Origin: a virus
Taxonomy: Duplodnaviria; Caudoviricetes
Strand: one strand, 5' to 3'
DNA length: 64,000 nucleotides
Virus record (IMG/VR): IMGVR_UViG_3300033120_000864
Coordinates: 32,001 to 96,000 of that record
Shown: positions 1-64,000 of the stretch, one piece after another
Position numbering within the stretch: the stretch's first letter is position 1
Layout of the letters: each line of letters opens with the position of its first letter
The notes under the pieces: generated by a model
What the model was told of the DNA's origin: nothing
Databases searched by the model: none
Seen by the model: the letters and a program-made list of their open reading frames with translations, nothing else
Made by a program: the position numbers and the translations under genes

Positions 1-93
1 GGAGGAGGCTTCCATTTTGATCCCCCTGTTGAGTTCAAAAGAGGAATAGACGCTAATGGTAGAGAATACATAGCAAAAAAAGTCAGCAGATAA
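1..93 (+). CDS. 3' end of a gene truncated by the window edge
   Basis: Frame 1 open from base 1 (GGGFHFDPPVEFKRGIDANGREYIAKKVSR) to TAA at 91-93. Confidence 0.5.
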   Translation, partial: GGGFHFDPPVEFKRGIDANGREYIAKKVSR

Positions 94-120
94 TTTGATA
101 GTGTTTAAAAACAAAAAAAG

Positions 121-705
121 ATGAATTTTAGTACAAGTAATGTAACAAGTGAAGTAAAGATTTCTCCTAAGTTTAACGTAGGTTGGAATCAGTGTAAGAT
201 TGAAGGTATTGACATTAAAGAGGCCTCTACAGGCTCAAAACAACTAAAGTTTAGAGTGTATGGCCCCCCTATTACTGTACCAGGATTTAAGGCTTTTAAA
301 AAGGCTGATGGAGTGACTCCATATCATGGTCAAATAGGTATAGTTCAAACAAGCTATATTAAGACTGACAATGAACAACAAGTTCAAGACTTATTTAGGA
401 GGGTAATTAATCCACTTGCAATTGCTTTTGGTATTAAGCCACAAGTTGATGCAATTAGTGCTGACTCTTTAGAAGCATTTATTGCTGCAGTAACACCTTT
501 GTTCACAGATGAATCTCTTCCATACATTTGGATGAATTTTAATGGACAAGAGTATGAAAAACCAGGTTCTTCTTATCCAGGATATACACTGAGTTTCAGG
601 AATATCACAAATAACGAAGACTTTAAAGAAAAGACCACTGTTGGAACTATGAAAAAGCTTCCTGTAAAGGAGGATTCAACACCAAGTGGAGACTTAGTAT
701 TCTAA
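121..705 (+). CDS. Putative single-stranded DNA-binding/recombination protein
   Basis: Directly upstream of primase; acidic-aromatic C-terminal tail (SGDLVF) like SSB DLPF tails. Confidence 0.45.
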   Translation: MNFSTSNVTSEVKISPKFNVGWNQCKIEGIDIKEASTGSKQLKFRVYGPPITVPGFKAFKKADGVTPYHGQIGIVQTSYIKTDNEQQVQDLFRRVINPLAIAFGIKPQVDAISADSLEAFIAAVTPLFTDESLPYIWMNFNGQEYEKPGSSYPGYTLSFRNITNNEDFKEKTTVGTMKKLPVKEDSTPSGDLVF

Positions 706-712
706 TTAGACA

Positions 713-1714
713 ATGAAATTTACTACAAAAAACACAGAATCTCTGCACAATGAAATATACAAGTTAGTCAAACCAAAAGACATATTCATGTACTATTTCC
801 CCTTTGAAGAGAGGAAAATGTATAATTCTCCTTTCAGAAAAGATCCAGATCCAAGTTTCAATATAGTCAACAAAGACGGAAATTGGTTCTTTAATGATTT
901 TGGATATAGGGGTGGAGATGCTGTGAAATTTGTAGAATTATTGTTTGGTTTAAACTACTATGGTGCTTGCAACAAGATCAAAAAGGATTTTGGTTTGAGT
1001 GATGTTAAAATAGATGAGCTCCAACAAATTGATTCCTCTATCGAGATAGAGAAAGAAAAAAAGGAATTTAACATTACATTCACTCCAAGACCTTTTACAG
1101 ATCTTGAACTTGACTACTGGAAACAGTTTGATATTTCTAAAGCAGATTTAGAGAAAGAAGAGATTTTTGCTGCTAAGAAGCTTTGGTATAATGATAAAGA
1201 AGTTTATCTATCAGACAAAATTTTAAGATTTATATATAGATACACAAATGATGGAGAAAATTTTAAAAAAAAGATATATACTCCAGAGAGTGAAGATTTT
1301 AAGTGGATTGGTTCAATTTCTCAAAAACATATTGAAGGAATAAATCAATTACCATTTAAAAATGAATCTGTTATTATTCAAAAATCTAGAAAAGATAGAG
1401 TTGTAATGAAAAAAATACATGAAGATGTTATTAATACTCAAAATGAGAATTTTAAGTGTATAACACCAGAACTTACAAGGTTTTTAGATAAACATTATAG
1501 GTATAAGTATATTTTTTGGGATTCTGATTCTGTAGGAGTAGAAGAATGTAAAAAACTTAATGAAAAAGGTTATTTATACTTAAATATTCCTAAAAAGATT
1601 TATGAAGAAACAGGATGTAAAGATGTATCTGATATTATAAAACATTTTGGTACTGAAGAAGGATATGCTATAATAGCATTAGAAATGATGAAAAAAGGTA
1701 TCTCACTAAATTAA
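713..1714 (+). CDS. DNA primase (crAss-type, TOPRIM)
   Basis: SPFRKDPDPSF...FNDFG...GD N-terminus; TOPRIM FWDSDSVG and KDVSD motifs. Confidence 0.85.
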   Translation: MKFTTKNTESLHNEIYKLVKPKDIFMYYFPFEERKMYNSPFRKDPDPSFNIVNKDGNWFFNDFGYRGGDAVKFVELLFGLNYYGACNKIKKDFGLSDVKIDELQQIDSSIEIEKEKKEFNITFTPRPFTDLELDYWKQFDISKADLEKEEIFAAKKLWYNDKEVYLSDKILRFIYRYTNDGENFKKKIYTPESEDFKWIGSISQKHIEGINQLPFKNESVIIQKSRKDRVVMKKIHEDVINTQNENFKCITPELTRFLDKHYRYKYIFWDSDSVGVEECKKLNEKGYLYLNIPKKIYEETGCKDVSDIIKHFGTEEGYAIIALEMMKKGISLN

Positions 1715-1731
1715 TCTAATTTGATGATAGA

Positions 1732-1763
1732 TTTGGAGAATTCAATAATTTATTCTATCTTTA
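1732..1763 (+). promoter_or_regulatory. Bacteroidota housekeeping-sigma-type promoter for the GIY-YIG gene
   Basis: TTTG(1732-1735)-N20-TATCTTTA(1756-1763). Confidence 0.65.
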
Positions 1764-1782
1764 CTAGACTAAAAGTAAAAAT

Positions 1783-2379
1783 ATGGAAAAATCAGGAATT
1801 TATCAAATTATTAATCTTCAAACTAGAAAATCCTATATAGGAAGTAGTAAAAATTTACAAACTAGAAAATATCAACATTGGTATAGATTAAAAGCTAATA
1901 TTCATCCAAATCAACATTTACAAAATGCTTGGAATAAGTATACTAAAAATAGTTTTATCTTTATAATACTTGAACAATGTGATATTAATAGTCTATTAAA
2001 TAAAGAACAATACTATATAGATATTTTAAAACCTGAATTTAATATAAGAAAAGAATGTATAAATAATAAAGGGTTTAAACATTCTGAAATTACTAAAATA
2101 GAAATATCTAATACTTCTAAAAAAAGATGGAATGAAAATAGAGAAAAAATGACTGAATGTCTTTATAAACCAATTTTATGTTACAATAAAAAAGGAGAAT
2201 TTATAAAAGAATATAAATCAGTAAAAGAAGCATCTTTAGATATTAAAACTTTTAGTACTAATATAAGCCAAGTTTTAAAAGACAAAAATATATTTGTGAA
2301 AGGATTTCATTTTAAGTATAAAATCAATAATGAGATTATAAAACAAATAGTAATAAGAAGAAAAAGAAAAAGGAATTAA
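1783..2379 (+). mobile_element. Free-standing GIY-YIG homing endonuclease with NUMOD-like C-terminus
   Basis: SGIYQI...SYIGSS...R motif; GFKHSE and EYKSVKEAS motifs; very low GC. Confidence 0.9.
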
Positions 2380-2401
2380 AAAACAAAGGAATACTCATAT
2401 A

Positions 2402-2695
2402 ATGAAAAGGAATTTCGGTTTAAATCAAGTGAAGAATACTTGTTCAATGAGAGAATTGACTAGTATGAATCCTGTTATACTTGATGATGATAAGTATACA
2501 GAGAAAGACTTCATGGATGAAGTAAATGCCTACAAGAAAAAGTATAGATTTGATCCTTTTAAGACTATTATTTACAACACTACTTTCTCTGCTGGTCAGA
2601 GAAGGGAACTTGTAAAGAAATTTAGTTTTAAAGAGATTAGCTCATATGTAGGTAATCATCACAGCACTGTTTACATCATGCAAAAAAATGTATAA
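2402..2695 (+). CDS. Hypothetical protein, degenerate GNAT-like; paralog of 2996-3298
   Basis: TCSMREL...IIYNTTF...Q...FKEISSY shared with 2996-3298. Confidence 0.55.
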   Translation: MKRNFGLNQVKNTCSMRELTSMNPVILDDDKYTEKDFMDEVNAYKKKYRFDPFKTIIYNTTFSAGQRRELVKKFSFKEISSYVGNHHSTVYIMQKNV

Positions 2696-2994
2696 TGAAG
2701 AAAGTACTAATAATAGCATTAATTATGCTATCAACAACGATTATACAAGCGAGAACTCTTTATATTCTCAAACTTAATCTAAGACAAATTAGTTATAGTT
2801 TATCTTTATCTAAACAATTTAGAGACTATAGTAATCAAATAGATTTTGAAATTCCAGTGGATAAAGATTATTATGATAAAATGTCTGTTGGCAATGATGT
2901 AACAGATAACTTTAGAATAGGTAGTTTAATATTCAAAGGAAGTTTTGGAAGTTGGAGAATAAAAGTGAAGGAAAAATACACAAAAGAAATATAA
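2695..2994 (+). CDS. Hypothetical exported/membrane-anchored protein
   Basis: Signal-peptide-like N-terminus MKKVLIIALIML; TAATG coupling. Confidence 0.6.
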   Translation: MKKVLIIALIMLSTTIIQARTLYILKLNLRQISYSLSLSKQFRDYSNQIDFEIPVDKDYYDKMSVGNDVTDNFRIGSLIFKGSFGSWRIKVKEKYTKEI

Positions 2995-2995
2995 C

Positions 2996-3298
2996 ATGGA
3001 AGTAGATGAAGTGGCTCACACCTGTTCAATGGCAGAACTAGGAGGAGGCCTTTCTATTGATGATTTTACTTCTCTTGGAGAAAGAGATTTAGATGTCACT
3101 ATAAAAGAAGAAATTTTGTGTAGAAATATAAATATAGATCCTCGAAAGATAAGATGTATTTTATATAACACTAAATTTACCTTCTTACAAAGGCTTTATA
3201 TTCGTATCTTCCATGGTTTTAAGACTATAGGAAGTTATAAAAACAAAAATAATGAAAAGATTTTCATAACAATAAAAAAAGTAAAGTGGGAGGAATGA
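2996..3298 (+). CDS. Hypothetical protein, degenerate GNAT-like; paralog of 2402-2695
   Basis: TCSMAEL...ILYNTKF...Q...GFKTIGSY. Confidence 0.55.
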   Translation: MEVDEVAHTCSMAELGGGLSIDDFTSLGERDLDVTIKEEILCRNINIDPRKIRCILYNTKFTFLQRLYIRIFHGFKTIGSYKNKNNEKIFITIKKVKWEE

Positions 3299-3675
3299 TC
3301 AAACACAACGTAGCAGTATATGGTACACTTCTATCTGGACTATGGAATCATGGTTTATTAGAAGGTTCTAAGTTAATAACTCCAGGACAAACTGCAGAGA
3401 AAATGAAAATGACTGTTAATGTCATTCCTTATGTCTCAAAAAAAGAAGAGATTTCCAGTATTAAAGTGGAAGTATATGAGGTGAATGACTCTATTTTAAG
3501 TGGTTTAGATCACTTAGAAGGACATCCTACTTTTTACAAAAGAGAAAAGGTTGATGTACTAGGAGAAGATGGCAATATTCATAAATGCTGGATTTATTTA
3601 TGTGATGCTTCTACTGATAATATAGTAGAAGATGGTGACTATAAAGGATACAGAACAAAAAAAGGACTAAAATAA
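3295..3675 (+). CDS. Gamma-glutamylcyclotransferase (GGCT/AIG2-like)
   Basis: VAVYGTL...NH, EVYEV...LDHLEGHPTFYKR, WIY; ATG at 3295 overlaps upstream TGA. Confidence 0.9.
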   Translation: MIKHNVAVYGTLLSGLWNHGLLEGSKLITPGQTAEKMKMTVNVIPYVSKKEEISSIKVEVYEVNDSILSGLDHLEGHPTFYKREKVDVLGEDGNIHKCWIYLCDASTDNIVEDGDYKGYRTKKGLK

Positions 3676-4019
3676 TGACAGCACCAGTATTAGTAGAAGA
3701 AAAATTAGATGCAGCATTATTTAGGACTATTATTGATAAAGCTGCTGATAGGGGATTTATGTTTCCTAGAAAAAGCATATTCTTTCTAATAGTATATATT
3801 AGAAGTTGGCTTGAAAGTATAGATATTCATATATCTATAAGAAAAGTTACTATGGGTATTTACAGTGGCAGGTATCAATATGAAGTGAGAAAAGATGGAA
3901 GACCTGTTTATTTAACAAGTCAATATTATTTAACTTCAAAAGATGCTGAAAGAGCTGCTGTTCATGCTATATTGATAGATGAACACAAAAGTTTTTGGAA
4001 TGGTGAAAGAAAAGCTTAA
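3675..4019 (+). CDS. Hypothetical protein
   Basis: Translationally coupled ORF in the operon. Confidence 0.6.
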   Translation: MTAPVLVEEKLDAALFRTIIDKAADRGFMFPRKSIFFLIVYIRSWLESIDIHISIRKVTMGIYSGRYQYEVRKDGRPVYLTSQYYLTSKDAERAAVHAILIDEHKSFWNGERKA

Positions 4020-4695
4020 ACCTTATGTTGAGGAAAGATGGCTTAATTTTATAGCACCAATCTTAGAGTCTTCAAAAATATTACCAACTTTAACAGAAAG
4101 AAAGAGAGTTGCAACAATAGTACCCAAACAGGTAGATATGTTCAATTGCTTTAAGTACACTCCTTTTGATAAAGTTAAAGTGGTTATATTAGGTCAAACT
4201 CCATATCATAGTTTGGTAAATGGAGAACCTGAAGCTCATGGACTTGCTTTTAGTTATAGAAAAAAAGAATTAGATTTTCATGTTCCCCAAAGTTTGGCTG
4301 TCATCAGAAATGAGATAGAAACAGATGTGTATAATGGAGAAATGATAACATTTGATCCTAATCTAGAAAGATGGGCAAAACAAGGTGTTTTATTATTAAA
4401 TACAGCACTGACAACAGAGTTAGGAAGTAAAGATGCTCATATCGAGCTCTGGCAACCTTTCACTGAAGAAGTGATAAAGACATTAAATGAACTTAATTCT
4501 GGTTTGATATTTTGCCTATGGGGTAATCATGCTAAAGGATATGCTCATTTAATAAACAAAAACAATCATATTCTTTCTGCAGGACATCCTGCAAGTGAGT
4601 TATATGGAGGTAAAGGAAGTTTTTATGGATGTAAGCATTTTTCTGCTGTAAACAACATTTTAAAGGGATACAAACAAGAAGAAATAGAATGGTAA
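3979..4695 (+). CDS. ung: Family-1 uracil-DNA glycosylase homolog with catalytic Asp replaced by Thr
   Basis: VKVVILGQTPYH, AHGLAFS, WAKQGVLLLNTALT, FCLWG, GHPAS. Confidence 0.9.
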   Translation: MNTKVFGMVKEKLKPYVEERWLNFIAPILESSKILPTLTERKRVATIVPKQVDMFNCFKYTPFDKVKVVILGQTPYHSLVNGEPEAHGLAFSYRKKELDFHVPQSLAVIRNEIETDVYNGEMITFDPNLERWAKQGVLLLNTALTTELGSKDAHIELWQPFTEEVIKTLNELNSGLIFCLWGNHAKGYAHLINKNNHILSAGHPASELYGGKGSFYGCKHFSAVNNILKGYKQEEIEW

Positions 4696-5408
4696 CAGTT
4701 GAGAATAAAAGTGAAGCATTTACTAAAATATATTTACCTCATATACAAAAGACTATTGATAAAGTAAAAGATTTAGAAATCTTTAAAGATGCTAAATGGA
4801 ATATTCATCATTATTCTAATGTAGGAGGACTATATTTTACTAACAATGAAGATTACTTTAGTTGCAAAGTAAAATTATTTAATGCAATTGAAGATGATTC
4901 AATCTTTTCCAGATTTAACTCAGAATTAGGAGCTTTTACAATATCATGTTTTCCACATTGTTGTGGTGCATGTATTATAACAGCTGATTATGGTTCTTTT
5001 GGTAGATATGGTAAAGATAGAAAATGTGTAGAAGGAGAACCATTCCTTCTATTAGCAATGCATATTGCTGCAAGATATTATAGAAATGCTTTCAATGCAG
5101 ATAGTGAAAGAAATGCTAGTAATCTTAAAGCATATGAAAAATGTGGTTTTACAGTGCTAAATAAATTTGAAGGTAGGCATCAAGCTTCCTTATTTTTAGC
5201 AGGTACACCATTGGTACAAGATGAGAATTATTATTTAAACAAATTGATAAGCCTTTATGGAAAAGAAGAGAGTGGTAGGACAGAAACTCCTACACAGGAT
5301 CAGAATCAGGAGCAGGCATCCCAGCCATCAGAGCCTGAGGAAGTTATTAGCGAGAGTGAAAGTACCAACAGTTTTCAGGTTGGGATCTACAACGCCTTGC
5401 GAAGCTAA
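4689..5408 (+). CDS. GNAT-fold acyltransferase-like protein with CCG motif
   Basis: FPHCCGACI and GNAT-like RNASNLKAYEKCGFTVL; acidic tail overlaps next gene. Confidence 0.5.
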   Translation: MVTVENKSEAFTKIYLPHIQKTIDKVKDLEIFKDAKWNIHHYSNVGGLYFTNNEDYFSCKVKLFNAIEDDSIFSRFNSELGAFTISCFPHCCGACIITADYGSFGRYGKDRKCVEGEPFLLLAMHIAARYYRNAFNADSERNASNLKAYEKCGFTVLNKFEGRHQASLFLAGTPLVQDENYYLNKLISLYGKEESGRTETPTQDQNQEQASQPSEPEEVISESESTNSFQVGIYNALRS

Positions 5409-6057
5409 AGTAGAAATAAATTCTATTGAAGCTGTACAGAATAGTTCTTCAAAAATGAGAATGAAAAAATGTTTTGCAGAAGGAAAAGTTCGTACTGCTG
5501 AATACTTTACAGCTAAAGATGTTAAGGAATTAACAACTCAAGCTGCTAAGATAACAGGAGGATGGAAAAGCAAACTTGTTTGTAAAAGCTTTTTTGGTTC
5601 AAGAGGTAGAGGTAATTATCTTATAGATAATGAGGCTAAACTTATTGAGTGGACTAAGGGTAAGGACTTATCAGGATATGTATATGAAAGGTTTTATAAT
5701 TTTACAAAAGAATATAGACTTCATGTTACAGAAGATGGTTGTTTTTACACATGTAGAAAACTTCTTAAGGAGGGTACTCCTGAACAAAATAAATGGTATA
5801 GAAATGATTCCAACTGTGTTTGGATATTAGAAGAGAATCCCTCTTTCGATAAACCAAAGAATTGGAAAGATATAGAAACAGAATGTGTAAAAGCATTAAA
5901 AGCTGTAAAGCTTGATGTTGGTGCATGTGATGTAAAAGTTTCTAAAGATGGTGAGTTTATTGTGATTGAAATTAATTCTGCTCCTTCTTTAGGAGAAATA
6001 ACCTTACAAAAATATTTGGAGACTATACCTAAATTAGTTAACAAAAAAGTAGGGTAA
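5257..6057 (+). CDS. ATP-grasp amide/peptide ligase (RimK/YheC-like)
   Basis: K-SFFGSRGRG loop, KEYRLHV, GACDV, IVIEINSAPSL. Confidence 0.88.
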   Translation: MEKKRVVGQKLLHRIRIRSRHPSHQSLRKLLARVKVPTVFRLGSTTPCEAKVEINSIEAVQNSSSKMRMKKCFAEGKVRTAEYFTAKDVKELTTQAAKITGGWKSKLVCKSFFGSRGRGNYLIDNEAKLIEWTKGKDLSGYVYERFYNFTKEYRLHVTEDGCFYTCRKLLKEGTPEQNKWYRNDSNCVWILEENPSFDKPKNWKDIETECVKALKAVKLDVGACDVKVSKDGEFIVIEINSAPSLGEITLQKYLETIPKLVNKKVG

Positions 6058-6753
6058 ATGGGGCATAGAGTTCACGCAGATTTATATAACAAAGATGGTA
6101 AAGTAATTACTTCTGTAAGAAATGGAGCTTGTGATAGTGGAATAAATCCATTTAGACATCATGCAGCAGTAAAATGGGTAAGATATATCGAAGTAAAGAA
6201 TTGTAAATACTCAGCTAAAGAAGTTAAAGCTTGGGTAGATTTTTGTACAAGATGTGGTTTTAAATCTTATCTTAGCCTAAAAGAACAGGAAGTAAAAACA
6301 GGATATGGTGGAAGAGCTGATTCCAAATGTTATAGTATCACTCTACTGAGAAAAGATTATAAAAATGATTTACATCTTTTTATAGCTGGTACTTTAATAA
6401 GAATGATTAGTTATGATATATATCCTTGTTACCAGGAAATTCCAAAGGTTGTTTTTAATATGAAAGATTTAAAGAAGGCAACTTCTTTAGAAAAACTCAT
6501 ATTAGCACATTATGGAATAAAGCAAAATGTACATGGATACCATGGATTATTCTATACAGGAGCTGGTTATAATGTTTGGAAATTACAAAAGTTTTCAGAT
6601 TTAAAATTAACTGGTGGTAGTATTAATGCAGTATTTCAGGTTCCTTTAAAAGGTATTACTAATAAAAAAGTAAGAGCTTTAATGGATACTAAAAAGTACA
6701 AAGAAGCTTATGCATTATTAAAATCAAAAGAAAAAGAAGATGCAAAAGGTTGA
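6058..6753 (+). CDS. Cys-containing hypothetical protein; tandem paralog of 6740-7420
   Basis: Shared KDGKV...CD...KWVRY...CKY...TRCGFK...CY...KDY blocks. Confidence 0.75.
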   Translation: MGHRVHADLYNKDGKVITSVRNGACDSGINPFRHHAAVKWVRYIEVKNCKYSAKEVKAWVDFCTRCGFKSYLSLKEQEVKTGYGGRADSKCYSITLLRKDYKNDLHLFIAGTLIRMISYDIYPCYQEIPKVVFNMKDLKKATSLEKLILAHYGIKQNVHGYHGLFYTGAGYNVWKLQKFSDLKLTGGSINAVFQVPLKGITNKKVRALMDTKKYKEAYALLKSKEKEDAKG

Positions 6754-7420
6754 TTTAGACATAGTTGACAAAGATGGAAAAGTTTTAAGAGAAATCAGAT
6801 ATGATGTTTGTGATGCTAGAGCTAGACTTTCTCAATATCCATTAGGATATAAATGGGTCAGATATGTTATAATCAAAGACTGTAAGTATAACGATGATGA
6901 AATTAGGAGATGGTGTAATTTTGTTACTAGATGTGGCTTCAAATGTCATTTTAGTAATGAAATAGTTAGACCACAAGTGTTTTCTAGTTTTGGAAAAAAT
7001 GAAGCAACAGATTGTTATACTATTACATTATATCCTAAAGATTATAATAATAACGATATGCATTTCTTAATAGGAAATACAGTTGTTAGAATGATTAATT
7101 TTGATGAATGTTTAGAAAACATTCCTAAAATAGTTGAAGAGATTAACATAAGAATGAATCCTCTTCAAAAATTATTGTTAGCTTGTTATACTCTACCATC
7201 TTCAAATCATGCACCTGCTAATAAAAATTTATATAATTATGATATACATAGATATGAAACTCGTCCTTATAAACTACTAAAAACTAAAGAGTTTGTAATA
7301 AAGGATGGAGTACAGAAATCAATGTCTATACCATTATTAGGTAAAAATTTAGAAACAGTGATGAAATCAATAAACGAAAAAGATTACAAAACAGCGTACA
7401 ATTATTTAAATGGAAAGTAA
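6740..7420 (+). CDS. Cys-containing hypothetical protein; tandem paralog of 6058-6753
   Basis: Same blocks as 6058-6753. Confidence 0.75.
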   Translation: MQKVDLDIVDKDGKVLREIRYDVCDARARLSQYPLGYKWVRYVIIKDCKYNDDEIRRWCNFVTRCGFKCHFSNEIVRPQVFSSFGKNEATDCYTITLYPKDYNNNDMHFLIGNTVVRMINFDECLENIPKIVEEINIRMNPLQKLLLACYTLPSSNHAPANKNLYNYDIHRYETRPYKLLKTKEFVIKDGVQKSMSIPLLGKNLETVMKSINEKDYKTAYNYLNGK

Positions 7421-8048
7421 GAAAGTATATGTAGTGGGAGGAAGTAATGGCTACGCAAATTGGCTAATTGAAATGGGTATGGAACTAACAAAAGTCCCAG
7501 AAGAAGCTGATATTGCAATGTTCACAGGAGGTGCAGATATCAACCCTGCTATATATGGAGAAAAACCAGGTAGTAGAACATACTTCTATGATACTAGAGA
7601 TAGAATGGAATTAGAAGCCTATAGAACCTTTAGGGAGCTCGAAACTCCTATGATAGGTATCTGTAGAGGTGGACAACTTTTTACTGCCTTAAATGGTCAT
7701 AAATTAGTTCAACATAGTAGCCATCCATACAGCCACAATGTGGTAACAAACAGAGGAGAACTGTACAGTATAAACTCAATGCATCACCAACAATTTCTTC
7801 TTGATGAAGATAACAAGAATTATGAGTTGATTGCATGGGCTGAAAACATATCAGATGTCCATTTAGATGGAGATGATGTGGACTATAATTTCCCAAAAAC
7901 ATACAAAGAACCAGAAGTGGTGTATTATCCAGAAACAATGTGTTTAGCAATACAATGTCATCCTGAAGCAATTCATAATGTCAGGACAATGGATTACTTC
8001 AAGAGTCTGGTAAATCAATATTTAATAAAAGAAAAAATAACAGCTTAA
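7410..8048 (+). CDS. Class I glutamine amidotransferase / peptidase C26 (gamma-glutamyl hydrolase-like)
   Basis: FTGGADINPAIYG, RD..E, GICRGGQ nucleophile elbow, NSMHHQ, QCHPE. Confidence 0.92.
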   Translation: MESKKVYVVGGSNGYANWLIEMGMELTKVPEEADIAMFTGGADINPAIYGEKPGSRTYFYDTRDRMELEAYRTFRELETPMIGICRGGQLFTALNGHKLVQHSSHPYSHNVVTNRGELYSINSMHHQQFLLDEDNKNYELIAWAENISDVHLDGDDVDYNFPKTYKEPEVVYYPETMCLAIQCHPEAIHNVRTMDYFKSLVNQYLIKEKITA

Positions 8049-8050
8049 AA

Positions 8051-9919
8051 ATGGATTTATTTGAAATAGGAAATTATATAATAGGTTTCGTACTACTTAT
8101 GTATGCCTTTAATACCACATTACAAATGATGTTTGGATTGACACCAGACAGAAGTAATTTTTATTGTGGTTTATATGGCTTTAATGGAGCCAAAGCTCCA
8201 AATGAGGACAAACTCAAAATATTAGGTATGTATAACCTACCAAGAGGAGATGATTCTTGTGGAATTTATTGGGATGGTAAACTCTACAAAGGAGTAAACC
8301 TTGAATCAAATGTACTTCGTTTCTATGAAAAAAATACATTTAAGCCAATAAAGGAAAAATTCACTGTCATTGGACATAATAGAAAATCAACAGTTGGAAA
8401 GAATGAAATTGACAATTGCCATCCCTTTGGATATTGGTTAGATGGGGATACATCTAAGATTCCTTATGCAGTTGGTGCTCATAATGGTACAATTAGAAAT
8501 AGAGAAGAACTAAAAAAGAAGTATGATGCAACTCCACATGTTGTGGATTCTGCAGAAATACTTGAAATCATTATTAATAGCAAATCTAAACCTAAAAATA
8601 TAAGTGTTCTTGAAGAATATGAAGGTTTTGGTGCATTTATGTGGAGTTTTCCTGAAACAGATGATTTATATATCTTTAGAGGTAAATCTGAACAAGGTGA
8701 AGACCTTACAGGAGAAAGACCTTTATTCTATTGGAAGAAGGCTGGAGAAGATATGGTATATATTTCTTCAATAAAAGACTCTCTTTTAGCTATATGTGAT
8801 GATGATGAAAAAATAATAAGAGAGTTTGAACCAAACAGAATACATCATATTAAAGCAGGTAAGATGATGACTTACAAAAAAGAATATGATAGATCTGCAA
8901 GGAATAAGACTACTACATATGCTTCTAGTAGTTCATCTTCTACAACAAGTTCTGTTGCAACAACTTCAAATGTAGGAAATGGTATTGCCACCACATTTGG
9001 ACCAAAGAAAAAGGGAGCTTCGGAGATCTTCCTAAATTTCCCGAAGTCAGCTCTAGAAAAGTACGAAAAAAAAAGTCATCCAAGGGAAAACAATGGGGAC
9101 GCTTTTCTAGAAACTGAACCTTATATTGATGTTAATGAACTTATTAGAATAACTAATAATAAGGACTTTAAAGGCAAAATCATTTATTGTGGAGGACAGT
9201 ATAGAAAGAATGGTCACATCTTAGGTGCTAAATTGAAAGAAGGTGAAGTTCTTAAGATTGATGCTAATGGATATTTAGCAGGTCATAAGAACTATGATAA
9301 TAAGACTAGCAAAGAATTCTATTTCTGGAATGGTTGGACATGTCTTTCTCATGAAAGTATGACAAAGGTGATAAAAATGTTTAAGGATGGAAGTATATTT
9401 GATGAGCATGTTAAAACAAGATTTTGCTTATATAAATTACAACCTTTCTTTGATTGTATCATCTTTAATCCTGGTGTTCCTAATGGACATTATTCTATGG
9501 GAAGACAAATGGGAGGCAATCCTCAACCTTATCATACTGGTAAGTTTGAACCTTTATTTAATCAAGGCAAAATTTATTTCTTTAATAATGGATATTTTAA
9601 ATCTGTAGTTCTTCAATTAGAACCATTTATGAAATTAGATCCTAGTAAAGCATTAGTAGAAATAAGTGCAGCTGAGATAGAAAAAAAGGAAAAGAAGGAA
9701 GCATCTGAAGCTGAGAAAGAAACATTACAGGCTTTTTATAACGATGCTATGGAAAACCTTAATGTTAGCAAAGGAATGTTTGAAGAACCAGTGGAGTTCA
9801 AATCAAACGAAGCAACAAGAATAAAAATGTACAAATGGCTTAATGAGAGCTACATTTATTTGAAGGATCATTATGAACATTTGACAAAGAAAAAATTACC
9901 TGAAGAAATATTATATTGA
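8051..9919 (+). CDS. Class II (Ntn) glutamine amidotransferase with N-terminal propeptide and large C-terminal extension
   Basis: CGLYGF at residue 39, RGDDSCG, GHNRKSTVG, NCHPF, HNGTI, VDS. Confidence 0.85.
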   Translation: MDLFEIGNYIIGFVLLMYAFNTTLQMMFGLTPDRSNFYCGLYGFNGAKAPNEDKLKILGMYNLPRGDDSCGIYWDGKLYKGVNLESNVLRFYEKNTFKPIKEKFTVIGHNRKSTVGKNEIDNCHPFGYWLDGDTSKIPYAVGAHNGTIRNREELKKKYDATPHVVDSAEILEIIINSKSKPKNISVLEEYEGFGAFMWSFPETDDLYIFRGKSEQGEDLTGERPLFYWKKAGEDMVYISSIKDSLLAICDDDEKIIREFEPNRIHHIKAGKMMTYKKEYDRSARNKTTTYASSSSSSTTSSVATTSNVGNGIATTFGPKKKGASEIFLNFPKSALEKYEKKSHPRENNGDAFLETEPYIDVNELIRITNNKDFKGKIIYCGGQYRKNGHILGAKLKEGEVLKIDANGYLAGHKNYDNKTSKEFYFWNGWTCLSHESMTKVIKMFKDGSIFDEHVKTRFCLYKLQPFFDCIIFNPGVPNGHYSMGRQMGGNPQPYHTGKFEPLFNQGKIYFFNNGYFKSVVLQLEPFMKLDPSKALVEISAAEIEKKEKKEASEAEKETLQAFYNDAMENLNVSKGMFEEPVEFKSNEATRIKMYKWLNESYIYLKDHYEHLTKKKLPEEILY

Positions 9920-11505
9920 AAATGATTGAAATTAGTGGAAAATTATTAATGGTAACTACTATAACAGGTGATACAGTGCTAAGAAAAGACTGTATACAAA
10001 ATAAAGAGACAGGAAAGTATTATCAAAAGAATGTATCAGCTTTTTTAGTAGAGCTTGAAGATGGTAGACAAAAGTGGCAGAGGATAGATAATGGAAGAGT
10101 GGCCTTCAATTGGGATAGAAAAGAATGGGATCTCATTAAAAGACTTGAAGTGTCAGGCTTAACCAAGGGTATCTTTGAAGCTGGAAAACCAGCTGGCTAT
10201 TTTACCATGAATGATGATACAGTACTTCTGAAAGAGAAGATAGGAACCTCACAAGGAACTCCTTGTATCAATGCTAAAGTGGCTACAGAATCTGGATATA
10301 TTCCTTCTATCTGGGATGATTGTTTCTATAATAAGAGAAATCTTAATAGAGATGATTTAGAGTATTTAAGAACTCCTCAGATAGTAAAGTATAGGAATCT
10401 TGACTTTAGGTATAATGCTGCTGCTGATAACAGCTCATTTCTTAAAATAAGAGGTTTTTATGATAAGTTTCAACCTGCTGTACCTATGAGAACTCAAGAA
10501 GTATCAAAATTACTTTTTGGAAAATCATTTGGTATAGAATTTGAAACAAGAGGTGGTACAATTCCAGAAAAATTCCTTGGTAAACTTGGTATAGTTCCAT
10601 TGAAAGATGGATCTTTAAGACTTCCTGATGGAAAGGAGCCTTATGAATATACTACAGTGCCATTTTATGGTGCTAAAGGATTGGAAACTGTTAAATACAT
10701 TTGTGAAGAATTAAATAAAAGATGTATATTTGATGATAATTGCTCTTTACATGTGCACTTAGGAAATGTAAAATTTGATAAATTGTCTATTATTGCATAT
10801 TATATTCTTATTCAAAATATTCAAGAGGAATTATATTCTATATTTCCTCAGTATAAGAGAGATGAAGTGAAGTATTTAAATAAGCCAAAAGCTTATAATG
10901 CTCCTCTTCCAAATATAGGTCTATTAACAAATAGTATCTATAAGAAAAAGTATACATCACATCATGAATTTAATGCTGAAGTAGACTCTTCTTTCTCTAA
11001 AATTATAGAATATTTAACTAAGGGAGGTACTAAAGAATGGCCAGGTTGGGATTCTGATAGACCAACACATCCTCTTGGTAATACAAAATGGAATCTTAAC
11101 AGATACTTTCTTGTAAATATAAATAGTTTAGTATTTAGTTCTACACGTACTATTGAATTTAGGCTTTCAAGTCCAACATTTAATTTTACTAAAGTAACTA
11201 ACTGGCTTTTTATATGTGCTGCTATAATTACCTATGCTGAAAAGTATAGTAAAGAAATCATAAGTAGAAAAGCAAAACCAACTCTGAAGGATATTCTTTC
11301 AGAACTGAAAACACACTTTGGTTATTATGAGTTTGAAGATGTGGTAGGTAGTGAAATATCTTCATATCTGTGTGACTATGTTGACTATAGAAAAGAACTA
11401 ATTGCAAAAGCCACAAAAAATGGTGATGTATTAGCTAATAATATAGAATTCAAAGCAGACAAAGACTTCAGATTCCAGAGTAGAAACATGTCAACTATCT
11501 ACTAA
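9916..11505 (+). CDS. Putative amidoligase (COOH-NH2 ligase, glutamine-synthetase fold)
   Basis: FGIEFET, DGSL, YEYTT, CSLHVH, RY..VN, TIEFR. Confidence 0.85.
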   Translation: MKMIEISGKLLMVTTITGDTVLRKDCIQNKETGKYYQKNVSAFLVELEDGRQKWQRIDNGRVAFNWDRKEWDLIKRLEVSGLTKGIFEAGKPAGYFTMNDDTVLLKEKIGTSQGTPCINAKVATESGYIPSIWDDCFYNKRNLNRDDLEYLRTPQIVKYRNLDFRYNAAADNSSFLKIRGFYDKFQPAVPMRTQEVSKLLFGKSFGIEFETRGGTIPEKFLGKLGIVPLKDGSLRLPDGKEPYEYTTVPFYGAKGLETVKYICEELNKRCIFDDNCSLHVHLGNVKFDKLSIIAYYILIQNIQEELYSIFPQYKRDEVKYLNKPKAYNAPLPNIGLLTNSIYKKKYTSHHEFNAEVDSSFSKIIEYLTKGGTKEWPGWDSDRPTHPLGNTKWNLNRYFLVNINSLVFSSTRTIEFRLSSPTFNFTKVTNWLFICAAIITYAEKYSKEIISRKAKPTLKDILSELKTHFGYYEFEDVVGSEISSYLCDYVDYRKELIAKATKNGDVLANNIEFKADKDFRFQSRNMSTIY

Positions 11506-11533
11506 GAAATTGAACTTGATTTAATACAACAAT

Positions 11534-11941
11534 TTGTCTCAAAAAAAGACGAAACAAAAAAAAGCTGCTGTGCTAAAGCCTTATAATAGTGGAACTATGA
11601 CTAAAGCAGCGTTCTTTGGGAAGATTAGGAGTGGGCTTAGGAATACCTTCAGATATTGGAAACCAATGTATGAAGCTCTTAAGCTTGCTTCTAGGCCTTC
11701 TCAGAGTAATAATAAAAGGCTAAAAACAGAATATAAGTGTGCTCATTGTAAAAAATGGTCTAAAAGAGCAGATGTTCAGATAGATCATATTATAGAATGT
11801 GGCAGTTTGAAAGATTGGGATGATGTGGTGCCATTTATTCAGAGACTAACAGTTGAAGATGTAAATAGCTACCAGGTATTGTGTAAGAAATGCCATGTTA
11901 TCAAGACAAAAAAGTATAAGGAGGAAAAGAACAATGAATAA
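11534..11941 (+). CDS. HNH endonuclease
   Basis: CAHC...QIDHI...N.QVLCKKCH..KT. Confidence 0.85.
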   Translation: MSQKKTKQKKAAVLKPYNSGTMTKAAFFGKIRSGLRNTFRYWKPMYEALKLASRPSQSNNKRLKTEYKCAHCKKWSKRADVQIDHIIECGSLKDWDDVVPFIQRLTVEDVNSYQVLCKKCHVIKTKKYKEEKNNE

Positions 11942-12917
11942 CTTTGATAATAGATCTCTGTCATTTTCTACACTAAAATATCTACAAGAAGGGCCATCTT
12001 TATTTAGAGCTATGCTCAATAAGAAATTTGAGAGTGAAGGACTAACTATTGGTAGTATTGTGGATGTGTTACTAACAGATCCAGAAAGATTTGCAACAGA
12101 TTTTCTTTTGAAAAAAGGAGTTGCTCCAACAGGCATGATGGAAAAGTATGTTTACTATCTAATTAATGTTTGTGTTTCAAGAGGAGATAGCACTTTAACA
12201 GATGAAGATTTTAACAAGGCTTATAACTATTCTGCTTTTAAAATTTCTAAGGATACTATAAAAGAAAGATTTGAGAAGGAATTCTCAGATTATCACAAGG
12301 AAATTGTAGAACAGAAAAAAGGAAAAAAGACACTATATACTCAAGAAGATTATGATATTGCTATAAGAGTTGTGGACTCACTTAATAGTAATCCACATAT
12401 ATCTCAATGCTTTAGAAAAGAAGGTAATCAAGATGTGTTTCAGCAATTAAAAATTGAATGGGTATATAAAGGACTAAATCTAAAATCAATTTTAGACTTA
12501 GTCAAAATAGACTATGACAAGAAAACAGTTGTTATCTATGATATAAAGACTACAGGATACTCTGTAAATTCCTTCAAGGATTCTATAGAAAAGTATCAAT
12601 ATTGGCTTCAAATGGTAATGTATGGAATGGCAGTTTATTCTTATTTTAAGACTGAAGTGCCTGATATAGAAAGTTATGATGTCAAGTTTAAGTGGATTGT
12701 AGAATCTACTAAATATCCAGGAAGTCCTTGTATTTATACAATGTCTAAAAAGGATGAAGAGGCAGGACTTAATGGTGGTAAAATTGGCAATAAGTATTAT
12801 AAAGGTTTTATAGAACTTATTGATGATTACTTGTGGTATGTAGAGAATAACGAGTGGAATACTAGAAAAGATATAGTGACGAATAACTTTGAAGTTGATA
12901 TAAGTATATTCAATTGA
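11934..12917 (+). CDS. PD-(D/E)XK exonuclease (RecE/exonuclease VIII-like)
   Basis: LSFSTLK, GSIVD, KSILD...YDIKTT...Y..QM..Y; ATG 11934 preferred over 11895. Confidence 0.8.
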   Translation: MNNFDNRSLSFSTLKYLQEGPSLFRAMLNKKFESEGLTIGSIVDVLLTDPERFATDFLLKKGVAPTGMMEKYVYYLINVCVSRGDSTLTDEDFNKAYNYSAFKISKDTIKERFEKEFSDYHKEIVEQKKGKKTLYTQEDYDIAIRVVDSLNSNPHISQCFRKEGNQDVFQQLKIEWVYKGLNLKSILDLVKIDYDKKTVVIYDIKTTGYSVNSFKDSIEKYQYWLQMVMYGMAVYSYFKTEVPDIESYDVKFKWIVESTKYPGSPCIYTMSKKDEEAGLNGGKIGNKYYKGFIELIDDYLWYVENNEWNTRKDIVTNNFEVDISIFN

Positions 12918-13510
12918 CTGAAGTAGAAAAAATCAAGTTTAATAACACCACTGGATTTGTGCTGCCTATATTATTTAAGGATGATACTTTCAACAATCTA
13001 ATAAAAAAGTTAGTGGGAATAACATTATTTGACTACCTACTAATTAATGGGTTTAGAAATGCTTACTTAAATGATTACAATTATCCTATGGATGGTTGTA
13101 TTTATTGTGTATTTAAGCCTCAAGAGTTTACTGATAAGTTTAGACAACTTACAGAAATTTTAGAGCAACATAGTTTATACAAATCAACATATGATATAGA
13201 AGGAGGAGTTGTTTTTATATTTAACATTAGTGATGTCTTCAAAAAAGATATTGAGCTTATAAAAGATGGTAAGTATAGTAAGACAAGTCCTGAATATAAA
13301 AGGTTATTTCCCCAAACTGTGAGAGACAAAAAAGGAAATAAAGTGCTATTTTCTAATTGGATGATATTACATAAACATCCTCAATTTAAAAAGAGGATGG
13401 AAGAATATGTAGGACAATCTATAGAAGATGATGCTGAGTTGTGGGATCCCTTTAACCCTAAGTACGAGGTACTTAATTACAACCAAGAACATTTAGACAT
13501 TTCTTGGTAA
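12914..13510 (+). CDS. Conserved phage hypothetical protein
   Basis: GKYSKTS and ELW motifs; follows the exonuclease as in crAss-like phages; TTG start. Confidence 0.6.
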   Translation: MTEVEKIKFNNTTGFVLPILFKDDTFNNLIKKLVGITLFDYLLINGFRNAYLNDYNYPMDGCIYCVFKPQEFTDKFRQLTEILEQHSLYKSTYDIEGGVVFIFNISDVFKKDIELIKDGKYSKTSPEYKRLFPQTVRDKKGNKVLFSNWMILHKHPQFKKRMEEYVGQSIEDDAELWDPFNPKYEVLNYNQEHLDISW

Positions 13511-13533
13511 AATAACAAAAGAAAAATTACAAA

Positions 13534-14202
13534 ATGACATTAGAAGCTTATTTAAGAAGCAAATATACACCTAGTTTCTCTTCCACTAGTAGTAGCACTA
13601 ACTATGGATATGCTCATGGAGGTCATGCTAAGTCATCTGCTGACTATTATGAAGACTATTATGCTCAATATTATGAAGGAGGTGGAGTTGCTGCAGGTGC
13701 CTGTAGTAACTTATGCCTTCCTTTTGAGCCTGGTTATAGTAGCAAAAAAGATGAAGAAGACATAAAAGAAGCATCTAGACCTGATGCAGCTGCTAGTAGA
13801 AATGGTGAGACTGTGACAGAAAGTGTAGATCCTAATGATGATGGTTCTACAGTCCATTTTAGTCATGATTTATATTGGAGAGAGTATAAGAGTAAGGAAA
13901 AAACTTCTTATATAACTTTATATTCATTGACTAAGGGAGATAGAGATGATATATTATTTAATATCAAGAAAAAGGATGTTATTAGTATATCACCTACAGA
14001 GGAATGGGCTGTTTCAGATATATGTTATTATGATACAAGAAGAAGTGTAACATCAAGTTGTACTCTTTTTACAATCAAAAATATACATCAACCTTCTGAA
14101 ATACACCATTTATACTCATCAGAATTTTTTGACTTTTTAAAGAATCAACATGTACCAGATACAAACAATAGAGACCTCGGAAGTGAATGGAACAACTGCT
14201 AA
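13534..14202 (+). CDS. Hypothetical protein with S/Y/G-rich N-terminus
   Basis: 222-aa ORF after an A-rich leader. Confidence 0.65.
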   Translation: MTLEAYLRSKYTPSFSSTSSSTNYGYAHGGHAKSSADYYEDYYAQYYEGGGVAAGACSNLCLPFEPGYSSKKDEEDIKEASRPDAAASRNGETVTESVDPNDDGSTVHFSHDLYWREYKSKEKTSYITLYSLTKGDRDDILFNIKKKDVISISPTEEWAVSDICYYDTRRSVTSSCTLFTIKNIHQPSEIHHLYSSEFFDFLKNQHVPDTNNRDLGSEWNNC

Positions 14203-14386
14203 GTTCAGAGGAATCTTTAGAGATATGGAACTGACTAGTTTAAAAGTATATTTTGATTTATCTGCTGAAGTAGTAGGAAACAGAGAAATGTATAAACTAG
14301 ATTTGTTAACAGAGGTTCCTTATGAATACGAGGACTATGTATCTAGAAAAATTTTAGACAACGTAGAAGAATTGAATTTAGTTTAA
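14150..14386 (+). CDS. Hypothetical protein
   Basis: Fills the gap before RNR. Confidence 0.55.
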   Translation: MYQIQTIETSEVNGTTAKFRGIFRDMELTSLKVYFDLSAEVVGNREMYKLDLLTEVPYEYEDYVSRKILDNVEELNLV

Positions 14387-14396
14387 CTAAGAATAA

Positions 14397-16349
14397 TTGG
14401 ATTTTAAATTAGATGCTGGCTTTATAAAGCAGTATGAGAGTAAGAAAGTGAATTTTGGTTTTAATGGGCTTGGTGAGATAACTTACTATAGAACCTATTC
14501 AAGACTAAAAGAAGATGGAACAAATGAAAAGTGGTTTGAGACAGTCGCAAGAGTTGTCAATGGTATATACAATATACAGAAAACCCATATTGAAAAGAAT
14601 GATTTAGGATGGAATGAGAGAAAGGCTCAGGTCTCTGCACAGGAAATGTATGATAGGATATTTACTTTTAAATTCCTACCACCTGGCAGAGGACTTTGGG
14701 CATGTGGAACAGACATTATAAAGAAGGGACTTGGAGCAGCAATGAATAATTGTGGATTTATCAGTACAGAAAATATTGATAAAGACTTTGCTAAGCCTTT
14801 CTGTTTTATGATGGATATGTCCATGTTAGGAGTTGGTATTGGATTTGATTTAAAAGGTGAAGGAAAAATAGTTGTGGCTGAAAAGTCACCTATGTGTAAT
14901 ACAATTATATATACAATTCCTGATACAAGAGAAGGATGGGTGGAGAGCTTAAAACTTCTTCTTGATTCATACCTTAGTTCTGATTGTAATAATGTAGATT
15001 TTGACTATTCTTTAGTCAGAAAAGCAGGAGAACCAATCAAGACTTTTGGTGGAATCTCATCAGGCCCAGAACCTTTAATCAAACTTCATCAACAAATAAG
15101 AGAAAAACTAAATGGCATTGCAGGAAAAGCAATTACAGGAAGAGTGATTGCTGATATTATGAATATGGTGGGTGTATGTGTTGTTTCTGGTAATGTCAGA
15201 AGAAGTGCACAAATCATGTTTGGTGATTCAAATAACAATGAATATTTAGATCTCAAAAACTACAATGTAAATCCTGAAAGAGCTAACTATGGATGGACTT
15301 CTAATAATAGTGTATTCTGTGATGAACATACAGATTATTTAGGAGCTGCACAAAGAACTGCTATAAATGGAGAACCTGGATATTTCTGGCTTAATAATGC
15401 TAGAAAATATGGTAGGTTTGTAGATCCAGTGAATAATAAGGATTATAAAGCAATGGGATGTAATCCTTGTGCTGAACAAACCTTAGAAAACTATGAATTA
15501 TGTTGCTTAGTAGAAACATTCCCAGATAACCATGATTCTCTTGAGGATTATCTTAAGACACTGAAATATGCTTACTTGTATGGTAAGTCTGTCACTCTAT
15601 TAAAAACACACTGGAAGGAAACTAACAAGGTGTTATTAAAGAATAGAAGAATAGGACTTAGTCAAACAGGTATTGCTCAGTTTCTAGAAAGACATTCCCT
15701 TGAAGAATATAGGGTTTGGTGTAATGAAGGATATAAAACAGTACAGAAATATGATGAAATATATTCTAACTGGTTTTGTATTCCTAAGTCTATTAAAACA
15801 ACATCAATTAAACCTTCAGGATCTATTAGCCTTTTAGCAGGAGCCACTCCAGGTATGCATTATCCAGAGAATAATTATTACATTAGAAGAATAAGAATAG
15901 GAAAGAATTCTCCTATATTGAAAGCTTGTCAAGAAGCTGGATATGTAGTGGAAGTTGATGCTTATGACTCTTCTTCATATTGTGTAGAAATTCCTGTAGA
16001 AATTAATTGTCGTACTGTGGATGATGTTTCAATATGGGAACAAGTACAACTTGCAGCTTTCATCCAAAATTGGTGGGCTGACAATCAAGTGTCATGTACT
16101 GTTACCTTCAAACCAGAAGAGAAGAAAGAAATCTTACCCATACTAAAATATGGAAAGTACAATCTAAAAGCTATTAGCTTCTTGCCAAAAGCAGAAGTTG
16201 GAGCTTACAAACAAATGCCATATGAAGCCATAACTCGTCAGAGATATGAGGAAATAGTAAGAGCAATAACCCCTTTGAATATGGAGAATATTTCACAAGA
16301 CTCTAAACCAGAGCTTTATTGTGATAGTGTTAGCTGCGAAATAAAATAA
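14397..16349 (+). CDS. nrdJ: Class II (B12-dependent, monomeric RTPR-type) ribonucleotide reductase
   Basis: RTYSR, PPGRGLW, NNC, GNVRRSA, GCNPCAEQ, TSIKPSG, DNQVSCT, C-terminal CDSVSC. Confidence 0.95.
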   Translation: MDFKLDAGFIKQYESKKVNFGFNGLGEITYYRTYSRLKEDGTNEKWFETVARVVNGIYNIQKTHIEKNDLGWNERKAQVSAQEMYDRIFTFKFLPPGRGLWACGTDIIKKGLGAAMNNCGFISTENIDKDFAKPFCFMMDMSMLGVGIGFDLKGEGKIVVAEKSPMCNTIIYTIPDTREGWVESLKLLLDSYLSSDCNNVDFDYSLVRKAGEPIKTFGGISSGPEPLIKLHQQIREKLNGIAGKAITGRVIADIMNMVGVCVVSGNVRRSAQIMFGDSNNNEYLDLKNYNVNPERANYGWTSNNSVFCDEHTDYLGAAQRTAINGEPGYFWLNNARKYGRFVDPVNNKDYKAMGCNPCAEQTLENYELCCLVETFPDNHDSLEDYLKTLKYAYLYGKSVTLLKTHWKETNKVLLKNRRIGLSQTGIAQFLERHSLEEYRVWCNEGYKTVQKYDEIYSNWFCIPKSIKTTSIKPSGSISLLAGATPGMHYPENNYYIRRIRIGKNSPILKACQEAGYVVEVDAYDSSSYCVEIPVEINCRTVDDVSIWEQVQLAAFIQNWWADNQVSCTVTFKPEEKKEILPILKYGKYNLKAISFLPKAEVGAYKQMPYEAITRQRYEEIVRAITPLNMENISQDSKPELYCDSVSCEIK

Positions 16350-16350
16350 G

Positions 16351-16689
16351 ATGCAAAAAGACAAAGTACTAGAGCTAGTTGACCAAAAAGTTAATCAATA
16401 CAAGATCATTAAGAAGATGCAAGAGCAGAATGATCCTAAATATAATCTCATTAAGGCTTGTGAAGAACTAGCTGAGCTTTCTGAAAAACTACTTAAGAAG
16501 GTAGTTAAAGAAGGTACTGATAAGTGTCCCTCAGATGATGATATTATAGAAGAAATAGGAGATGTTCAGATCAGACTTGATCTTTTGGGCCTTATCTTTG
16601 GACAAGATAAAGTTGAGAAAAGAATACAATATAAACTATCAAAATTTGAAGGTTATATGAAAGAAGGAAAGTTTGGGGGAAGAATATAA
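16351..16689 (+). CDS. MazG-like NTP pyrophosphohydrolase
   Basis: EELAEL...IIEEIGDV. Confidence 0.7.
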   Translation: MQKDKVLELVDQKVNQYKIIKKMQEQNDPKYNLIKACEELAELSEKLLKKVVKEGTDKCPSDDDIIEEIGDVQIRLDLLGLIFGQDKVEKRIQYKLSKFEGYMKEGKFGGRI

Positions 16690-16945
16690 GAAACTTGCTC
16701 AAAAAACCAAAGAATTCTGTGATGAAGAATCATTTAGTGAAGAGGAAACTTTTATAATGAGTGGTGATGAATTAAATGATATGAAATTCAACTATTACTA
16801 TGAAGGTATGGAGGCTATGCTTAAGGACCCTGATTTATCAGAGTTCTTAGCAGATACCATTCAATACAAAAAATGTACTAGTAGAATGGGTTTTATGAGA
16901 GAAGTAGAATTAGCTTTAGAAACTTACTTAAAACAAACACGATGA
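16673..16945 (+). CDS. Hypothetical acidic protein
   Basis: ORF coupled to its neighbours. Confidence 0.5.
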   Translation: MGEEYKKLAQKTKEFCDEESFSEEETFIMSGDELNDMKFNYYYEGMEAMLKDPDLSEFLADTIQYKKCTSRMGFMREVELALETYLKQTR

Positions 16946-17136
16946 TGAAAAAGAAACAAATAGTAAAGTTTCTAAAAACTTTAGGAATTGATTATAATGG
17001 ATCTTACAAAATAAGTCCAGGAGAATTTCTAACTATGTATGATAAGTTTTTAGAAAAGGAAAGTAAGAAGAAAGTAAAGGTTAAAAAAACCAATACTAAA
17101 GCTAAAGAGGTAAATGAATATCTCTATTGGGTTTAA
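16942..17136 (+). CDS. Hypothetical basic protein
   Basis: ATGA overlap with upstream gene. Confidence 0.5.
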   Translation: MMKKKQIVKFLKTLGIDYNGSYKISPGEFLTMYDKFLEKESKKKVKVKKTNTKAKEVNEYLYWV

Positions 17137-17162
17137 TTGAAAGTGATTTATACAAATCATAA

Positions 17163-17489
17163 ATGGATTTAAATGAATACCAGATAAAATCTGCTGAAAG
17201 AGCAATATATGGTAATGATATGAAAATTATCTATCCTGCATTAGGACTTGCAAATGAAGCTGGAGAAGTATTAGGTAAAATAAAGAAAGTGCTTAGAGAT
17301 AATAAAGGAGTTTACACTGCTGAATTAAAAGAAGCAATTGCTTTTGAACTTGGAGATACTCTTTGGTATTGTGCTGTTTTAGCTAGAGACATAGATTATG
17401 ATCTAGATACAGTGGCACAAATGAATGTGAACAAACTTGAAGATAGAAGAAAACGTAATGTAATTCATGGATCAGGGGATAATAGATAA
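17163..17489 (+). CDS. mazG: MazG nucleotide pyrophosphohydrolase
   Basis: YPALGLANEAGEV...KK.LRD...ELGDTLWY...NVNKL..R...GSGDNR. Confidence 0.9.
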   Translation: MDLNEYQIKSAERAIYGNDMKIIYPALGLANEAGEVLGKIKKVLRDNKGVYTAELKEAIAFELGDTLWYCAVLARDIDYDLDTVAQMNVNKLEDRRKRNVIHGSGDNR

Positions 17490-17781
17490 ACTTATACCAA
17501 TTGCTGGAACAAACAACAGAGTGGTAATCAAAAGAGATGTTACTGAGGAAAAAACTGGTCTTATAATCCTAGCTGAAGGAGCAAAACAGGCTCCTAATAC
17601 AGGAATAGTAATATCAGTGAGTGAGAAAGATGCAGATGGATATCTTCCAACTGTAAAGAAAGGAGATAGAGTAATGTTTAATCCTGCACAATATATAGGA
17701 ATTCCTCTTCTCAAAAACAAAGACGTAGACATTTTTACAACAATAGAAAAGGATATTTTCTTAAAATTTCCAAATGAGTAA
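17467..17781 (+). CDS. groES: Co-chaperonin GroES
   Basis: NRVVIKR..TEEKTGLIIL...G.VISV...VKKGDRVMF...EKDI. Confidence 0.8.
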   Translation: MDQGIIDKLIPIAGTNNRVVIKRDVTEEKTGLIILAEGAKQAPNTGIVISVSEKDADGYLPTVKKGDRVMFNPAQYIGIPLLKNKDVDIFTTIEKDIFLKFPNE

Positions 17782-17953
17782 AGCAGAAAAAAGTACAGAG
17801 CTTCTTCAAAAAGTATTAATGGATGAACTTCCAGAAATAGAGAGAGATGAAGAAATCTACAATTATCTTAAAGACAAAGATCAGGTACCAGAAAATTTCA
17901 TCCCTTATTGGGAAGAAGATGATGATGACTTTAACATAAAAGAACAACTATAA
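17774..17953 (+). CDS. Small acidic hypothetical protein (59 aa, absent from ORF track)
   Basis: MSKAEKSTELLQKVLMDELPEIERDEEIYNYLKDKDQVPENFIPYWEEDDDDFNIKEQL*; fills the gap between neighbours. Confidence 0.65.
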   Translation: MSKAEKSTELLQKVLMDELPEIERDEEIYNYLKDKDQVPENFIPYWEEDDDDFNIKEQL

Positions 17954-17954
17954 G

Positions 17955-18158
17955 ATGGAAGAAAAAAACACATGGGAGAGTAATACTGCTCTCCCACAAA
18001 GGAATAGATGTAAAGAATGTGGCAGATTTGTAAAAGGAGGAATGTATAATATATTAATGCATGAATCCACTGTACATAATATGCACTATTATCCTTCAAA
18101 ATACATTACAAGAGATAGACTAGTTGAACATATTAGACATATATTTTGGAATGAATGA
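17955..18158 (+). CDS. Small putative Zn-binding protein
   Basis: CKECG...H..H pattern. Confidence 0.5.
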   Translation: MEEKNTWESNTALPQRNRCKECGRFVKGGMYNILMHESTVHNMHYYPSKYITRDRLVEHIRHIFWNE

Positions 18159-18354
18159 AGAAGATAAGAAGCTTTTGAAAGCTTACATGAAAGGTTTTAA
18201 TGATTATAGTGTAGATATTCCTAAGTTTAAGTATTTTAATCAAAGAATGCAAAAAGCTTATAATTTAGGAGTACAACATTTTATAATAGGAGATGATGTG
18301 AGAAGTGTAGATTACCTTTCAGATGAGCAAATTTTAAAACTAATAAAAGAATGA
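18124..18354 (+). CDS. Hypothetical protein (likely ATG start 18151)
   Basis: ATGA coupling to next gene. Confidence 0.55.
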   Translation: MNILDIYFGMNEEDKKLLKAYMKGFNDYSVDIPKFKYFNQRMQKAYNLGVQHFIIGDDVRSVDYLSDEQILKLIKE

Positions 18355-19052
18355 AAATACTAGCAATTAGTGATACTCATGGTCAACATAAGAATTTTGC
18401 TAAAGAATACTTTGAAGGAATAGATATGATAATTCATGCAGGAGATGAAAGTAACTTTAGGGAATTAGCTTTTAATGAAAGAGAGTGGTTTGACTTTCTT
18501 GAATGGTATAGCGAACTCAATGTTAAATACAAAGTATTAATTGCAGGAAATCATTCAGCTTATTTAAGTAAATTTGGTAGGAGAATTAAGGAAGATTTAT
18601 ATAGGGATAATAATATAGTTTATCTTGAACATGAATCAACAAAAATAGAAGGAATTAACATTTTTGGTAGTCCTTATACTCCAACTTTTGGTCAATGGCA
18701 TTTTATGAAAGATAGAAGTAAATTAGATGATTATTGGAAGCAAGTACCTGATGATACAGATATACTTGTTACACATGGTCCACCAAAAACTATTTTAGAT
18801 TTATCTTTATCTAGAGATCGTGAGTTAGAGTTTTGTGGTGATGCTGCATTACTTAGACACATAACAGAAAGAATTAAACCAGCTTATAGTATATTTGGTC
18901 ACATTCATAATGTGGAGAATATAGTAAATGCAGGAACAAAAACAATGGCAGGATTAGACACTACATTTATGAATGTTTCTTGTGTTACAGATGGTAAGTT
19001 TAACATGGGACTTAGTTCTCATGGACAAAAATTTGAATATAATAAACAATAA
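18351..19052 (+). CDS. Calcineurin-like metallophosphoesterase
   Basis: SDTHG, HAGD, AGNH, THGPP, FGHIH. Confidence 0.92.
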   Translation: MKILAISDTHGQHKNFAKEYFEGIDMIIHAGDESNFRELAFNEREWFDFLEWYSELNVKYKVLIAGNHSAYLSKFGRRIKEDLYRDNNIVYLEHESTKIEGINIFGSPYTPTFGQWHFMKDRSKLDDYWKQVPDDTDILVTHGPPKTILDLSLSRDRELEFCGDAALLRHITERIKPAYSIFGHIHNVENIVNAGTKTMAGLDTTFMNVSCVTDGKFNMGLSSHGQKFEYNKQ

Positions 19053-19057
19053 AAAGT

Positions 19058-19879
19058 TTGTTAGATACTAAAGAAGAAAAAGGCATTAGATTTGATGATG
19101 GTAAGGTCAGACATGATCTCCTCTCATCTAATGCAATCAATGAATTATCAAAAGTACTCACTTTTGGAGCTCAAAAATATGCTGCTCATAATTGGAGAAA
19201 GGGTATGGCTTGGAGTAGAGTGATTGGTAGTTTAAAAAGGCATTTAAATGCTATTGAAAGAGGAGAAGATTTTGATCATGAAACAGGAGTGTTACATGCA
19301 GCACATGTTATGTGTAATGCAATGTTCCTTACTGATTATTACAAAATTTATCCTGAAGGAGATGACAGACCTCATGAATATCTTACCTACAAAAGAATAG
19401 GACTTGATATTGATGAAGTGTTATGTGATTTTACACAAGGATGGGGAGATTTATACAATTCTAATCCAAGACCAAATTCATGGTACTTTGATAGACAAAT
19501 GTTAGAGAAGTTTAAAGAATTAGAAGAAAAGGGAGAATTGGAATCATTCTATCTCAATCTTAAGCCTAAAACTTTAGCTAAAGATCTTCCATTTGAACCT
19601 CATTGTTATGTAACATCAAGACCAGTTCCAACAGCAGTAACTGAAAAATGGTTGGACATGCATGGTTTTCCTACAAGAAAAGTTATAACTGTGGATATTA
19701 ATACATCTAAAGTTGATGTATTAAAGCAGGAAAATGTGGATATATTTGTTGATGATAGATATGAGAACTTTGTAGAATTAAATAAGGCTGGTATTTGTAC
19801 CTTCTTATTTGATGCAGCTCATAATCACAAATATGAAGTGGGTTACAAAAGAATTAAGAGTTTAAAAGAATTAGTGTAA
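19058..19879 (+). CDS. dATP/dGTP diphosphohydrolase (DUF5664-like) fused to HAD 5'-nucleotidase
   Basis: DDGK..HDLL, VLTFGAQKY..HNW.KG, D.ETG..H.AH..CNAMFL; then GLDIDEV, VTSR, FVDD. Confidence 0.85.
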   Translation: MLDTKEEKGIRFDDGKVRHDLLSSNAINELSKVLTFGAQKYAAHNWRKGMAWSRVIGSLKRHLNAIERGEDFDHETGVLHAAHVMCNAMFLTDYYKIYPEGDDRPHEYLTYKRIGLDIDEVLCDFTQGWGDLYNSNPRPNSWYFDRQMLEKFKELEEKGELESFYLNLKPKTLAKDLPFEPHCYVTSRPVPTAVTEKWLDMHGFPTRKVITVDINTSKVDVLKQENVDIFVDDRYENFVELNKAGICTFLFDAAHNHKYEVGYKRIKSLKELV

Positions 19880-19922
19880 TACAATTTAAAGAAGAAGATT
19901 ATTTGTTAATATTTATTAATAG

Positions 19923-19954
19923 TTTGTTATTCTAATTTATTTTTATTATCTTTG
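19923..19954 (+). promoter_or_regulatory. Bacteroidota consensus promoter for the second GIY-YIG gene
   Basis: TTTG(19923-19926)-N20-TATCTTTG(19947-19954). Confidence 0.8.
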
Positions 19955-19960
19955 TATTAT

Positions 19961-20584
19961 ATGAATACAGGTATATATACAATAACTTCTATTATTGATA
20001 ATAAAGTATATGTTGGACATGCTAAAAATATTAAACTGCGATGGAATGGACATATAAGTCGCTTAAGAAATAATAGACATGAAAATAAACATCTTCAAAG
20101 TGCTTTTAATCTCTATAAAGAAAATAATTTTAAGTTTGAAATATTATGGGAATGTGAAGAAAAATATTTATATTCAGAAGAACATTATTGGTGTAATTTA
20201 TTAAACGTCAATAATCCAAAATTTGGATATAATATAGCTCAAACTAATCCTAATGGTACATGGGGATTTTCAGAAGAAACTAGAAAAAAAATGTCTGAAA
20301 GTAGAAAAAATACTACTATGTCTGAAATTAGTAAAAAAAAATTATCTATAACCATGAGTAGAAAAAGGGCTAATGGAGAAATAAAACTTTCTGAACAAGG
20401 ACGTGAAAATTTAAGATTAGCTCAAAAAAATAGAGTTAAAAAAATTTTAAATATAAAAACAGGAGAAATTTTTAATTCTGGTAAAGAATTAGCAGAATGT
20501 TTAAATGTACCATATCAAACAATAAATTCTAGAATGCATAGAAAAAGTAAAATATTTCAAAATTATAAATATGTAGAAAAATGA
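19961..20584 (+). mobile_element. Free-standing GIY-YIG homing endonuclease (NUMOD3-like repeats)
   Basis: TGIYTI...VYVG...R..H, SEETRKKMSES; ATG 19961 preferred since TTG 19952 lies within the promoter. Confidence 0.9.
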
Positions 20585-21693
20585 CTTTTAAAGAAGAAGA
20601 TTTAGATGTAATATACAAAGTTAAGGTTGGAAGTCATGCTTATGGAACTAATATTCCTGAAAGTGATGAAGACTTTAAAATGATATATTTACAAAAACCC
20701 ATGGATGTTTTAAACTATGGGTATCAAGAGCAAGTAAATCTTACTAAAGATTGTACAGCTTATGAACTCAAGAGATTTATAGAACTATGTTGTACAGGAA
20801 ATCCTACAATGTTAGAACTTCTATATTCTCCTGAAGATTGTGTAGTATATAAACATCCTATTTTTGATCTAATTCTTGAAAACAAAGAGAAATTTCTTTC
20901 TAAATCTTGTAGATGGAGTTTTGGTGGATATGCTGTTTCTCAAATAGAAAAAGCTAAGGGGCTTAATAAGAAAATAAATTGGGAAAAAGAAAAAATAACC
21001 AGAAAAACTCCTATTGATTTTTGCTATGTTGTACTAGATCCTTGGACTAAGGTTCAAGCAAAAGAAGGTAGACAAGTAAGTATCAAACAAGGTGTATATC
21101 CTTTAAAAGATTGGCTTAAAAGAAAACACTTATCCTCAAAAGATGTAGTGCTAACTAAATTAAACCATTCTAAAGAAGGATATCAACTTTATCAATTTAA
21201 AGGTAGAGGAATAGAAGTGGATGGATCTAATAATCTTAGAACTTCAGAAACTCCTAAAAATATACTACCTATAGCTACAGTACTCTTTAATCCTGATGTC
21301 TATTCAAGGCATTGTAGGGAATATAAAGAGTATCAGGAATGGATGAAAGAAAGAAATGTTCAACGATATGTAGATATCAATGAACATGGACAAAAGATAG
21401 ATGGTAAAAATATGCTACATTGTGTTAGACTTCTGGAAACAGGAATAGAGCTAGCCAAAGAACATAAAATAAAGGTAAGAAGAGAAAATGCTGAATATCT
21501 TATATCAATAAGAAAAGGTAAAGTAGATTTAAATACATTATTAGAAAATTGTCAAAGTGCACTCACTGATTTGGACAAAGCTTATAATGAATCTACTCTT
21601 CCTGATAAAGCAGATAGAGCATTCTTTTTAACATTATTACCAGTAATAAGAAAACAATATCAAATTTCAAAAGGAACAAAAGATGGACTTTAA
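20581..21693 (+). CDS. Pol-beta-family nucleotidyltransferase (RlaP/YcgL-like)
   Basis: GSHAYGTN..ESDED, GNPTMLELL, K...HCVRLL, YLISIRKG. Confidence 0.85.
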   Translation: MTFKEEDLDVIYKVKVGSHAYGTNIPESDEDFKMIYLQKPMDVLNYGYQEQVNLTKDCTAYELKRFIELCCTGNPTMLELLYSPEDCVVYKHPIFDLILENKEKFLSKSCRWSFGGYAVSQIEKAKGLNKKINWEKEKITRKTPIDFCYVVLDPWTKVQAKEGRQVSIKQGVYPLKDWLKRKHLSSKDVVLTKLNHSKEGYQLYQFKGRGIEVDGSNNLRTSETPKNILPIATVLFNPDVYSRHCREYKEYQEWMKERNVQRYVDINEHGQKIDGKNMLHCVRLLETGIELAKEHKIKVRRENAEYLISIRKGKVDLNTLLENCQSALTDLDKAYNESTLPDKADRAFFLTLLPVIRKQYQISKGTKDGL

Positions 21694-22222
21694 AGGTGAT
21701 ATAATCATTACAGATCCTTGTTATATAATGGGGAAAGATAGTGATTGGGATAAGTGTGGGAATGGAGATAATATGGAAGCCTTAGGGATAACACATTATC
21801 TCTGTGCTGACACAGAATATGGAGATTGGGGATGTGTTACAATAAAAGATGTTCCTAATGCTCCATATATTTTAGGTAAACTTAGTATGAATTATGCTGA
21901 ACTATGGGATAAATCCAATAGTATAAAAAAGGATGAGACAGCTATTAAAACCTTAACAGAAAAAAGAGATAAGATAATTAATGAAAGTGGAATTATTCTA
22001 GGAAGATTTTGTGCAGATGCAGGCTTAGTTGCTGTGTTTTTGTTAGATGAAGTACTAAAATATAATCCAAAGTTTGATTATCATATAACAAGGCCTCATA
22101 CCACAACTCTTATCAAAGACTTTGATGGTGATATTGAAATAACACACAGAGGAGATGATAATGAAGTAAGTGTTATAGGTGAAGGAAATATTAGCTTCTA
22201 TACAACACAAACAGAATTATAA
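21683..22222 (+). CDS. Conserved phage hypothetical protein
   Basis: GDIIITDPCYI, TEYGDW, FCADAGLVAVF. Confidence 0.65.
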   Translation: MDFKGDIIITDPCYIMGKDSDWDKCGNGDNMEALGITHYLCADTEYGDWGCVTIKDVPNAPYILGKLSMNYAELWDKSNSIKKDETAIKTLTEKRDKIINESGIILGRFCADAGLVAVFLLDEVLKYNPKFDYHITRPHTTTLIKDFDGDIEITHRGDDNEVSVIGEGNISFYTTQTEL

Positions 22223-23598
22223 TGAAATTAACAGTAAAAGAAAACAGTAAGAACTATTTATGTGCTGTAGTGGAGATAAAGGAATTATTTCCAATTGAAG
22301 GAGCAGATAGGATAGTTAGAACCGTAATATTTGGAAATAATGTTATTGTATCTAAAGATGTAAAGATTGGAGATAAGATGTTATATTTTGTCTCTGGTAC
22401 AAAACTAAATCCTGACTTCTGCAAATGGAATGATTTACTTACTGATGCAGATCAAAATAGGAACAAAAAGGTTGGATATATTTCCTACAAACAGTTTAGA
22501 GTGAAAGCTATTAAGCTTAAAGGAGTTATATCTGATGGTATGCTTCTCCCTATAAATAGTTTAGAATTTCTTTCAGGAAATCATCAAATAGTATCTTCTT
22601 TAAAAGTGGGTGATGAGTTCACTGATATAGATGATATTTCTATTTGTGAGAAGTATATTATTCCTAGTAACCAAAGAGGAGGTGGTAATGGTACTCCTAG
22701 ACAAAAATCAGCTAAGATTAGTAGGCTTGTAGAAAATCAATTTTATTTTCATAATGATACAGATAATTTCAGAAAGAATACTCACAAGGTAGATCCTAAT
22801 GATATTATAGGTGTTCATTATAAAAAACATGGTACTTCTGTAGTTATAGGAAACGTTCTTGTAAAGAAAACACTTAGTTGGTATGAAAAGCTATTACAAA
22901 AGTTTGGTATCAATATAGTGAATATAGAATATGATATTATCTATAGCTCTAGAAAGGTTGTAAAGAATGGATTTCTAGAAACTCCTAATGCTAAGTCCTA
23001 TTATAAAACTGATATTTGGGGAGATGTAAAAGAAGAAATAAAAGATAAGATTCCAAAGAATTTTACCATTTATGGAGAAATATTAGGTTACACTAGTGAT
23101 GGAGCATTTATTCAGCATTCATATGACTATGGATGTGACTACAAGACTCATAAGTTTTATGTCTATAGGATTACATGTGTAAACCCTGATGGTAAAACAA
23201 TAGAACTTACAGACAAACAGATTGAAGAATTTTGTGAAAAACATGGACTTTTATACAAAGATACATTTATATTTTATGGAAAAGCTAGAGACTTGTTCAA
23301 TAAGCTTAACTTAAAACATAAATTTTGGTTGAGTCCTGATTTAGATAATTTTAGAGACTGGCAAGAGAATTTTACAAAACTTCTAGAAATGGAGTATAAT
23401 GAGAAAGATTGTTATATGTGTAAGACTAAGGTTCCTGAAGAAGGAATTGTAATCAGAAAAGAAGCACTTGATCATTATGAAGCCTATAAGCTTAAAAGCA
23501 GAAGGTTTCTACTTCAAGAGTCAGATCTTCAAGAAAAAGAAATGACTAATCTAGAAGATAATCAAGAAACAGAAGAGAATAATGAATCGACAGATTAA
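22222..23598 (+). CDS. RNA ligase (Rnl2/DRB0094-like) with N-terminal OB-like domain
   Basis: PIEGADRI, KLKGVISDG, motif I KKHGTS, YGEI, FYVY, EEGIVIR, YKLKS. Confidence 0.85.
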   Translation: MKLTVKENSKNYLCAVVEIKELFPIEGADRIVRTVIFGNNVIVSKDVKIGDKMLYFVSGTKLNPDFCKWNDLLTDADQNRNKKVGYISYKQFRVKAIKLKGVISDGMLLPINSLEFLSGNHQIVSSLKVGDEFTDIDDISICEKYIIPSNQRGGGNGTPRQKSAKISRLVENQFYFHNDTDNFRKNTHKVDPNDIIGVHYKKHGTSVVIGNVLVKKTLSWYEKLLQKFGINIVNIEYDIIYSSRKVVKNGFLETPNAKSYYKTDIWGDVKEEIKDKIPKNFTIYGEILGYTSDGAFIQHSYDYGCDYKTHKFYVYRITCVNPDGKTIELTDKQIEEFCEKHGLLYKDTFIFYGKARDLFNKLNLKHKFWLSPDLDNFRDWQENFTKLLEMEYNEKDCYMCKTKVPEEGIVIRKEALDHYEAYKLKSRRFLLQESDLQEKEMTNLEDNQETEENNESTD

Positions 23599-24538
23599 AG
23601 TATTAGTTGGAGTTAGTGGTTCAGGTAAAACTACCTGGGCTACTAAATTCATAAACGAGAACCCTAAATGGGTTAGAGTATCAAGAGATGATATTAGAAG
23701 ACAACTAGTGGGAACGTTAGATTAAACCTACTATAAAAGAAAGGATTTAAACTCTCTTGAGAAGCAAGTAACGGCTTTATTGTTCTCTAACATTAGACAC
23801 TTATTACAACAAGAGTTTAACATAATTGTAGACAATACTCACTTAAAAGAAAGTTATATTAATGAACTCGTAGTAGAGTTTAATCATTTAGCTGATATTG
23901 AAATTGAGTTTATAGGAATTGAAGAATCTCTAGCTACACTTAAGAGGAGAATAGAAGAAAGAGAAGACAAAAGAGTATGGTGGAAAAAGTTATTTTCTTC
24001 TGAAGTAAACACAAGTTATTTGAATAAACAATTCAAAGAATTTAATAGTTTACATAAGAAGGGAATACAAACTAAATTCCCTATTTTAGTCAGAAAAGTA
24101 AATCAGAATTACAAGTTACCTAATACAATAATTTGTGATTTAGATGGAACTCTTGCTTTATTTGGAGATAGAAATCCTTATGATAGGGATTTTGAAAATG
24201 ATATGTTTAGTCCACCAGTATTATTTGTATTAAAGAGTTGGATTCATGATAATCCAGATTGTAAGATACATTTTTTTAGTGGTAGAGCTGAGAAAGAAAG
24301 AGGAGAGACTACAAGATTCCTCTTAAGAGAATTTACTGAAGATCAGTTTATTCTTGAAATGAGGAAAAATAAAGATGTTAGAAATGACTCTTTAGTCAAG
24401 GAAGATATGTTTAACACTTATATTAAAGATAAGTTGTTTGTTCACTTTGTGATTGATGATAGATTGAGAGTGTGTAGGTTATGGAACAAATTAGGCTTAT
24501 TTTTATTTAATGTTAACCAAGATTTAAGTGAATTTTAA
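23582..24538 (+). pseudogene. pseT: Polynucleotide 5'-kinase/3'-phosphatase (T4 PseT-like) interrupted by in-frame TAA at 23723-23725
   Basis: ATG 23582 gives GVSGSGKTT and SRDDIR, then TAA, then the same frame continues into IVDNTH, DLDGTL, SGR, DDR. Confidence 0.85.
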
Positions 24539-24649
24539 CTGATAACTAAAGTTCTTCTACTAGTCAGTATTTTGGCAGTACTGATTCTACCAGAGTTTAG
24601 CACTAATCATATTTTATCTGTAGAGCAAAATAGGATTTAAAATAACAAA

Positions 24650-25051
24650 ATGAAAAAGAAAGTAGTAAGTAAAGGATATACTTTAGAAGTAGTATCATGG
24701 GAGAATGATGGTGATAATTATAATACTAAACAGTTTACAACAGAAAGTAAAGAAGAAGCTGAAAAGCTTTATAAAATATGTACAGTATTATTTAAATCTC
24801 ATAATAATAAACAAGGAGGTGTTGGAAACTCTATGGATGGTAAATGTAAAAAAACTATATTAGAGTATATTGAAGACAATAAAAAAGACTTTTCTGACCT
24901 TATAGATGAAGATGATATAATGGATTATTTTTATAATATAGGTTATGAATTAATGGGAGGTTCAGAATACTATGATTTTAGAGTTTGTGAATCTTGTATA
25001 GTAATTTTTTCAGAAGAAGATATTTACTTAGAACAAATAGAGTTTAAATAA
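24650..25051 (+). CDS. Hypothetical protein
   Basis: SWENDGDNY...RVCES phage-type ORF. Confidence 0.65.
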   Translation: MKKKVVSKGYTLEVVSWENDGDNYNTKQFTTESKEEAEKLYKICTVLFKSHNNKQGGVGNSMDGKCKKTILEYIEDNKKDFSDLIDEDDIMDYFYNIGYELMGGSEYYDFRVCESCIVIFSEEDIYLEQIEFK

Positions 25052-25482
25052 TGAAAAAAGAATTAAAAAAAGTAACAGTCTGGTATTCTATCCAAAATGG
25101 AGGAGATGGTTCAGCCCATCCAGCCTGGTTTTTGACAGAAGAAGAGACAGAATATGACCAAGAAAATGCAGATGAAGGATGGGGAGAAACATGTAATGGA
25201 TCAGTTGAAACCTTTGAAGGATCTGATATACATGAAAGAGCTAAGGAAAACTCTAAAGAGCAGCAAGAAGAAAGAGATGAAGAAGATGGTAAATTATCTC
25301 ATGATGACTTCTATGAGACTAGGGGAGTTGGAACAAAAGCAAGATCTGATAAACAATGCTTTACGTGTGGCAAGCTTATTAAGATGGGCACTCCACATGA
25401 CATGCATCACTTTTACCCTGAATTTGTTGCCTATCCAACCCATAAAGAGTGCACTGATGAGTTCATGGGTAATTTGAAATAA
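25051..25482 (+). CDS. Hypothetical protein with C-terminal Zn-finger-like motif
   Basis: NGGDGSA N-terminus; CFTCG...H..C. Confidence 0.65.
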   Translation: MKKELKKVTVWYSIQNGGDGSAHPAWFLTEEETEYDQENADEGWGETCNGSVETFEGSDIHERAKENSKEQQEERDEEDGKLSHDDFYETRGVGTKARSDKQCFTCGKLIKMGTPHDMHHFYPEFVAYPTHKECTDEFMGNLK

Positions 25483-25503
25483 TTGTTAATAAAGTAGGTA
25501 ATT

Positions 25504-25535
25504 TTTGCTAGTCTCGATAATTTTTGTTATATTTG
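25504..25535 (+). promoter_or_regulatory. Bacteroidota consensus promoter for the endonuclease VII gene
   Basis: TTTG(25504-25507)-N20-TATATTTG(25528-25535). Confidence 0.75.
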
Positions 25536-25549
25536 TATATACAAAAAAA

Positions 25550-25948
25550 ATGAGAACAAAAGAAGAAAGCTTAGAAGAACACTTATTACATAAAGAGTTT
25601 ATAAAAGAGAAAAAAAGTAATAAACATAAAAAGAAAGAAAAAATAAAAACTTTTTTTAACAATTGTAAACCAGGAACAAAGGAGTACAGAAGAAGAAATT
25701 TATTAAGATATTATTTTAATATAACTCTAGAAGAATATAACAAATTACTAGAATCTCAGAACTATTCTTGTAGTATATGTAAGAGACATATGAGTACTTT
25801 TAAGAAAAACTTAGGAGTAGATCACTGTCATAAAACAGGTGTTATTAGAGGAATATTATGTAATAATTGCAATAATGGATTAGGAAATTTTAAAGATAAT
25901 ATTGATTTCTTAAAAGAAGCAATTACTTATCTTGATAAAAAATATTGA
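25550..25948 (+). mobile_element. Endonuclease VII-family (His-Me) homing-type endonuclease
   Basis: ITLEEY...Q...CSIC...VDHCHKTG.IRGILCNNCNNGLG; ATG 25550 lies downstream of the promoter. Confidence 0.85.
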
Positions 25949-25968
25949 AAGTAATTTATATTACTTAA

Positions 25969-27765
25969 TTGGAACTTAAAGACAAAGAAAAAGTCAAAAT
26001 TTTGGCAGTGGATTCAGATAACTCTGGATCTAAATATCACAGAATTACCCTTCCTTGGAAGAGAATGAATGGTAAAACAATAGATGTAGGAGAAAACACT
26101 CTACCTATTTCTGTAGATATTAAAAAATGTGAAGCAAACAAAGTATCTTTAACAGAAGATGATTTTAAGAATTATGACATTGTAGTAGTCCATTGGACTT
26201 ACTTAAATGCACTTCCTGATGTAGCACAATGGGCATCAAGACATAAAACTAGAATTATTCAGGATGTTGATGATTTTTGGGAACTTCCACAAGATCATAT
26301 TGATAGTAAGGGATCATATAGCAAGATAGTACCTCAAGTTGTAATGGCTGATGTGGTAACTTGTAGTACAGAAAGACTTAGTGCTCATCTTATTCAATTT
26401 AATGATAAGATAAGTATTAGTCCTAATTACCTTCCTATTGGTGAAGAACAGTTTACAGATAAACGTAAAGAAAAAGATGTTGAAAAGCTTTTATCTATGG
26501 GTGCTTCTGTAGCTGTAGAAGTTGATGATAAGATTAATATTGGTATTGTAGGTTCTATTAGCCACTATCATGATTGGATCTCCATCACAAATGTATTTAA
26601 GAAGCTTGCAGGGGATGATGAAATAAGAAAGAGATGTAGGTTTGTATATGGTGGATATACAGAAGGTTTTAGATATTGTGAAGGTATTCTTAGAATGCTT
26701 AAAAACTCTCATAAAGATATGGAAGTAATCACTGTGCCTGCTACTTCTGTAAATGACTATATGAATATCTATGATTCTGTAGATATTATGTTAGCTCCTT
26801 TAACAGATAATGAGTTTAATAGATGTAAATCTTCATTAAAGATTATAGAAGCTGGACTCAAAGGAATACCTGTAGTGGGAAATCCTTTATATCTGCATAA
26901 GGAAGTACCTTGTGTTCTTCATGCAACCACTCCTAAAGAGCATTTTGAGCTTATTAAAGACCTTATTAAGGATGATAAGTACATCAGACTAGGAATGGAG
27001 ACAAGAGAGGCTGTAAAGCAGCTTAATCACTTTGAACAGAGGCTTGAAAACTTAGGAAGTATATGTGAATATCTTCTTAATGAAGAAGTGGAAGTTGTTC
27101 CTGAAAACTTAAAGGTTTTTGGAATTACATATTCCCCAGAGCAATCTACAGAGTACACACAGTATGATAATAGTGCTATAAGAAGTCCTGAACAAAAGAG
27201 CTACTTATTTGAGTATAATCCAATTATAGACATAATGGATAAAAATACTTTTAATGAAAATGATTATATAGGAATATTTAGTCATAAATTTAGTAGGAAA
27301 ACAAATGTTCCTAAAAAAGTGTTAAACAAAATGTTTTTGGAAGTAACAAATGAGGAATCTCCAGATATTATTGGTCTTGCTCCTTCATTCCTTAAAGGCA
27401 ACTATTTGGAATGGACTGAGAATCAACATCCTAATTTTATAAAGGTGTTTACACTTTTATGTACAAAACTAGGACTTAAGGTGGCAGAACCAAAAAATAT
27501 TGTTTATTCAAACTTCTTCTTAGCAAAGGCTCCTATTTATAAGAAATTCGTAGATGAGGTGATTAAGCCTGCTATAGAAGTTCTTGAAGGAGACCTAGAA
27601 CCTTTTGCTTGGCAAAATGCTAAGTATGAGGCAGGACTTAATTCTAAAGACTTGAAAGAAGTGAGTGGATTGGAATACTATCCATTACATACTTTCCTAT
27701 TAGAAAGACTTTTAAGTATATGGGTTGAGAATAATCCAGAAATAAAATTTAAACAAATACTATAA
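25969..27765 (+). CDS. GT-B glycosyltransferase fused to a second sugar-transferase-like domain
   Basis: DVDDFW, DIMLAPL..NEFN.CKS.LK..EAG..GIPVV; C-terminal YSNFF...FLLERL. Confidence 0.8.
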   Translation: MELKDKEKVKILAVDSDNSGSKYHRITLPWKRMNGKTIDVGENTLPISVDIKKCEANKVSLTEDDFKNYDIVVVHWTYLNALPDVAQWASRHKTRIIQDVDDFWELPQDHIDSKGSYSKIVPQVVMADVVTCSTERLSAHLIQFNDKISISPNYLPIGEEQFTDKRKEKDVEKLLSMGASVAVEVDDKINIGIVGSISHYHDWISITNVFKKLAGDDEIRKRCRFVYGGYTEGFRYCEGILRMLKNSHKDMEVITVPATSVNDYMNIYDSVDIMLAPLTDNEFNRCKSSLKIIEAGLKGIPVVGNPLYLHKEVPCVLHATTPKEHFELIKDLIKDDKYIRLGMETREAVKQLNHFEQRLENLGSICEYLLNEEVEVVPENLKVFGITYSPEQSTEYTQYDNSAIRSPEQKSYLFEYNPIIDIMDKNTFNENDYIGIFSHKFSRKTNVPKKVLNKMFLEVTNEESPDIIGLAPSFLKGNYLEWTENQHPNFIKVFTLLCTKLGLKVAEPKNIVYSNFFLAKAPIYKKFVDEVIKPAIEVLEGDLEPFAWQNAKYEAGLNSKDLKEVSGLEYYPLHTFLLERLLSIWVENNPEIKFKQIL

Positions 27766-28019
27766 TGAGTAATAACCTAAATGATGCAGATGAGGAAGAA
27801 ACTAAACCTCTGTTTTGTGAAACTATAAATATGAAGTACGGAGAGTTTAAGAATAGAGAAAAACTATTTAAACTTCTTAAGAATTCTATTATAGCAGATC
27901 TAGAAGAAAAATATGATGCATTAGATGCTTCAAGAGCAAATGATGAGTATTCCTTCTGTCATTTAGAAGGATATGCTACATGTTTAAAAGATGTAATTGA
28001 ATTAATAAAAGAAAAGTAA
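27765..28019 (+). CDS. Hypothetical protein
   Basis: TAATG-coupled ORF. Confidence 0.55.
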   Translation: MSNNLNDADEEETKPLFCETINMKYGEFKNREKLFKLLKNSIIADLEEKYDALDASRANDEYSFCHLEGYATCLKDVIELIKEK

Positions 28020-28513
28020 TGGAAGAAAAATATTATTTTATCAGTAGATCTAGAGACTATGCTGATGAATTCGATACTCATGGTTGTGGTGTTATGACTC
28101 AGGCTGAATATACTAAAGCTAAAGAAATAACAGATGAAACATTAGACAAATTCTTTAATAGGCAAAAAGTATCTGATCTTACTGAAGAAGAATTTAATAA
28201 GGTTAAGGCACAATATCCATTTAGTAGTGAATATTTTCACAATGAACTTGGAGAAAAGTTTCGCTATAAATATTTAAGTGATCTTAACTATTGCCATTAC
28301 CTTGAACACAAAGAAGCTGTAGAAAAGAAGATTAGACAATGCTCTAGAGAACTTGAAGTTGGTTTTGGTACTAATGAGTCTCATGAGTATAGATCTATTG
28401 AAGATTACTACAGTGATTTGATTGTGAAAGAAATTGATAGTACTGAATATGAAGTACTAAAAAAATTCTTTCCAAGAAAGTTTGGAATACTACAATTCCC
28501 TTTATCACATTAA
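28019..28513 (+). CDS. Hypothetical protein
   Basis: TAATG-coupled ORF. Confidence 0.6.
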   Translation: MEEKYYFISRSRDYADEFDTHGCGVMTQAEYTKAKEITDETLDKFFNRQKVSDLTEEEFNKVKAQYPFSSEYFHNELGEKFRYKYLSDLNYCHYLEHKEAVEKKIRQCSRELEVGFGTNESHEYRSIEDYYSDLIVKEIDSTEYEVLKKFFPRKFGILQFPLSH

Positions 28514-28514
28514 A

Positions 28515-28655
28515 ATGATGAAATGGATTTGTAAATTGTTTGGTCATGATTGGAAGTATAATTTTAAATCAATAGCAGACAAAAGAACTTGTAGAAGATG
28601 TGGAGTTGTTTATAAATTAAACACTCCCTCTCTACAGTATATTGAAAGTAAGTAA
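28515..28655 (+). CDS. Small DUF1660-like phage protein (46 aa, absent from ORF track)
   Basis: MMKWICKLFGHDW...RTCRRCG...; C-x3-GH-x-W plus CxxC. Confidence 0.7.
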   Translation: MMKWICKLFGHDWKYNFKSIADKRTCRRCGVVYKLNTPSLQYIESK

Positions 28656-28667
28656 TAAGTTTACTTA

Positions 28668-29711
28668 ATGTCGAACAAAATATCTGCTAGAATTATAGCA
28701 GACAGTGAAAATATAGAAACAGGAGATAGAATTACAACATTTGTATGTGTATTTCCTAGAATAATTTTAGCTGAGTTAAATACTCATAGAGCCTTCTCAA
28801 GAAATAGTGCAAGTAGTAGGGCTATTCCATTTAAAAGGATGGTAGAAATGGTACAACAAGATCCTTTTATTCCTATTGCATGGCAAAAAGATCATAAAGG
28901 AATGCAAGGTACTGAATATATTACAGATGAAAAGGATGCTAGTTTTATGGAATATAGTTGGAGACTAGCTAGAATTCAAGCCATAAAGAGTGCCGAGCTT
29001 ATGAATGGTAGAGGATGTACTAAACAACTTTGTAATAGAATTCTAGAACCTTTTATGTGGCATACAGCTATCATAACAGCTACAGAATTTGAGAATTTCT
29101 TTAAATTAAGATGTCCTAGATATAAATATACTTATTCTCAGGGAGTAAGAGATATTAATTATTGTGAGGAGATTATACATTTTAATAGTAAAAAAGACTG
29201 GTTAAGATTTAAAAATTCTTTATCTACAGAAGCAGAATGTTATAAAAATCATCCTACTCCAACTAATGATATAGAATGGTTAAAGATTAATGAAGGACAA
29301 GGAGAAATTCATATAATGGCTTTAGCTGAGGCTATGTGGGATACTCTTAATGAATCTAGTCCTAAAAGACTTTTAAGTGGACAATGGCATATTCCTTTTG
29401 GAGATAATATTGAAACAAGAAGAGTTTTTACAGATATTCTTAAAAAGGATATTGATCATTCTGATAGTAGTAAGTATAGCAAAGAAGCTGATGAAGCTAA
29501 AGCAAAAATTGCCACTGCAAGATGTGCTAGAGTGAGTTATTTAAATTTTGAAGGTAAGGATGATTATGAAGCTGATATAAAGCTACATGATATATTATTG
29601 AGTAGTGGACATATGTCACCATTTGAACACTGTGCAAGAACCATGGATGAATCTAGAAGAAGTGGAAACTTTAAAGGATTTCTCCAATATAGAAAAATGG
29701 TAGAAGTATAA
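28668..29711 (+). CDS. thyX: Flavin-dependent thymidylate synthase
   Basis: ELNTHRAFSRNSASSRAIP, KQLCNRILEPF, ARCARVSY, GHMSPFEH. Confidence 0.9.
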   Translation: MSNKISARIIADSENIETGDRITTFVCVFPRIILAELNTHRAFSRNSASSRAIPFKRMVEMVQQDPFIPIAWQKDHKGMQGTEYITDEKDASFMEYSWRLARIQAIKSAELMNGRGCTKQLCNRILEPFMWHTAIITATEFENFFKLRCPRYKYTYSQGVRDINYCEEIIHFNSKKDWLRFKNSLSTEAECYKNHPTPTNDIEWLKINEGQGEIHIMALAEAMWDTLNESSPKRLLSGQWHIPFGDNIETRRVFTDILKKDIDHSDSSKYSKEADEAKAKIATARCARVSYLNFEGKDDYEADIKLHDILLSSGHMSPFEHCARTMDESRRSGNFKGFLQYRKMVEV

Positions 29712-30259
29712 TGGAGCATAACACCTTATTTGTTAATTTGTTTGCTGGACTAGGATGTGGAAAATCAACTCATGCTGCTGGAGTATTTTATGAGCTTAAA
29801 AAACAAAATGCTAAAGCAGAATATATTCAAGAATATGCAAAAGATGCAACTTGGAGAGAAGATTTTTTCACATTAGGTTGTCAACCTTATATAACAGGAA
29901 AACAGCTATTTAGACAATACAGAGTTAATGGTAAAGTCGATATAGCAATTACAGATAGTCCTTTGTTAATAGGACTCGCTTATTCTGGTTTTGGAGTTAC
30001 AGATAGCTATAGAAAATGGCTAGTTGAGGCTCAAGCATTATTCAATAACTTGAATATTCTACTTATAAGAAATACAGATGTTCATCCATATCAGCCATAT
30101 GGAAGAAATCAAAGTGAAGAACAGGCTAAAAAAATAGATGGAGCTATTAAGATAATGTTAGATGACTATGGTATAGAATATCATGTCATTCAAGTAGGAG
30201 ATAACTCTCTTAATGAAATATTATCTCTAATAGAGAAGAACAAATTATTAAAACAATAA
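29711..30259 (+). CDS. P-loop kinase/ATPase (NadR/AAA_28-like)
   Basis: AGLGCGKST, EYAKD, ITDSPL, GRNQ. Confidence 0.75.
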   Translation: MEHNTLFVNLFAGLGCGKSTHAAGVFYELKKQNAKAEYIQEYAKDATWREDFFTLGCQPYITGKQLFRQYRVNGKVDIAITDSPLLIGLAYSGFGVTDSYRKWLVEAQALFNNLNILLIRNTDVHPYQPYGRNQSEEQAKKIDGAIKIMLDDYGIEYHVIQVGDNSLNEILSLIEKNKLLKQ

Positions 30260-30266
30260 TTTTAAT

Positions 30267-30635
30267 ATGGAAGTTAAAGTGGTATTAGCTTTGCTATTCT
30301 TACACTGGGTTGCAGATTTTCTTCTGCAGACAGATTGGCAAGCTAAAAATAAAAGTAAGAATAATAACGCATTACTAAGACATACAGCTATATATTCTTT
30401 AGTATTTACAATAGCAGCTACAATATATGGTATATACACAGTGAATGATTTTTTTGGACTAAGCTTTGGTTTTATTACCTTTGTTTGCCATACAATCACT
30501 GACTATATAACTAGTAGAATAAACACCTATTTGTATGCTAAAGGAGATGTACACAATTTCTTTGTTAGTGTGGGATTTGATCAGTTTTTGCATTTTGCAC
30601 AATTATTAATAACATTTAAACTTTTACATGGATAA
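30267..30635 (+). CDS. DUF3307-like membrane protein
   Basis: HWVADFLLQT, H..IY, H...DY, GFDQFLH. Confidence 0.8.
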   Translation: MEVKVVLALLFLHWVADFLLQTDWQAKNKSKNNNALLRHTAIYSLVFTIAATIYGIYTVNDFFGLSFGFITFVCHTITDYITSRINTYLYAKGDVHNFFVSVGFDQFLHFAQLLITFKLLHG

Positions 30636-31032
30636 TAAATATGCTTTATTTTTGGATGCTAAAAGGTTTCCTGGAGACGCTAGAGTGGAAACAGGGAATC
30701 CAGATTATAGTAGAGCATGGATAGTTGTAAAAAGCTATTCTCAATTTATTAATGCTGTCAAGAGTAGAGGGTTACCTGAATTGGTATCCTTTGATCATGA
30801 TATAAGTGATAAGAGAACATGGTTTACTACTAAGTATCCTGACGCAGAATTAACAGGACATGATTGCGCTAAATGGTTAATAGAATACTGTATCATAAAT
30901 AGAAGAAGATTTCCTGACTTTCTTGTACATTGTAGAGATGACGATGAAGCCATGGAACTAAACTTCTTATTGAATGGATATAAAACAAATGAAGATGCCT
31001 ACATACAAAGTAGCGATATGTGCTATTGTTAA
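30628..31032 (+). CDS. Cyclic-phosphate-processing receiver-like domain protein
   Basis: LFLD..R.P, W.VVKSY..F, GLP..VSFDHD, TG.DCAKWL..YC, VH. Confidence 0.7.
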   Translation: MDNKYALFLDAKRFPGDARVETGNPDYSRAWIVVKSYSQFINAVKSRGLPELVSFDHDISDKRTWFTTKYPDAELTGHDCAKWLIEYCIINRRRFPDFLVHCRDDDEAMELNFLLNGYKTNEDAYIQSSDMCYC

Positions 31033-31726
31033 GAATGAAGGAGAATATTTAGAGGAATGGTACTTGCATCATAATAGATTAGGAATTAACCATTTCTTTA
31101 TCTATGACAATAATAGTACTGTTCCAATAAAGAATAACTTTTTGAGAGATAGAGATAATGTCTCTATTACGTTTTGGAAAGATGATAAGCATGGAAGTCA
31201 AAATAGAGCTTATAAACATTGTTGTGAAACTCACTCAGACTATGACTATATATTATTTATAGATATAGATGAGTTTCTAATGTTTAGTAAAAAGTACACT
31301 AATATTAATGATTTCCTAGAAGCTTATGTAGCTAAGGTTGGTAAATTTAATGGACTAGGAATATCTTGGAGAATGTATGGAAAAAGAATGCCATATTTTC
31401 AAATAAGACAACCAATGGAATCTTATACTCAGTATTTTGATAATGAGCATATTAAATCATTGGTTTCTCCTAAAGCAGTGATACATTTTCCTGATCCACA
31501 CTGTCCTGTATTAACAGGAAAGTATATGAATGAAAATGGAAACTCTATTAAAGGACCTCTTAATCCTCATACATCCACTGATATTTGGATCAAACATGTT
31601 TGGACCAGATCTTTAAGTGAATTTAAAGAAAAGATTGAGAGAGGAGATGCCAACTTAAGAGTTAAAAATAGGAGGATAGAAGATTTTGAAAATCATAATG
31701 ATCAATGTAAAAAAGATGACATTTAA
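30974..31726 (+). CDS. GT-A glycosyltransferase (GT2/GT92-like)
   Basis: AICAIVKNE..YL.EW..HH..LG..HF.IYDNNS; FIDIDEF DxD motif. Confidence 0.85.
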   Translation: MDIKQMKMPTYKVAICAIVKNEGEYLEEWYLHHNRLGINHFFIYDNNSTVPIKNNFLRDRDNVSITFWKDDKHGSQNRAYKHCCETHSDYDYILFIDIDEFLMFSKKYTNINDFLEAYVAKVGKFNGLGISWRMYGKRMPYFQIRQPMESYTQYFDNEHIKSLVSPKAVIHFPDPHCPVLTGKYMNENGNSIKGPLNPHTSTDIWIKHVWTRSLSEFKEKIERGDANLRVKNRRIEDFENHNDQCKKDDI

Positions 31727-32006
31727 TGTATTTAGTATTCAAGATGAGAATAAAGGGCCTTATAGACTGGTAGAAATAAACTTTGGACCAGAGGAAGCAT
31801 TTGATGAAAGTTATTATGATGATTCAGAACCATTACAAATAGCTATTGGACTTATGATTGAAATCCTAGAAGCTAAAGGTATAAAAGACCAAGTAGACTC
31901 TGTGGAAAGGAATCTTATAAGATATATAGATGGATCATATTCAGCTGTAGTATTTTATGAGAAAATAAAGGAATTCTTTGAAGAATTAGAAGAGGAGACA
32001 AGATGA
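31686..32006 (+). CDS. Hypothetical acidic protein (likely ATG start 31716)
   Basis: ORF in operon. Confidence 0.55.
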   Translation: MKIIMINVKKMTFNVFSIQDENKGPYRLVEINFGPEEAFDESYYDDSEPLQIAIGLMIEILEAKGIKDQVDSVERNLIRYIDGSYSAVVFYEKIKEFFEELEEETR

Positions 32007-32332
32007 AGGTATATAAAATATGGGATCTTGATGCTAAAAAGTATGCAGAATCTTTTAGTAGAAATGTTTGGCAACAAAAACCTACTCAAGCTATCAAACA
32101 TCTAAAACAAAGAAGTGCTCATGATTATGAAATTCATATGTTTCAGTTATATAAAACTGATAAACATATGAATAATATAATTGGCTTTCATACTTTAGAA
32201 GAATTAGCTGCTTATGAAAAAGGAAGAGATCATGAACAAAATGTTATTATAGACTTCCTAGGTAAATGGGAAGGAAGTACTAACAGTGTTATGGGACAAA
32301 TTTTAAAAGAGTTTGTTGATAAACACAGATAA
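32003..32332 (+). CDS. Hypothetical protein; last gene of the + block
   Basis: ATGA coupling; followed by terminator. Confidence 0.6.
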   Translation: MKVYKIWDLDAKKYAESFSRNVWQQKPTQAIKHLKQRSAHDYEIHMFQLYKTDKHMNNIIGFHTLEELAAYEKGRDHEQNVIIDFLGKWEGSTNSVMGQILKEFVDKHR

Positions 32333-32334
32333 AT

Positions 32335-32376
32335 AAAAAAGCCCCTTGGAAATTAATCCTTGGGGCTTATTATTTT
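32335..32376. terminator. Probable bidirectional intrinsic terminator at the convergence of the two blocks
   Basis: AAAAAA-GCCCC..GGA-AATTAA-TCC..GGGGC-TTATTATTTT. Confidence 0.8.
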
Positions 32377-32410
32377 ATACTCTTTTATGAGTTCCTTTGG
32401 TAGCAGGAAG

Positions 32411-32671
32411 TTATCCTTTGATAGGTACTTCAGGAGTAGGATCTGCTGAAGGAGCATCTGGTGTAGGCTCTGGAGCTGGACTGTCTACTAAATTAATAGT
32501 ACTTACAGCTGCCTCCACTTTATCAAGGAAAATAGCGAGTATCTCATTAGCTTTATCTACGTTAGCTTGTGAGAGTATTTGATAGTTTTTTAATTCTATC
32601 ACTGAAGATGAAATTATAGAAATAGTTTGTGCTACCTCTACAAGGGTTGGACCATTGTTGTTGTCTGCCAT
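32411..32671 (-). CDS. Hypothetical protein with Pro-rich tail
   Basis: ATG start, A-rich leader, in the - strand operon. Confidence 0.6.
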   Translation of the reverse strand: MADNNNGPTLVEVAQTISIISSSVIELKNYQILSQANVDKANEILAIFLDKVEAAVSTINLVDSPAPEPTPDAPSADPTPEVPIKG

Positions 32672-32685
32672 TTATTGTTGTTTAT

Positions 32686-33000
32686 TTAGTTACTAACTTT
32701 CTTTTTCTTTGTCTTAGGTTCTACAAAAACAGGAGCTTTAGTATTTTCTTTAGCAACCTGTTCATCAAACTGAACAAAGAAATCTTCTCTAAGAGTTCCA
32801 TCTTCATTTAAATCTTCTGGATAGAATGCTTTAACATTTCCTCTCTGAAAATTATCTTGCTGAACAATATTTAGCACTGTAATAGCATTTTCAAAAAATC
32901 TCAATGTTTTGTTAATTTGATCAAACATTGCTCCATTAATAACGATCTCATCTGTGGGTCTCCATGTAAACCCTCTTGGTTGTCTTTCTTGATTTTCCAT
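32686..33000 (-). CDS. Hypothetical protein
   Basis: ATG start, in the - strand operon. Confidence 0.65.
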   Translation of the reverse strand: MENQERQPRGFTWRPTDEIVINGAMFDQINKTLRFFENAITVLNIVQQDNFQRGNVKAFYPEDLNEDGTLREDFFVQFDEQVAKENTKAPVFVEPKTKKKKVSN

Positions 33001-33002
33001 CT

Positions 33003-33125
33003 TTATTTATCTAATTCTTTTTTCAATTCTTCATAAACTTCAATTAGAGTTCTACCTCCATGAACAATTTTCCATTGTTCTAAAGCTATCTTCATAACTT
33101 CTAAGTTATATTCTGCTTGTAACAT
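33003..33125 (-). CDS. Small hypothetical protein (40 aa, absent from ORF track)
   Basis: MLQAEYNLEVMKIALEQWKIVHGGRTLIEVYEELKKELDK*, between promoter and 32686-33000. Confidence 0.6.
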   Translation of the reverse strand: MLQAEYNLEVMKIALEQWKIVHGGRTLIEVYEELKKELDK

Positions 33126-33152
33126 AATATTTATTTTTAATTTTCAACAATA

Positions 33153-33184
33153 CAAAGATACAAATAATATCTGACATTACCAAA
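33153..33184 (-). promoter_or_regulatory. Bacteroidota consensus promoter for three small - strand genes
   Basis: On - strand TTTG-N20-TATCTTTG. Confidence 0.8.
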
Positions 33185-33194
33185 TATTTAATGT

Positions 33195-33237
33195 TAAAAA
33201 AATAAAAGGGCGATACATTTTTTTTAATCCAGCCCTT
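33195..33237 (-). terminator. Intrinsic terminator after the giant-protein operon
   Basis: - strand AAGGGC...GCCCTT stem followed by TTATTTTTTT. Confidence 0.6.
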
Positions 33238-33238
33238 C

Positions 33239-36200
33239 TTAGTGTGCCCTAGAATTAACAGCTTTATTATAGTTCTTAGCCATTTCTTGTGGGCTTCTCA
33301 TCTTAGTAACATTATAGATACCTGTAATCTTTTCAAAGTCAGTTATCCATTTCTTATCTCCTGCTTCATGTAATTTACTTGTTTTTTCATACTCAGCCTG
33401 AGTAACAAAGTCTTCAAATAAATGAGCATATGCAAATAGTACATTTTTAGTACCAAATTCATAAATGAAGTCAGAATACTGTTTAGGACTCACTAGGGTT
33501 TCTGTTTCAGTCTTAAGTCTTAAACTTTGATATAGGATGTATGCTTCTGCATTACTCATCTCGTCTATAGCACTATTCTTATCTTTATCATCTCCACCAC
33601 CCATAAGAGCACTAGTAATTATATAAAGAGAAATAATAGTTCCAAGTTGAGTACAGAATTTAAGAGCATCTCCTTGTTCTTGTTTAGTCATTAAATTAAT
33701 ATCAGCACTTCTAATAGCTCTTGATAAACCATTTACCATAGAAGGAAGGAATCCAAGATGCATACCAGTGTTAGGATTGAATCTAGGTTTAAAATAAATT
33801 CCTTTATTAAAACTGAAATCAACTCCAGAGAAAGCATACATATTGATAAACTTAGCTAAGAAGAATCTTTTTAAAAAGCTTATAAGCCCCCATGAAGAGT
33901 ATTGATCCATAAAAGTTTTATCTAATACAGAATATCCACCCTGAGCATCTCTCACAGATTTTTGTATATCATTCTTTAGTTCAAAAAACTTCTTACCTGT
34001 AAATAAATTCCAATCCTCATCTATACCTTTCTTAAGTCTCACTATTCCATCAGGACCAAGTTCATAAGCATCAGCTAAGGAAATAGTTTCTCCATTATAA
34101 TCTACTTTAGTAGTGTACATATAAGCAGCATATATTCTTCCTTGAATATAATCCTCAGTCTTAGCTCTATTGCCTGTAATAATATCTAATGACATAGCAT
34201 ATCTAGCTTTAGACTTTCCATTAGTTAATGTTTCATCTAATTGCTTTTCAGAAACAGGTTCAAATGCTTCAAATAACTGTGTGTCAGCAGAGAATTTACC
34301 TAAGTCTTCATTAAAAAAATCAGTAAATCTATTACCCATAATTCTTGTATGTAGAGCTAAAGATTTAGCATAATCAGCTCTTGAATACTTATTGTGTCCT
34401 GCATTAATAATATTAGATGTAATACCATCTATTAAGTTAGTGAAGATAGAACTAAAGTTAGATCCTAACGCTTGAATAGCACCTGCAGATTTAATTCCAG
34501 ATACAATCTTATCACCTTTCTCACCTAATTCAAAAGCTTTACCAGCTCCAAAAACATCTCTATTTACAAAGAAGTCTAACGAACTAACTCTGGCATTTGT
34601 ATTAGTCTTAAAAAAGAATATCTTAGAATCCTTAATAGGAAATCTTTCAAACACTCCTTTAAGAGCTTTAGCATATATAAGTGATTCTTTTAATACTTCG
34701 CTTTCTTTTAAAGAACCTCCATAGTGTAAAATAGAAGATCTAATATCTCTTGATACTTGATCTATTTCTAAATCTTCAAGATACTTAACAGGAATTGTAG
34801 TCCTTTGTTTTGTTTCTTGAGTATCAAAGAATTCAGCATCCTCATCATATACATCTTCCACTTCAGCATCAGGATTACCTGTACCTGAAGAGAAATCTGT
34901 TAAAGATTCCCATTTAGATTTAACTCTACCTGGTAAATCTTTCACTGCTTGTATAGGAGATTTAACCCCTCTTAAATTTCTCTCATAAGAACCTCTTCTT
35001 TTTCTAGGAACATCCATCCATAGCTTATTATTATATGAATGAGAAAGTTCTTGATTTTCAAGATGATATTTTTTAGCAATTTCCAAAATATTGAATAAAG
35101 CTTTATCTTTATCATTAGTACTTTTAGCAAGTCTAAAATAATCATTATTTATATATTTCTTGTCAGGTACATCAACCTTAGGTAAAAAGTTCCCTTTATT
35201 ATCTGTAGTTATACCAACAATCTCAGGAGTCTTATACTCATCTTTAATTGTTCTATAAGTATAATCTCTAGAAGGTTCCGTTCTTACATAAGCAGGATTA
35301 GATGGAAGTACTCTACTCCAAAAGTAAAGTCTTTGCCATTTTTCTACTTTACCTTTAATTTCTGGATCAAATACTTCAGTTTTTATATGATTCTTTTTAA
35401 ACCATTTAGCAAAGGTTTCATCTTCTTGTAAAAGAATTTCTAACACTGGAGAATCCAATATATCTACACCTGCTAATTTACCTTCTTCATCTAATTTAAG
35501 TGGAGAAGCATTATTAAAAGCTTGTACATAATAAGATGTAGGAATTCTTGAGCTAAGATTTTTAAGCTGCTCAAATAATTGAATTATATCATCTTTCATA
35601 GATTGACTAACTCCTAAATCTTTACTTTTATCTCTAAGAGCTTGGAATTCATTCCATTCTTCAGTAGAAAGTCCTTTTGCCTTTTGATCAAACAGTTCTT
35701 TGAATCTCACACTTTCTTCTTCAGAAAGACCTGAGAACATTTGAAATCTATGTTTAACTTCTTCTATCTTTTCTTGAACCTCTTTTACTTTCTGAGCTTT
35801 ATTTTCAGAGATTTCTATACCAATAGGTTGTCCATCATCATCTCTAAATCCATAGATTTGACCAATAAGTTCCTTATATAAATCAGCAAGTTTAGAAGCT
35901 CTAAGTTCTGATTGAGGAATATTTTCTAGTAAAGAGTTAAGTTTATTTATTAACACTTCTCTTTCTTTGTAATATGCATCATCAATAACAGTACGAGTAT
36001 TATCTTTAAGCCATTCTTCTACCTTCTGATTATATTGTTCAGAGTCTTCACCATAAGCTAAAGCCATTTTTCTAGAGTAATCTTCTTTATCTCTTTCAAA
36101 AGCTTTATTATTAGTATGATAATCCCAGAAATTTCTACTTTCTGCAGATATCTCTTGAGCTCTTTGAGCAACTCTTAAAGCCATATCTGTTTTTTGATCA

Positions 36201-39082
36201 CCATCTAATGTGAACATATTAGAAAGTTGAGAGATTTGATCTTGTAATTCTTTTACAACAGCTTTATCTTCTTCTCCTAATATACCCATCTTAATAGCAG
36301 ACTGATATGAGTTAAGCTTTTCGTAAAGCTCTTCTCTTCTTTCTTTAAGTTGAATACCAACTTCATCATTATATAACTTATCAAATACCTGATAGTAAGC
36401 ATCAGTGTATTTTCTAATCATATATTTTGATTCCCATTTAGCATAATCCAAATACTTTTGAGATTTTAACTTCTCTATATTATATGGAGCTGTAAGTTTA
36501 TCCCATTTAGCTATATTTGTTTCTTTATCAATATTATCATTAATTAAAGTTTCTAATGCCTCAACTTTGTCTTTAAGTTCTTCAGACATAGCATCTTTAT
36601 CTATAGTGATTCCTTGCTCTTGTTTTAATTTGAGAGCTTGAATATCTCTTAAGAATAAATCTCTATCATACTGATAACCTTTGAAAGGATTTAAAAATGT
36701 GAGAACATCCATCTTCTCTCCATTTTTACCAAGTCTAACATCAGCAAAAGTTAATTGACCCCAAAGCCTTTCAGGATCAGCTACTCCATATCCAAGTTTT
36801 TTGATATGTGGAGCAAGCTCTCTATCCATCTTAGTTCTTTGTTCAAAAATATACTTCTTTACTTGTTGTTTTAAAGAGTTGACATAATTTTGAAATGCTG
36901 CAATAGGACCATAAGTAGAATCTCTATAAGAATCAAAGAACATTGAAGCTCTATTTAAATCCCCATATTTTCCTCTTAACCAGTCTGCAACAACTTTTTC
37001 ATCATTAAAATCATATTTCTTAGCTTGAGCTTTAAGTTCTTTTACTTCCTTCTCAAGCATACTAGCTTTAGCTACATCACCTAGCATTCTAGCTTTTTCT
37101 ACAGCTTTACTTTGCTTTGTAATTAAATCTTCATAGTATTTTTTAGTTCTTCTATCAGCAGTATTTAGATTATCTTTTACAAACTTAACAACACCTCTAA
37201 AATCATTTTTAGCCACATAATCTTGAGCCTTATCTATTAAATCAAGAGTATCTACTATATCAGAATACATCTGATGTGGTGAATCATTACCCATATCTCT
37301 AACAGTCTGTAAAGTCTTTTTATAAGAGTTTAATAGTTTATTATAGTTTAATAGAGTACCCATATTTTCCTGAGCATGTTCTTGATCTTTTACAATCTCT
37401 TTCATTCTCGTATATGTAATCTCAGTGAGCTTTCTAGTAGTAGCAACAGCTTCTGCTAATGTTCTAAGTTTTTCTTCAAAAGAAGTTTTACCTAAACTTT
37501 TATCAGCAAGTTGAAGTCTTCTAGCAAGTTCTGTATATGTATTATTCTCAGTTACTTCATCTGTATATAAAGCTCTTTGTTCTTTGAATTGTTTATTTTT
37601 TTTAATATCAAAAACATTTTCATCAAACTTCTTATTAAACCAAGCAATATTTTTTGTTACTTGTTCTGGCTTTAGAGAGTCTTTTATAGCTTCTATGTAG
37701 GTAGGTATACTTTTCATTATTTCTTCCTTATCTTCAGCTTCTAAGGCTGAAAACACGTAGTCTAATCCTCCACCATACTCCATCTCTTTAATATCAGAAG
37801 CTTCTTCATAAGATTGTTCTACAACATCTAAAGCCTTCTCAAATGTTTCATCAAATAAACTTCTTTCCTCAAATGTAAGACCAAGATATTTAGTAAGAGC
37901 ATCACATAGAGTTTTCTTTATTTCATCCCATTTATTACTAGCCCAATTTTGAGTAGATTTTTTACCTCTCAAAAACTTCTGAAAAGAAACATCTGTTAAT
38001 ACTCCTGTAAGGAATTCTTCAGCATTAGTAAAATAGTAATTCTTTCTTTCTTCATCAGTAAGAGAAGCTTTAGTCTCTTCAAATAATTTCCTAAAGGCTT
38101 TAGCTGCTCCAACATTAGATTTTAATGTTTCAACAGTTAATGCGTGTAATATTTCATGAAGAAGAATAGATTGAAATAAGTTATTAGGAACATCTTTCAT
38201 TATTACTTCATTAGTAATAGGACTATAAAAACCAGCCGTATTACCAGCATGATTAGTATCATACATTTTAAGTTTATTATCAATGATATACTGAGCCATA
38301 TCAGCTTCAGATAATAGTTTAACTTTTACATCATTATGTAAATATTGTAACAGAAGATTAGACATCTTCTTTATATATTTACTTTTAGCAAAGTCAGATA
38401 GTCTTATAAGAGCTTCAGTAGAAGAAATTTCAGTTTCTCCTTTAAAAAGATTTTCTTTTAACTTATCATAAGCATCTTGTGATTTATCTATAACAACTTC
38501 TTCAGGAGCAGAATAAGTTTGTTTATCTTCTATTGTCCAAGTATTTAAATTAGACTCTCCTACTTGAGACCAATTAACAAAATAGCTTGTACTATTTCTT
38601 TTATTATATTTAGCAATCTTAGATTGAATATAAGGAATATTTGATACATCTATTTCTTTTTTATTAAGTCCCACTTCTTTTGTAAAACCTGAAGTAGTAG
38701 ACACAGTTGGTTTACCAATAGATTCCTTTACAGAAGTCTTATTAGCATTAAACAGTTCTCTTACATACTTAAGTGTAGGTTCACCATTAACATCACTATT
38801 AGGAAGAGAGAAGTTAGTTTCCCAGTCTCCAAAAACACTTTTGAATTTAGGACTTCTAACTCTCTCATATATACCAAAAGCAATCTCTCTTAAACCAAGA
38901 TTTCTTAGTTTACCAAGTTCAAACCACTTTTTATAAGCATCTTGAAGTTTAAAAAACTCTGTATTAGGAAGAGAAGCTAAGTAATCAACTAAACTATCAT
39001 ATAGTTTCGATCTTTCTCCATTAGGAGCTTCAATGTAGTCTATTTCCTTAGTTTCTTTATCTCTGTTTACTTTACAAGCCAT
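33239..39082 (-). CDS. Giant virion cargo/ejection protein with polyvalent-protein-like N-terminus and zincin domain
   Basis: APNG..S.L...FKSVFGDWE...DVNGEP; AGFYSP...LLHEILHALT...EEF; hydrophobic segment near C-terminus; adjacent to RNAP. Confidence 0.7.
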   Translation of the reverse strand: MACKVNRDKETKEIDYIEAPNGERSKLYDSLVDYLASLPNTEFFKLQDAYKKWFELGKLRNLGLREIAFGIYERVRSPKFKSVFGDWETNFSLPNSDVNGEPTLKYVRELFNANKTSVKESIGKPTVSTTSGFTKEVGLNKKEIDVSNIPYIQSKIAKYNKRNSTSYFVNWSQVGESNLNTWTIEDKQTYSAPEEVVIDKSQDAYDKLKENLFKGETEISSTEALIRLSDFAKSKYIKKMSNLLLQYLHNDVKVKLLSEADMAQYIIDNKLKMYDTNHAGNTAGFYSPITNEVIMKDVPNNLFQSILLHEILHALTVETLKSNVGAAKAFRKLFEETKASLTDEERKNYYFTNAEEFLTGVLTDVSFQKFLRGKKSTQNWASNKWDEIKKTLCDALTKYLGLTFEERSLFDETFEKALDVVEQSYEEASDIKEMEYGGGLDYVFSALEAEDKEEIMKSIPTYIEAIKDSLKPEQVTKNIAWFNKKFDENVFDIKKNKQFKEQRALYTDEVTENNTYTELARRLQLADKSLGKTSFEEKLRTLAEAVATTRKLTEITYTRMKEIVKDQEHAQENMGTLLNYNKLLNSYKKTLQTVRDMGNDSPHQMYSDIVDTLDLIDKAQDYVAKNDFRGVVKFVKDNLNTADRRTKKYYEDLITKQSKAVEKARMLGDVAKASMLEKEVKELKAQAKKYDFNDEKVVADWLRGKYGDLNRASMFFDSYRDSTYGPIAAFQNYVNSLKQQVKKYIFEQRTKMDRELAPHIKKLGYGVADPERLWGQLTFADVRLGKNGEKMDVLTFLNPFKGYQYDRDLFLRDIQALKLKQEQGITIDKDAMSEELKDKVEALETLINDNIDKETNIAKWDKLTAPYNIEKLKSQKYLDYAKWESKYMIRKYTDAYYQVFDKLYNDEVGIQLKERREELYEKLNSYQSAIKMGILGEEDKAVVKELQDQISQLSNMFTLDGDQKTDMALRVAQRAQEISAESRNFWDYHTNNKAFERDKEDYSRKMALAYGEDSEQYNQKVEEWLKDNTRTVIDDAYYKEREVLINKLNSLLENIPQSELRASKLADLYKELIGQIYGFRDDDGQPIGIEISENKAQKVKEVQEKIEEVKHRFQMFSGLSEEESVRFKELFDQKAKGLSTEEWNEFQALRDKSKDLGVSQSMKDDIIQLFEQLKNLSSRIPTSYYVQAFNNASPLKLDEEGKLAGVDILDSPVLEILLQEDETFAKWFKKNHIKTEVFDPEIKGKVEKWQRLYFWSRVLPSNPAYVRTEPSRDYTYRTIKDEYKTPEIVGITTDNKGNFLPKVDVPDKKYINNDYFRLAKSTNDKDKALFNILEIAKKYHLENQELSHSYNNKLWMDVPRKRRGSYERNLRGVKSPIQAVKDLPGRVKSKWESLTDFSSGTGNPDAEVEDVYDEDAEFFDTQETKQRTTIPVKYLEDLEIDQVSRDIRSSILHYGGSLKESEVLKESLIYAKALKGVFERFPIKDSKIFFFKTNTNARVSSLDFFVNRDVFGAGKAFELGEKGDKIVSGIKSAGAIQALGSNFSSIFTNLIDGITSNIINAGHNKYSRADYAKSLALHTRIMGNRFTDFFNEDLGKFSADTQLFEAFEPVSEKQLDETLTNGKSKARYAMSLDIITGNRAKTEDYIQGRIYAAYMYTTKVDYNGETISLADAYELGPDGIVRLKKGIDEDWNLFTGKKFFELKNDIQKSVRDAQGGYSVLDKTFMDQYSSWGLISFLKRFFLAKFINMYAFSGVDFSFNKGIYFKPRFNPNTGMHLGFLPSMVNGLSRAIRSADINLMTKQEQGDALKFCTQLGTIISLYIITSALMGGGDDKDKNSAIDEMSNAEAYILYQSLRLKTETETLVSPKQYSDFIYEFGTKNVLFAYAHLFEDFVTQAEYEKTSKLHEAGDKKWITDFEKITGIYNVTKMRSPQEMAKNYNKAVNSRAH

Positions 39083-39084
39083 TG

Positions 39085-42000
39085 TTATATTTTTTTAGCA
39101 CAATCATCAATTTCATTCTCTGGTAGTTCATCATCTGTAGGAGCTTCAGAGAAATCTGTTACTTCTGTTTCAAGAGACTCTCCAACACTTAATGGAATAA
39201 CATCCTCATCTAATGGTGGTTCTTTTTCATCCTCTATTGTAGATTCAATATCATCAACATTAATTCTAGAAGGTTTAATTTCTATATTTTTAGCTTCTTC
39301 TTCTAATATTGGATTATTTAATATCTGTAAAGGAGTTTTAAGTCTATATGCTTCATCTTGATAAGAATGAGTTTTATTTGTTAAATACCCATTTTCTTTT
39401 AATACTTTAGGTTGAATAACTTGAGCATTATTTTTCATGAAATATTTAGTATAAAACAATTTAAGCATTTCAGGACTCTCTACAATCTGTTTTAATAAAG
39501 GTAATACTTTTTCTATATCTGTAGATATACTTTCTGTTGGAAGTATATGTGTAAAGGATATAGGAGACTTCTGCAGTCCAGACTGAACAAAAGCAAATCT
39601 AATTAAGTCTTTAAAGAAATCTCTAACCTTGGGATTAGAATGTTCAACACCTTTCTTAAAATCTTCAATAGCAGTATTGATATCTTTAGTTTCTTTTAAG
39701 TCTGTCTTAGTTTTAATATTTACTAATTCAGGTCTTTTTATTCCTTTATCTCCAACAAACTCTTTGAGCAGAGGCACTTCGTTAACAAGTGATGGTATCT
39801 CTTTTTTGAGATCTTCCAGTCTTTGCACCATCTGTCCCTCGAAGAAAGGTACCACTTCCTTATAGTTAGTAGTAAGAGTATTGTAAGCATAACCTATTAA
39901 GTCGTTTTTAAACCTGTTCTCAAATTTCTCTTTGTTTCCAAAAGATGCATCTCCTATTACTGATAATAAGAAATTATTAACTTCTGGAAGCTCAACAACC
40001 TTAAACATCTTAGGGAAGTTATCTATGATAAATTTGTTCATATCTAACATAGATATAACAGAGTTATTCTTAATAGCTTCAACACCTTCTTTATTAAACA
40101 TATTTGAACTCAACACTTGATTATAAAGAGCCTCTTTCTCAAAAGACGAGAAGATACTCTTAATTTTAGTAGTATCAAAATCTAGTGATGAAGTAAGTTC
40201 TCTAAGTCTTCTACCTTGTGCTTCTAATTCTAAATAATGAGTTAGGATAGCTCTTTGCTCATTTGCAAAGGTAGTGTTTATTTTTGAATTATCCAAATAA
40301 TTTATATTTTTTAACAGATTTTTTTCTGTATAAATTTTCTCATGATTATCCTTATTATATTTATCAAAGTCTCTTACATTGGACTCATATTTATAAGCAA
40401 GTATATTCACCATCTTTTCTTCAGTAAGACCATCATAGTATGAATCTAAAGCTTTTCCAGTTTGGAAATTCTTCATCTTCTTAAGTTCAAGGTAATCTTT
40501 TACTATTGGTTGATTAACAAGATATACTGCTTGTTTAATAGGAACTCCTAAGTGAGTAAGATAAAGAAGAGTTGGTGTAGCCTCAAAGGTAGCACCAAGA
40601 TCAAATACCCATGGATCTTTTGCAACATCCACAAATCCATTTATAAACTGAGAAATGATTTCAGATATTTTATATTCACCATTCTTATCATATTCTCCTG
40701 CTAAAGATGGATGTCCTTCAAACTCATTATGATCTAAATAAACGTTCACAGGAACATCACCATCATATACATTATTAAGATAGATGTTATGTTGTTTAAA
40801 GAGCTGATTAAAGGTATTATTCTTTGCAGCTATACCTAATGACTTCTTACCAACAAGATTAGCCTCAAATTGATTCATTTGAGTATTATAATCATAAACT
40901 GTACTATAGTTTACCTTATCCTTTGAACCAAGCATTTTTTTTATGTCATCTGCTAATGGTTTAAGAACTGATGTACTATTAGGAGTAAATAAAGGTTCAT
41001 ACATTTCTGGCTGAGACATAGACTCACTTAATAAACTAATCATTTTATTCTGTAAGAAACTTTTAGTATTAAGTTTAGGGAACTCTGTTATCATTTCATC
41101 AATGATAGGAATAAAGTCCTTAAGCTCATTATACTGAGTTCTCTTATTGCCTTTGTCTTGTAGTTGAGAAAGTTCTTCATAGTTTTGAAATACTAAATCT
41201 TTAATTTGTTTAGTTCTTGTTTCAATATCTAAATCTTCCTCAAAAATTTCTTTAATACCTTGTATTAAGAATTTAGGAACATGATATTTATTAAGTACTT
41301 CGTTTATTTTATTTAATACTTCTGCTCCACCTATTTGAGGAAGAGTTCCATTATCGCTAATATTAGGAACATACATACTCACTTTATCAATATCAAAGTC
41401 AGATCCTGCAATAGCTGTAATTTCACTTGGAAGTACAATTATAGAACCTGTTTCTTCTGGAAGAAATTCTTCTACAATAAGATTAAGCATAGAGTTAGCA
41501 CCTTGGACAGGAATTCTCACTCCCACCATAGATAATTCTTGCTCATGATCTTTCATAAAGTCTTCGTCTTTTAAAAGTCTATTCAGTTTTTCTATAGTTC
41601 CTATAACACCTGCTTCATATGGATGCTTAAGATTTAATAAATTCTTAAACTTAGATATAGAAACTTTAGCTTCCATTTTAGAAACATACTGAGTTCCATC
41701 TTCTCTAGTTTTAAGCTCAGGAAGTTTCAGATTAGAATCTGATCTCCAACCTGTAAAAGCAGTTTGAATATAATTATCACCATTAAGTTTTCCCTTAATT
41801 ATTCTATTGCTAACAATAGCTAATATAATAGAAGACATTTTTTGTCTAGACAAGGAAGAGTCTAATGAAAAAGCTAAGTTTCCATTTTCATCTGTCTTTA
41901 AAAAATCTATAATATTATCAGGAAGATCTCTAGATTTAAACTCTTTCTTTAATATATCAGAAAGTTTTTTGAAATCTATTTTTCCTTTCTTAATACCTAA

Positions 42001-45000
42001 ATCATTTTTAACCCTTGTAAGCTCTCTATTGATAAGAGTTTGTCTTGTCTCATTATATTCTTTAGCTATCTGATCTATTCTTTTAGATTTAGATTTACCA
42101 TAGTTAAATAAGTCTACATTAAACAGCTTGTTAAACTGAGTTGCAAATATAATATTAGGCTTAATCTTAGGTTCAAGATATACTTGTTCTTTTAGATATC
42201 CCCAATACTTATCATTTGTTAATGGATTTTCAGAATATAAATCATTGAACTTTCCATCTTTAGTTAATGCAGCTTTCTTAGAACCTGATTCAAAGACACC
42301 ATAACCAATATTGTTTCTAATCATATTGTTACTTATCTTCTCAAGACCTTTACCTTTAATAGCAGATGGCATCATAGGTACTAATGCAAATTTATCAAAT
42401 GCATCAATTCTAAGATATTCTCCTAATACTTGTGGAGTGTTAGCAATAGTACCAGAGTACTGTGCCTTAATAGGTACAAAGTAATACATTTCCTTTTCAT
42501 CAAGAGGAAGACCTTGTGCAGCTTTAATATAAGCAGACTCAGCTAAATCATTCCATTGTCCTATAGCCACTTTAAAGTTTCTATAAAAATCAAGTGTACA
42601 AAGACCAAGAGCATCTGTTTCATTAACTTCTTTAAATGCTTTTAGTACAGTGAATATAGATATACCTTTAGCACCATGTTCCTCTGTAAGAAGTTTTTCT
42701 GCTTCTTTTAAAGGCATGTCTATAAGTTCTTTAGTTGAAATATCTACCCCTAAACTTTTAATTGTATCAGAGAGATATTGTTCTAAATATTGACTTTTAA
42801 TTTCATTATCATTGAAAACACTTGTTCTAAATGATGGACCAATAGAAGACTTCTTTCCTGTAAGAAGAAACTCTTGCATTCTTCCTGTGGCATTTAAGAA
42901 ACCTAATACAGCTTTATTCATTATACTAAAATCACCTGTTGCAGAATCTGCACTAAGTCTTTTGTGAAAGTCATCAGCTGCTTTAAATTGAACAACATCA
43001 CCATTAATTAGTTGACCTTGTTCATAGTTATATATATAAGCACTCACTATAAAAGCATTTAGAGCCTCTTCATAAGTGAGTCCTTTCTTATCTATAAGAC
43101 CTAATTGATCTTTTAAAAAGTTACCATTATCTGTTTTAGCTTTTCTAAGTCTTTTCTTAAGTTCACTTACTGAATTACTAAAGAAAGCTTGTAATGGTTT
43201 TTGTAGATTAATTTTATTTGTAATTTTACTAATAGCCTCATCAAGAGCATTTTCATCTCCAATATTAGCTAAAGTTTCTATTTCTTTTCTTAAGAAATCT
43301 TTAGTCTCTTGACCAAGTATTTCTTCAAATATTCTAAAACTACTTCCATTCTTTGAATACTTAGCTACACCATATCCAGACTTAGCATTATTAGTTGTAA
43401 TTCTATTATGCTTAACAATCTCTGCTATAGTTCCTTTAAGATAGTCTTCAAATATATTTACAGCTTGCTTAGGCATATTATTACCTTTGAATTCAGCAAG
43501 ATTAACTGGATATTTATTTTTAGTTGTAAAGTATGTAAGTTCAGTTCCAAAAGAGCTTCCTTTATCTGCATATCTCATATGCTCTATAATATTATTATAA
43601 AGGAATGAGTTAATATCAAATAAGATTTTATCAAGACTGAATAAGTCTGTAGTTTTAGCTCCTGTTATACCTTTCTCAGTATCAGTTTTAAATCCACCAA
43701 TATTTTTGAGATCTATAACACTATTTCTTCTTTTTCCATATTCAGTACCAGATATAAGATTACCTCTTTCATCTCTGATTTTAAATAGTGAATTAAGCCA
43801 AGTTGTATATCTCATAGAAGGATTCTTCTGTGGATCTAAGTGTTCCCATTCAGGATCAGAAACCAAGTCTTGAAGAGTTGGATACTTCTCTCTATTATTT
43901 AATGCAGCATAAGTTAATGAAGTTTTACTAAACTGTTGAATCTGATAAACATTATCTCCATTAGGATTTATTGCTAAATCTTCTTCATACTCATTAGTAG
44001 CATTAATTTCTGCTTTAAGCACTGCATCTATACTAGAAGCTTCACCAGCAAAATTAAAGTGTTTCTTTAAATCTCTAGTACCTCTAATATCTTGTATAGG
44101 ATTTTTAATATCATAATCTTCTTTGCCAAGTTTATTAACTACAGCATCAAAAATTAGATTAAATATATCTTTACTATTATCTTCCATTAAAGCTTTAAAC
44201 TGATCACTTTCTATTGTAAGAGGATTAAGCTCTACACCAATAGCTTTTAAGAAATCAATTCTTTTATTCTTAGGAAGTTTAAGTACTCCATCTTTATCAA
44301 CCTTACCAAAATCTTTTCCAATCTTAGTAGTATTCAATACATTTTGTCCTTCAGCATTTTTAACAACATAAGGATTCTCATCATTAGTTGCAAAACTAGC
44401 TTGAAGTTTTTTACTAAGCTTATTAATAGCTTTAGTGCTAGACTTAGTATTATAAAATACAGGACTAGGTGTAGGGTTTTCCTTAGTAGCTCTTGGAATA
44501 GTCATAACTCCTTCATACATCTCAATTAAAGGTTTTTCAAAAGCCTTCATGAAAGATTGTAGTAAAGTAATTTGTCTTACGTCATTAGCAGGATTATCTA
44601 AAACTGGAAGTCTACTCAAAAGTTGTAAGTATTCAGGATATTTCTCTCCAAGTTGTTTTATTCTTCCATACATTTGTTCAGGATCTGTAATACCCTTAAC
44701 TTCTGTTGCAAGTCTATACCAAGTAGTTTGAAGAGGAAGTAATTTAGGAAATCCATACTCATCTGTCTCTCCTCTACTTAAAGTGGAAAGAAGATAGATT
44801 ATTTCATTAGAAGCTTGCTTAATAGCACTCTTCTTATTTTGTTCTTTAAACTCTACAATATTATCTCTTGTTTCTACATGATCATCATCTGAAAGAATCT
44901 CATCTGTAGTTACAGGAAGCCCTTCTTCATCTTGTGAAGACTTTTCTTCTTCTGCTTTAATATCACTAAATAAAGAAGAGTTTTGTATATATATCTGATC

Positions 45001-48000
45001 AAAACCAACTTTAGTTCCTTCTGTTATAAAGTTATCAGCTAAGAATTGAAGTTTCTGTTTAGCATCATCTGATAATGTACCAGAAGCTATCTTAATATTA
45101 ATATCTTTAAGTGTAGCATCATAAAGAGATTTAAAGTTTTTAGTTTTATTTTCTTTGATACCAGTAAATAATATATGAGACTTCTTCAATCTATCAAGTC
45201 TATTAATAATAGAAGAGTCTATTAGGTTAACAAAATCATTAATTGTTCTACTACCAATAGTAACACCATTAGCAGTGAATGATTTATTAAGTTTACCAAA
45301 TAAAGCATTATTTAAATTAGGAGAAAAATTATTTATATTTCCTTTATAAAGCTTATCATAGTAAGTTTGTATATTTGGAAGAAGTCCATTAAGAGTTTTA
45401 ATAAACTGCCAAGCTTTTTCAAAGATGGTTTGTTTTGATAAATCTTTACCAAATAACATCTTTCCATCTGAATCAGCATAGTCTTCCCATGACTCAGCTA
45501 TAGCTTCTTCAGCCTCTTTATCAGTTAAGTCTTTATAAGCTTTATTAGTAAGTAAACCTGTAGACTCATCTACAATTTTTATAGAACCTGATTTTTTTCT
45601 AAGCTCGTTATATAAATTATTCTTTTGTCTCTTAGTCAAAAACAATTGACTAAATCCATGCCATGCTTCATGTAGTAATGTTCTAGGACTTGAGTTCTGA
45701 TATAACGTAATAACATTATTAACAAATGTACCAGCAGCATTACTATTTATAATATTAGCAAAGTGATTAAGATCTATGAACTTACTCAATGGTGAATCTT
45801 TCCACCAGTCTTTAACTTCATTCCATTCTTTATTAGAAAACTTATTTTCTATCTTAGTACTTTTTAAAAGTTCTATTTCTTCATCTATAGTCTCTTGTGT
45901 AACTGTAGGTTTAGCAGGCATTTCTTCTGCAACATCTGAAGTACTAGGAATATAATCTGTAGCATTAAGTTGTATATAACTTCCTACAAATCCTCCCACC
46001 CCATTAGCTAAAAGTTCTTGAGAACCTTTAACATCATTTACATCAGAATATACATTAGAATTTTCTACAATAAATTCTTGATAAGAATCATATTTTACAA
46101 AACTAAGTTTACCATCACTATAAACTGGAACTTCAAATTGTCCTTCTTCTTGTGGAACTATGTTCAAAGTTTTTTGTTTAATAGCATGTGCAAGAGCTTC
46201 TTTAAAAGCATCTGTAGTATTTACTCCTATATTAAAATATAAAAAATCTTCAAGAGGTTTAACTCCTTCTATCTTAGTTACATCTGGATAGTTAGTAAAG
46301 AAAGAATTATGAATAAGAAAATATTCACCAAATTTATTCTTACCAAAAGATATAGAATCTTTATCCATATATAAAAACTTATCAAGCATACTTCTTCTAT
46401 CCTCAAAAGTTTCAAGTCCTCTTGAAGATACACTTCTAGTACCTATTTCTACTAAAGCATTTATAAAACCATGTATATCTACTTGGCCCATTTTAGGTCT
46501 AGATATAGGATATTGTAATCCATACTTTCCATCTACTAAATAAGACACACCTTCTACTTTACCAATTTGAGAAGTAGTAGTTACAACTAATTCTAAATTA
46601 GGAGTAGTAAGTCCTGCTGAAAAGAATTTACCTTTTAAGCTCTCAGTAAATGATTTTGTTGGTATAGGATCTTTAACAAATTTAGTAACCAATCCAAGAT
46701 TAACTTTAGATATTGGTAATGGTTCTATAGGTGGATTAGATCTAATATCTTTTAATTGTTGAAGAGAAGCTTTATATTCTTCAAAGGCTTCTTCTTGTTC
46801 TTCTATTCCTTTTCTTTTAAATTCAGTTTCAGCTGTTTTAATAGAAGGAAGATTATATATAGCAGGAATTCCAGCAGGATTTTTATTTCCTTCTTCATCA
46901 AAGTTTACTATATCATTATTAGCATTTACTAATACTAATTTTACCACTTGTGTTTCATCACCATATCCATTCTTTTTCCAATAGACATAGTCATTTGGAA
47001 GCTTATCTTTAACAGCTTCTAATCCACCAAGTCTCTCTACAAGTTGAGAAGGTCTTAAAACTAACACCTTAAACTCATCTTGAGTTTGATCATTGATTAT
47101 ATTTCTAATAGCATTAGCTCCTGTTTTGAAGGCAGGATCTATAATATTAGTTCCTTGAATAAATAGATTTCTTACATTAAGTCCAATAGTTCTAAATACT
47201 GAAGCAGGTTGAGCTTTAAACTCAGCTTCTTCAATCTCACTAGGAACCTCTGGAAGTTCATTATTAAATCCTGTAGCAGCTAAGTAGTCTTTTATAGCCT
47301 TAGCTAATGTAATATCCTTAGAAGCTCTATCTATTACTTCTTCATCACCTTGTGCCCATTTGTCAGAAAGATCTTTAATATCTTCTGGAGAAGCTACTTC
47401 TACTATTGGAAATAATTGGCTAGCATGTACTCTCTTACCATTAGCGAGTCTATAGTAGTCATCAGGATAAGATTCTACTATTTCAGTATTTTCTTTTCCA
47501 TCATTAACTGCTACACCTGCTGTAAGAGTAGTTCTAAATTGCTTTAAGTTTTCTTCTCTTTCTGCTTTATTAGGATCTTGTTGAAGTTGTTCTATTTGAT
47601 CTTGAAACTTATATAAATCTACAAGATGATCTTGTAATATTTTATATGGTTCACTATCTTTTTCTAAAGCTGATTGAGATTGTAATACAGCATCTATTGT
47701 TTCTTTTACAGAAGTATTAGCTGCATCAAAATTCTTTTCTTCTATAAGAGCAGAAATATCAGATTTAACTTGTTCAATATTAGAAGCATCTTTAGCTGTT
47801 TTTTCTAGAACTATTTCATCTTTTCTTTGCTCAAGACTATCTTTATATGTTTGTATTTCTTCTTTAAACTTCTTAGATACATTTCCTGTTGGAAGACTAA
47901 GATGACTATCAAGAGTTTTGATTAGCTCATCTATATGTGCTGTATCTTTTATCTCAGAAATATTCTTAGGAGATAATTCCTTCTCTAATGTAGATAGAGT

Positions 48001-50697
48001 ATCTTTTTCAAAATTTCCAGTGTTAGCAACAGGAGTTTCGTTAACTATCTCATCATCAGTTTTAATAGTTTCTTGTTCTTTAGTTGCTTCATCTTTAACT
48101 TCATCTGATACACTTGATCTACTCAAGACATCATTAATATTTCTTTGCTTAAGTTCATTTCTAAAGATTTCAAATTTCTTTGCTTCTTTAACTTCTTCTG
48201 TAACTGGGAGTTCATCTATGTGTTTAAAGATTTCTTCCTTTGATTTATATATATCACTATAATGAGAAACTAAATCTTTCCTTCTTTGAGCTTCAAGATC
48301 AGTAACCACTTTATTTTCTATAAGCTTATCAATAGTACTATTATAAATACTAGGTGCCATACCAACTTGGTATTGAGCATATTGTCTTTGTTGATTTTGT
48401 TCTCTAAAATGAGTATAGAAACCTATACCACCTTGAGGTATCATAGTAGCCATAGTCTGAATAGCTGTATTCAGAATATTTTCCATAGTTAAAGGATCTG
48501 TATCTTCATAGTCTTTCTTATAATGTTCTTGTGCAAATTTAGTTGCAAAGTGATTCAATACAAGTCCAGCTTCTTCTTCAAGTGTTTCACCTGCTAAGAT
48601 TTTAGCAAATTCCTTAGAACCAGATTTAAGAGCTGCTCCATCTAAGTTATATAAAAACTTAAATATATAAGGAGCTGATTCTTTATCTGTATATCTTTCT
48701 AATACACCTTCCACTGCTTTTTTAAATGTACCATTACTTGTAAGATGTTCTAATGTAGATATCTCTCCACTAGCAATTAACTTCTTAACATCTAGTATAT
48801 TATCAATAAAAAGTCTTTCTGTAAGACCTTCTATACCTGCTCTGACAGTACCAAGTCCAACTGCTTGATTATAACTAAGTCCTTTATCAAGTTCTTGTTT
48901 AATCATATCAGGACCAAATAGTAAAACAGATGGAGCTATAAAACCTACAGTGGTACCTGTTAAATATTTACCTGCTTCAAGTCCACCCTTAGCTGCTGAG
49001 TTTAAGGCAGTATAGAATGCTGGAGCATTAACTTCAGATAAAGCTGCTGCTCTTAATGCATTTGATTCTAAAGCACTACCATATAAAGCTTCTTCTAAAG
49101 CCATACCTTCTCCACCAGTTATTCCTAATAATGCACTCTTAAGAGCTACATCTGTTGTTTGGAATAAAAGTCCTGTCTTATCAATAGTTAATTTTCCATC
49201 TTTAAGTTTAATACCATCAAGTTGAGAAAGATTTACATATTTCCCATTTCTATACACTTGAGGTTCCTGTCTAGCATAGCTAGATCCATATAATGCATTT
49301 ATATCAGCAGACTTTCTAGAATATGTTTGACCATTTTCTAATTTTACATCTTCTGGATTAGTAATAGCATTAGTAGCCATAGCAGTCCACACTTGTGCTG
49401 CTGTAAGTATGCTAGTAGCAGTGTTTCTTACTGGAGTAAGAATAGTGTTAGATATAGGATATACTTCATGAAGTTTATTAAGATATTGCTGTTGAGCTTC
49501 ATACTTTTCTAAGTCTGGAACTTTAGTTTTGATAACATTATCAATCTTTCCAATATACTTATTCTCTTCAGCAATTTTATCCTCAAAATTCTTCTTGACA
49601 TCAATTAAATCGTGGTATTGTTTGTATCCTTCATCAGTAAGTTTTTTAGTCTTATCTGCTAATAATTTATCAAATTCTGCAATTTGTTTATTAACATTAT
49701 CAAGAAGAGGTTTATCCTTATACTCAATTTGAGCTTGCATACTTTTCTTCTCAAAAGAAGCTCCATCATATACTAGTCTTTGAATATCTACAGGAGATTG
49801 TTTAATCCATCCATCATTATCTTTAGCAGCTAGTGTAATAGATGCAAGTGTTTTATTTAATCCATTAGGATCTCCTGCATTTAATGTTTGAGCTGCATTA
49901 GTCATTAACTTTTGTGTAAGACTTTTATCATCTTGAACATTAGCTTCTTTAAGAAACTGAGTAGCACCTTGTAATTTCTGCTTAATTTCTACAGGACTAT
50001 CTTCTGATTTTATAGGATCTACTATATAGTTTCCTTGTTTATCTTTAGTTCCTGCAAGAGAAAAGTCTTGAGCAATTCTACCCTTAACATAGTTAAGCAT
50101 TTTAGTAGCACTCTCAACTCCTTTTTGATTCTTTATATATTCTGCTTCTGCCTCAGGAGTATCATCTGTTCTTTTTTGACCTTCTGCTATAGGTTCATAT
50201 CTTCTTGACATTTCACTTTTATAGTATCTAGCCCATCCACCTAACTTATCAGCTTCTTGTAAAAGTTGTTTATTATCAAATACTGGAGTGGTATAATCAA
50301 ACGTAGTTTTTCCATCAGGAGTTACTTTGGGAGTAAGTCCTATTCCAGCTAAAGGAATGTCAAAATACTTAGTTGCTTCTTGTACATCTTGATCTATTGT
50401 AGATTTAGTTGTAGAAGGAGTTAGATTACTTTCCTTTAATAGTTTATCTTTAGCAGTTCCTAAAAAGTCAGCACTTTTATCTACTAAATATTCATAGTTA
50501 CTTCTCTCAGGAATTCCAGAATAATATTTACTCTTGAACTCATCATAAGTAGGAAGTTTAACATTAGCACTATCAAGCTTACCATATAAAGACTTAAAAC
50601 CCTCTTCAGTGCTATATTTGCTCTGAAAGGTATTATAGTCTGGTACTTGTATATTAGCACTCTGTAATTTTGTGTAAAGATCTTTTAATTCTGGCAT
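39085..50697 (-). CDS. Virion-packaged DNA-dependent RNA polymerase (crAss-like) with zincin domain, 3870 aa
   Basis: RIPVQG and AGSDFDIDK (41386-41400) catalytic motifs; LLHEAWHGF...EE zincin. Confidence 0.88.
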   Translation of the reverse strand: MPELKDLYTKLQSANIQVPDYNTFQSKYSTEEGFKSLYGKLDSANVKLPTYDEFKSKYYSGIPERSNYEYLVDKSADFLGTAKDKLLKESNLTPSTTKSTIDQDVQEATKYFDIPLAGIGLTPKVTPDGKTTFDYTTPVFDNKQLLQEADKLGGWARYYKSEMSRRYEPIAEGQKRTDDTPEAEAEYIKNQKGVESATKMLNYVKGRIAQDFSLAGTKDKQGNYIVDPIKSEDSPVEIKQKLQGATQFLKEANVQDDKSLTQKLMTNAAQTLNAGDPNGLNKTLASITLAAKDNDGWIKQSPVDIQRLVYDGASFEKKSMQAQIEYKDKPLLDNVNKQIAEFDKLLADKTKKLTDEGYKQYHDLIDVKKNFEDKIAEENKYIGKIDNVIKTKVPDLEKYEAQQQYLNKLHEVYPISNTILTPVRNTATSILTAAQVWTAMATNAITNPEDVKLENGQTYSRKSADINALYGSSYARQEPQVYRNGKYVNLSQLDGIKLKDGKLTIDKTGLLFQTTDVALKSALLGITGGEGMALEEALYGSALESNALRAAALSEVNAPAFYTALNSAAKGGLEAGKYLTGTTVGFIAPSVLLFGPDMIKQELDKGLSYNQAVGLGTVRAGIEGLTERLFIDNILDVKKLIASGEISTLEHLTSNGTFKKAVEGVLERYTDKESAPYIFKFLYNLDGAALKSGSKEFAKILAGETLEEEAGLVLNHFATKFAQEHYKKDYEDTDPLTMENILNTAIQTMATMIPQGGIGFYTHFREQNQQRQYAQYQVGMAPSIYNSTIDKLIENKVVTDLEAQRRKDLVSHYSDIYKSKEEIFKHIDELPVTEEVKEAKKFEIFRNELKQRNINDVLSRSSVSDEVKDEATKEQETIKTDDEIVNETPVANTGNFEKDTLSTLEKELSPKNISEIKDTAHIDELIKTLDSHLSLPTGNVSKKFKEEIQTYKDSLEQRKDEIVLEKTAKDASNIEQVKSDISALIEEKNFDAANTSVKETIDAVLQSQSALEKDSEPYKILQDHLVDLYKFQDQIEQLQQDPNKAEREENLKQFRTTLTAGVAVNDGKENTEIVESYPDDYYRLANGKRVHASQLFPIVEVASPEDIKDLSDKWAQGDEEVIDRASKDITLAKAIKDYLAATGFNNELPEVPSEIEEAEFKAQPASVFRTIGLNVRNLFIQGTNIIDPAFKTGANAIRNIINDQTQDEFKVLVLRPSQLVERLGGLEAVKDKLPNDYVYWKKNGYGDETQVVKLVLVNANNDIVNFDEEGNKNPAGIPAIYNLPSIKTAETEFKRKGIEEQEEAFEEYKASLQQLKDIRSNPPIEPLPISKVNLGLVTKFVKDPIPTKSFTESLKGKFFSAGLTTPNLELVVTTTSQIGKVEGVSYLVDGKYGLQYPISRPKMGQVDIHGFINALVEIGTRSVSSRGLETFEDRRSMLDKFLYMDKDSISFGKNKFGEYFLIHNSFFTNYPDVTKIEGVKPLEDFLYFNIGVNTTDAFKEALAHAIKQKTLNIVPQEEGQFEVPVYSDGKLSFVKYDSYQEFIVENSNVYSDVNDVKGSQELLANGVGGFVGSYIQLNATDYIPSTSDVAEEMPAKPTVTQETIDEEIELLKSTKIENKFSNKEWNEVKDWWKDSPLSKFIDLNHFANIINSNAAGTFVNNVITLYQNSSPRTLLHEAWHGFSQLFLTKRQKNNLYNELRKKSGSIKIVDESTGLLTNKAYKDLTDKEAEEAIAESWEDYADSDGKMLFGKDLSKQTIFEKAWQFIKTLNGLLPNIQTYYDKLYKGNINNFSPNLNNALFGKLNKSFTANGVTIGSRTINDFVNLIDSSIINRLDRLKKSHILFTGIKENKTKNFKSLYDATLKDINIKIASGTLSDDAKQKLQFLADNFITEGTKVGFDQIYIQNSSLFSDIKAEEEKSSQDEEGLPVTTDEILSDDDHVETRDNIVEFKEQNKKSAIKQASNEIIYLLSTLSRGETDEYGFPKLLPLQTTWYRLATEVKGITDPEQMYGRIKQLGEKYPEYLQLLSRLPVLDNPANDVRQITLLQSFMKAFEKPLIEMYEGVMTIPRATKENPTPSPVFYNTKSSTKAINKLSKKLQASFATNDENPYVVKNAEGQNVLNTTKIGKDFGKVDKDGVLKLPKNKRIDFLKAIGVELNPLTIESDQFKALMEDNSKDIFNLIFDAVVNKLGKEDYDIKNPIQDIRGTRDLKKHFNFAGEASSIDAVLKAEINATNEYEEDLAINPNGDNVYQIQQFSKTSLTYAALNNREKYPTLQDLVSDPEWEHLDPQKNPSMRYTTWLNSLFKIRDERGNLISGTEYGKRRNSVIDLKNIGGFKTDTEKGITGAKTTDLFSLDKILFDINSFLYNNIIEHMRYADKGSSFGTELTYFTTKNKYPVNLAEFKGNNMPKQAVNIFEDYLKGTIAEIVKHNRITTNNAKSGYGVAKYSKNGSSFRIFEEILGQETKDFLRKEIETLANIGDENALDEAISKITNKINLQKPLQAFFSNSVSELKKRLRKAKTDNGNFLKDQLGLIDKKGLTYEEALNAFIVSAYIYNYEQGQLINGDVVQFKAADDFHKRLSADSATGDFSIMNKAVLGFLNATGRMQEFLLTGKKSSIGPSFRTSVFNDNEIKSQYLEQYLSDTIKSLGVDISTKELIDMPLKEAEKLLTEEHGAKGISIFTVLKAFKEVNETDALGLCTLDFYRNFKVAIGQWNDLAESAYIKAAQGLPLDEKEMYYFVPIKAQYSGTIANTPQVLGEYLRIDAFDKFALVPMMPSAIKGKGLEKISNNMIRNNIGYGVFESGSKKAALTKDGKFNDLYSENPLTNDKYWGYLKEQVYLEPKIKPNIIFATQFNKLFNVDLFNYGKSKSKRIDQIAKEYNETRQTLINRELTRVKNDLGIKKGKIDFKKLSDILKKEFKSRDLPDNIIDFLKTDENGNLAFSLDSSLSRQKMSSIILAIVSNRIIKGKLNGDNYIQTAFTGWRSDSNLKLPELKTREDGTQYVSKMEAKVSISKFKNLLNLKHPYEAGVIGTIEKLNRLLKDEDFMKDHEQELSMVGVRIPVQGANSMLNLIVEEFLPEETGSIIVLPSEITAIAGSDFDIDKVSMYVPNISDNGTLPQIGGAEVLNKINEVLNKYHVPKFLIQGIKEIFEEDLDIETRTKQIKDLVFQNYEELSQLQDKGNKRTQYNELKDFIPIIDEMITEFPKLNTKSFLQNKMISLLSESMSQPEMYEPLFTPNSTSVLKPLADDIKKMLGSKDKVNYSTVYDYNTQMNQFEANLVGKKSLGIAAKNNTFNQLFKQHNIYLNNVYDGDVPVNVYLDHNEFEGHPSLAGEYDKNGEYKISEIISQFINGFVDVAKDPWVFDLGATFEATPTLLYLTHLGVPIKQAVYLVNQPIVKDYLELKKMKNFQTGKALDSYYDGLTEEKMVNILAYKYESNVRDFDKYNKDNHEKIYTEKNLLKNINYLDNSKINTTFANEQRAILTHYLELEAQGRRLRELTSSLDFDTTKIKSIFSSFEKEALYNQVLSSNMFNKEGVEAIKNNSVISMLDMNKFIIDNFPKMFKVVELPEVNNFLLSVIGDASFGNKEKFENRFKNDLIGYAYNTLTTNYKEVVPFFEGQMVQRLEDLKKEIPSLVNEVPLLKEFVGDKGIKRPELVNIKTKTDLKETKDINTAIEDFKKGVEHSNPKVRDFFKDLIRFAFVQSGLQKSPISFTHILPTESISTDIEKVLPLLKQIVESPEMLKLFYTKYFMKNNAQVIQPKVLKENGYLTNKTHSYQDEAYRLKTPLQILNNPILEEEAKNIEIKPSRINVDDIESTIEDEKEPPLDEDVIPLSVGESLETEVTDFSEAPTDDELPENEIDDCAKKI

Positions 50698-50698
50698 A

Positions 50699-52300
50699 TT
50701 ATAAACCTGCGTCTATTTTAGTTTTAGAGCTTCCACCACTTGTTGGGGTTTCTCCTATTGCATTTAACAATTCATCTGATGTAAATGTTTTAGTAGGGTT
50801 ATTCCAACCCCAAGCATCATACATCACCTCAATTTTTCCATCTTTTACCTTTATATCTGTAGGTTCATTTTCAAATCCTAATTTCTTATAATTAGTTTTT
50901 ATAAGAGCTTTCACTTGCTTTTCTTGTTCAGGAGTAACAAATCCCTTAGCAAATTTATCCACTGCTGTTCTAATACTTTCATCTGCCTTAGATGCTTTTC
51001 CAGGAACTGTTGGTAATTCTGATACTGGTATTAGTTCACCATTATCATTAAATATATCAATACCTTTCTTATAAGCTTCTTTATAGGCAGCCTTTTCAAC
51101 AGAATTAGTAATAGACTCAATAGCTGAAAGTCCTTTATTATACTTCATTTCATTAGTTCTATTAGCAGCTGTTTGAGCTGCAGCTAATCCTTCTGGAGTA
51201 TTAAGAGATTTCAATATAGTTCTTGGATCTTGTCCTTCTGCTAAAGCACCTGGAACAATTTGACTAGCTTCTGCATTTGCAATATGCTCATCAATTCTAT
51301 TATTATGCTCAATACCTATTCTTGTTAAATCATTTAATTTCTGAGACTTAGTTTTAGAATAAGCATATGTTTTTGCATTTTCTATAGCAGACTGATTAAT
51401 ATAATTATCAAAAGCATGTGACTTAGCCATCTCACCATCTGGGTTTTCGTACATTTTCTTATACTGCTTTGCATCTTCCATAAGTTGAGTATAAGTGGCA
51501 AAATCTTTAGGATTACCTTGAGCTTTATATAGAGCATAGGCCTTCTGAGCCTCATCAGAAGAATGTTGATATAAAGCATAGTTTTGGCTTGCATCTTGTT
51601 GAAAGAAATTAGTACCTTGTGTCAAACTATTAAATTTCCTTTGTTGTTCCTGATATAAAGCAGGATCATTAGTAAGTCTTCTTTTCATAGCAGCTGCAAT
51701 ATCTGCTTGTCCTTTCTTTGCAGTTTCAATATCATACCCACCTTTATTAATATCAAATCCAGTGGTTTCTTGTACTTCTTTAGCAGCATCATCTAACACT
51801 TTGTTTAGATTACCTGCTTTATATATATCTCCACTCAAGTCTACATTTCTAATGTATTTTCCTTGTTGAATATACTTTTGAGCTTTAGTAATAGGTTCCA
51901 TGTTCCAAGCAGGAACAGTTTCACCATTTTCTGTTAAATCAGCATATTTTCTCATACTTTGCTGATACTGAGCACCTCTTTTCACAACAGTTTGAAAATC
52001 AGGATTTGAGACTAAAGCATTTATATTCTGTTTCAATTGATTTTGAACTGCAGGATTAGTAAGTTCAGAAGTACTAATACCATTAACACTCTCACTAAGT
52101 TTACTTAGTAATTGCTTTTTAACATCTGTATCAGCACCTGGAAGTGTTGGTAAAGACCATAATTGATCTAATTGTGCATTAGTAGCAAATTGTGCTTTAT
52201 CAGCTTCTTGTTTCTGATACATAGTTCCTTTCATGAGAAGTTCCAAAGGTATTGGAGCTTTCCATTCTGCAGGCTTAACTATTTGACTTGAATAATTCAT
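50699..52300 (-). CDS. Virion cargo protein preceding RNAP
   Basis: Helical Q/A-rich 533-aa protein; first of the three-gene cargo block typical of crAss-like phages. Confidence 0.6.
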   Translation of the reverse strand: MNYSSQIVKPAEWKAPIPLELLMKGTMYQKQEADKAQFATNAQLDQLWSLPTLPGADTDVKKQLLSKLSESVNGISTSELTNPAVQNQLKQNINALVSNPDFQTVVKRGAQYQQSMRKYADLTENGETVPAWNMEPITKAQKYIQQGKYIRNVDLSGDIYKAGNLNKVLDDAAKEVQETTGFDINKGGYDIETAKKGQADIAAAMKRRLTNDPALYQEQQRKFNSLTQGTNFFQQDASQNYALYQHSSDEAQKAYALYKAQGNPKDFATYTQLMEDAKQYKKMYENPDGEMAKSHAFDNYINQSAIENAKTYAYSKTKSQKLNDLTRIGIEHNNRIDEHIANAEASQIVPGALAEGQDPRTILKSLNTPEGLAAAQTAANRTNEMKYNKGLSAIESITNSVEKAAYKEAYKKGIDIFNDNGELIPVSELPTVPGKASKADESIRTAVDKFAKGFVTPEQEKQVKALIKTNYKKLGFENEPTDIKVKDGKIEVMYDAWGWNNPTKTFTSDELLNAIGETPTSGGSSKTKIDAGL

Positions 52301-52325
52301 TATTATGTATTTTGGACAATTGATG

Positions 52326-52357
52326 TAAAGATAAGTAAAATTAGTGAGATTTCCAAA
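52326..52357 (-). promoter_or_regulatory. Promoter for the cargo/RNAP operon
   Basis: On - strand TTTG-N20-TATCTTTA. Confidence 0.65.
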
Positions 52358-52383
52358 TTTATCATCAAATTAAGTGAATTTAA

Positions 52384-55191
52384 TTATTTTTTAACTTTTT
52401 TTCTGAGCATAGACTTTTTACCTATCTTACCACCATAAGCAGCAGTTTCTGTTTGAGTAGTAGTCTCAGAATATGTACCATCAGAATTTTTAACATATTT
52501 CTTTTGATTTTTAATTCCTGCAGCATAATTAGGAGGAATTAATCCATTTATTTGATTAGGAATATAATTATAGGCTGTAGTTCTAGGACCAAAAGTGTTA
52601 TTTATATAATTAGCACTATTAGCATATTCATTAGCATTATAATAGTTTTGAATAGCACCTTGTTCATCAGTACGTCTTTGAGTATCTATAACTCCTTTAC
52701 CCCTATTAATTAAGTCCATAAATCTATTTCTCTCATTAAGGTTTTCACTATCAACTCTAGAAAGTTCTCTAGAATTGAACTCATCTACACCCATTCTTCC
52801 TTGTTGAGATCTATTAAAGTTATCTGCGAAAACACCTTGTTTAGCTCTCCATGAGTTAGCAAAAGATTGTGCATCATTAGCTAAACCTGTTGGAGAAGAA
52901 TCAAGAGATCTTGTAGTAGCTCTAAATCCTCTATTAGCTTCAGCAATAGCTGGTTCAATATCAGTTGGTCTATATTGAATTAAATGGGGATTAAGTTTAC
53001 TTGTTTGTAAAGGATCTAATTGATAGCTATTCACAATAGGAAGAGGCATTAAATTAAATCCTGCTCTTTTAGCTTTAGTAGCAGTTATACCAGTACCAAG
53101 TCTATTCATTTTAGAAGTAGCTAAAGCATCTCCAGGATTTGCAGTAGCAGGATTTTCTCCATTATCTGCAGGTCTCAAGTATCTACTTTCAATCTTAGAA
53201 TCTATAAAATTAGCTCTAAGATCTTTAAGGTCTTGATCAGATAGTTTAGAAAAGTTATCATATTTCTTAAACTTATCTTTATCTTTATTAGTAGTACCAA
53301 ACTCTGCCCACATGTTTCTAATTTGATCTCTACCTTGTGGAGTATCTAACAGATTGTCATATATATATTCCTGATAGTCAGTATTAGCTCCCCTATTAGT
53401 TTTAGGAATAGCTTGGCCTTTCTTATTAGCCCAATCTTGCCATTGATCTCTACCAGTTTCCCAATAATTATTAGATACTAATGGTCTACCATATTTATCA
53501 TGGTGAGCAATACCAGTTGGTGTCACACCATTATATTCTGTAGAATCATGTGGAGTGATAGGAACAAAATTATTACTATAAGAAGGATCTATATTTTGAG
53601 CCATAGGAGTAGTAGTAGGAAGAGCACCAGTAGCAAGACCTTTATTAATAGGAAGTGCATCTGGTTGTAATGATTTATCTAAATTTTCCCAAATCAAATC
53701 ATTATAATGTTGTCTTAATTCCTTAGAAATAGCTCCTGGTTTGTTAGGATCTCCTTCCATTTCTGATAACATTTTTTTATATTCTGGAGTATTTATATAC
53801 TTTTCCCATTTAGTTTCTCCTCCATCTGCAAACTTAGAAAGATAACCACCTAAAGCAGCTTTTTGAACCTTTTCACTTATTCCAGGAAAATGCCCAATAG
53901 CTTTACCCATTTCTTGTAGATCATATAACCCTGCCACTTTATCATTCTTAAACTTAAGGTTTAAGTCTGAAGTAGTTTTAGTAATTGAATCTGCGTATTT
54001 CATATTTAAATTTTCTAAGTCTTTATCAGTGCTATATTTAGCTGCTTCGTCTGCAAAAGTTTTAGGTTTTTCTCCAGGTTTAAATTGAAACTTGAGTCTA
54101 TTAGTTAATACTTTTGTATCAGGTGCATCAAATGGAATTCCACCTTTTTCATGTGTTGGACCATTTACTTTTTGTATAAGTCCTTGAGATGTTTGTACAA
54201 CTTCTCCACCCTCTATCTCATCTTTAGAGAAAGGAACTTTAAAGTCATTAGCATTATCTGTAGTAGGCATAGTTGTTTTAATACCTCCAGGTATCATACC
54301 ACCTTCATCATAAGCTCTAGTTTTACCACCATAAGCATTTTGAAGAGGGTTTTTCATTTGACCAAACATATCTTCTGGTTTAAATGTAGTATATGAATCT
54401 CTTTTAGTGCCACTTAATTGATCATTAAGTTGATCATTATGCCATTGATTAGTAAACTTATTTTGTCTATAATCCCCTACAGCTTTAAGAATACCTTTAC
54501 CCATATCCATTCCAGATAAAATACCAGCAGTAACACCTTCTCCAGCATTTGAAGCATTAATAGATCTATTAAGCTCTGCAAATGATTGTTGAAAGTATGG
54601 ACCTTGTCCTTGAACAGGAAGATTAACAGTGGTGGCTGTTGGATCATAAATAACATTATTATCTTTCCTGTACATTTGTTTAGCAAACTTTTTATGTTCA
54701 GGAGAGTTATTATATGTCTTTACTTGATTAGTTAAGTTTTGATTAACAACTGGACCATTTACAGTGAGATCTCCAGTGATAGGACTAGGCATCATTCTTT
54801 GATCTCCAGCAGGCTGAAGTGTTTGAAATTGACTAGGATTATATTCTCCTGGAATTTGCATATTAGCTACATTCTGGTCATACTGATCTAATGTAGCTTG
54901 AGAATCATCTGTAGTACCTCCAATAGCAAACTTAAATGTTCTATTATAATCATCAATAAACTTCTTTAATTGAGCATCATAATTCTTATCATTAGATTTT
55001 TCAATCTCAAGTCCATTAATTAATCCTCCTTCAGCATGTTTCCATTTCTTTGCATTTTGTGCAAAGATTGCTCTCTTTCTAGTAACAGGATTTTTACTAT
55101 GGGTTAGTTCCTCAGTAGTTTTTCCTGTAGCTTTCTTAGTAGCATTAAACTTACCTTTATTCTTAGGATTTATATGTATTTTACTTTTCAT
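52384..55191 (-). CDS. Virion cargo protein with repeated xxGG motifs
   Basis: IHINPKNKGKF...RAIFAQNAKKWKH module; EIEGGEVV...GPTHEKGG; repeated AEGG/AIGG/AYGG/ALGG/ADGG. Confidence 0.65.
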   Translation of the reverse strand: MKSKIHINPKNKGKFNATKKATGKTTEELTHSKNPVTRKRAIFAQNAKKWKHAEGGLINGLEIEKSNDKNYDAQLKKFIDDYNRTFKFAIGGTTDDSQATLDQYDQNVANMQIPGEYNPSQFQTLQPAGDQRMMPSPITGDLTVNGPVVNQNLTNQVKTYNNSPEHKKFAKQMYRKDNNVIYDPTATTVNLPVQGQGPYFQQSFAELNRSINASNAGEGVTAGILSGMDMGKGILKAVGDYRQNKFTNQWHNDQLNDQLSGTKRDSYTTFKPEDMFGQMKNPLQNAYGGKTRAYDEGGMIPGGIKTTMPTTDNANDFKVPFSKDEIEGGEVVQTSQGLIQKVNGPTHEKGGIPFDAPDTKVLTNRLKFQFKPGEKPKTFADEAAKYSTDKDLENLNMKYADSITKTTSDLNLKFKNDKVAGLYDLQEMGKAIGHFPGISEKVQKAALGGYLSKFADGGETKWEKYINTPEYKKMLSEMEGDPNKPGAISKELRQHYNDLIWENLDKSLQPDALPINKGLATGALPTTTPMAQNIDPSYSNNFVPITPHDSTEYNGVTPTGIAHHDKYGRPLVSNNYWETGRDQWQDWANKKGQAIPKTNRGANTDYQEYIYDNLLDTPQGRDQIRNMWAEFGTTNKDKDKFKKYDNFSKLSDQDLKDLRANFIDSKIESRYLRPADNGENPATANPGDALATSKMNRLGTGITATKAKRAGFNLMPLPIVNSYQLDPLQTSKLNPHLIQYRPTDIEPAIAEANRGFRATTRSLDSSPTGLANDAQSFANSWRAKQGVFADNFNRSQQGRMGVDEFNSRELSRVDSENLNERNRFMDLINRGKGVIDTQRRTDEQGAIQNYYNANEYANSANYINNTFGPRTTAYNYIPNQINGLIPPNYAAGIKNQKKYVKNSDGTYSETTTQTETAAYGGKIGKKSMLRKKVKK

Positions 55192-55197
55192 TATAAC

Positions 55198-55599
55198 TTA
55201 TTTTAAAGACAGTAGATAAAGTGTTTCATTAATTAGATTTTCTACAGAATCTAATTCATTTTGTATAGGAGTATTATTTTTATCAAAAGCTGTATAACGC
55301 TGAGTTTGTACATATTTTAATACTTCTTTTAAGTAAGTAGAAGGTTCTACATTCTCATATTGTGCTATTGGAAAATCTTTCCATCCAGAAAGATGTTGTC
55401 CCAATTGACCAGAAGATTTTTCTGCTATAGAATCTGTTAGTTCTAATAACTCATCATAGAACTTATTTAATGCTTTATGTGTAGCATAACTATTAGTTTT
55501 GAGATGTAAGATATGAGATACAGTTCTACAAGCAAATAAATAACTTATAAATTCTGTTACTTTTCCCACTGGTTTCTTTTCTATAAATTTAACATCCAT
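55198..55599 (-). CDS. Ferritin/Dps-like protein (DUF5856-like)
   Basis: H.LH..T.SYATHKAL..FYDEL..L.D..AE; N.LD....IN..LYLL. Confidence 0.75.
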   Translation of the reverse strand: MDVKFIEKKPVGKVTEFISYLFACRTVSHILHLKTNSYATHKALNKFYDELLELTDSIAEKSSGQLGQHLSGWKDFPIAQYENVEPSTYLKEVLKYVQTQRYTAFDKNNTPIQNELDSVENLINETLYLLSLK

Positions 55600-56117
55600 T
55601 ATGCTTCAAATTTAAAATCATTCAATCTATTAGTCCATCCTATTATAAACTTCTTTTGACTAGGATTATTAGCTACAATATCATTTAAGAATTTAAGTCT
55701 TGCTTGATATATTTTATTAAACAAAGTTTGAGGATCTTGAGCATTTAATGCTGTAAGAGTATTCTTACCTACAGTTCCATCATCATCAACTCCTAAAAGT
55801 CTTTGTGGAATTATAACACCCCATCTACCAGATCCCCATACCCAGTCTACAAGAATATCTGCTATAGATTGATTATTTATTTGATCTGCATGCCAAACAT
55901 CCCAGTATTTTCTTAATACAAATTTAAAATCATCTGGAGTAAGTTTTTTTAAATCATCTACATCTACATCTCCATCATGATCTTTATCATAACCAACTTG
56001 TTTCCAAGTAGCTATTGTAACTCCCATATTTGTTGCTCCACCAAGGTCTTTAGGATCATTTACCCATCCTCCTTCCCATTTTGCTACTTTGGGAGCTAAG
56101 TGTTCTATTTTTGCCAT
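55599..56117 (-). CDS. Endolysin, glycoside hydrolase family 108 with peptidoglycan-binding domain
   Basis: EGGWVNDPKDLGGATNMGVT, DDGTVG..TL.A.N, KFIIGWTNR. Confidence 0.92.
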   Translation of the reverse strand: MAKIEHLAPKVAKWEGGWVNDPKDLGGATNMGVTIATWKQVGYDKDHDGDVDVDDLKKLTPDDFKFVLRKYWDVWHADQINNQSIADILVDWVWGSGRWGVIIPQRLLGVDDDGTVGKNTLTALNAQDPQTLFNKIYQARLKFLNDIVANNPSQKKFIIGWTNRLNDFKFEA

Positions 56118-56119
56118 AT

Positions 56120-59100
56120 TTATGTCTTTGAAAGTGTGTTATTTGAAAAATTAAATTTAAGTATATATTTGTGTAAGGAATCAGATGTATTCATAAGTCT
56201 TACTTGGTTATAATCATTTCTAAGTTGTTTAGTTAAAAAATACTGAGTATAATTAACTGCATTATTGTTAGGAACTTTATAAGGATTATTACAAGTATAT
56301 ACCATTAGAGGATTTCCTGATTCTTTTGCTACATCTATAATACTATTGAATCTCCAGTTGTTTTCAATATTTGTTACAAGTATATTAGTTGAATATCCAT
56401 TAACAGCAGGATAATTTTCCATTTGTGATAAATCATTCTTATCTGTTGGAGTTAAATTAAGAATACCTGTGGTTTGATATTGATTATATACTAAAGCTTT
56501 ATCAATAGTTTTATTTTGAACAGCATAGTAATTTAAAGAATCTTGATACCTTAAAACTTCACATTGATATTCTATATAATCTAAAGTACTATTAATTAGT
56601 TTATCTTGAGTAGCATATTCCACAATCCAAGGATATAAGTCTCCATAAAATACCTGATAAGACTTATTTGTTTGTAAGTGATTCCATATTCCTAAATGTT
56701 TATCTTTAGTTGAATAGTTAACACCTGATTGGAAATATGTATTATGAGATATATAATAGTTTGGTTCAAAATCATAAAAACTTATCCATTCACCAAAAGC
56801 AGGATTGTAAGCAATAGTCCAAGATTTATCACAAAAATATCTAGTATCAGATAAATCTATAAGACCTGATACTTCACCTGTATTATTTAAGAAAAATTGA
56901 CCATTTACATAATCAACAAGTCCTTTATATTTTGGAAGAAGTCTATAATCCTTTTTAGTTATAATATATCTATCTAACTTATTATCCCATACAGTTGTTA
57001 TACCAATTCCTTTAAAATTATTATCTATATCTACATTAGGGAAATCTTTAATTATATTAAAAGGAAGATTTTCTCTAAACCAAGATTTAACTTTTGTTTT
57101 TTCTCTACCTCTTGTAATATCTAATAATTGATTACCGCCTAATTGGAATACTGAAGGATTCTCTGTGTTTATATAGAAGTGACCAAATGGTGTACTTTCA
57201 AAAGATTGATGAGTAGATCCACCAAAACCTAAATCAGATTTGTAATATTCTAATGGTTTTGTTGCAAACATATTACCAACTGTTACTTGTTGTTGTTCTA
57301 AAGAAGTTTCAATTGTTATAAAAGCATTAAACACTTTAGTGCTATTTGTTTGTCTAGCTACAACTTTATCTTGTTCTATACCATTTAAAGCTATCAATGC
57401 TCCATCTTCTAAAGGAAAATCATAATAGTCATTAGCAGAGAAGTTTAACCAGTTTGGTACACCTTTCTGAGAATATACTGCTCTATTAGGATGTTGATTC
57501 CAAATATAAGAAAGAGAATCTTTATAATCATTTCTTAATGTATAATAAGAATTCTCAGTGTTTTGTTTTGAGTAGTCTATATTATAGAAGAAATAGTTAT
57601 CATAAGAAATAGGTATTTTGTACTGTTGAGTCCAATCTACAATATCTCCTACATTAGGATAGAAGTTCTTTTCTTCATAGTTTTCACCATGTCTTAAATT
57701 AGAGTTATATTCACTTTCGCATATAAAATATGGGATACCATAAAAATATAATGGAAAGTATCCTCTTTGAAAGAATACAGTGTCATTTTGATTTATAGGT
57801 ACAAATACTGGAGGTGTAAAATTAAAGAAAGCTTGAGCACCTGTAGGATCTACTGGAACACTATCAAGATAATATGTAGGAAATCCAACATTACCTAATA
57901 AAGAGTATTGAACATCTGTATTAGGCTGATAGTTAACTCTATCTTCAATAAACATAGGCATCTTTTTCTTAAGAGCCACTTTACTCAAATAAGTATCACC
58001 ACCAAAAATTGTTTCACAATCATTTCTCTGGTCTTCATCTTTCCAATCTATAACACCACAAAAGCCTGTATCAAGCCACTCTATTTGATCTATAGTACCA
58101 TATTGATCAGGAACATAATTATACAAAGCTCCATAATATGAACCTATATTACTATATATTCCAGCATTTTGCTGATCAGGTGCCAAAGATTTAATATTAT
58201 TATAAGGAATAGTTTTACTATTATCACCTGAAAGTGGAACAGATAAAGATCCATTATTAATTATATAATCAATTGGTTGAAAAGCTTTATTAGGCAATAG
58301 ATTTCCTGTTGGGTTATAAGCATTAAGAGATACAAATACAGAACTCTCTCTTAAGAAGTTATTAATTCTTAAGCTAGTATTGTTATCTAATATTTGTATA
58401 TTACCTGGATTTAAATACAAGGCATTATCCAGCATACTTATCTTCTTATAATTTCCATTTGGAATACTCATAAATCCATTATAATTACCCACTGAAGTGT
58501 AATATATAGCAGGATTTCTTGGAGTACCAATAGACTTAAATAATTCTACATAATTAGCAGTATATTTACCTTGATTTACAACAAATCCAAAAGCTAAGTT
58601 AATAGCAAACTCAATAAAGAATCCTACTAATGGAGCTGAAGTACCAAAAATTGTAATTGGTGCAGCAGCAGATGCATATTGAGCAGCTTCTAATATGATC
58701 TGTAAAGCAGCTAGAGCCTCTGCAAAAGCATAAGCACCACTGGTTAATAGAATATAAGGAGCATGCTTTTTAAGCTCTGTAAACTCACCTCTGGACACAC
58801 CATAATGGATACCATCAAGTTTAAGTGATGAACCTAAATATGGTTTATTATAGCTTGTATCAGGAGAATGAAATGTATATCTAGCATTTTTATATCCTTG
58901 ATTATTATAAGGATGTAAAATATTAGGTCCATTTTTCTTTTGTCTAAGCCATGGATCAGAATTTAAATCATTAAAATTATAAGAAGGATACCATATAGAC
59001 TCATAACTTTGACTTCCAACATCATTTTTTATAGGATCACCATGAGAATTTAATGCTGTACTTTGAAACAAGTCATAAAGAAGTCCTTTAGCAACAATAG

Positions 59101-62095
59101 ATTTATCATTTCTTCTATTACCTCTTTTGATACCATATCCAACAATATTTTGTTTTTCTGCATCAGTTATAAGTCCTTGTGCAACTGCAGCATTTAATAT
59201 TCTTTTTACATCTCTAATATCAAGTTTTATACCAATAGGGTAAACTTTATTTTTAAAGCTATATTGAGAAGGAAGTGCTGAACTAAGTCTATCATTAGGA
59301 TCATATATTTTGTTCATATATGGAGATACCACATTATCTGGAAACTTATAATGTCTTATTTGTTTACCACAAAGTTCTCCCCATATGTCAGGATTATTTG
59401 GATATCTTTCACTAGATTCCCAATATGCAAAATCTCCATACTTATATGTTTGTATTAAACATCCACTATCTACAGGAACTTTTACAGGAGTTGTTGTTAA
59501 ACTCTTATAAGTACATTCAAATTCATATTCTCCTGGAATATCTTTAGTGATAGATCCAATAGGACTAGGAGTAGTTACACACACTGTTGCAAAAGACCAA
59601 TGAGCATCACCAGGATTATTCAATTGATACATTGTCAAAAGTGTAGGGTCTGGTGTAAATAATCTAAAGTAGTATGTACTACCAACTGTAAGACCAATAT
59701 CACCATTAGCTATGTCTCCTGCTAACATATATAAACCTGAGTTTACATCTCCAGGAGCTGTACATTTAATAGGAGAGGAACTAGTTAAACAATTTTCAAA
59801 TAACTCCATTGATATTTTAGCAGATGGAAATGGTCCTGCAGCTTCAAAACCATTAAATCCAATTCTAATAGCATGAGTTGTAGAAGTAGCAATAAATGAA
59901 TACCATACTTGATTATCTGTATAACAGTTTGCAAATCCTTGACAAGATTGACAAGTTCCTGTTGGAACATATAATTGAGTAGGTGTTACTACTCTTGCTA
60001 AGTAAGCATAATCATTAGGTTGATGTGTTGCATAGTTTACAGCACACGCACCTGTAGTAGAAGCACCAATTTGTATAGCACTTCCACAGTCTTTATTTGT
60101 AGGAATAAAATCATTTGTATCTGTACAACCAGCAGTACCAGGTGGACATACACTAGTTACACTATCACCAAATGGACCAGGTTGTCCTGATGGATTTGGA
60201 TAATAAGGCATTGGTACAGGTATACTCTGAGTATATGTATTTACAACAGCATTTAACTTAGGTTCTTGTAAAGTTATAAAGTGATAATTATCAGCTATTG
60301 TTTCATATCCAGCTGGTACATCACATGCACAACTAGTAAATGGTGTACCATCCTCATTAAAAAAGTCTGTGTGAGAATTAGGAGCTGTAGGTGGTTGATT
60401 TGGAAAATTATCTGGTATATAATATACCACTGCACCAGAAGGTTCATCTACTTTAAAATAAACATATCCTGATACATATCCATTTACATCTCCAGATGGA
60501 GCATTAGTATATAATGGACTAGTACATGTAAAATAAGTAAATAGATCAATAGTTTGTGATCCACCAGCTATATAATTACAATCAGCTATTCCTTGTTCTT
60601 GTGCAGTATTATATACTTCCCACAGTTGATTTATTGTTGTTCCACTACATCCTGTAGACTTAATTTCATTACCATCTGTAATAGTAGTATATACATCTAA
60701 TGGAGCTGTACCACCATTTGTGATGACATCTTCCATTTGATAATTTATAGAGTAATATGCATCATCATTATTAGATAATAAGAAATCTGCTGTGTTATAT
60801 CCTCCTTTTAACTTAAAATAAATAGAAAAAGGATATACTTCATCTCTTAAATAAGAAGTGTAATTAGCAGAATTAATTCCATTTGCATAGAAATTTTCAT
60901 CTACCTCAATACTTTGCCATTTAAGTTTTAAGTTATTTACTACAGGTTGTAGATTGAGTTGTCTTTGTTCTTCAAGTCCATAAAAGAATAAAAAGTCATT
61001 TGCTTTAGTTATACCTTTAGCTTTATTATATAAAGGTCTTCTTCTTAAGATATCATCAATATTGAGTCTAGCTTCATCATCATAAGCATTTCCAGAATAA
61101 GTGCTAACATAAGTATCACTATTAATAAAGAAAGTTCCTATAAGGAATGGTGAAGTAGTGTTATTCACTGTAATTAATACAGCAATATTTATATAGTTAT
61201 ATAACTTACTATCAAGATTAGATACCTTATATTTTATAGCATTACCTGTTACGTAGTCTGTATTAGTAGTGATTACATGCATCAAGTCTGATATAGACAC
61301 AGGATTACTAATGATGGAATAGTCAGAGAGAACTACTCCAATATCATTAGCATAAGCTACAGCAAATTGATATGTACCAGCTTTTAAACTACCTCCTAAC
61401 ACTATATCAGTAGAAGTAACACAAGGTGGTCCATATGGTTCATTTACCATTATTTTATTGCAATCAAGCTCTTCTGTAAAGATTGGAGTATTGCAATTAT
61501 TCTTATCCACTATATAAGGTATATAAGGAATATTATTAGTGTTAATATACCTAAGTGGATTTAAATTATCTGTGAAGTAAATAGTGAATGCACTATTATC
61601 TGCAAGATTGTTATTTGGATCAAATCCAATACTATATTGAGCTCTTATAGGATTATCTATACTAAAGTTTAAACATTTAGCATTTATAATTGTAACATAG
61701 TTACACAGAGGATATTGTACAGATATTTCCAATGGGTCTGATTCTACTAAAGCATTATTACATTCAGCACAATACACCATACTATCTGACTCATCATCAA
61801 AATAAGTATTTTTAATATATCCTATTTCAGAATCTCCTGTTGTAGGATTTACTAAAAAGAATATAGTTCTATTCTGAGGAGCTACAGGAAGCACACCAAT
61901 AACTTTATATCCCTCTTTAAAAGTGGAACATAATAGATTACTTGGCTCATTAGTGACTTTAGCTACAGATCCATCTGCTGACTGGACATTACCATTCACC
62001 ATTAGAGAAAACTCTTGAGGTTGTAGTTCACTAGGATGAGTATCTATGTTCATCCCTGTTTTTAAAGAATTGACGTAAGTTTCCTGACTAGCCAT
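56120..62095 (-). CDS. Tail muzzle/stabilization protein (crAss-like) with inserted domains
   Basis: GMNID...NEPSN start, G.YQFAVAY, SYLRDEVY.F, IRHYKFPD, FGGDTY, SWTIAY...WISFYDF.P. Confidence 0.75.
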   Translation of the reverse strand: MASQETYVNSLKTGMNIDTHPSELQPQEFSLMVNGNVQSADGSVAKVTNEPSNLLCSTFKEGYKVIGVLPVAPQNRTIFFLVNPTTGDSEIGYIKNTYFDDESDSMVYCAECNNALVESDPLEISVQYPLCNYVTIINAKCLNFSIDNPIRAQYSIGFDPNNNLADNSAFTIYFTDNLNPLRYINTNNIPYIPYIVDKNNCNTPIFTEELDCNKIMVNEPYGPPCVTSTDIVLGGSLKAGTYQFAVAYANDIGVVLSDYSIISNPVSISDLMHVITTNTDYVTGNAIKYKVSNLDSKLYNYINIAVLITVNNTTSPFLIGTFFINSDTYVSTYSGNAYDDEARLNIDDILRRRPLYNKAKGITKANDFLFFYGLEEQRQLNLQPVVNNLKLKWQSIEVDENFYANGINSANYTSYLRDEVYPFSIYFKLKGGYNTADFLLSNNDDAYYSINYQMEDVITNGGTAPLDVYTTITDGNEIKSTGCSGTTINQLWEVYNTAQEQGIADCNYIAGGSQTIDLFTYFTCTSPLYTNAPSGDVNGYVSGYVYFKVDEPSGAVVYYIPDNFPNQPPTAPNSHTDFFNEDGTPFTSCACDVPAGYETIADNYHFITLQEPKLNAVVNTYTQSIPVPMPYYPNPSGQPGPFGDSVTSVCPPGTAGCTDTNDFIPTNKDCGSAIQIGASTTGACAVNYATHQPNDYAYLARVVTPTQLYVPTGTCQSCQGFANCYTDNQVWYSFIATSTTHAIRIGFNGFEAAGPFPSAKISMELFENCLTSSSPIKCTAPGDVNSGLYMLAGDIANGDIGLTVGSTYYFRLFTPDPTLLTMYQLNNPGDAHWSFATVCVTTPSPIGSITKDIPGEYEFECTYKSLTTTPVKVPVDSGCLIQTYKYGDFAYWESSERYPNNPDIWGELCGKQIRHYKFPDNVVSPYMNKIYDPNDRLSSALPSQYSFKNKVYPIGIKLDIRDVKRILNAAVAQGLITDAEKQNIVGYGIKRGNRRNDKSIVAKGLLYDLFQSTALNSHGDPIKNDVGSQSYESIWYPSYNFNDLNSDPWLRQKKNGPNILHPYNNQGYKNARYTFHSPDTSYNKPYLGSSLKLDGIHYGVSRGEFTELKKHAPYILLTSGAYAFAEALAALQIILEAAQYASAAAPITIFGTSAPLVGFFIEFAINLAFGFVVNQGKYTANYVELFKSIGTPRNPAIYYTSVGNYNGFMSIPNGNYKKISMLDNALYLNPGNIQILDNNTSLRINNFLRESSVFVSLNAYNPTGNLLPNKAFQPIDYIINNGSLSVPLSGDNSKTIPYNNIKSLAPDQQNAGIYSNIGSYYGALYNYVPDQYGTIDQIEWLDTGFCGVIDWKDEDQRNDCETIFGGDTYLSKVALKKKMPMFIEDRVNYQPNTDVQYSLLGNVGFPTYYLDSVPVDPTGAQAFFNFTPPVFVPINQNDTVFFQRGYFPLYFYGIPYFICESEYNSNLRHGENYEEKNFYPNVGDIVDWTQQYKIPISYDNYFFYNIDYSKQNTENSYYTLRNDYKDSLSYIWNQHPNRAVYSQKGVPNWLNFSANDYYDFPLEDGALIALNGIEQDKVVARQTNSTKVFNAFITIETSLEQQQVTVGNMFATKPLEYYKSDLGFGGSTHQSFESTPFGHFYINTENPSVFQLGGNQLLDITRGREKTKVKSWFRENLPFNIIKDFPNVDIDNNFKGIGITTVWDNKLDRYIITKKDYRLLPKYKGLVDYVNGQFFLNNTGEVSGLIDLSDTRYFCDKSWTIAYNPAFGEWISFYDFEPNYYISHNTYFQSGVNYSTKDKHLGIWNHLQTNKSYQVFYGDLYPWIVEYATQDKLINSTLDYIEYQCEVLRYQDSLNYYAVQNKTIDKALVYNQYQTTGILNLTPTDKNDLSQMENYPAVNGYSTNILVTNIENNWRFNSIIDVAKESGNPLMVYTCNNPYKVPNNNAVNYTQYFLTKQLRNDYNQVRLMNTSDSLHKYILKFNFSNNTLSKT

Positions 62096-62100
62096 TTATA

Positions 62101-63030
62101 TTAATTATGTATTGTATTTATGATTTCAAATGATTTATACTTTTTCCTACTTCTTTCTGCATTTTCTACCATTTTAGCATAAGAAGGAAGTACTGAAAGA
62201 TAATGAGCTTCTGCCATAGATTCTCTTGATTTCTCAGCCCAGTATTTAATCTTATTCTCTACATTAACATCTTGTGAATCTGTCCAAATAGACTCAAAGA
62301 AAAAGAATGTTAAATAGTCTTGTAAAGCTTTCTCTAAAATTGGGTGATCTGGTGTAAGAGGAAGTTTTGTTTCTGGATCTATTGGACTAGCATAGTATTT
62401 AACGTATATAAGAGGATTTTTTAAATTAGAAAACAAATAGAATGTAGATCCTTGTTTTCTTATACTAATATCATCATGTCCACCTCCTCTATAATTTTTG
62501 CAATGTTTACTGCAATATTGATATGTAACTTTATTTCCAAGTCTGAGAAGATGAGGAGAGAAATGATATTCTCTATTCCAATTTTCCCAAGAGTTACCCA
62601 TTATATATTCTTTAATAGTGACTTTATTGATAATGTCTCCTTGTGTACATCCATTAATATATATACCATTAGTAAGTCCTTGACATGGTTGATTTATAGT
62701 TTCACATTCTCTGTGATTGTAAATTACAGCTTTAGATTGAAATTCTTTCCATGGAAACTCACACCCTTCTTCTATATTTCTATGGTTGTGGTGACAAAGC
62801 CATGCTGAGTCTAATAAGTAAAAATCACAAGGAAGTTCTCCCTTATGATCCTTAAGTACTACTAGAGCATCTTTTTCTTCATAAACTGCCAGATTCATTT
62901 GGCTATTAAACCAATTTATTTGGTCATAGAATTTACCTGTATCTAAAAGACCATTAGCCATATATCCTGCTAATCTATCTTCTAAAACAGAAATAAGTCT
63001 GTCACATGGAATAAGGTTAAAATCTGCCAT
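62101..63030 (-). CDS. Tail ring/tubular protein
   Basis: ELPCDF, Y..P.D.....P..PD....KAL..Y; between IHF-like and muzzle genes. Confidence 0.6.
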   Translation of the reverse strand: MADFNLIPCDRLISVLEDRLAGYMANGLLDTGKFYDQINWFNSQMNLAVYEEKDALVVLKDHKGELPCDFYLLDSAWLCHHNHRNIEEGCEFPWKEFQSKAVIYNHRECETINQPCQGLTNGIYINGCTQGDIINKVTIKEYIMGNSWENWNREYHFSPHLLRLGNKVTYQYCSKHCKNYRGGGHDDISIRKQGSTFYLFSNLKNPLIYVKYYASPIDPETKLPLTPDHPILEKALQDYLTFFFFESIWTDSQDVNVENKIKYWAEKSRESMAEAHYLSVLPSYAKMVENAERSRKKYKSFEIINTIHN

Positions 63031-63590
63031 TATATTTCTGGATTTACTTTGCTACTATAAAAATCTTCAAAGGTAAAACTATCATATTGTTTACCTCTTT
63101 TCACTTGTTCTACTAATTTATTCTTAAGGCTCTTAGCCACTTCAAATCTATATACATCTGCCTTCTTAGAGCTACAATTCTTTCTATTAAACCACATTAT
63201 CCTATAATAATTCATATAGTGATTTAAATTCAAATAACGTGCTTGTCTTTCATATTTAGTTAAGATTCTCTTTTTAAGAAACTCTGGAAGACTTGAGGCT
63301 TTAATTTTTTCTATTATATCTTCTTTATCTGGATTTAAAGCTAAAGGAAGATATTTACTAACTGAAAGATATCCCATGTTCTTATACATCTTAAATCCAT
63401 CAGCATTATCTATCATCCAATTACCTATTTCAAGGTTGGACATTTTAATTACTTTATATATATCTTGATTAGAAAGTTGTCTTTTAGTTAGGTTTAACTT
63501 AGCTCTTATCTTCTTGCATAAGTCATTACTAAAAACATTTGTTTTATTTCCAAATCTTAATACACCTTTTTTAGTGACTATTTTTTGCAT
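63030..63590 (-). CDS. IHF/HU-like basic protein of the crAss structural module
   Basis: Basic; GFKM...MGYLSV and W...YRF pattern; synteny with ring genes. Confidence 0.5.
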   Translation of the reverse strand: MQKIVTKKGVLRFGNKTNVFSNDLCKKIRAKLNLTKRQLSNQDIYKVIKMSNLEIGNWMIDNADGFKMYKNMGYLSVSKYLPLALNPDKEDIIEKIKASSLPEFLKKRILTKYERQARYLNLNHYMNYYRIMWFNRKNCSSKKADVYRFEVAKSLKNKLVEQVKRGKQYDSFTFEDFYSSKVNPEI

Positions 63591-63999
63591 TATCTGTTCC
63601 TCGTTGTTTTTCTAAACCATCAATATTTGGAAATTGATCTGGTTGTATTTGCAGATATACTTCTCTAAGTTGTTTTATAATCTCTTGTTTTACAGAGTTA
63701 TATAGATAATCAGGACAGACAAACTCAAAGTCTAATGGAGAAGGAATACATTCTGGTATATCACAATCTTCACAATTATTAAGAGTAACTTGAGCTACTT
63801 CCCAAGGCTTTTTGAAATAAGCATTTATTCTAATAACTTCTACGTTAGAATCAGGGATATAAATATATCCATTTATAAAGAAATAATACTTCTTTCTATA
63901 GTCTACAAACTGTCTATTCATGATAGCAGTGTATTGTCTAGCAGAAATAGGATCATAAAACTGTCCCATATTCACTGAAGCAACATGTTGTATTAGATT
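63571..63999 (-). CDS. Tail ring protein, 5'-truncated by the window edge
   Basis: Frame open to the window end; YFFINGYIYIP...PLD.EF.CPDYL. Confidence 0.55.
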   Translation of the reverse strand, partial: NLIQHVASVNMGQFYDPISARQYTAIMNRQFVDYRKKYYFFINGYIYIPDSNVEVIRINAYFKKPWEVAQVTLNNCEDCDIPECIPSPLDFEFVCPDYLYNSVKQEIIKQLREVYLQIQPDQFPNIDGLEKQRGTDNAKNSH

Positions 64000-64000
64000 T

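Follow-up and report, generated by a model that had tools for sequence, protein, structure and literature searches.

The locus at positions 2402–11505 of the window (the whole 64,000-nucleotide stretch of DNA analysed) represents the phage amidoligase system of phiEco32/LUZ24 type in a rearranged and enlarged form. In the complete 129.8-kb genome of this crAss-like phage it is part of the replication module, where it surrounds the junction of the backbone genes primase and UNG, the cluster's insertion point. It is reasonably probable that this phiEco32/LUZ24-type system carries out transient gamma-glutamyl or amide chemistry on an acceptor in the cytoplasm, most likely a small molecule. The core of the system here comprises a RimK-like ATP-grasp protein, Amidoligase_2, a COOH-NH2 ligase type 2, a PurF-type class-II amidotransferase, GGACT and three copies of a family of Cys/Arg/His paralogs (the B family). 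Two C26/class-I amidotransferase-type enzymes and a GNAT-like protein are accessories, present in this sub-lineage and some others. The features are:

2402–2695, + strand: small ORF, 97 aa, paralog of 2996–3298, with T-C-S-M-x-E-L and Y-N-T motifs
2695–2994, + strand: small ORF, 99 aa, N-terminus hydrophobic and signal-peptide-like in translation
2996–3298, + strand: second member of the small Cys-containing paralog pair, 100 aa, C-terminus ...KWEE
3286–3675, + strand: GGACT/AIG2-type gamma-glutamyl(amine) cyclotransferase (PF06094, E 9.5e-21; phrog_2520, E 3e-27)
3675–4019, + strand: conserved small protein, 114 aa, with homologs at the same position in relatives L011 (E 1e-11) and L013 (E 2e-6)
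3979–4695, + strand: family-1 uracil-DNA glycosylase homolog, GQTPY for GQDPY (phmmer E 1e-41 to solved UNG 3tr7)
4689–5408, + strand: probable GNAT-fold protein, 239 aa (structural neighbours of its ESM Atlas model)
5257–6057, + strand: RimK/MptN-like ATP-grasp, alpha-L-glutamate-type ligase (phrog_2599, E 9e-34)
6058–6753, + strand: first tandem B-family paralog, invariant Cys25, Arg115 and His162 (alignment A2)
6740–7420, + strand: second tandem B-family paralog, Cys, Arg and His invariants kept (alignments A1 and A2)
7410–8048, + strand: Peptidase_C26/class-I glutamine amidotransferase, 'group A' (PF07722, E 2e-14; PF00117, E 4e-8; phrog_7218, E 2.5e-35)
8051–9919, + strand: class-II (Ntn, PurF-type) glutamine amidotransferase, GAT-II (PF13522/PF13537; purF and glmS matches from the Cys onward)
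9916–11505, + strand: Amidoligase_2, a GS/GCS-fold carboxylate-amine ligase (PF12224, E 9e-6; phrog_2443, E 4e-19)
genome 20805–23537 (L001 8805–11537): upstream block with COOH-NH2 ligase, second C26 enzyme and third paralog

The genes at 2402–11505 overlap or are spaced by at most 2 nt, as expected of the tightly coupled operon described in the initial annotation, but the flanking replication genes are packed just as tightly, so the packing sets no operon limits. Nor is this interval the whole system. An outlying block approximately 12 kb upstream contains the PF14395 COOH-NH2 ligase, the second C26 enzyme and the third B-family paralog, and the upstream block also holds a NAPRTase/PRPP-synthetase-like pair. 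There are two GS-fold carboxylate-amine ligases, Amidoligase_2 inside the window and the COOH-NH2 ligase type 2 in the outlying block.

Families were assigned using Pfam, PHROG and NCBIfam profiles, which confirmed the proposed GGCT, ATP-grasp, class I GATase/C26, class II GATase and GS-fold amidoligase. The catalytic motifs of these families are intact in the enzymes of the locus, the UNG Asp excepted. Likeness of the cluster proteins to characterised enzymes falls far under the NCBIfam family cut-offs in all cases, and none has a close relative among solved structures. The GGACT carries Y-G-T-L and L-E-G-H-P motifs, and its ortholog in L013 (58% identity) is likewise placed after the primase. 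The true start of the ATP-grasp is probably GTG 5356 or TTG 5380; its orthologs begin at residue 34–39. It possesses an intact Mg/ATP motif (D-V-K ... V-I-E-I-N-S-A-P) and shows 44% and 41% identity to its phi14:2 and cr108_1 counterparts, respectively. Its top NCBIfam matches are MptN (2e-10) and rimK_fam (9e-10), and its closest characterised kin in this database are the alpha-L-glutamate ligases MptN, RimK and CofF. The C26 enzyme at 7410–8048 keeps the Cys-His-Glu triad motifs (G-I-C-R-G and H-P-E), with 40% identity to the cr108_1 GATase and 33% to the SNO-type GATase of Lbo-JY46. Its top NCBIfam match, a weak one, is gamma-glutamyl-CDP-amidate hydrolase, and its nearest kin are gamma-glutamyl-amide hydrolases.

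GAT-II, for which the nearest characterised kin in NCBIfam are PurF and GlmS, consists of a 38-aa hydrophobic leader, the nucleophile Cys39, a Ser/Thr-rich linker and a C-terminal domain that ends in a conserved acidic-hydrophobic-Tyr tail (...EEILY). The leader is present in the window, L013 and phi14:2 and is missing from L005 and L011. No PDB fold could be assigned to the C-terminal domain; its model (pLDDT 60) matches the C-terminal parts of GAT-II from cr108_1 (E 3e-5) and phi14:2 (E 1e-3) in BFVD. Amidoligase_2 has an N-terminal extension of ~200 aa and the invariant motifs G-I-E-F-E, H-V-H and E-F-R (alignment A6), and was matched by tblastn to Lbo-JY46 (E 4e-50), phi14:2 and cr108_1.

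The products of 6058–6753 and 6740–7420 had been described as two degenerate GNAT-like paralogs. They are clear tandem paralogs (BLASTP E 5e-38), but neither GNATs nor degenerate: they belong to a separate, unnamed family with invariant Cys, Arg and His residues and a model that matches no solved fold, and the GNAT identity was dropped. A third copy in the genome comes after the COOH-NH2 ligase (hhalign probability 89%, E 2e-6). The family is rare, with 34 representative clusters among 1.84e9 proteins in an exhaustive HMMER search, and members in other genomes adjoin an ATP-grasp or COOH-NH2 ligase. The AF2 model of the 6058–6753 product is confident (pLDDT 92.3, pTM 0.90). Foldseek against the PDB gave no match at E<=0.001; VIA reached a Z of 6.8 at best, and the Atlas TM was <=0.35. 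In BFVD the model matches the hyp30 and hyp29 pair of cr108_1 and unknowns of ctelJ1, PaP4, GAP52, CVT22 and tf. Judged by these predicted structures, the B family is the structural equivalent of the paired ~300-aa unknowns in canonical clusters.

The protein at 4689–5408 probably does have a GNAT fold, as proposed: every structural neighbour of its ESM Atlas model (pLDDT 0.61) is a GNAT acetyltransferase, at TM 0.45–0.50. It has no Pfam family and no PDB match by sequence, so that the count of three amide-bond-forming folds, which depends on this protein, lacks a sequence-level GNAT signature. Orthologs occur in L005, L011, L013 and L015, always between UNG and the ATP-grasp; they share an invariant T-I-S-C-F-P-x-C-C-G motif (alignment A8), and the tail is acidic/polar and of low complexity.

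At the 5' end, the Cys-containing ORFs at 2402 and 2996 are indeed paralogous, if weakly (BLASTP E 3e-4, 29% identity over 95 aa), but their membership of the system does not hold: together with the 2695–2994 ORF they have no counterpart in the nearest relatives, L011 and L013. The pair is lineage-specific baggage rather than a conserved part of the system, and the 2695–2994 ORF is also lineage-specific. Neither the 2402–2695 ORF (Pfam, PHROG and NCBIfam) nor the 2695–2994 ORF matched any protein family. The 3675–4019 protein, likewise devoid of a family match, stands directly 5' of UNG throughout this sub-lineage.

The UNG shows strong full-length likeness to family-1 enzymes (E 1e-41) and keeps the Tyr, Phe and Asn pocket residues and the His motif, but it has Thr for the catalytic Asp of GQDPY, an alteration correctly reported before. 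In four genomes of the sub-lineage this position is Thr (the window), Ala, Ser and Ser (relatives); the Asp is intact in cr108_1 and Fpv1, and phi14:2 has D>E plus H>D. Its assignment to the cluster was not upheld. In Fpv1, from which the cluster is absent, UDG directly follows the primase; UNG belongs to the backbone and is not dedicated to the cluster, which it adjoins because of this backbone synteny.

The module is borne by hundreds of phages, adjoining DNA replication genes; the PF14395 ligase alone occurs in 304 phage records out of 50,697. ATP-grasp, GAT-II, amidoligase, COOH-NH2 ligase and GGCT co-recur in unrelated phage lineages with differing backbones, after the primase in crAss-like phages and before the primase/helicase in LUZ24. 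The gene set is also found in Lbo-JY46, Kuravirus EcoN5 and LUZ24, and five metagenomic relatives share the window's gene order. The initial annotation had named failure to co-occur and degenerate ligase active sites as outcomes that would speak against it; many other genomes carry the genes together, and the ligases have intact active sites. Even the core content differs among close relatives, L011 showing no GGACT and L013 neither B family nor C26, which indicates that accessories are dispensable or interchangeable. We know of no member of the system with a known substrate, product or phenotype. The same gene set is present in UFV-P2 (PMC3890496). The module was predicted by Iyer et al. 2009, with a cell-wall/envelope-precursor proposal (as cited in PMC10580990), and the write/erase idea restates that prediction; in 2023 the function of the system was described as still unexplored (PMC10580990).

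In the chemistry that we favour, the ATP-dependent ligases would activate carboxylates as acyl-phosphates and couple them with glutamate, with an amine or with the ammonia that the amidotransferases free from glutamine. The acceptor, which would be cytoplasmic and is most likely a small molecule, would come to bear gamma/alpha-glutamyl amide or carboxamide groups as intermediates. Since the gamma-glutamyl handle would then be removed by the C26 hydrolases and GGACT, leaving as glutamate or 5-oxoproline, it may serve as a transient carrier or protecting group and not as a stable tag. Known GGACT and C26 enzymes (PuuD, gamma-glutamyl hydrolase, BtrG) act on small gamma-glutamyl amides. Two points run counter to a small-molecule acceptor: RimK-family enzymes modify proteins too, and the constant replication-gene neighbourhood is unexplained by a generic small-molecule pathway.

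That neighbourhood, the cluster always lying within the replication module (after the primase in crAss-like phages, before the primase/helicase in LUZ24), would suit action on DNA or nucleotides at the replication fork, through amide-type base/nucleotide modification or replication-cofactor remodelling that protects phage DNA, with the Asp-less UNG and the neighbouring small conserved protein as non-cleaving readers or handlers. Of the three crAss-like lineages that bear the cluster, two have altered UNG catalytic residues, and these residues are intact in the cluster-less Fpv1, but the cr108_1 UNG is intact and the adjacency of UNG is backbone synteny. The GAT-II tail resembles that of a putative SSB-like ORF upstream of the primase; however, this likeness is a short motif, and acidic-aromatic ends occur in 8 of 163 ORFs. 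No known enzyme of base exchange or base activation is encoded in the genome (no ThyA-family hydroxymethylase, no TGT/DpdA), none of the enzymes contains a nucleic-acid-binding domain (Pfam), and the BASEL authors ascribe RM resistance to another locus (dCTP deaminase plus nucleotidyltransferase). Such a role seems unlikely. A further reading, which we regard as quite unlikely, is that precursors of peptidoglycan or the envelope are amidated or extended in the cytoplasm, much as MurT/GatD or Mur/Ddl ligases do, and that the altered cell wall would block superinfection or time lysis. ATP-grasp, GS-like ligase and glutamine amidotransferase folds all serve in the amidation of D-iGlu and the synthesis of peptide stems, this was the original 2009 proposal (Iyer et al., as cited in PMC10580990), and the GAT-II leader could put the proenzyme at the membrane; but the leader is missing in the close relatives L005 and L011, the cluster has no cell-wall-specific domain, the hosts span Pseudomonadota, Bacteroidota and cyanobacteria, and the genes sit among early replication genes and not lysis or exclusion genes.

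The RimK-family similarity of the ATP-grasp also raises protein or peptide tagging, in which host or phage proteins would receive glutamate or a peptide at their C-terminus or side chains from this ligase and the amidoligases, and C26 and GGACT would reverse it. Precedents are RimK acting on S6 and PafA with Pup; GS-fold ligases include PafA and Dop, and the ...WEE terminus of the 2996–3298 ORF is like a RimK/LysX-type acceptor. This is decidedly unlikely: the small ORF pair is missing in the nearest relatives, small ORFs of other clusters have no common motif, the compounds on which GGACT and C26 enzymes are known to act are small gamma-glutamyl ones and not protein-bound tags, and PurF-type amidotransferases play no part in known tagging systems. 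A chance run of independent auxiliary genes in a long co-directional replication array would account for the packing that extends past the interval, the backbone UNG, the lineage-specific ORFs and the distance of 12 kb to part of the system. For the core it is largely refuted by the co-recurrence of these families in unrelated lineages with different backbones, and it holds only for UNG and the 2402, 2695 and 2996 extras; for the locus as a whole it is highly improbable.

Among known systems, the phiEco32/LUZ24 type of Iyer, Abhiman, Burroughs and Aravind (2009, Mol Biosyst 5:1636; Pfam PF14395, PF12224), with LUZ24 gp14–gp23 and Kuravirus EcoN5 gp88–gp76 as examples, shares the RimK-like ATP-grasp, COOH-NH2 ligase type 2, Amidoligase_2, class-II GATase and GGCT, the primase-adjoining position, and paired ~300-aa unknowns with the fold of the window's paralogs. 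Here, in contrast, the system is split into two blocks in an altered order, with three shorter B-family copies (about 230 aa), two added C26/class-I GATase enzymes, a GNAT-like protein and an embedded Asp-less UNG. Its assignment as a phiEco32-type cluster in a crAss-like phage stands on the shared gene set and on the kinship of the primase and cluster proteins, which are nearest to crAss-like, Cellulophaga and Flavobacterium phages and Leptolyngbya phage Lbo-JY46. It is not the first expanded version in such phages, since the core is already annotated in GenBank for phi14:2 (NC_021806, g037–g042) and cr108_1 (NC_055878, gp027–gp035), and cr108_1 also has the class-I GATase and a pair of paralogs. 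Both share the Crassvirales-type backbone (primase ... UDG – PD-(D/E)XK exonuclease – RNR) with the cluster after the primase, at 27–44% protein identity. Their clusters are contiguous and end at UDG (in phi14:2, primase-GGCT-ATP-grasp-COOH.NH2 ligase-GAT-II-amidoligase-UDG), whereas in the lineage of the window UNG lies within the cluster, a GNAT-like gene is present and the COOH-NH2 ligase is encoded at another site. Lbo-JY46 (PP438436) is the top tblastn match for the amidoligase (E 4e-50) and primase, and has both class-I GATase groups and a NAPRTase/PRPP-synthetase-like pair immediately upstream; it differs in its fully contiguous genes, 536-aa ATP-grasp and cyanobacterial host. The Bacteroidota host first proposed is plausible, but this phage of a cyanobacterium is the nearest relative in culture, judged by primase and amidoligase. 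The same folds are combined in the Puu system of E. coli (PuuA GS-like ligase, PuuD C26) and the butirosin system (BtrJ ATP-grasp, BtrG GGCT-like), an analogy only, with family-level similarity and no orthology. In both, an ATP-dependent ligase installs a gamma-glutamyl amide that a C26 hydrolase or GGCT-like cyclotransferase later removes, the gamma-glutamyl group serving as a transient handle.

The source virus record is 129,807 bp long and complete according to CheckV; the window represents its bases 32001–96000. The first 31.7 kb of the window (1–31.7 kb) is a co-directional array of replication and nucleotide-metabolism genes on the plus strand, and beyond 33 kb giant ORFs of 1,947–3,870 aa occupy the minus strand, as is typical of crAss-like phages. 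The locus at 2402–11505 comprises 13 ORFs whose neighbours overlap or are separated by no more than 2 nt. Profile searches gave no family match for seven of these; the genes recognised in the locus and its flanks are listed below.

Genes recognised in and around the locus (window positions)
713–1714, plus strand: primase (left flank)
1783–2379, plus strand: GIY-YIG endonuclease (left flank)
3286–3675, plus strand: GGACT (PF06094, E=1e-20)
3979–4695, plus strand: family-1 UNG homolog (profile search)
5257–6057, plus strand: RimK-like ATP-grasp (phrog_2599, E=9e-34; MptN and rimK_fam matches)
7410–8048, plus strand: Peptidase_C26/class-I GATase (Pfam matches above cut-off)
8051–9919, plus strand: class-II GATase, GAT-II (PF13522/PF13537)
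9916–11505, plus strand: Amidoligase_2 (PF12224, E=9e-6, above cut-off; phrog_2443, E=4e-19)
11534–11941, plus strand: HNH endonuclease (right flank)
11895–12917, plus strand: PD-(D/E)XK exonuclease (right flank)
14397–16349, plus strand: ribonucleotide reductase (right flank)

The locus is bracketed by endonuclease genes (GIY-YIG and HNH), and in its closest 8-kb relative, L005, a LAGLIDADG endonuclease gene splits the amidoligase into parts of 211 and 328 aa (L005 5464–7977). A promoter scan gave matches no better than in shuffled sequence, and a terminator scan revealed no plus-strand terminator delimiting the cluster. The 2 kb at 16349–18351 contains no ORF of at least 120 aa on either strand; its minus strand has a strong hairpin resembling a terminator at 17998–17971. 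ARAGORN detected no tRNA within the window, and tRNA-gene-like parts, with T-arm-like GGTTCAACTCC and GGTTCGATTCC, are located outside it at genome bases 1–60 and 129748–129807.

The locus is the known phiEco32/LUZ24-type amidoligase module in a variant architecture: Amidoligase_2, COOH-NH2 ligase type 2, GAT-II, RimK-like ATP-grasp and GGCT are all found in this genome. The GGCT, ATP-grasp ligase, class I GATase/C26, class II GATase and GS-fold amidoligase read from the sequence in the initial annotation were each matched by profile searches, and the ligase active sites, which it had allowed might prove degenerate, have intact motifs. The amidoligase retains G-I-E-F-E, H-V-H and E-F-R, with E-x-E, H-x-H and E-x-R invariant among orthologs. 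In the ATP-grasp protein the magnesium motif D...E-I-N is kept and an E-x-N motif is found, GGACT keeps Y-G-T-L and L-E-G, and the C26 protein at 7410–8048 shows the Cys-His-Glu triad motifs G-I-C-R-G-G and C-H-P-E. A start at ATG 5257 would make the ATP-grasp ORF share 152 nt (5257–5408) with the gene before it; since its orthologs align from residue 34–39, it more likely begins at GTG 5356 or TTG 5380.

Three more module genes were found in the 20 kb examined upstream, at genome 20805–23537. One belongs to a family of unnamed paralogs, here called the B family, which also includes the ORFs at 6058–6753 and 6740–7420.

Module genes upstream of the window
within genome 20805–23537: second C26/class-I GATase (Pfam match above cut-off)
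genome 21654–22505 (9654–10505 of L001, the upstream sequence): COOH-NH2 ligase type 2 (PF14395, E=3e-9)
within genome 20805–23537: third B-family member, 303 aa (hhalign probability 89%, E=2e-6)

The second C26 protein has the triad motifs G-T-C-L-G and F-H-P-E, and the COOH-NH2 ligase is 35% identical to that of the crAss-like phage cr108_1. Thus the earlier identification of the cluster stands, and its confinement to 2402–11505 does not. Directly upstream of the second C26 and COOH-NH2 ligase genes is a block (L001 4186–8325; genome 16186–20325) of PRPP-synthetase-like, ADP-ribosylglycohydrolase, endonuclease VII and 511-aa NAPRTase-family genes, and Leptolyngbya phage Lbo-JY46 has PncB- and PrsA-like genes at the matching place before its module. 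The block resembles the phage NAD+ reconstitution pair reported in the NARP1 work; its adjacency to the module could be explained by shared ancestry.

Five metagenomic or IMG/VR relatives (L005, L011/L012, L013, L015) share the order of the window, [GGACT]-small protein-UNG-GNAT-like-ATP-grasp-[B]-[C26]-GAT-II-amidoligase-HNH-exonuclease, at 45–65% protein identity. Megablast matched the locus to none of the phage records, and the viral-contig scans and word-indexed protein search, run with the amidoligase, B-family and GNAT-like proteins, matched the window's own proteins only.

The B family is rare: an exhaustive profile search of 1.84 billion proteins recovered 34 representative clusters, and a tblastn search of phages gave no match. 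Cys25, Arg115 and His162 are invariant in an alignment of 27 sequences and kept in all three copies of this genome. Members adjoin the ATP-grasp gene in L005, L007, L008, L011 and L015 and the COOH-NH2 ligase gene in L007, and a 75.8-kb contig has one inside a complete GGACT-B-C26-COOH-NH2 ligase-...-GAT-II-amidoligase array. Confidence in the AF2 model is high (pLDDT 92.3, pTM 0.90). Against the PDB it had no Foldseek match at E<=0.001 and a best VIA match of Z 6.8 over 76 residues, and against the ESM Atlas TM did not exceed 0.35. No GNAT stood among its top PDB matches (Foldseek, VIA), and the one GNAT row in the Atlas had TM 0.28; since no PDB or Atlas match was convincing, the label of degenerate GNAT-like paralogs previously attached to 6058 and 6740 is unsupported. 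Weak VIA similarities to phosphagen kinases and Dop (Z 4.3–5.6) do not rise above noise. A cut-down GS-fold ligase was also considered for this family and dropped (hhalign against the COOH-NH2 ligase alignment, probability 0.2%).

Structural matches of the B model were obtained among the predicted viral structures of BFVD, and these are uncharacterised proteins of module-bearing phages. They comprise ctelJ1 (E=3e-7, TM 0.63), accompanied by cr108_1 hyp30 and hyp29 (E=4e-5 and 5e-5; TM 0.59 and 0.51) and by proteins of PaP4 (319 aa), GAP52 (290 and 314 aa), CVT22, CW02 and tf. The 300- and 329-aa uncharacterised proteins of cr108_1 are themselves mutual paralogs (E=3e-10). The link is structural alone, hhalign having given no sequence signal between the B family and cr108_1 hyp29, hyp30 or EcoN5 gp85. 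By length and position the matches would correspond to the gp14/gp15-type pair of LUZ24. The predicted fold would tie the B family to the paired proteins of canonical clusters, making it probably part of the core of the module.

The UNG homolog aligns with the solved structure 3tr7 (E=1e-41) and retains its uracil-pocket residues and the HPSPLS His, with G-L-A-F, L-L-L-N and G-H-P-A all kept. It is without the catalytic Asp of the GQDPY loop, which reads GQTPY in the window and GMAPY, GQSPY and GGSPY in relatives; the Asp is replaced in all four readable genomes of the sub-lineage (T, A, S, S), the rest of the protein being 53–65% identical. The UDG of Cellulophaga phage phi14:2 carries D>E and H>D changes, and that of cr108_1 is intact. 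Two independent changes of catalytic residues in three module-bearing lineages are suggestive, in what is far too small a sample. In this clade of Asp-less UNG homologs, the gene immediately before UNG always encodes a conserved protein of about 100 aa (3675–4019 in the window). In Flavobacterium phage Fpv1, which has no module, the primase gene is followed directly by a UDG gene with GQDPY intact; this places the insertion of the module at the primase-UNG junction and, in the present lineage, on both sides of UNG. Judged from these sequences, UNG is a backbone gene: the alteration of the UDG noted initially is confirmed, its membership of the cluster is not.

The ORFs beginning at 2402 and 2996 are paralogs (E=3e-4). 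Neither they nor the signal-peptide-like ORF at 2695–2994 have a counterpart in L011 or L013, where the GGACT or small-protein gene comes next after primase. They are lineage-specific insertions beside a homing endonuclease, and the Cys-containing paralog pair can no longer be counted as part of the system. The GNAT-like ORF 4689–5408 is kept between UNG and ATP-grasp in all five relatives. Its invariant motif is T-I-S-C-F-P-x-C-C-G, the canonical Q/R-x-x-G-x-G/A motif not being the conserved one; it gave no Pfam, NCBIfam or PDB sequence match, and the Atlas neighbours of its model (pLDDT 0.61) are all GNATs (TM 0.45–0.50).

The GAT-II gene lies directly upstream of the amidoligase gene with a 4-nt overlap, and the same gene pair is present in every relative. 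Its nucleophile is Cys39, where purF-type matches begin, behind a hydrophobic leader, with no in-frame start codon immediately before it. In L005, L011, cr108_1 and Lbo-JY46 the orthologs begin M-C, the L013 leader is homologous to that of the window, and phi14:2 GAT-II also has a leader. These features together make it likely that the leader is a propeptide whose cleavage would free the catalytic Cys. The C-terminal domain was modelled with low confidence (pLDDT 60), VIA giving only coiled-coil-like rows (Z<=4) and the ESM Atlas nothing usable. Profile matches between its acidic helical tail and acyl carrier proteins (E 0.4–0.9) were non-significant and were discounted. The tail (9890–9919) is acidic-hydrophobic-Tyr, ending …EEILY, with …EKLIY, …ENLIY and …NALIY in orthologs. 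A possible SSB, the 194-aa ORF directly upstream of the primase (121–705), ends …SGDLVF, and its L011 homolog …EEGSLY. No SSB-like C-terminal tail could be recognised in the GAT-II annotated in Kuravirus EcoN5.

The nearest characterised families, at family level only, are alpha-L-glutamate ligases (MptN, RimK, CofF), PurF/GlmS-type amidotransferases and gamma-glutamyl-amide hydrolases. Small gamma-glutamyl amides are the substrates of GGACT and C26 enzymes, and the Puu and butirosin pathways pair a ligase with a hydrolase, the gamma-glutamyl group serving as a transient handle. For these reasons we favour a cytoplasmic pathway in which glutamyl or carboxamide intermediates would be built on a small acceptor and then stripped from it. 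Alternatively, the module might act at the replication fork in an amide-type modification of DNA, a nucleotide or a replication-linked cofactor, which would underlie the restriction resistance of phages of the phiEco32 type, with the B family as transferase and the Asp-less UNG as a non-cleaving base reader. Its constant position beside replication genes, the changes of UNG catalytic residues in module-bearing lineages and the SSB-tail-like end of GAT-II are consistent with such a role, as is that restriction resistance itself (PMC11990801). However, entry enzymes of the ThyA or TGT type are absent from the genome, neither family being found and ThyX giving a weak match only, and we consider a role at the fork improbable beside the small-acceptor pathway.

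Of the phage modules that lack a known product, this one, predicted in 2009, ranks among the most widespread. New here are the definition of the B family (a rare accessory family with invariant Cys, Arg and His and a confident predicted fold without solved counterpart), its probable structural link to the uncharacterised proteins of canonical clusters, and a corrected membership list in which true members are told apart from backbone genes and baggage. This narrows the set of genes to express or delete in tractable relatives, namely phi14:2 in Cellulophaga, LUZ24 in Pseudomonas and the BASEL Kuravirus in E. coli.

As the earlier reading required, the gene set recurs in unrelated phages beside replication genes. 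Of 50,697 phage records, 304 have a tblastn match to the PF14395 ligase, placing the module in at least 304 sequenced phages, among them the LUZ24 and phiEco32 groups, marine podophages and crAss-like phages. The function of the phiEco32/LUZ24-type module has been called unexplored (PMC10580990), and a LUZ24-type module has been reported in UFV-P2 (PMC3890496). In LUZ24 the order is gp14 (320 aa)-gp15 (318 aa)-gp16 COOH-NH2 ligase-gp17-gp18 amidoligase-gp19 GAT-II-gp20-gp21 RimK-gp22 GGCT-gp23-gp24 primase/helicase, and EcoN5 has the same gene set. The module is already annotated in crAss-like phages: phi14:2 (Crassvirales) has primase-GGCT-ATP-grasp-COOH.NH2 ligase-GAT-II-amidoligase-UDG, and cr108_1 has primase-80 aa-ATP-grasp-329 aa-300 aa-GATase-COOH.NH2 ligase-GAT-II-amidoligase-UDG-endonuclease-PD-(D/E)XK-RNR. 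In the crAss-like lineage the module takes a variable form, being split and supplemented by further C26 enzymes and by a GNAT-like gene; in Lbo-JY46 the entire module is contiguous, whereas here it is split into two blocks.

Follow-up and report, generated by a model that had tools for sequence, protein, structure and literature searches.

A homolog of family-1 uracil-DNA glycosylase without the catalytic aspartate in the replication module of a crAss-like phage genome

The DNA analyzed here, which we call the window, is a 64,000-nucleotide stretch (IMGVR_UViG_3300033120_000864:32001-96000) of a 129.8-kb IMG/VR virus record that is rated complete. The G+C content is 30%, and giant open reading frames (ORFs) of 1,947, 3,870, and 1,991 amino acids (aa) lie on the minus strand. 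The gene of interest encodes a homolog of uracil-DNA glycosylase (UDG) and is the sole UDG-family gene across the 129.8-kb genome. Among isolated phages, related UDGs are found in crAss-like Bacteroides phages, in Cellulophaga phage phi14:2, and in the Flavobacterium Fpv phages, and the source is, as judged from its genes, an environmental crAss-like phage. A search for near-identical DNA in isolated phages found none. Three sequencing runs contained the window or part of it, with nearly all of the sampled words present in two of the three; no RNA runs were among the matches listed in this search.

The features of the locus are given below by window position. A1 is an alignment of 18 sequences, which are those of the clade to which the window protein belongs (the Asp-less clade) and of its sister clade.

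713-1714, plus strand: DnaG-type primase, which anchors the replication module on its upstream side (phrog_12622, 1.7e-29)
Between the primase and the next gene: GIY-YIG endonuclease
3286-3675, plus strand: gamma-glutamyl cyclotransferase (GGACT; Pfam, 9.5e-21; phrog_2520)
3675-4019, plus strand: 114-aa ORF that overlaps the start of the UDG homolog, weakly conserved in Asp-less loci
3979-4695, plus strand: family-1 UNG homolog without the catalytic Asp (Pfam, PHROG, PDB phmmer, AF2, and Foldseek)
4198-4200, plus strand: codon ACT for Thr74, which aligns with the catalytic Asp of Coxiella and E. coli UNG
4240-4251, plus strand: GLAF (G88 to F91), unchanged in 18 of the 18 sequences of A1
4390-4401, plus strand: LLLN (L138 to N141), with N141 invariant in A1
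4585-4605, plus strand: HPASELY, an altered Leu-intercalation loop with His203 kept and a one-residue insertion
4689-5408, plus strand: GNAT-fold ORF (239 aa) that overlaps the stop of the UDG homolog (motifs, AF2, and Foldseek)
5257-11505, plus strand: rest of the amide-ligase locus, encoding an ATP-grasp protein (R2K/RimK-like), two unnamed paralogs, a C26/class-I GATase, a class-II GATase, and Amidoligase_2 (Pfam/PHROG)

Genes for an HNH protein and a PD-(D/E)XK nuclease follow Amidoligase_2. The initial annotation had described the UDG homolog as embedded in a ligase locus, and this description holds: GGACT lies upstream, and the GNAT-like, ATP-grasp, C26 GATase, GATase-II, and Amidoligase_2 genes lie downstream. 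The 114-aa ORF gave no match to Pfam or PHROG profiles, and its BLAST matches were confined to three loci (L006, L005, and L001; E values of 1e-5 to 1e-10). The GNAT-fold ORF has conserved FPxCCG...IIT and N..Y.K..F motifs, with FPxCCG invariant. Its AF2 model had a pLDDT of 70, and all of the top Foldseek matches were GNAT acetyltransferases (E value of about 1e-4); the tail (residues 194 to 239) is low complexity, acidic/Gln rich, and modeled at a pLDDT of <50. In the relative L001, a LAGLIDADG homing endonuclease gene (15216-15974) divides Amidoligase_2 (14556-17089) into two ORFs, and in L003 a DnaB-like gene is similarly followed by a LAGLIDADG gene. Some 14 kb before the main ligase locus, on its upstream side, the window's genome has a second amide-ligase gene; it encodes a phiEco32-type COOH-NH2 ligase (PF14395; phrog_3815, 3e-51) at genome G000:C1:21654-22505 and is followed by an unnamed 303-aa ORF.

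The ORF at 3979-4695 is stop-free and encodes 238 aa, with VILGQTPYH, AHGLAFSY, GVLLLNTAL, and GHPASELYGGKGSFYG in its translation. By comparison with the N termini of homologs, the real start is likely Met8, at nucleotide 4000. The protein matches the Pfam UDG profile (PF03167) at 7e-10, which is above the cut-off, and it matches phrog_12143 (4e-51), a PHROG annotated as function unknown. A phmmer search of the PDB matched 43 family-1 UNG sequences with solved structures, led by Coxiella Ung (1.3e-41), with E. coli Ung at 3e-40. The AF2 model, made with A1 as the input, had a mean pLDDT of 90.1, and its best Foldseek matches in the PDB were all family-1 UNGs, with TM scores of 0.75 to 0.89. 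Homology and the modeled alpha/beta fold extend over the whole domain, at about 40% identity to the E. coli, human, and Coxiella (3TR7) enzymes, and the Gln-x-Pro-Tyr, GLAF, LLLN, and His-Pro motifs as well as the Pro-Ser and Gly loops are shared with them. The phage protein differs from these enzymes in having Thr in place of the catalytic Asp (Ser or Ala elsewhere in its clade), in its Leu loop, HPASELY, which has one extra residue and a Glu, and in short insertions after PYH and before the Pro-Ser loop. By homology and predicted fold it is a member of family-1 UNG, yet it fails the family's defining catalytic motif: motif A, GQDPYH with its water-activating Asp, is GQTPYH here. On these sequence grounds, UNG-like pseudo-glycosylase is a more fitting name for it than uracil-DNA glycosylase.

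The Asp of family-1 UNG positions the attacking water and stabilizes the oxocarbenium ion; its replacement costs rate, not binding, and activity in Asp mutants falls by about 3 to 4 orders of magnitude. A HMMER alignment to the Coxiella and E. coli UNGs put Thr74 opposite E. coli D64 and HPA-SELY opposite HPS-PLSA, with E. coli His187 retained. Both of the substitutions that had been reported from the sequence, GQTPYH for GQDPYH and HPASELY for HPSPLS, were therefore reproduced. Thr74 occupies the position of human D145 and His203 that of E. coli H187. The GLAF Phe corresponds to E. coli F77, which stacks on uracil, and the LLLN Asn to E. coli N123, which reads uracil O4/N3. The initial annotation had also held that the pocket Tyr, the GLAF Phe, and the LLLN Asn are retained, and they are: F91 and N141 are invariant in A1, and Tyr76 is nearly so, as is characteristic of a uracil-specific pocket. 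His203-Pro204 is likewise invariant in A1, and in the HPASELY loop the Leu and the Tyr are each available as a wedge.

The Thr74 codon, ACT, is two substitutions away from GAT or GAC, which had been the reason for considering a read error unlikely. The homologs bear this out. Among the best 120 matches in a collection of 5.8 billion proteins, the 10 closest (53 to 65% identity, from independent metagenomes) all lack the Asp: eight have Ser, one (the window protein) has Thr, and one has Ala. Because the Asp is missing from 10 of 10 proteins of independent origin, a read error or a private mutation is ruled out. The altered loop goes with the missing Asp in this group, HPx[STV]E[LV] being found in all 10 proteins and HPA[STV]EL in nine. 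The next group of homologs (43 to 48% identity) has GQDPY or GMDPY plus HPSP. In a maximum-likelihood tree, the 10 proteins (P0001 to P0010) were monophyletic and sister to a GQDPY clade, and in A1 the Asp is present in eight of eight members of the sister clade. This distribution points to a single ancestral loss of the Asp in a small clade of environmental crAss-like phages. The Ser codons are TCA or TCT in two genomes and AGT in two others, and ACT (Thr) is a one-step intermediate between the TCN and AGY classes. Because Ser is encoded by both codon classes and Ala occurs once, a hydroxyl at the site is dispensable; the site tolerates small uncharged residues (Ser, Thr, and Ala).

Over both clades, 46 columns of A1 are invariant, including P75 of motif A, G88-L-A-F-S-Y93, P103, S105, L106, Q135-G-V137, N141, W181, G182, H203, and P204; P103, S105, and L106 belong to the Pro-Ser DNA loop. 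Only 12 columns separate the clades cleanly, and of these just two, the Asp position and Glu207 in the loop, fall in known active-site motifs; at Q51, the residue of the Asp-less clade is that of E. coli Ung. Pairwise dN/dS was 0.15 to 0.55 in the Asp-less clade versus 0.12 to 0.83 in the sister clade (NG86), values that are rough because dS is near saturation. The similarity of these ranges indicates that the gene is maintained by selection. In the alignment, the pocket and the DNA-binding surface are kept as strictly as they are in the Asp-retaining relatives.

Loss of the Asp is not confined to this clade. In the 264 closest of roughly 10,500 homologs, 30 have another residue at the site (Ser in 10, Glu in 6, Asn in 5, Thr in 3, and Ala, Gly, and Cys in 2 each), and some of these 30 also lack the His. 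In P0132, P0142, P0194, P0209, P0212, and phi14:2, the His and residues of the pocket are gone; P0142 is GQTPY without the His. The protein of phi14:2, a cultured crAss-like phage, is gp053 (L009 8857-9567); it is annotated as a uracil-DNA glycosylase and has GKEPY for GQDPY, a D-to-E change, and AEDPIQ where the catalytic His would be. It too may be inactive as a UNG, to go by these motifs. These six proteins show that the UDG fold can persist in phages without the pocket, and they would be in keeping with a window protein that lacks base recognition and either binds DNA in a purely architectural capacity or is decaying. We consider this improbable. The pocket and the His are conserved in the Asp-less clade over 53 to 65% identity, dN/dS is not above that of the sister clade, and the reading frame is intact in every clade member.

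A stronger case can be made for the main rival of the interpretation favored below, namely, that the protein is still a working uracil-DNA glycosylase, slower or differently tuned, that acts via His203 and the DNA phosphates or via another carboxylate, e.g., Glu207. Selection for catalysis would also preserve the pocket, His203, and the DNA loops, and UDG families 2, 4, and 5 are known to function without this Asp. In addition, Glu207 is invariant in the Asp-less clade and is Gln in the closest sister loops of the same length (P0018 and P0121). However, the drop in activity of family-1 Asp mutants weighs against this explanation, and the interchangeability of Ser, Thr, and Ala means that the site has gained no new catalytic group. 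Nor is the loop Glu likely to have arisen as compensation, since HPAxE-type loops are present in many phage UDGs that retain the Asp (Fpv1, P0059, P0090, L075, and L090-94). We therefore regard continued glycosylase activity as possible although somewhat unlikely.

The initial annotation had proposed that the protein might be a neofunctionalized enzyme linked to the neighboring ligases. In such a scheme it would be a base-flipping module that, with the amide-ligase genes, presents a base or attaches the product in DNA hypermodification. The arrangement of the locus is suggestive: the start and the stop of the UDG gene both overlap flanking genes of the locus, and the UDG gene lies beside the same ligase genes, in two gene orders, in the window clade, in the sister clade, and in phi14:2, where they are found between the primase and the UDG. 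The gene order of the window is common to four other Asp-less loci (L001, L002/L017, L005, and L006). However, the synteny extends to L003 and L004, which retain the Asp, and GQDPY-type UDGs adjoin ATP-grasp, GATase-II, and Amidoligase_2 genes in these two and in L018-L022, L025, L042, L047, L058, L060, L065, and L085, so that no fewer than 14 loci have a canonical UDG in this position. Conversely, Asp-less UDGs exist without the cluster. Independent D-to-E changes without it were found in L070 and L079, and a D-to-G change was found in L097, where the UDG lies in a DnaB/AAA_24/UDG module; all three are replication modules of the crAss-like kind. When the loss of the Asp was compared with the presence of the cluster, as had been suggested, it tracked the phylogenetic clade and not the cluster, and the proposed link to the ligases was not upheld. 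The position in the ligase locus seems to be inherited synteny rather than a coupling specific to the loss of the Asp. By the same comparison, adjacency to the peptide/amide-ligase genes predates that loss and does not explain it.

The one neighbor that does follow the loss of the Asp is the GNAT-like gene, which is directly downstream of the UDG only in Asp-less loci. This correlation has no statistical weight because it stems from a single evolutionary event. The sister clade has in the same slot an ORF of about 240 aa, beginning ...GKHNGWAFQFLN, that is unrelated to the GNAT-fold ORF (hhalign probability, 0.65%), and on this basis the GNAT-like ORF was rejected as an ancestral partner of the UDG.

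The identity of the base that would be bound also bears on hypermodification. The pocket Tyr of family-1 UNG excludes 5-substituted uracils (5-methyl). Because this Tyr, which in the canonical pocket bars 5-substituents, is retained, a reader of modified bases is unlikely. The uracil-specific Asn141 and the nucleotide genes of the genome also count against such a reader. ThyX, the presence of which had been noted previously, was found again as a ThyX-type thymidylate synthase at window 28668-29711 (phrog_85, 4e-61), and a thymidylate-kinase-like P-loop gene follows it at 29711-30259; this is the only P-loop kinase seen near ThyX, and its match is to thymidylate kinase (phrog_2107). Against the Pfam Thy1 profile, the ThyX protein matches in permuted order, with profile positions 60 to 167 near the N terminus and 12 to 61 near the C terminus, both below the Pfam cut-off. 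Of the earlier suggestion that the protein reads uracil or a modified base or serves as a replication cofactor, the uracil reader and the cofactor thus remain in agreement with the pocket, the dN/dS values, and the module, and the modified-base reader does not.

The precedent that had been invoked for a repurposed glycosylase, the amino acid:DNA transferases, does not carry over. These enzymes have a predicted helix-hairpin-helix (HhH) glycosylase-like fold and act on 5-hmdU after phosphorylation (PMC8989533). The modeled UDG homolog has the alpha/beta fold of UDGs and not the HhH fold, which is unrelated to it. What the window protein has in common with aGPT-Pplase and the amino acid:DNA transferases goes no further than the concept of a glycosylase-like protein working on DNA bases without excision; those enzymes have no homology to UDG, carry an active-site thiolate, and need 5-hmdU and a 5-hmU DNA kinase (PMC8989533). 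The canonical Asp-retaining UDGs in the same position, the Asp-less UDGs without the cluster, the variable nature of the region (see below), the uracil-specific pocket, ThyX and the thymidylate-kinase-like gene, the HhH fold of the known transferases, and the single event behind the GNAT correlation together leave an enzyme of DNA hypermodification very unlikely, in our judgment.

A profile search of the complete genome found no dUTPase (PF00692). One complete Asp-retaining relative (G004) also has none, and a partial one (G003) has one. A link between loss of the dUTPase and loss of the Asp was thus rejected, G004 being likewise without the gene. Elsewhere in the window (19058-19879), a dATP/dGTP diphosphohydrolase N-terminal domain is fused to an NT5C 5'-deoxynucleotidase, and the same fusion is found in L003.

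The order primase ... UDG ... PD-(D/E)XK ... RNR is common to crAss001, phi14:2, and Fpv1, and almost every related locus has a primase gene upstream of its UDG gene. The UDGs of these three phages (gp74 in crAss001 and gp053 in phi14:2) are only 29 to 35% identical to the window protein, and they share its place downstream of the primase and upstream of the PD-(D/E)XK nuclease and RNR. In phi14:2 the GGACT, ATP-grasp, GATase-II, and amidoligase genes also adjoin the UDG. The proteins of crAss001 and Fpv1 differ from the window protein in keeping GQDPY, and that of phi14:2 differs in having GKEPY and in having lost the His. In crAss001 a ThiF/metalloprotease island is found in the place of the ligase genes, and in many relatives nothing is inserted at the primase–PD-(D/E)XK site. 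The ThiF/metalloprotease island, the phi14:2 ligases, and the empty sites show that the region is a variable island in a conserved replication module. The UDG, by its distribution across these genomes, is part of the conserved module.

DnaB-like, AAA_24, and PolB genes lie upstream in the window's genome. The PolB is divergent (G000:C1:24709-26511, which is L014:6710-8512); it has DxxSLYPS, NSxYG, and TDG motifs, matches phrog_1252, and finds its closest counterpart in the polymerase of an uncultured crAss-like phage. Searches of the genome with the Pfam models for PolA and PolB gave no match, and the polymerase was found via PHROGs and motifs only; it had no sequence match in the PDB. In the relatives L021, L022, and L025, an insertion of about 1 kb breaks up the PolB homolog after residue 448 and before residue 449. 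The UDG homolog is thus a gene within the replication module of a virus that has its own B-family polymerase, as would be expected of a replisome accessory.

Tentatively, and with slightly less than even confidence, we favor the interpretation that the UDG homolog is a non-excising or very slow uracil-DNA binder that acts in the phage replication module. An otherwise near-canonical family-1 UNG would have been deprived of its catalytic carboxylate a single time, in the common ancestor of the clade, and would since have been under purifying selection. With the fold, the DNA-pinching loops, and the Gln, Tyr, Phe, Asn, and His of the uracil pocket intact, the protein would still flip uracil from DNA and bind it. 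Hydrolysis of the glycosidic bond would be nil or orders of magnitude slower, as with engineered Asp mutants of UNG; because His203, the main leaving-group catalyst, is kept, residual excision is possible. We infer that such a protein could serve as a non-excising uracil-DNA-binding or DNA-binding accessory of a replication machinery that includes the divergent PolB, the primase, and the DnaB-like helicase. Possible modes of action are tethering, scanning, or stalling at template uracil and the occupation of uracil so that host Ung cannot nick the replicating phage DNA. Shielding of this kind would have to be stoichiometric, and a purely architectural role in the replisome would not, alone, demand an invariant uracil pocket. 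More specific proposals, namely, that the protein is a natural uracil reader at the fork, for sensing or for shielding from host Ung, or that the carboxylate has moved to Glu207 in a new active-site geometry, we consider doubtful.

Uracil-DNA binding without excision has been obtained in the laboratory. Catalytically dead human UNG (D145N/H268N) keeps its specific binding to uracil-DNA and serves as a sensor (PMC4756853), which is the behavior proposed here for the phage protein. The human protein similarly has its Asp removed, but it is a laboratory double mutant, whereas the phage protein keeps its His and is the product of natural selection. The poxvirus D4/E4 proteins are also viral family-1 UDGs, and D4 is a processivity subunit of the holoenzyme of a B-family DNA polymerase. 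Vaccinia virus D4 reportedly supports replication even when it has no glycosylase activity (De Silva and Moss 2003, cited in PMC10253040), and catalytic-site D4 mutants supported replication in one study and suppressed it in another (PMC10253040). In contrast to the phage protein, D4 is an active enzyme with its catalytic residues in place, and it is bridged to the polymerase by A20.

Among phages, the N4-like PolA proteins have a UDG domain without catalytic residues that has been proposed to be a processivity module (PMC10201439), and the UDG domain of SP15-like polymerases is active (PMC13697223). The N4-like module resembles the window protein in being a phage UDG fold in a replicase in which the catalytic residues are not conserved. 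It differs in belonging to family 4, in being fused in cis to an A-family polymerase, and in having active-site elements deleted; the window protein is free-standing and its pocket is intact. Inactive UDG-fold modules in phage replicases are therefore already known, but they are of a different family and are polymerase fused. In the literature searched, we found no description of a natural, conserved clade of family-1 UNGs without the Asp.

Few DNA repair enzymes are understood as well as family-1 UNG, the Asp of which is regarded as obligatory. Here, a naturally selected lineage across divergent phages has dropped only the Asp and kept the parts that find and hold uracil. The clade would offer a natural test of the share of the Asp in catalysis and would supply a ready-made uracil-DNA-binding protein. 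It also bears on the question of what a UDG does in the replication modules of so many phages and large DNA viruses, whether it is kept for repair or for a role independent of catalysis.

Several other gene sets were noticed in the genome. No tRNA genes were found in the window; the ends of the genome (G000:C1:1-60 and 129748-129807) resemble tRNA genes, with T-arm-like GGTTCAACTCC and GGTTCGATTCC. An RNA-repair set at window 18351-24538 encodes a metallophosphoesterase, an RlaP nucleotidyltransferase, an RNA ligase, and a PNKP-type kinase/phosphatase, and a GIY-YIG gene is inserted in it (19952-20584). Finally, an NAD-salvage set at genome G000:C1:16186-20325 encodes a PRPP synthetase-like protein, an ADP-ribosylglycohydrolase-like protein, and a nicotinamide phosphoribosyltransferase (phrog_448, 3e-157), which suggests a counter-defense against NAD depletion.
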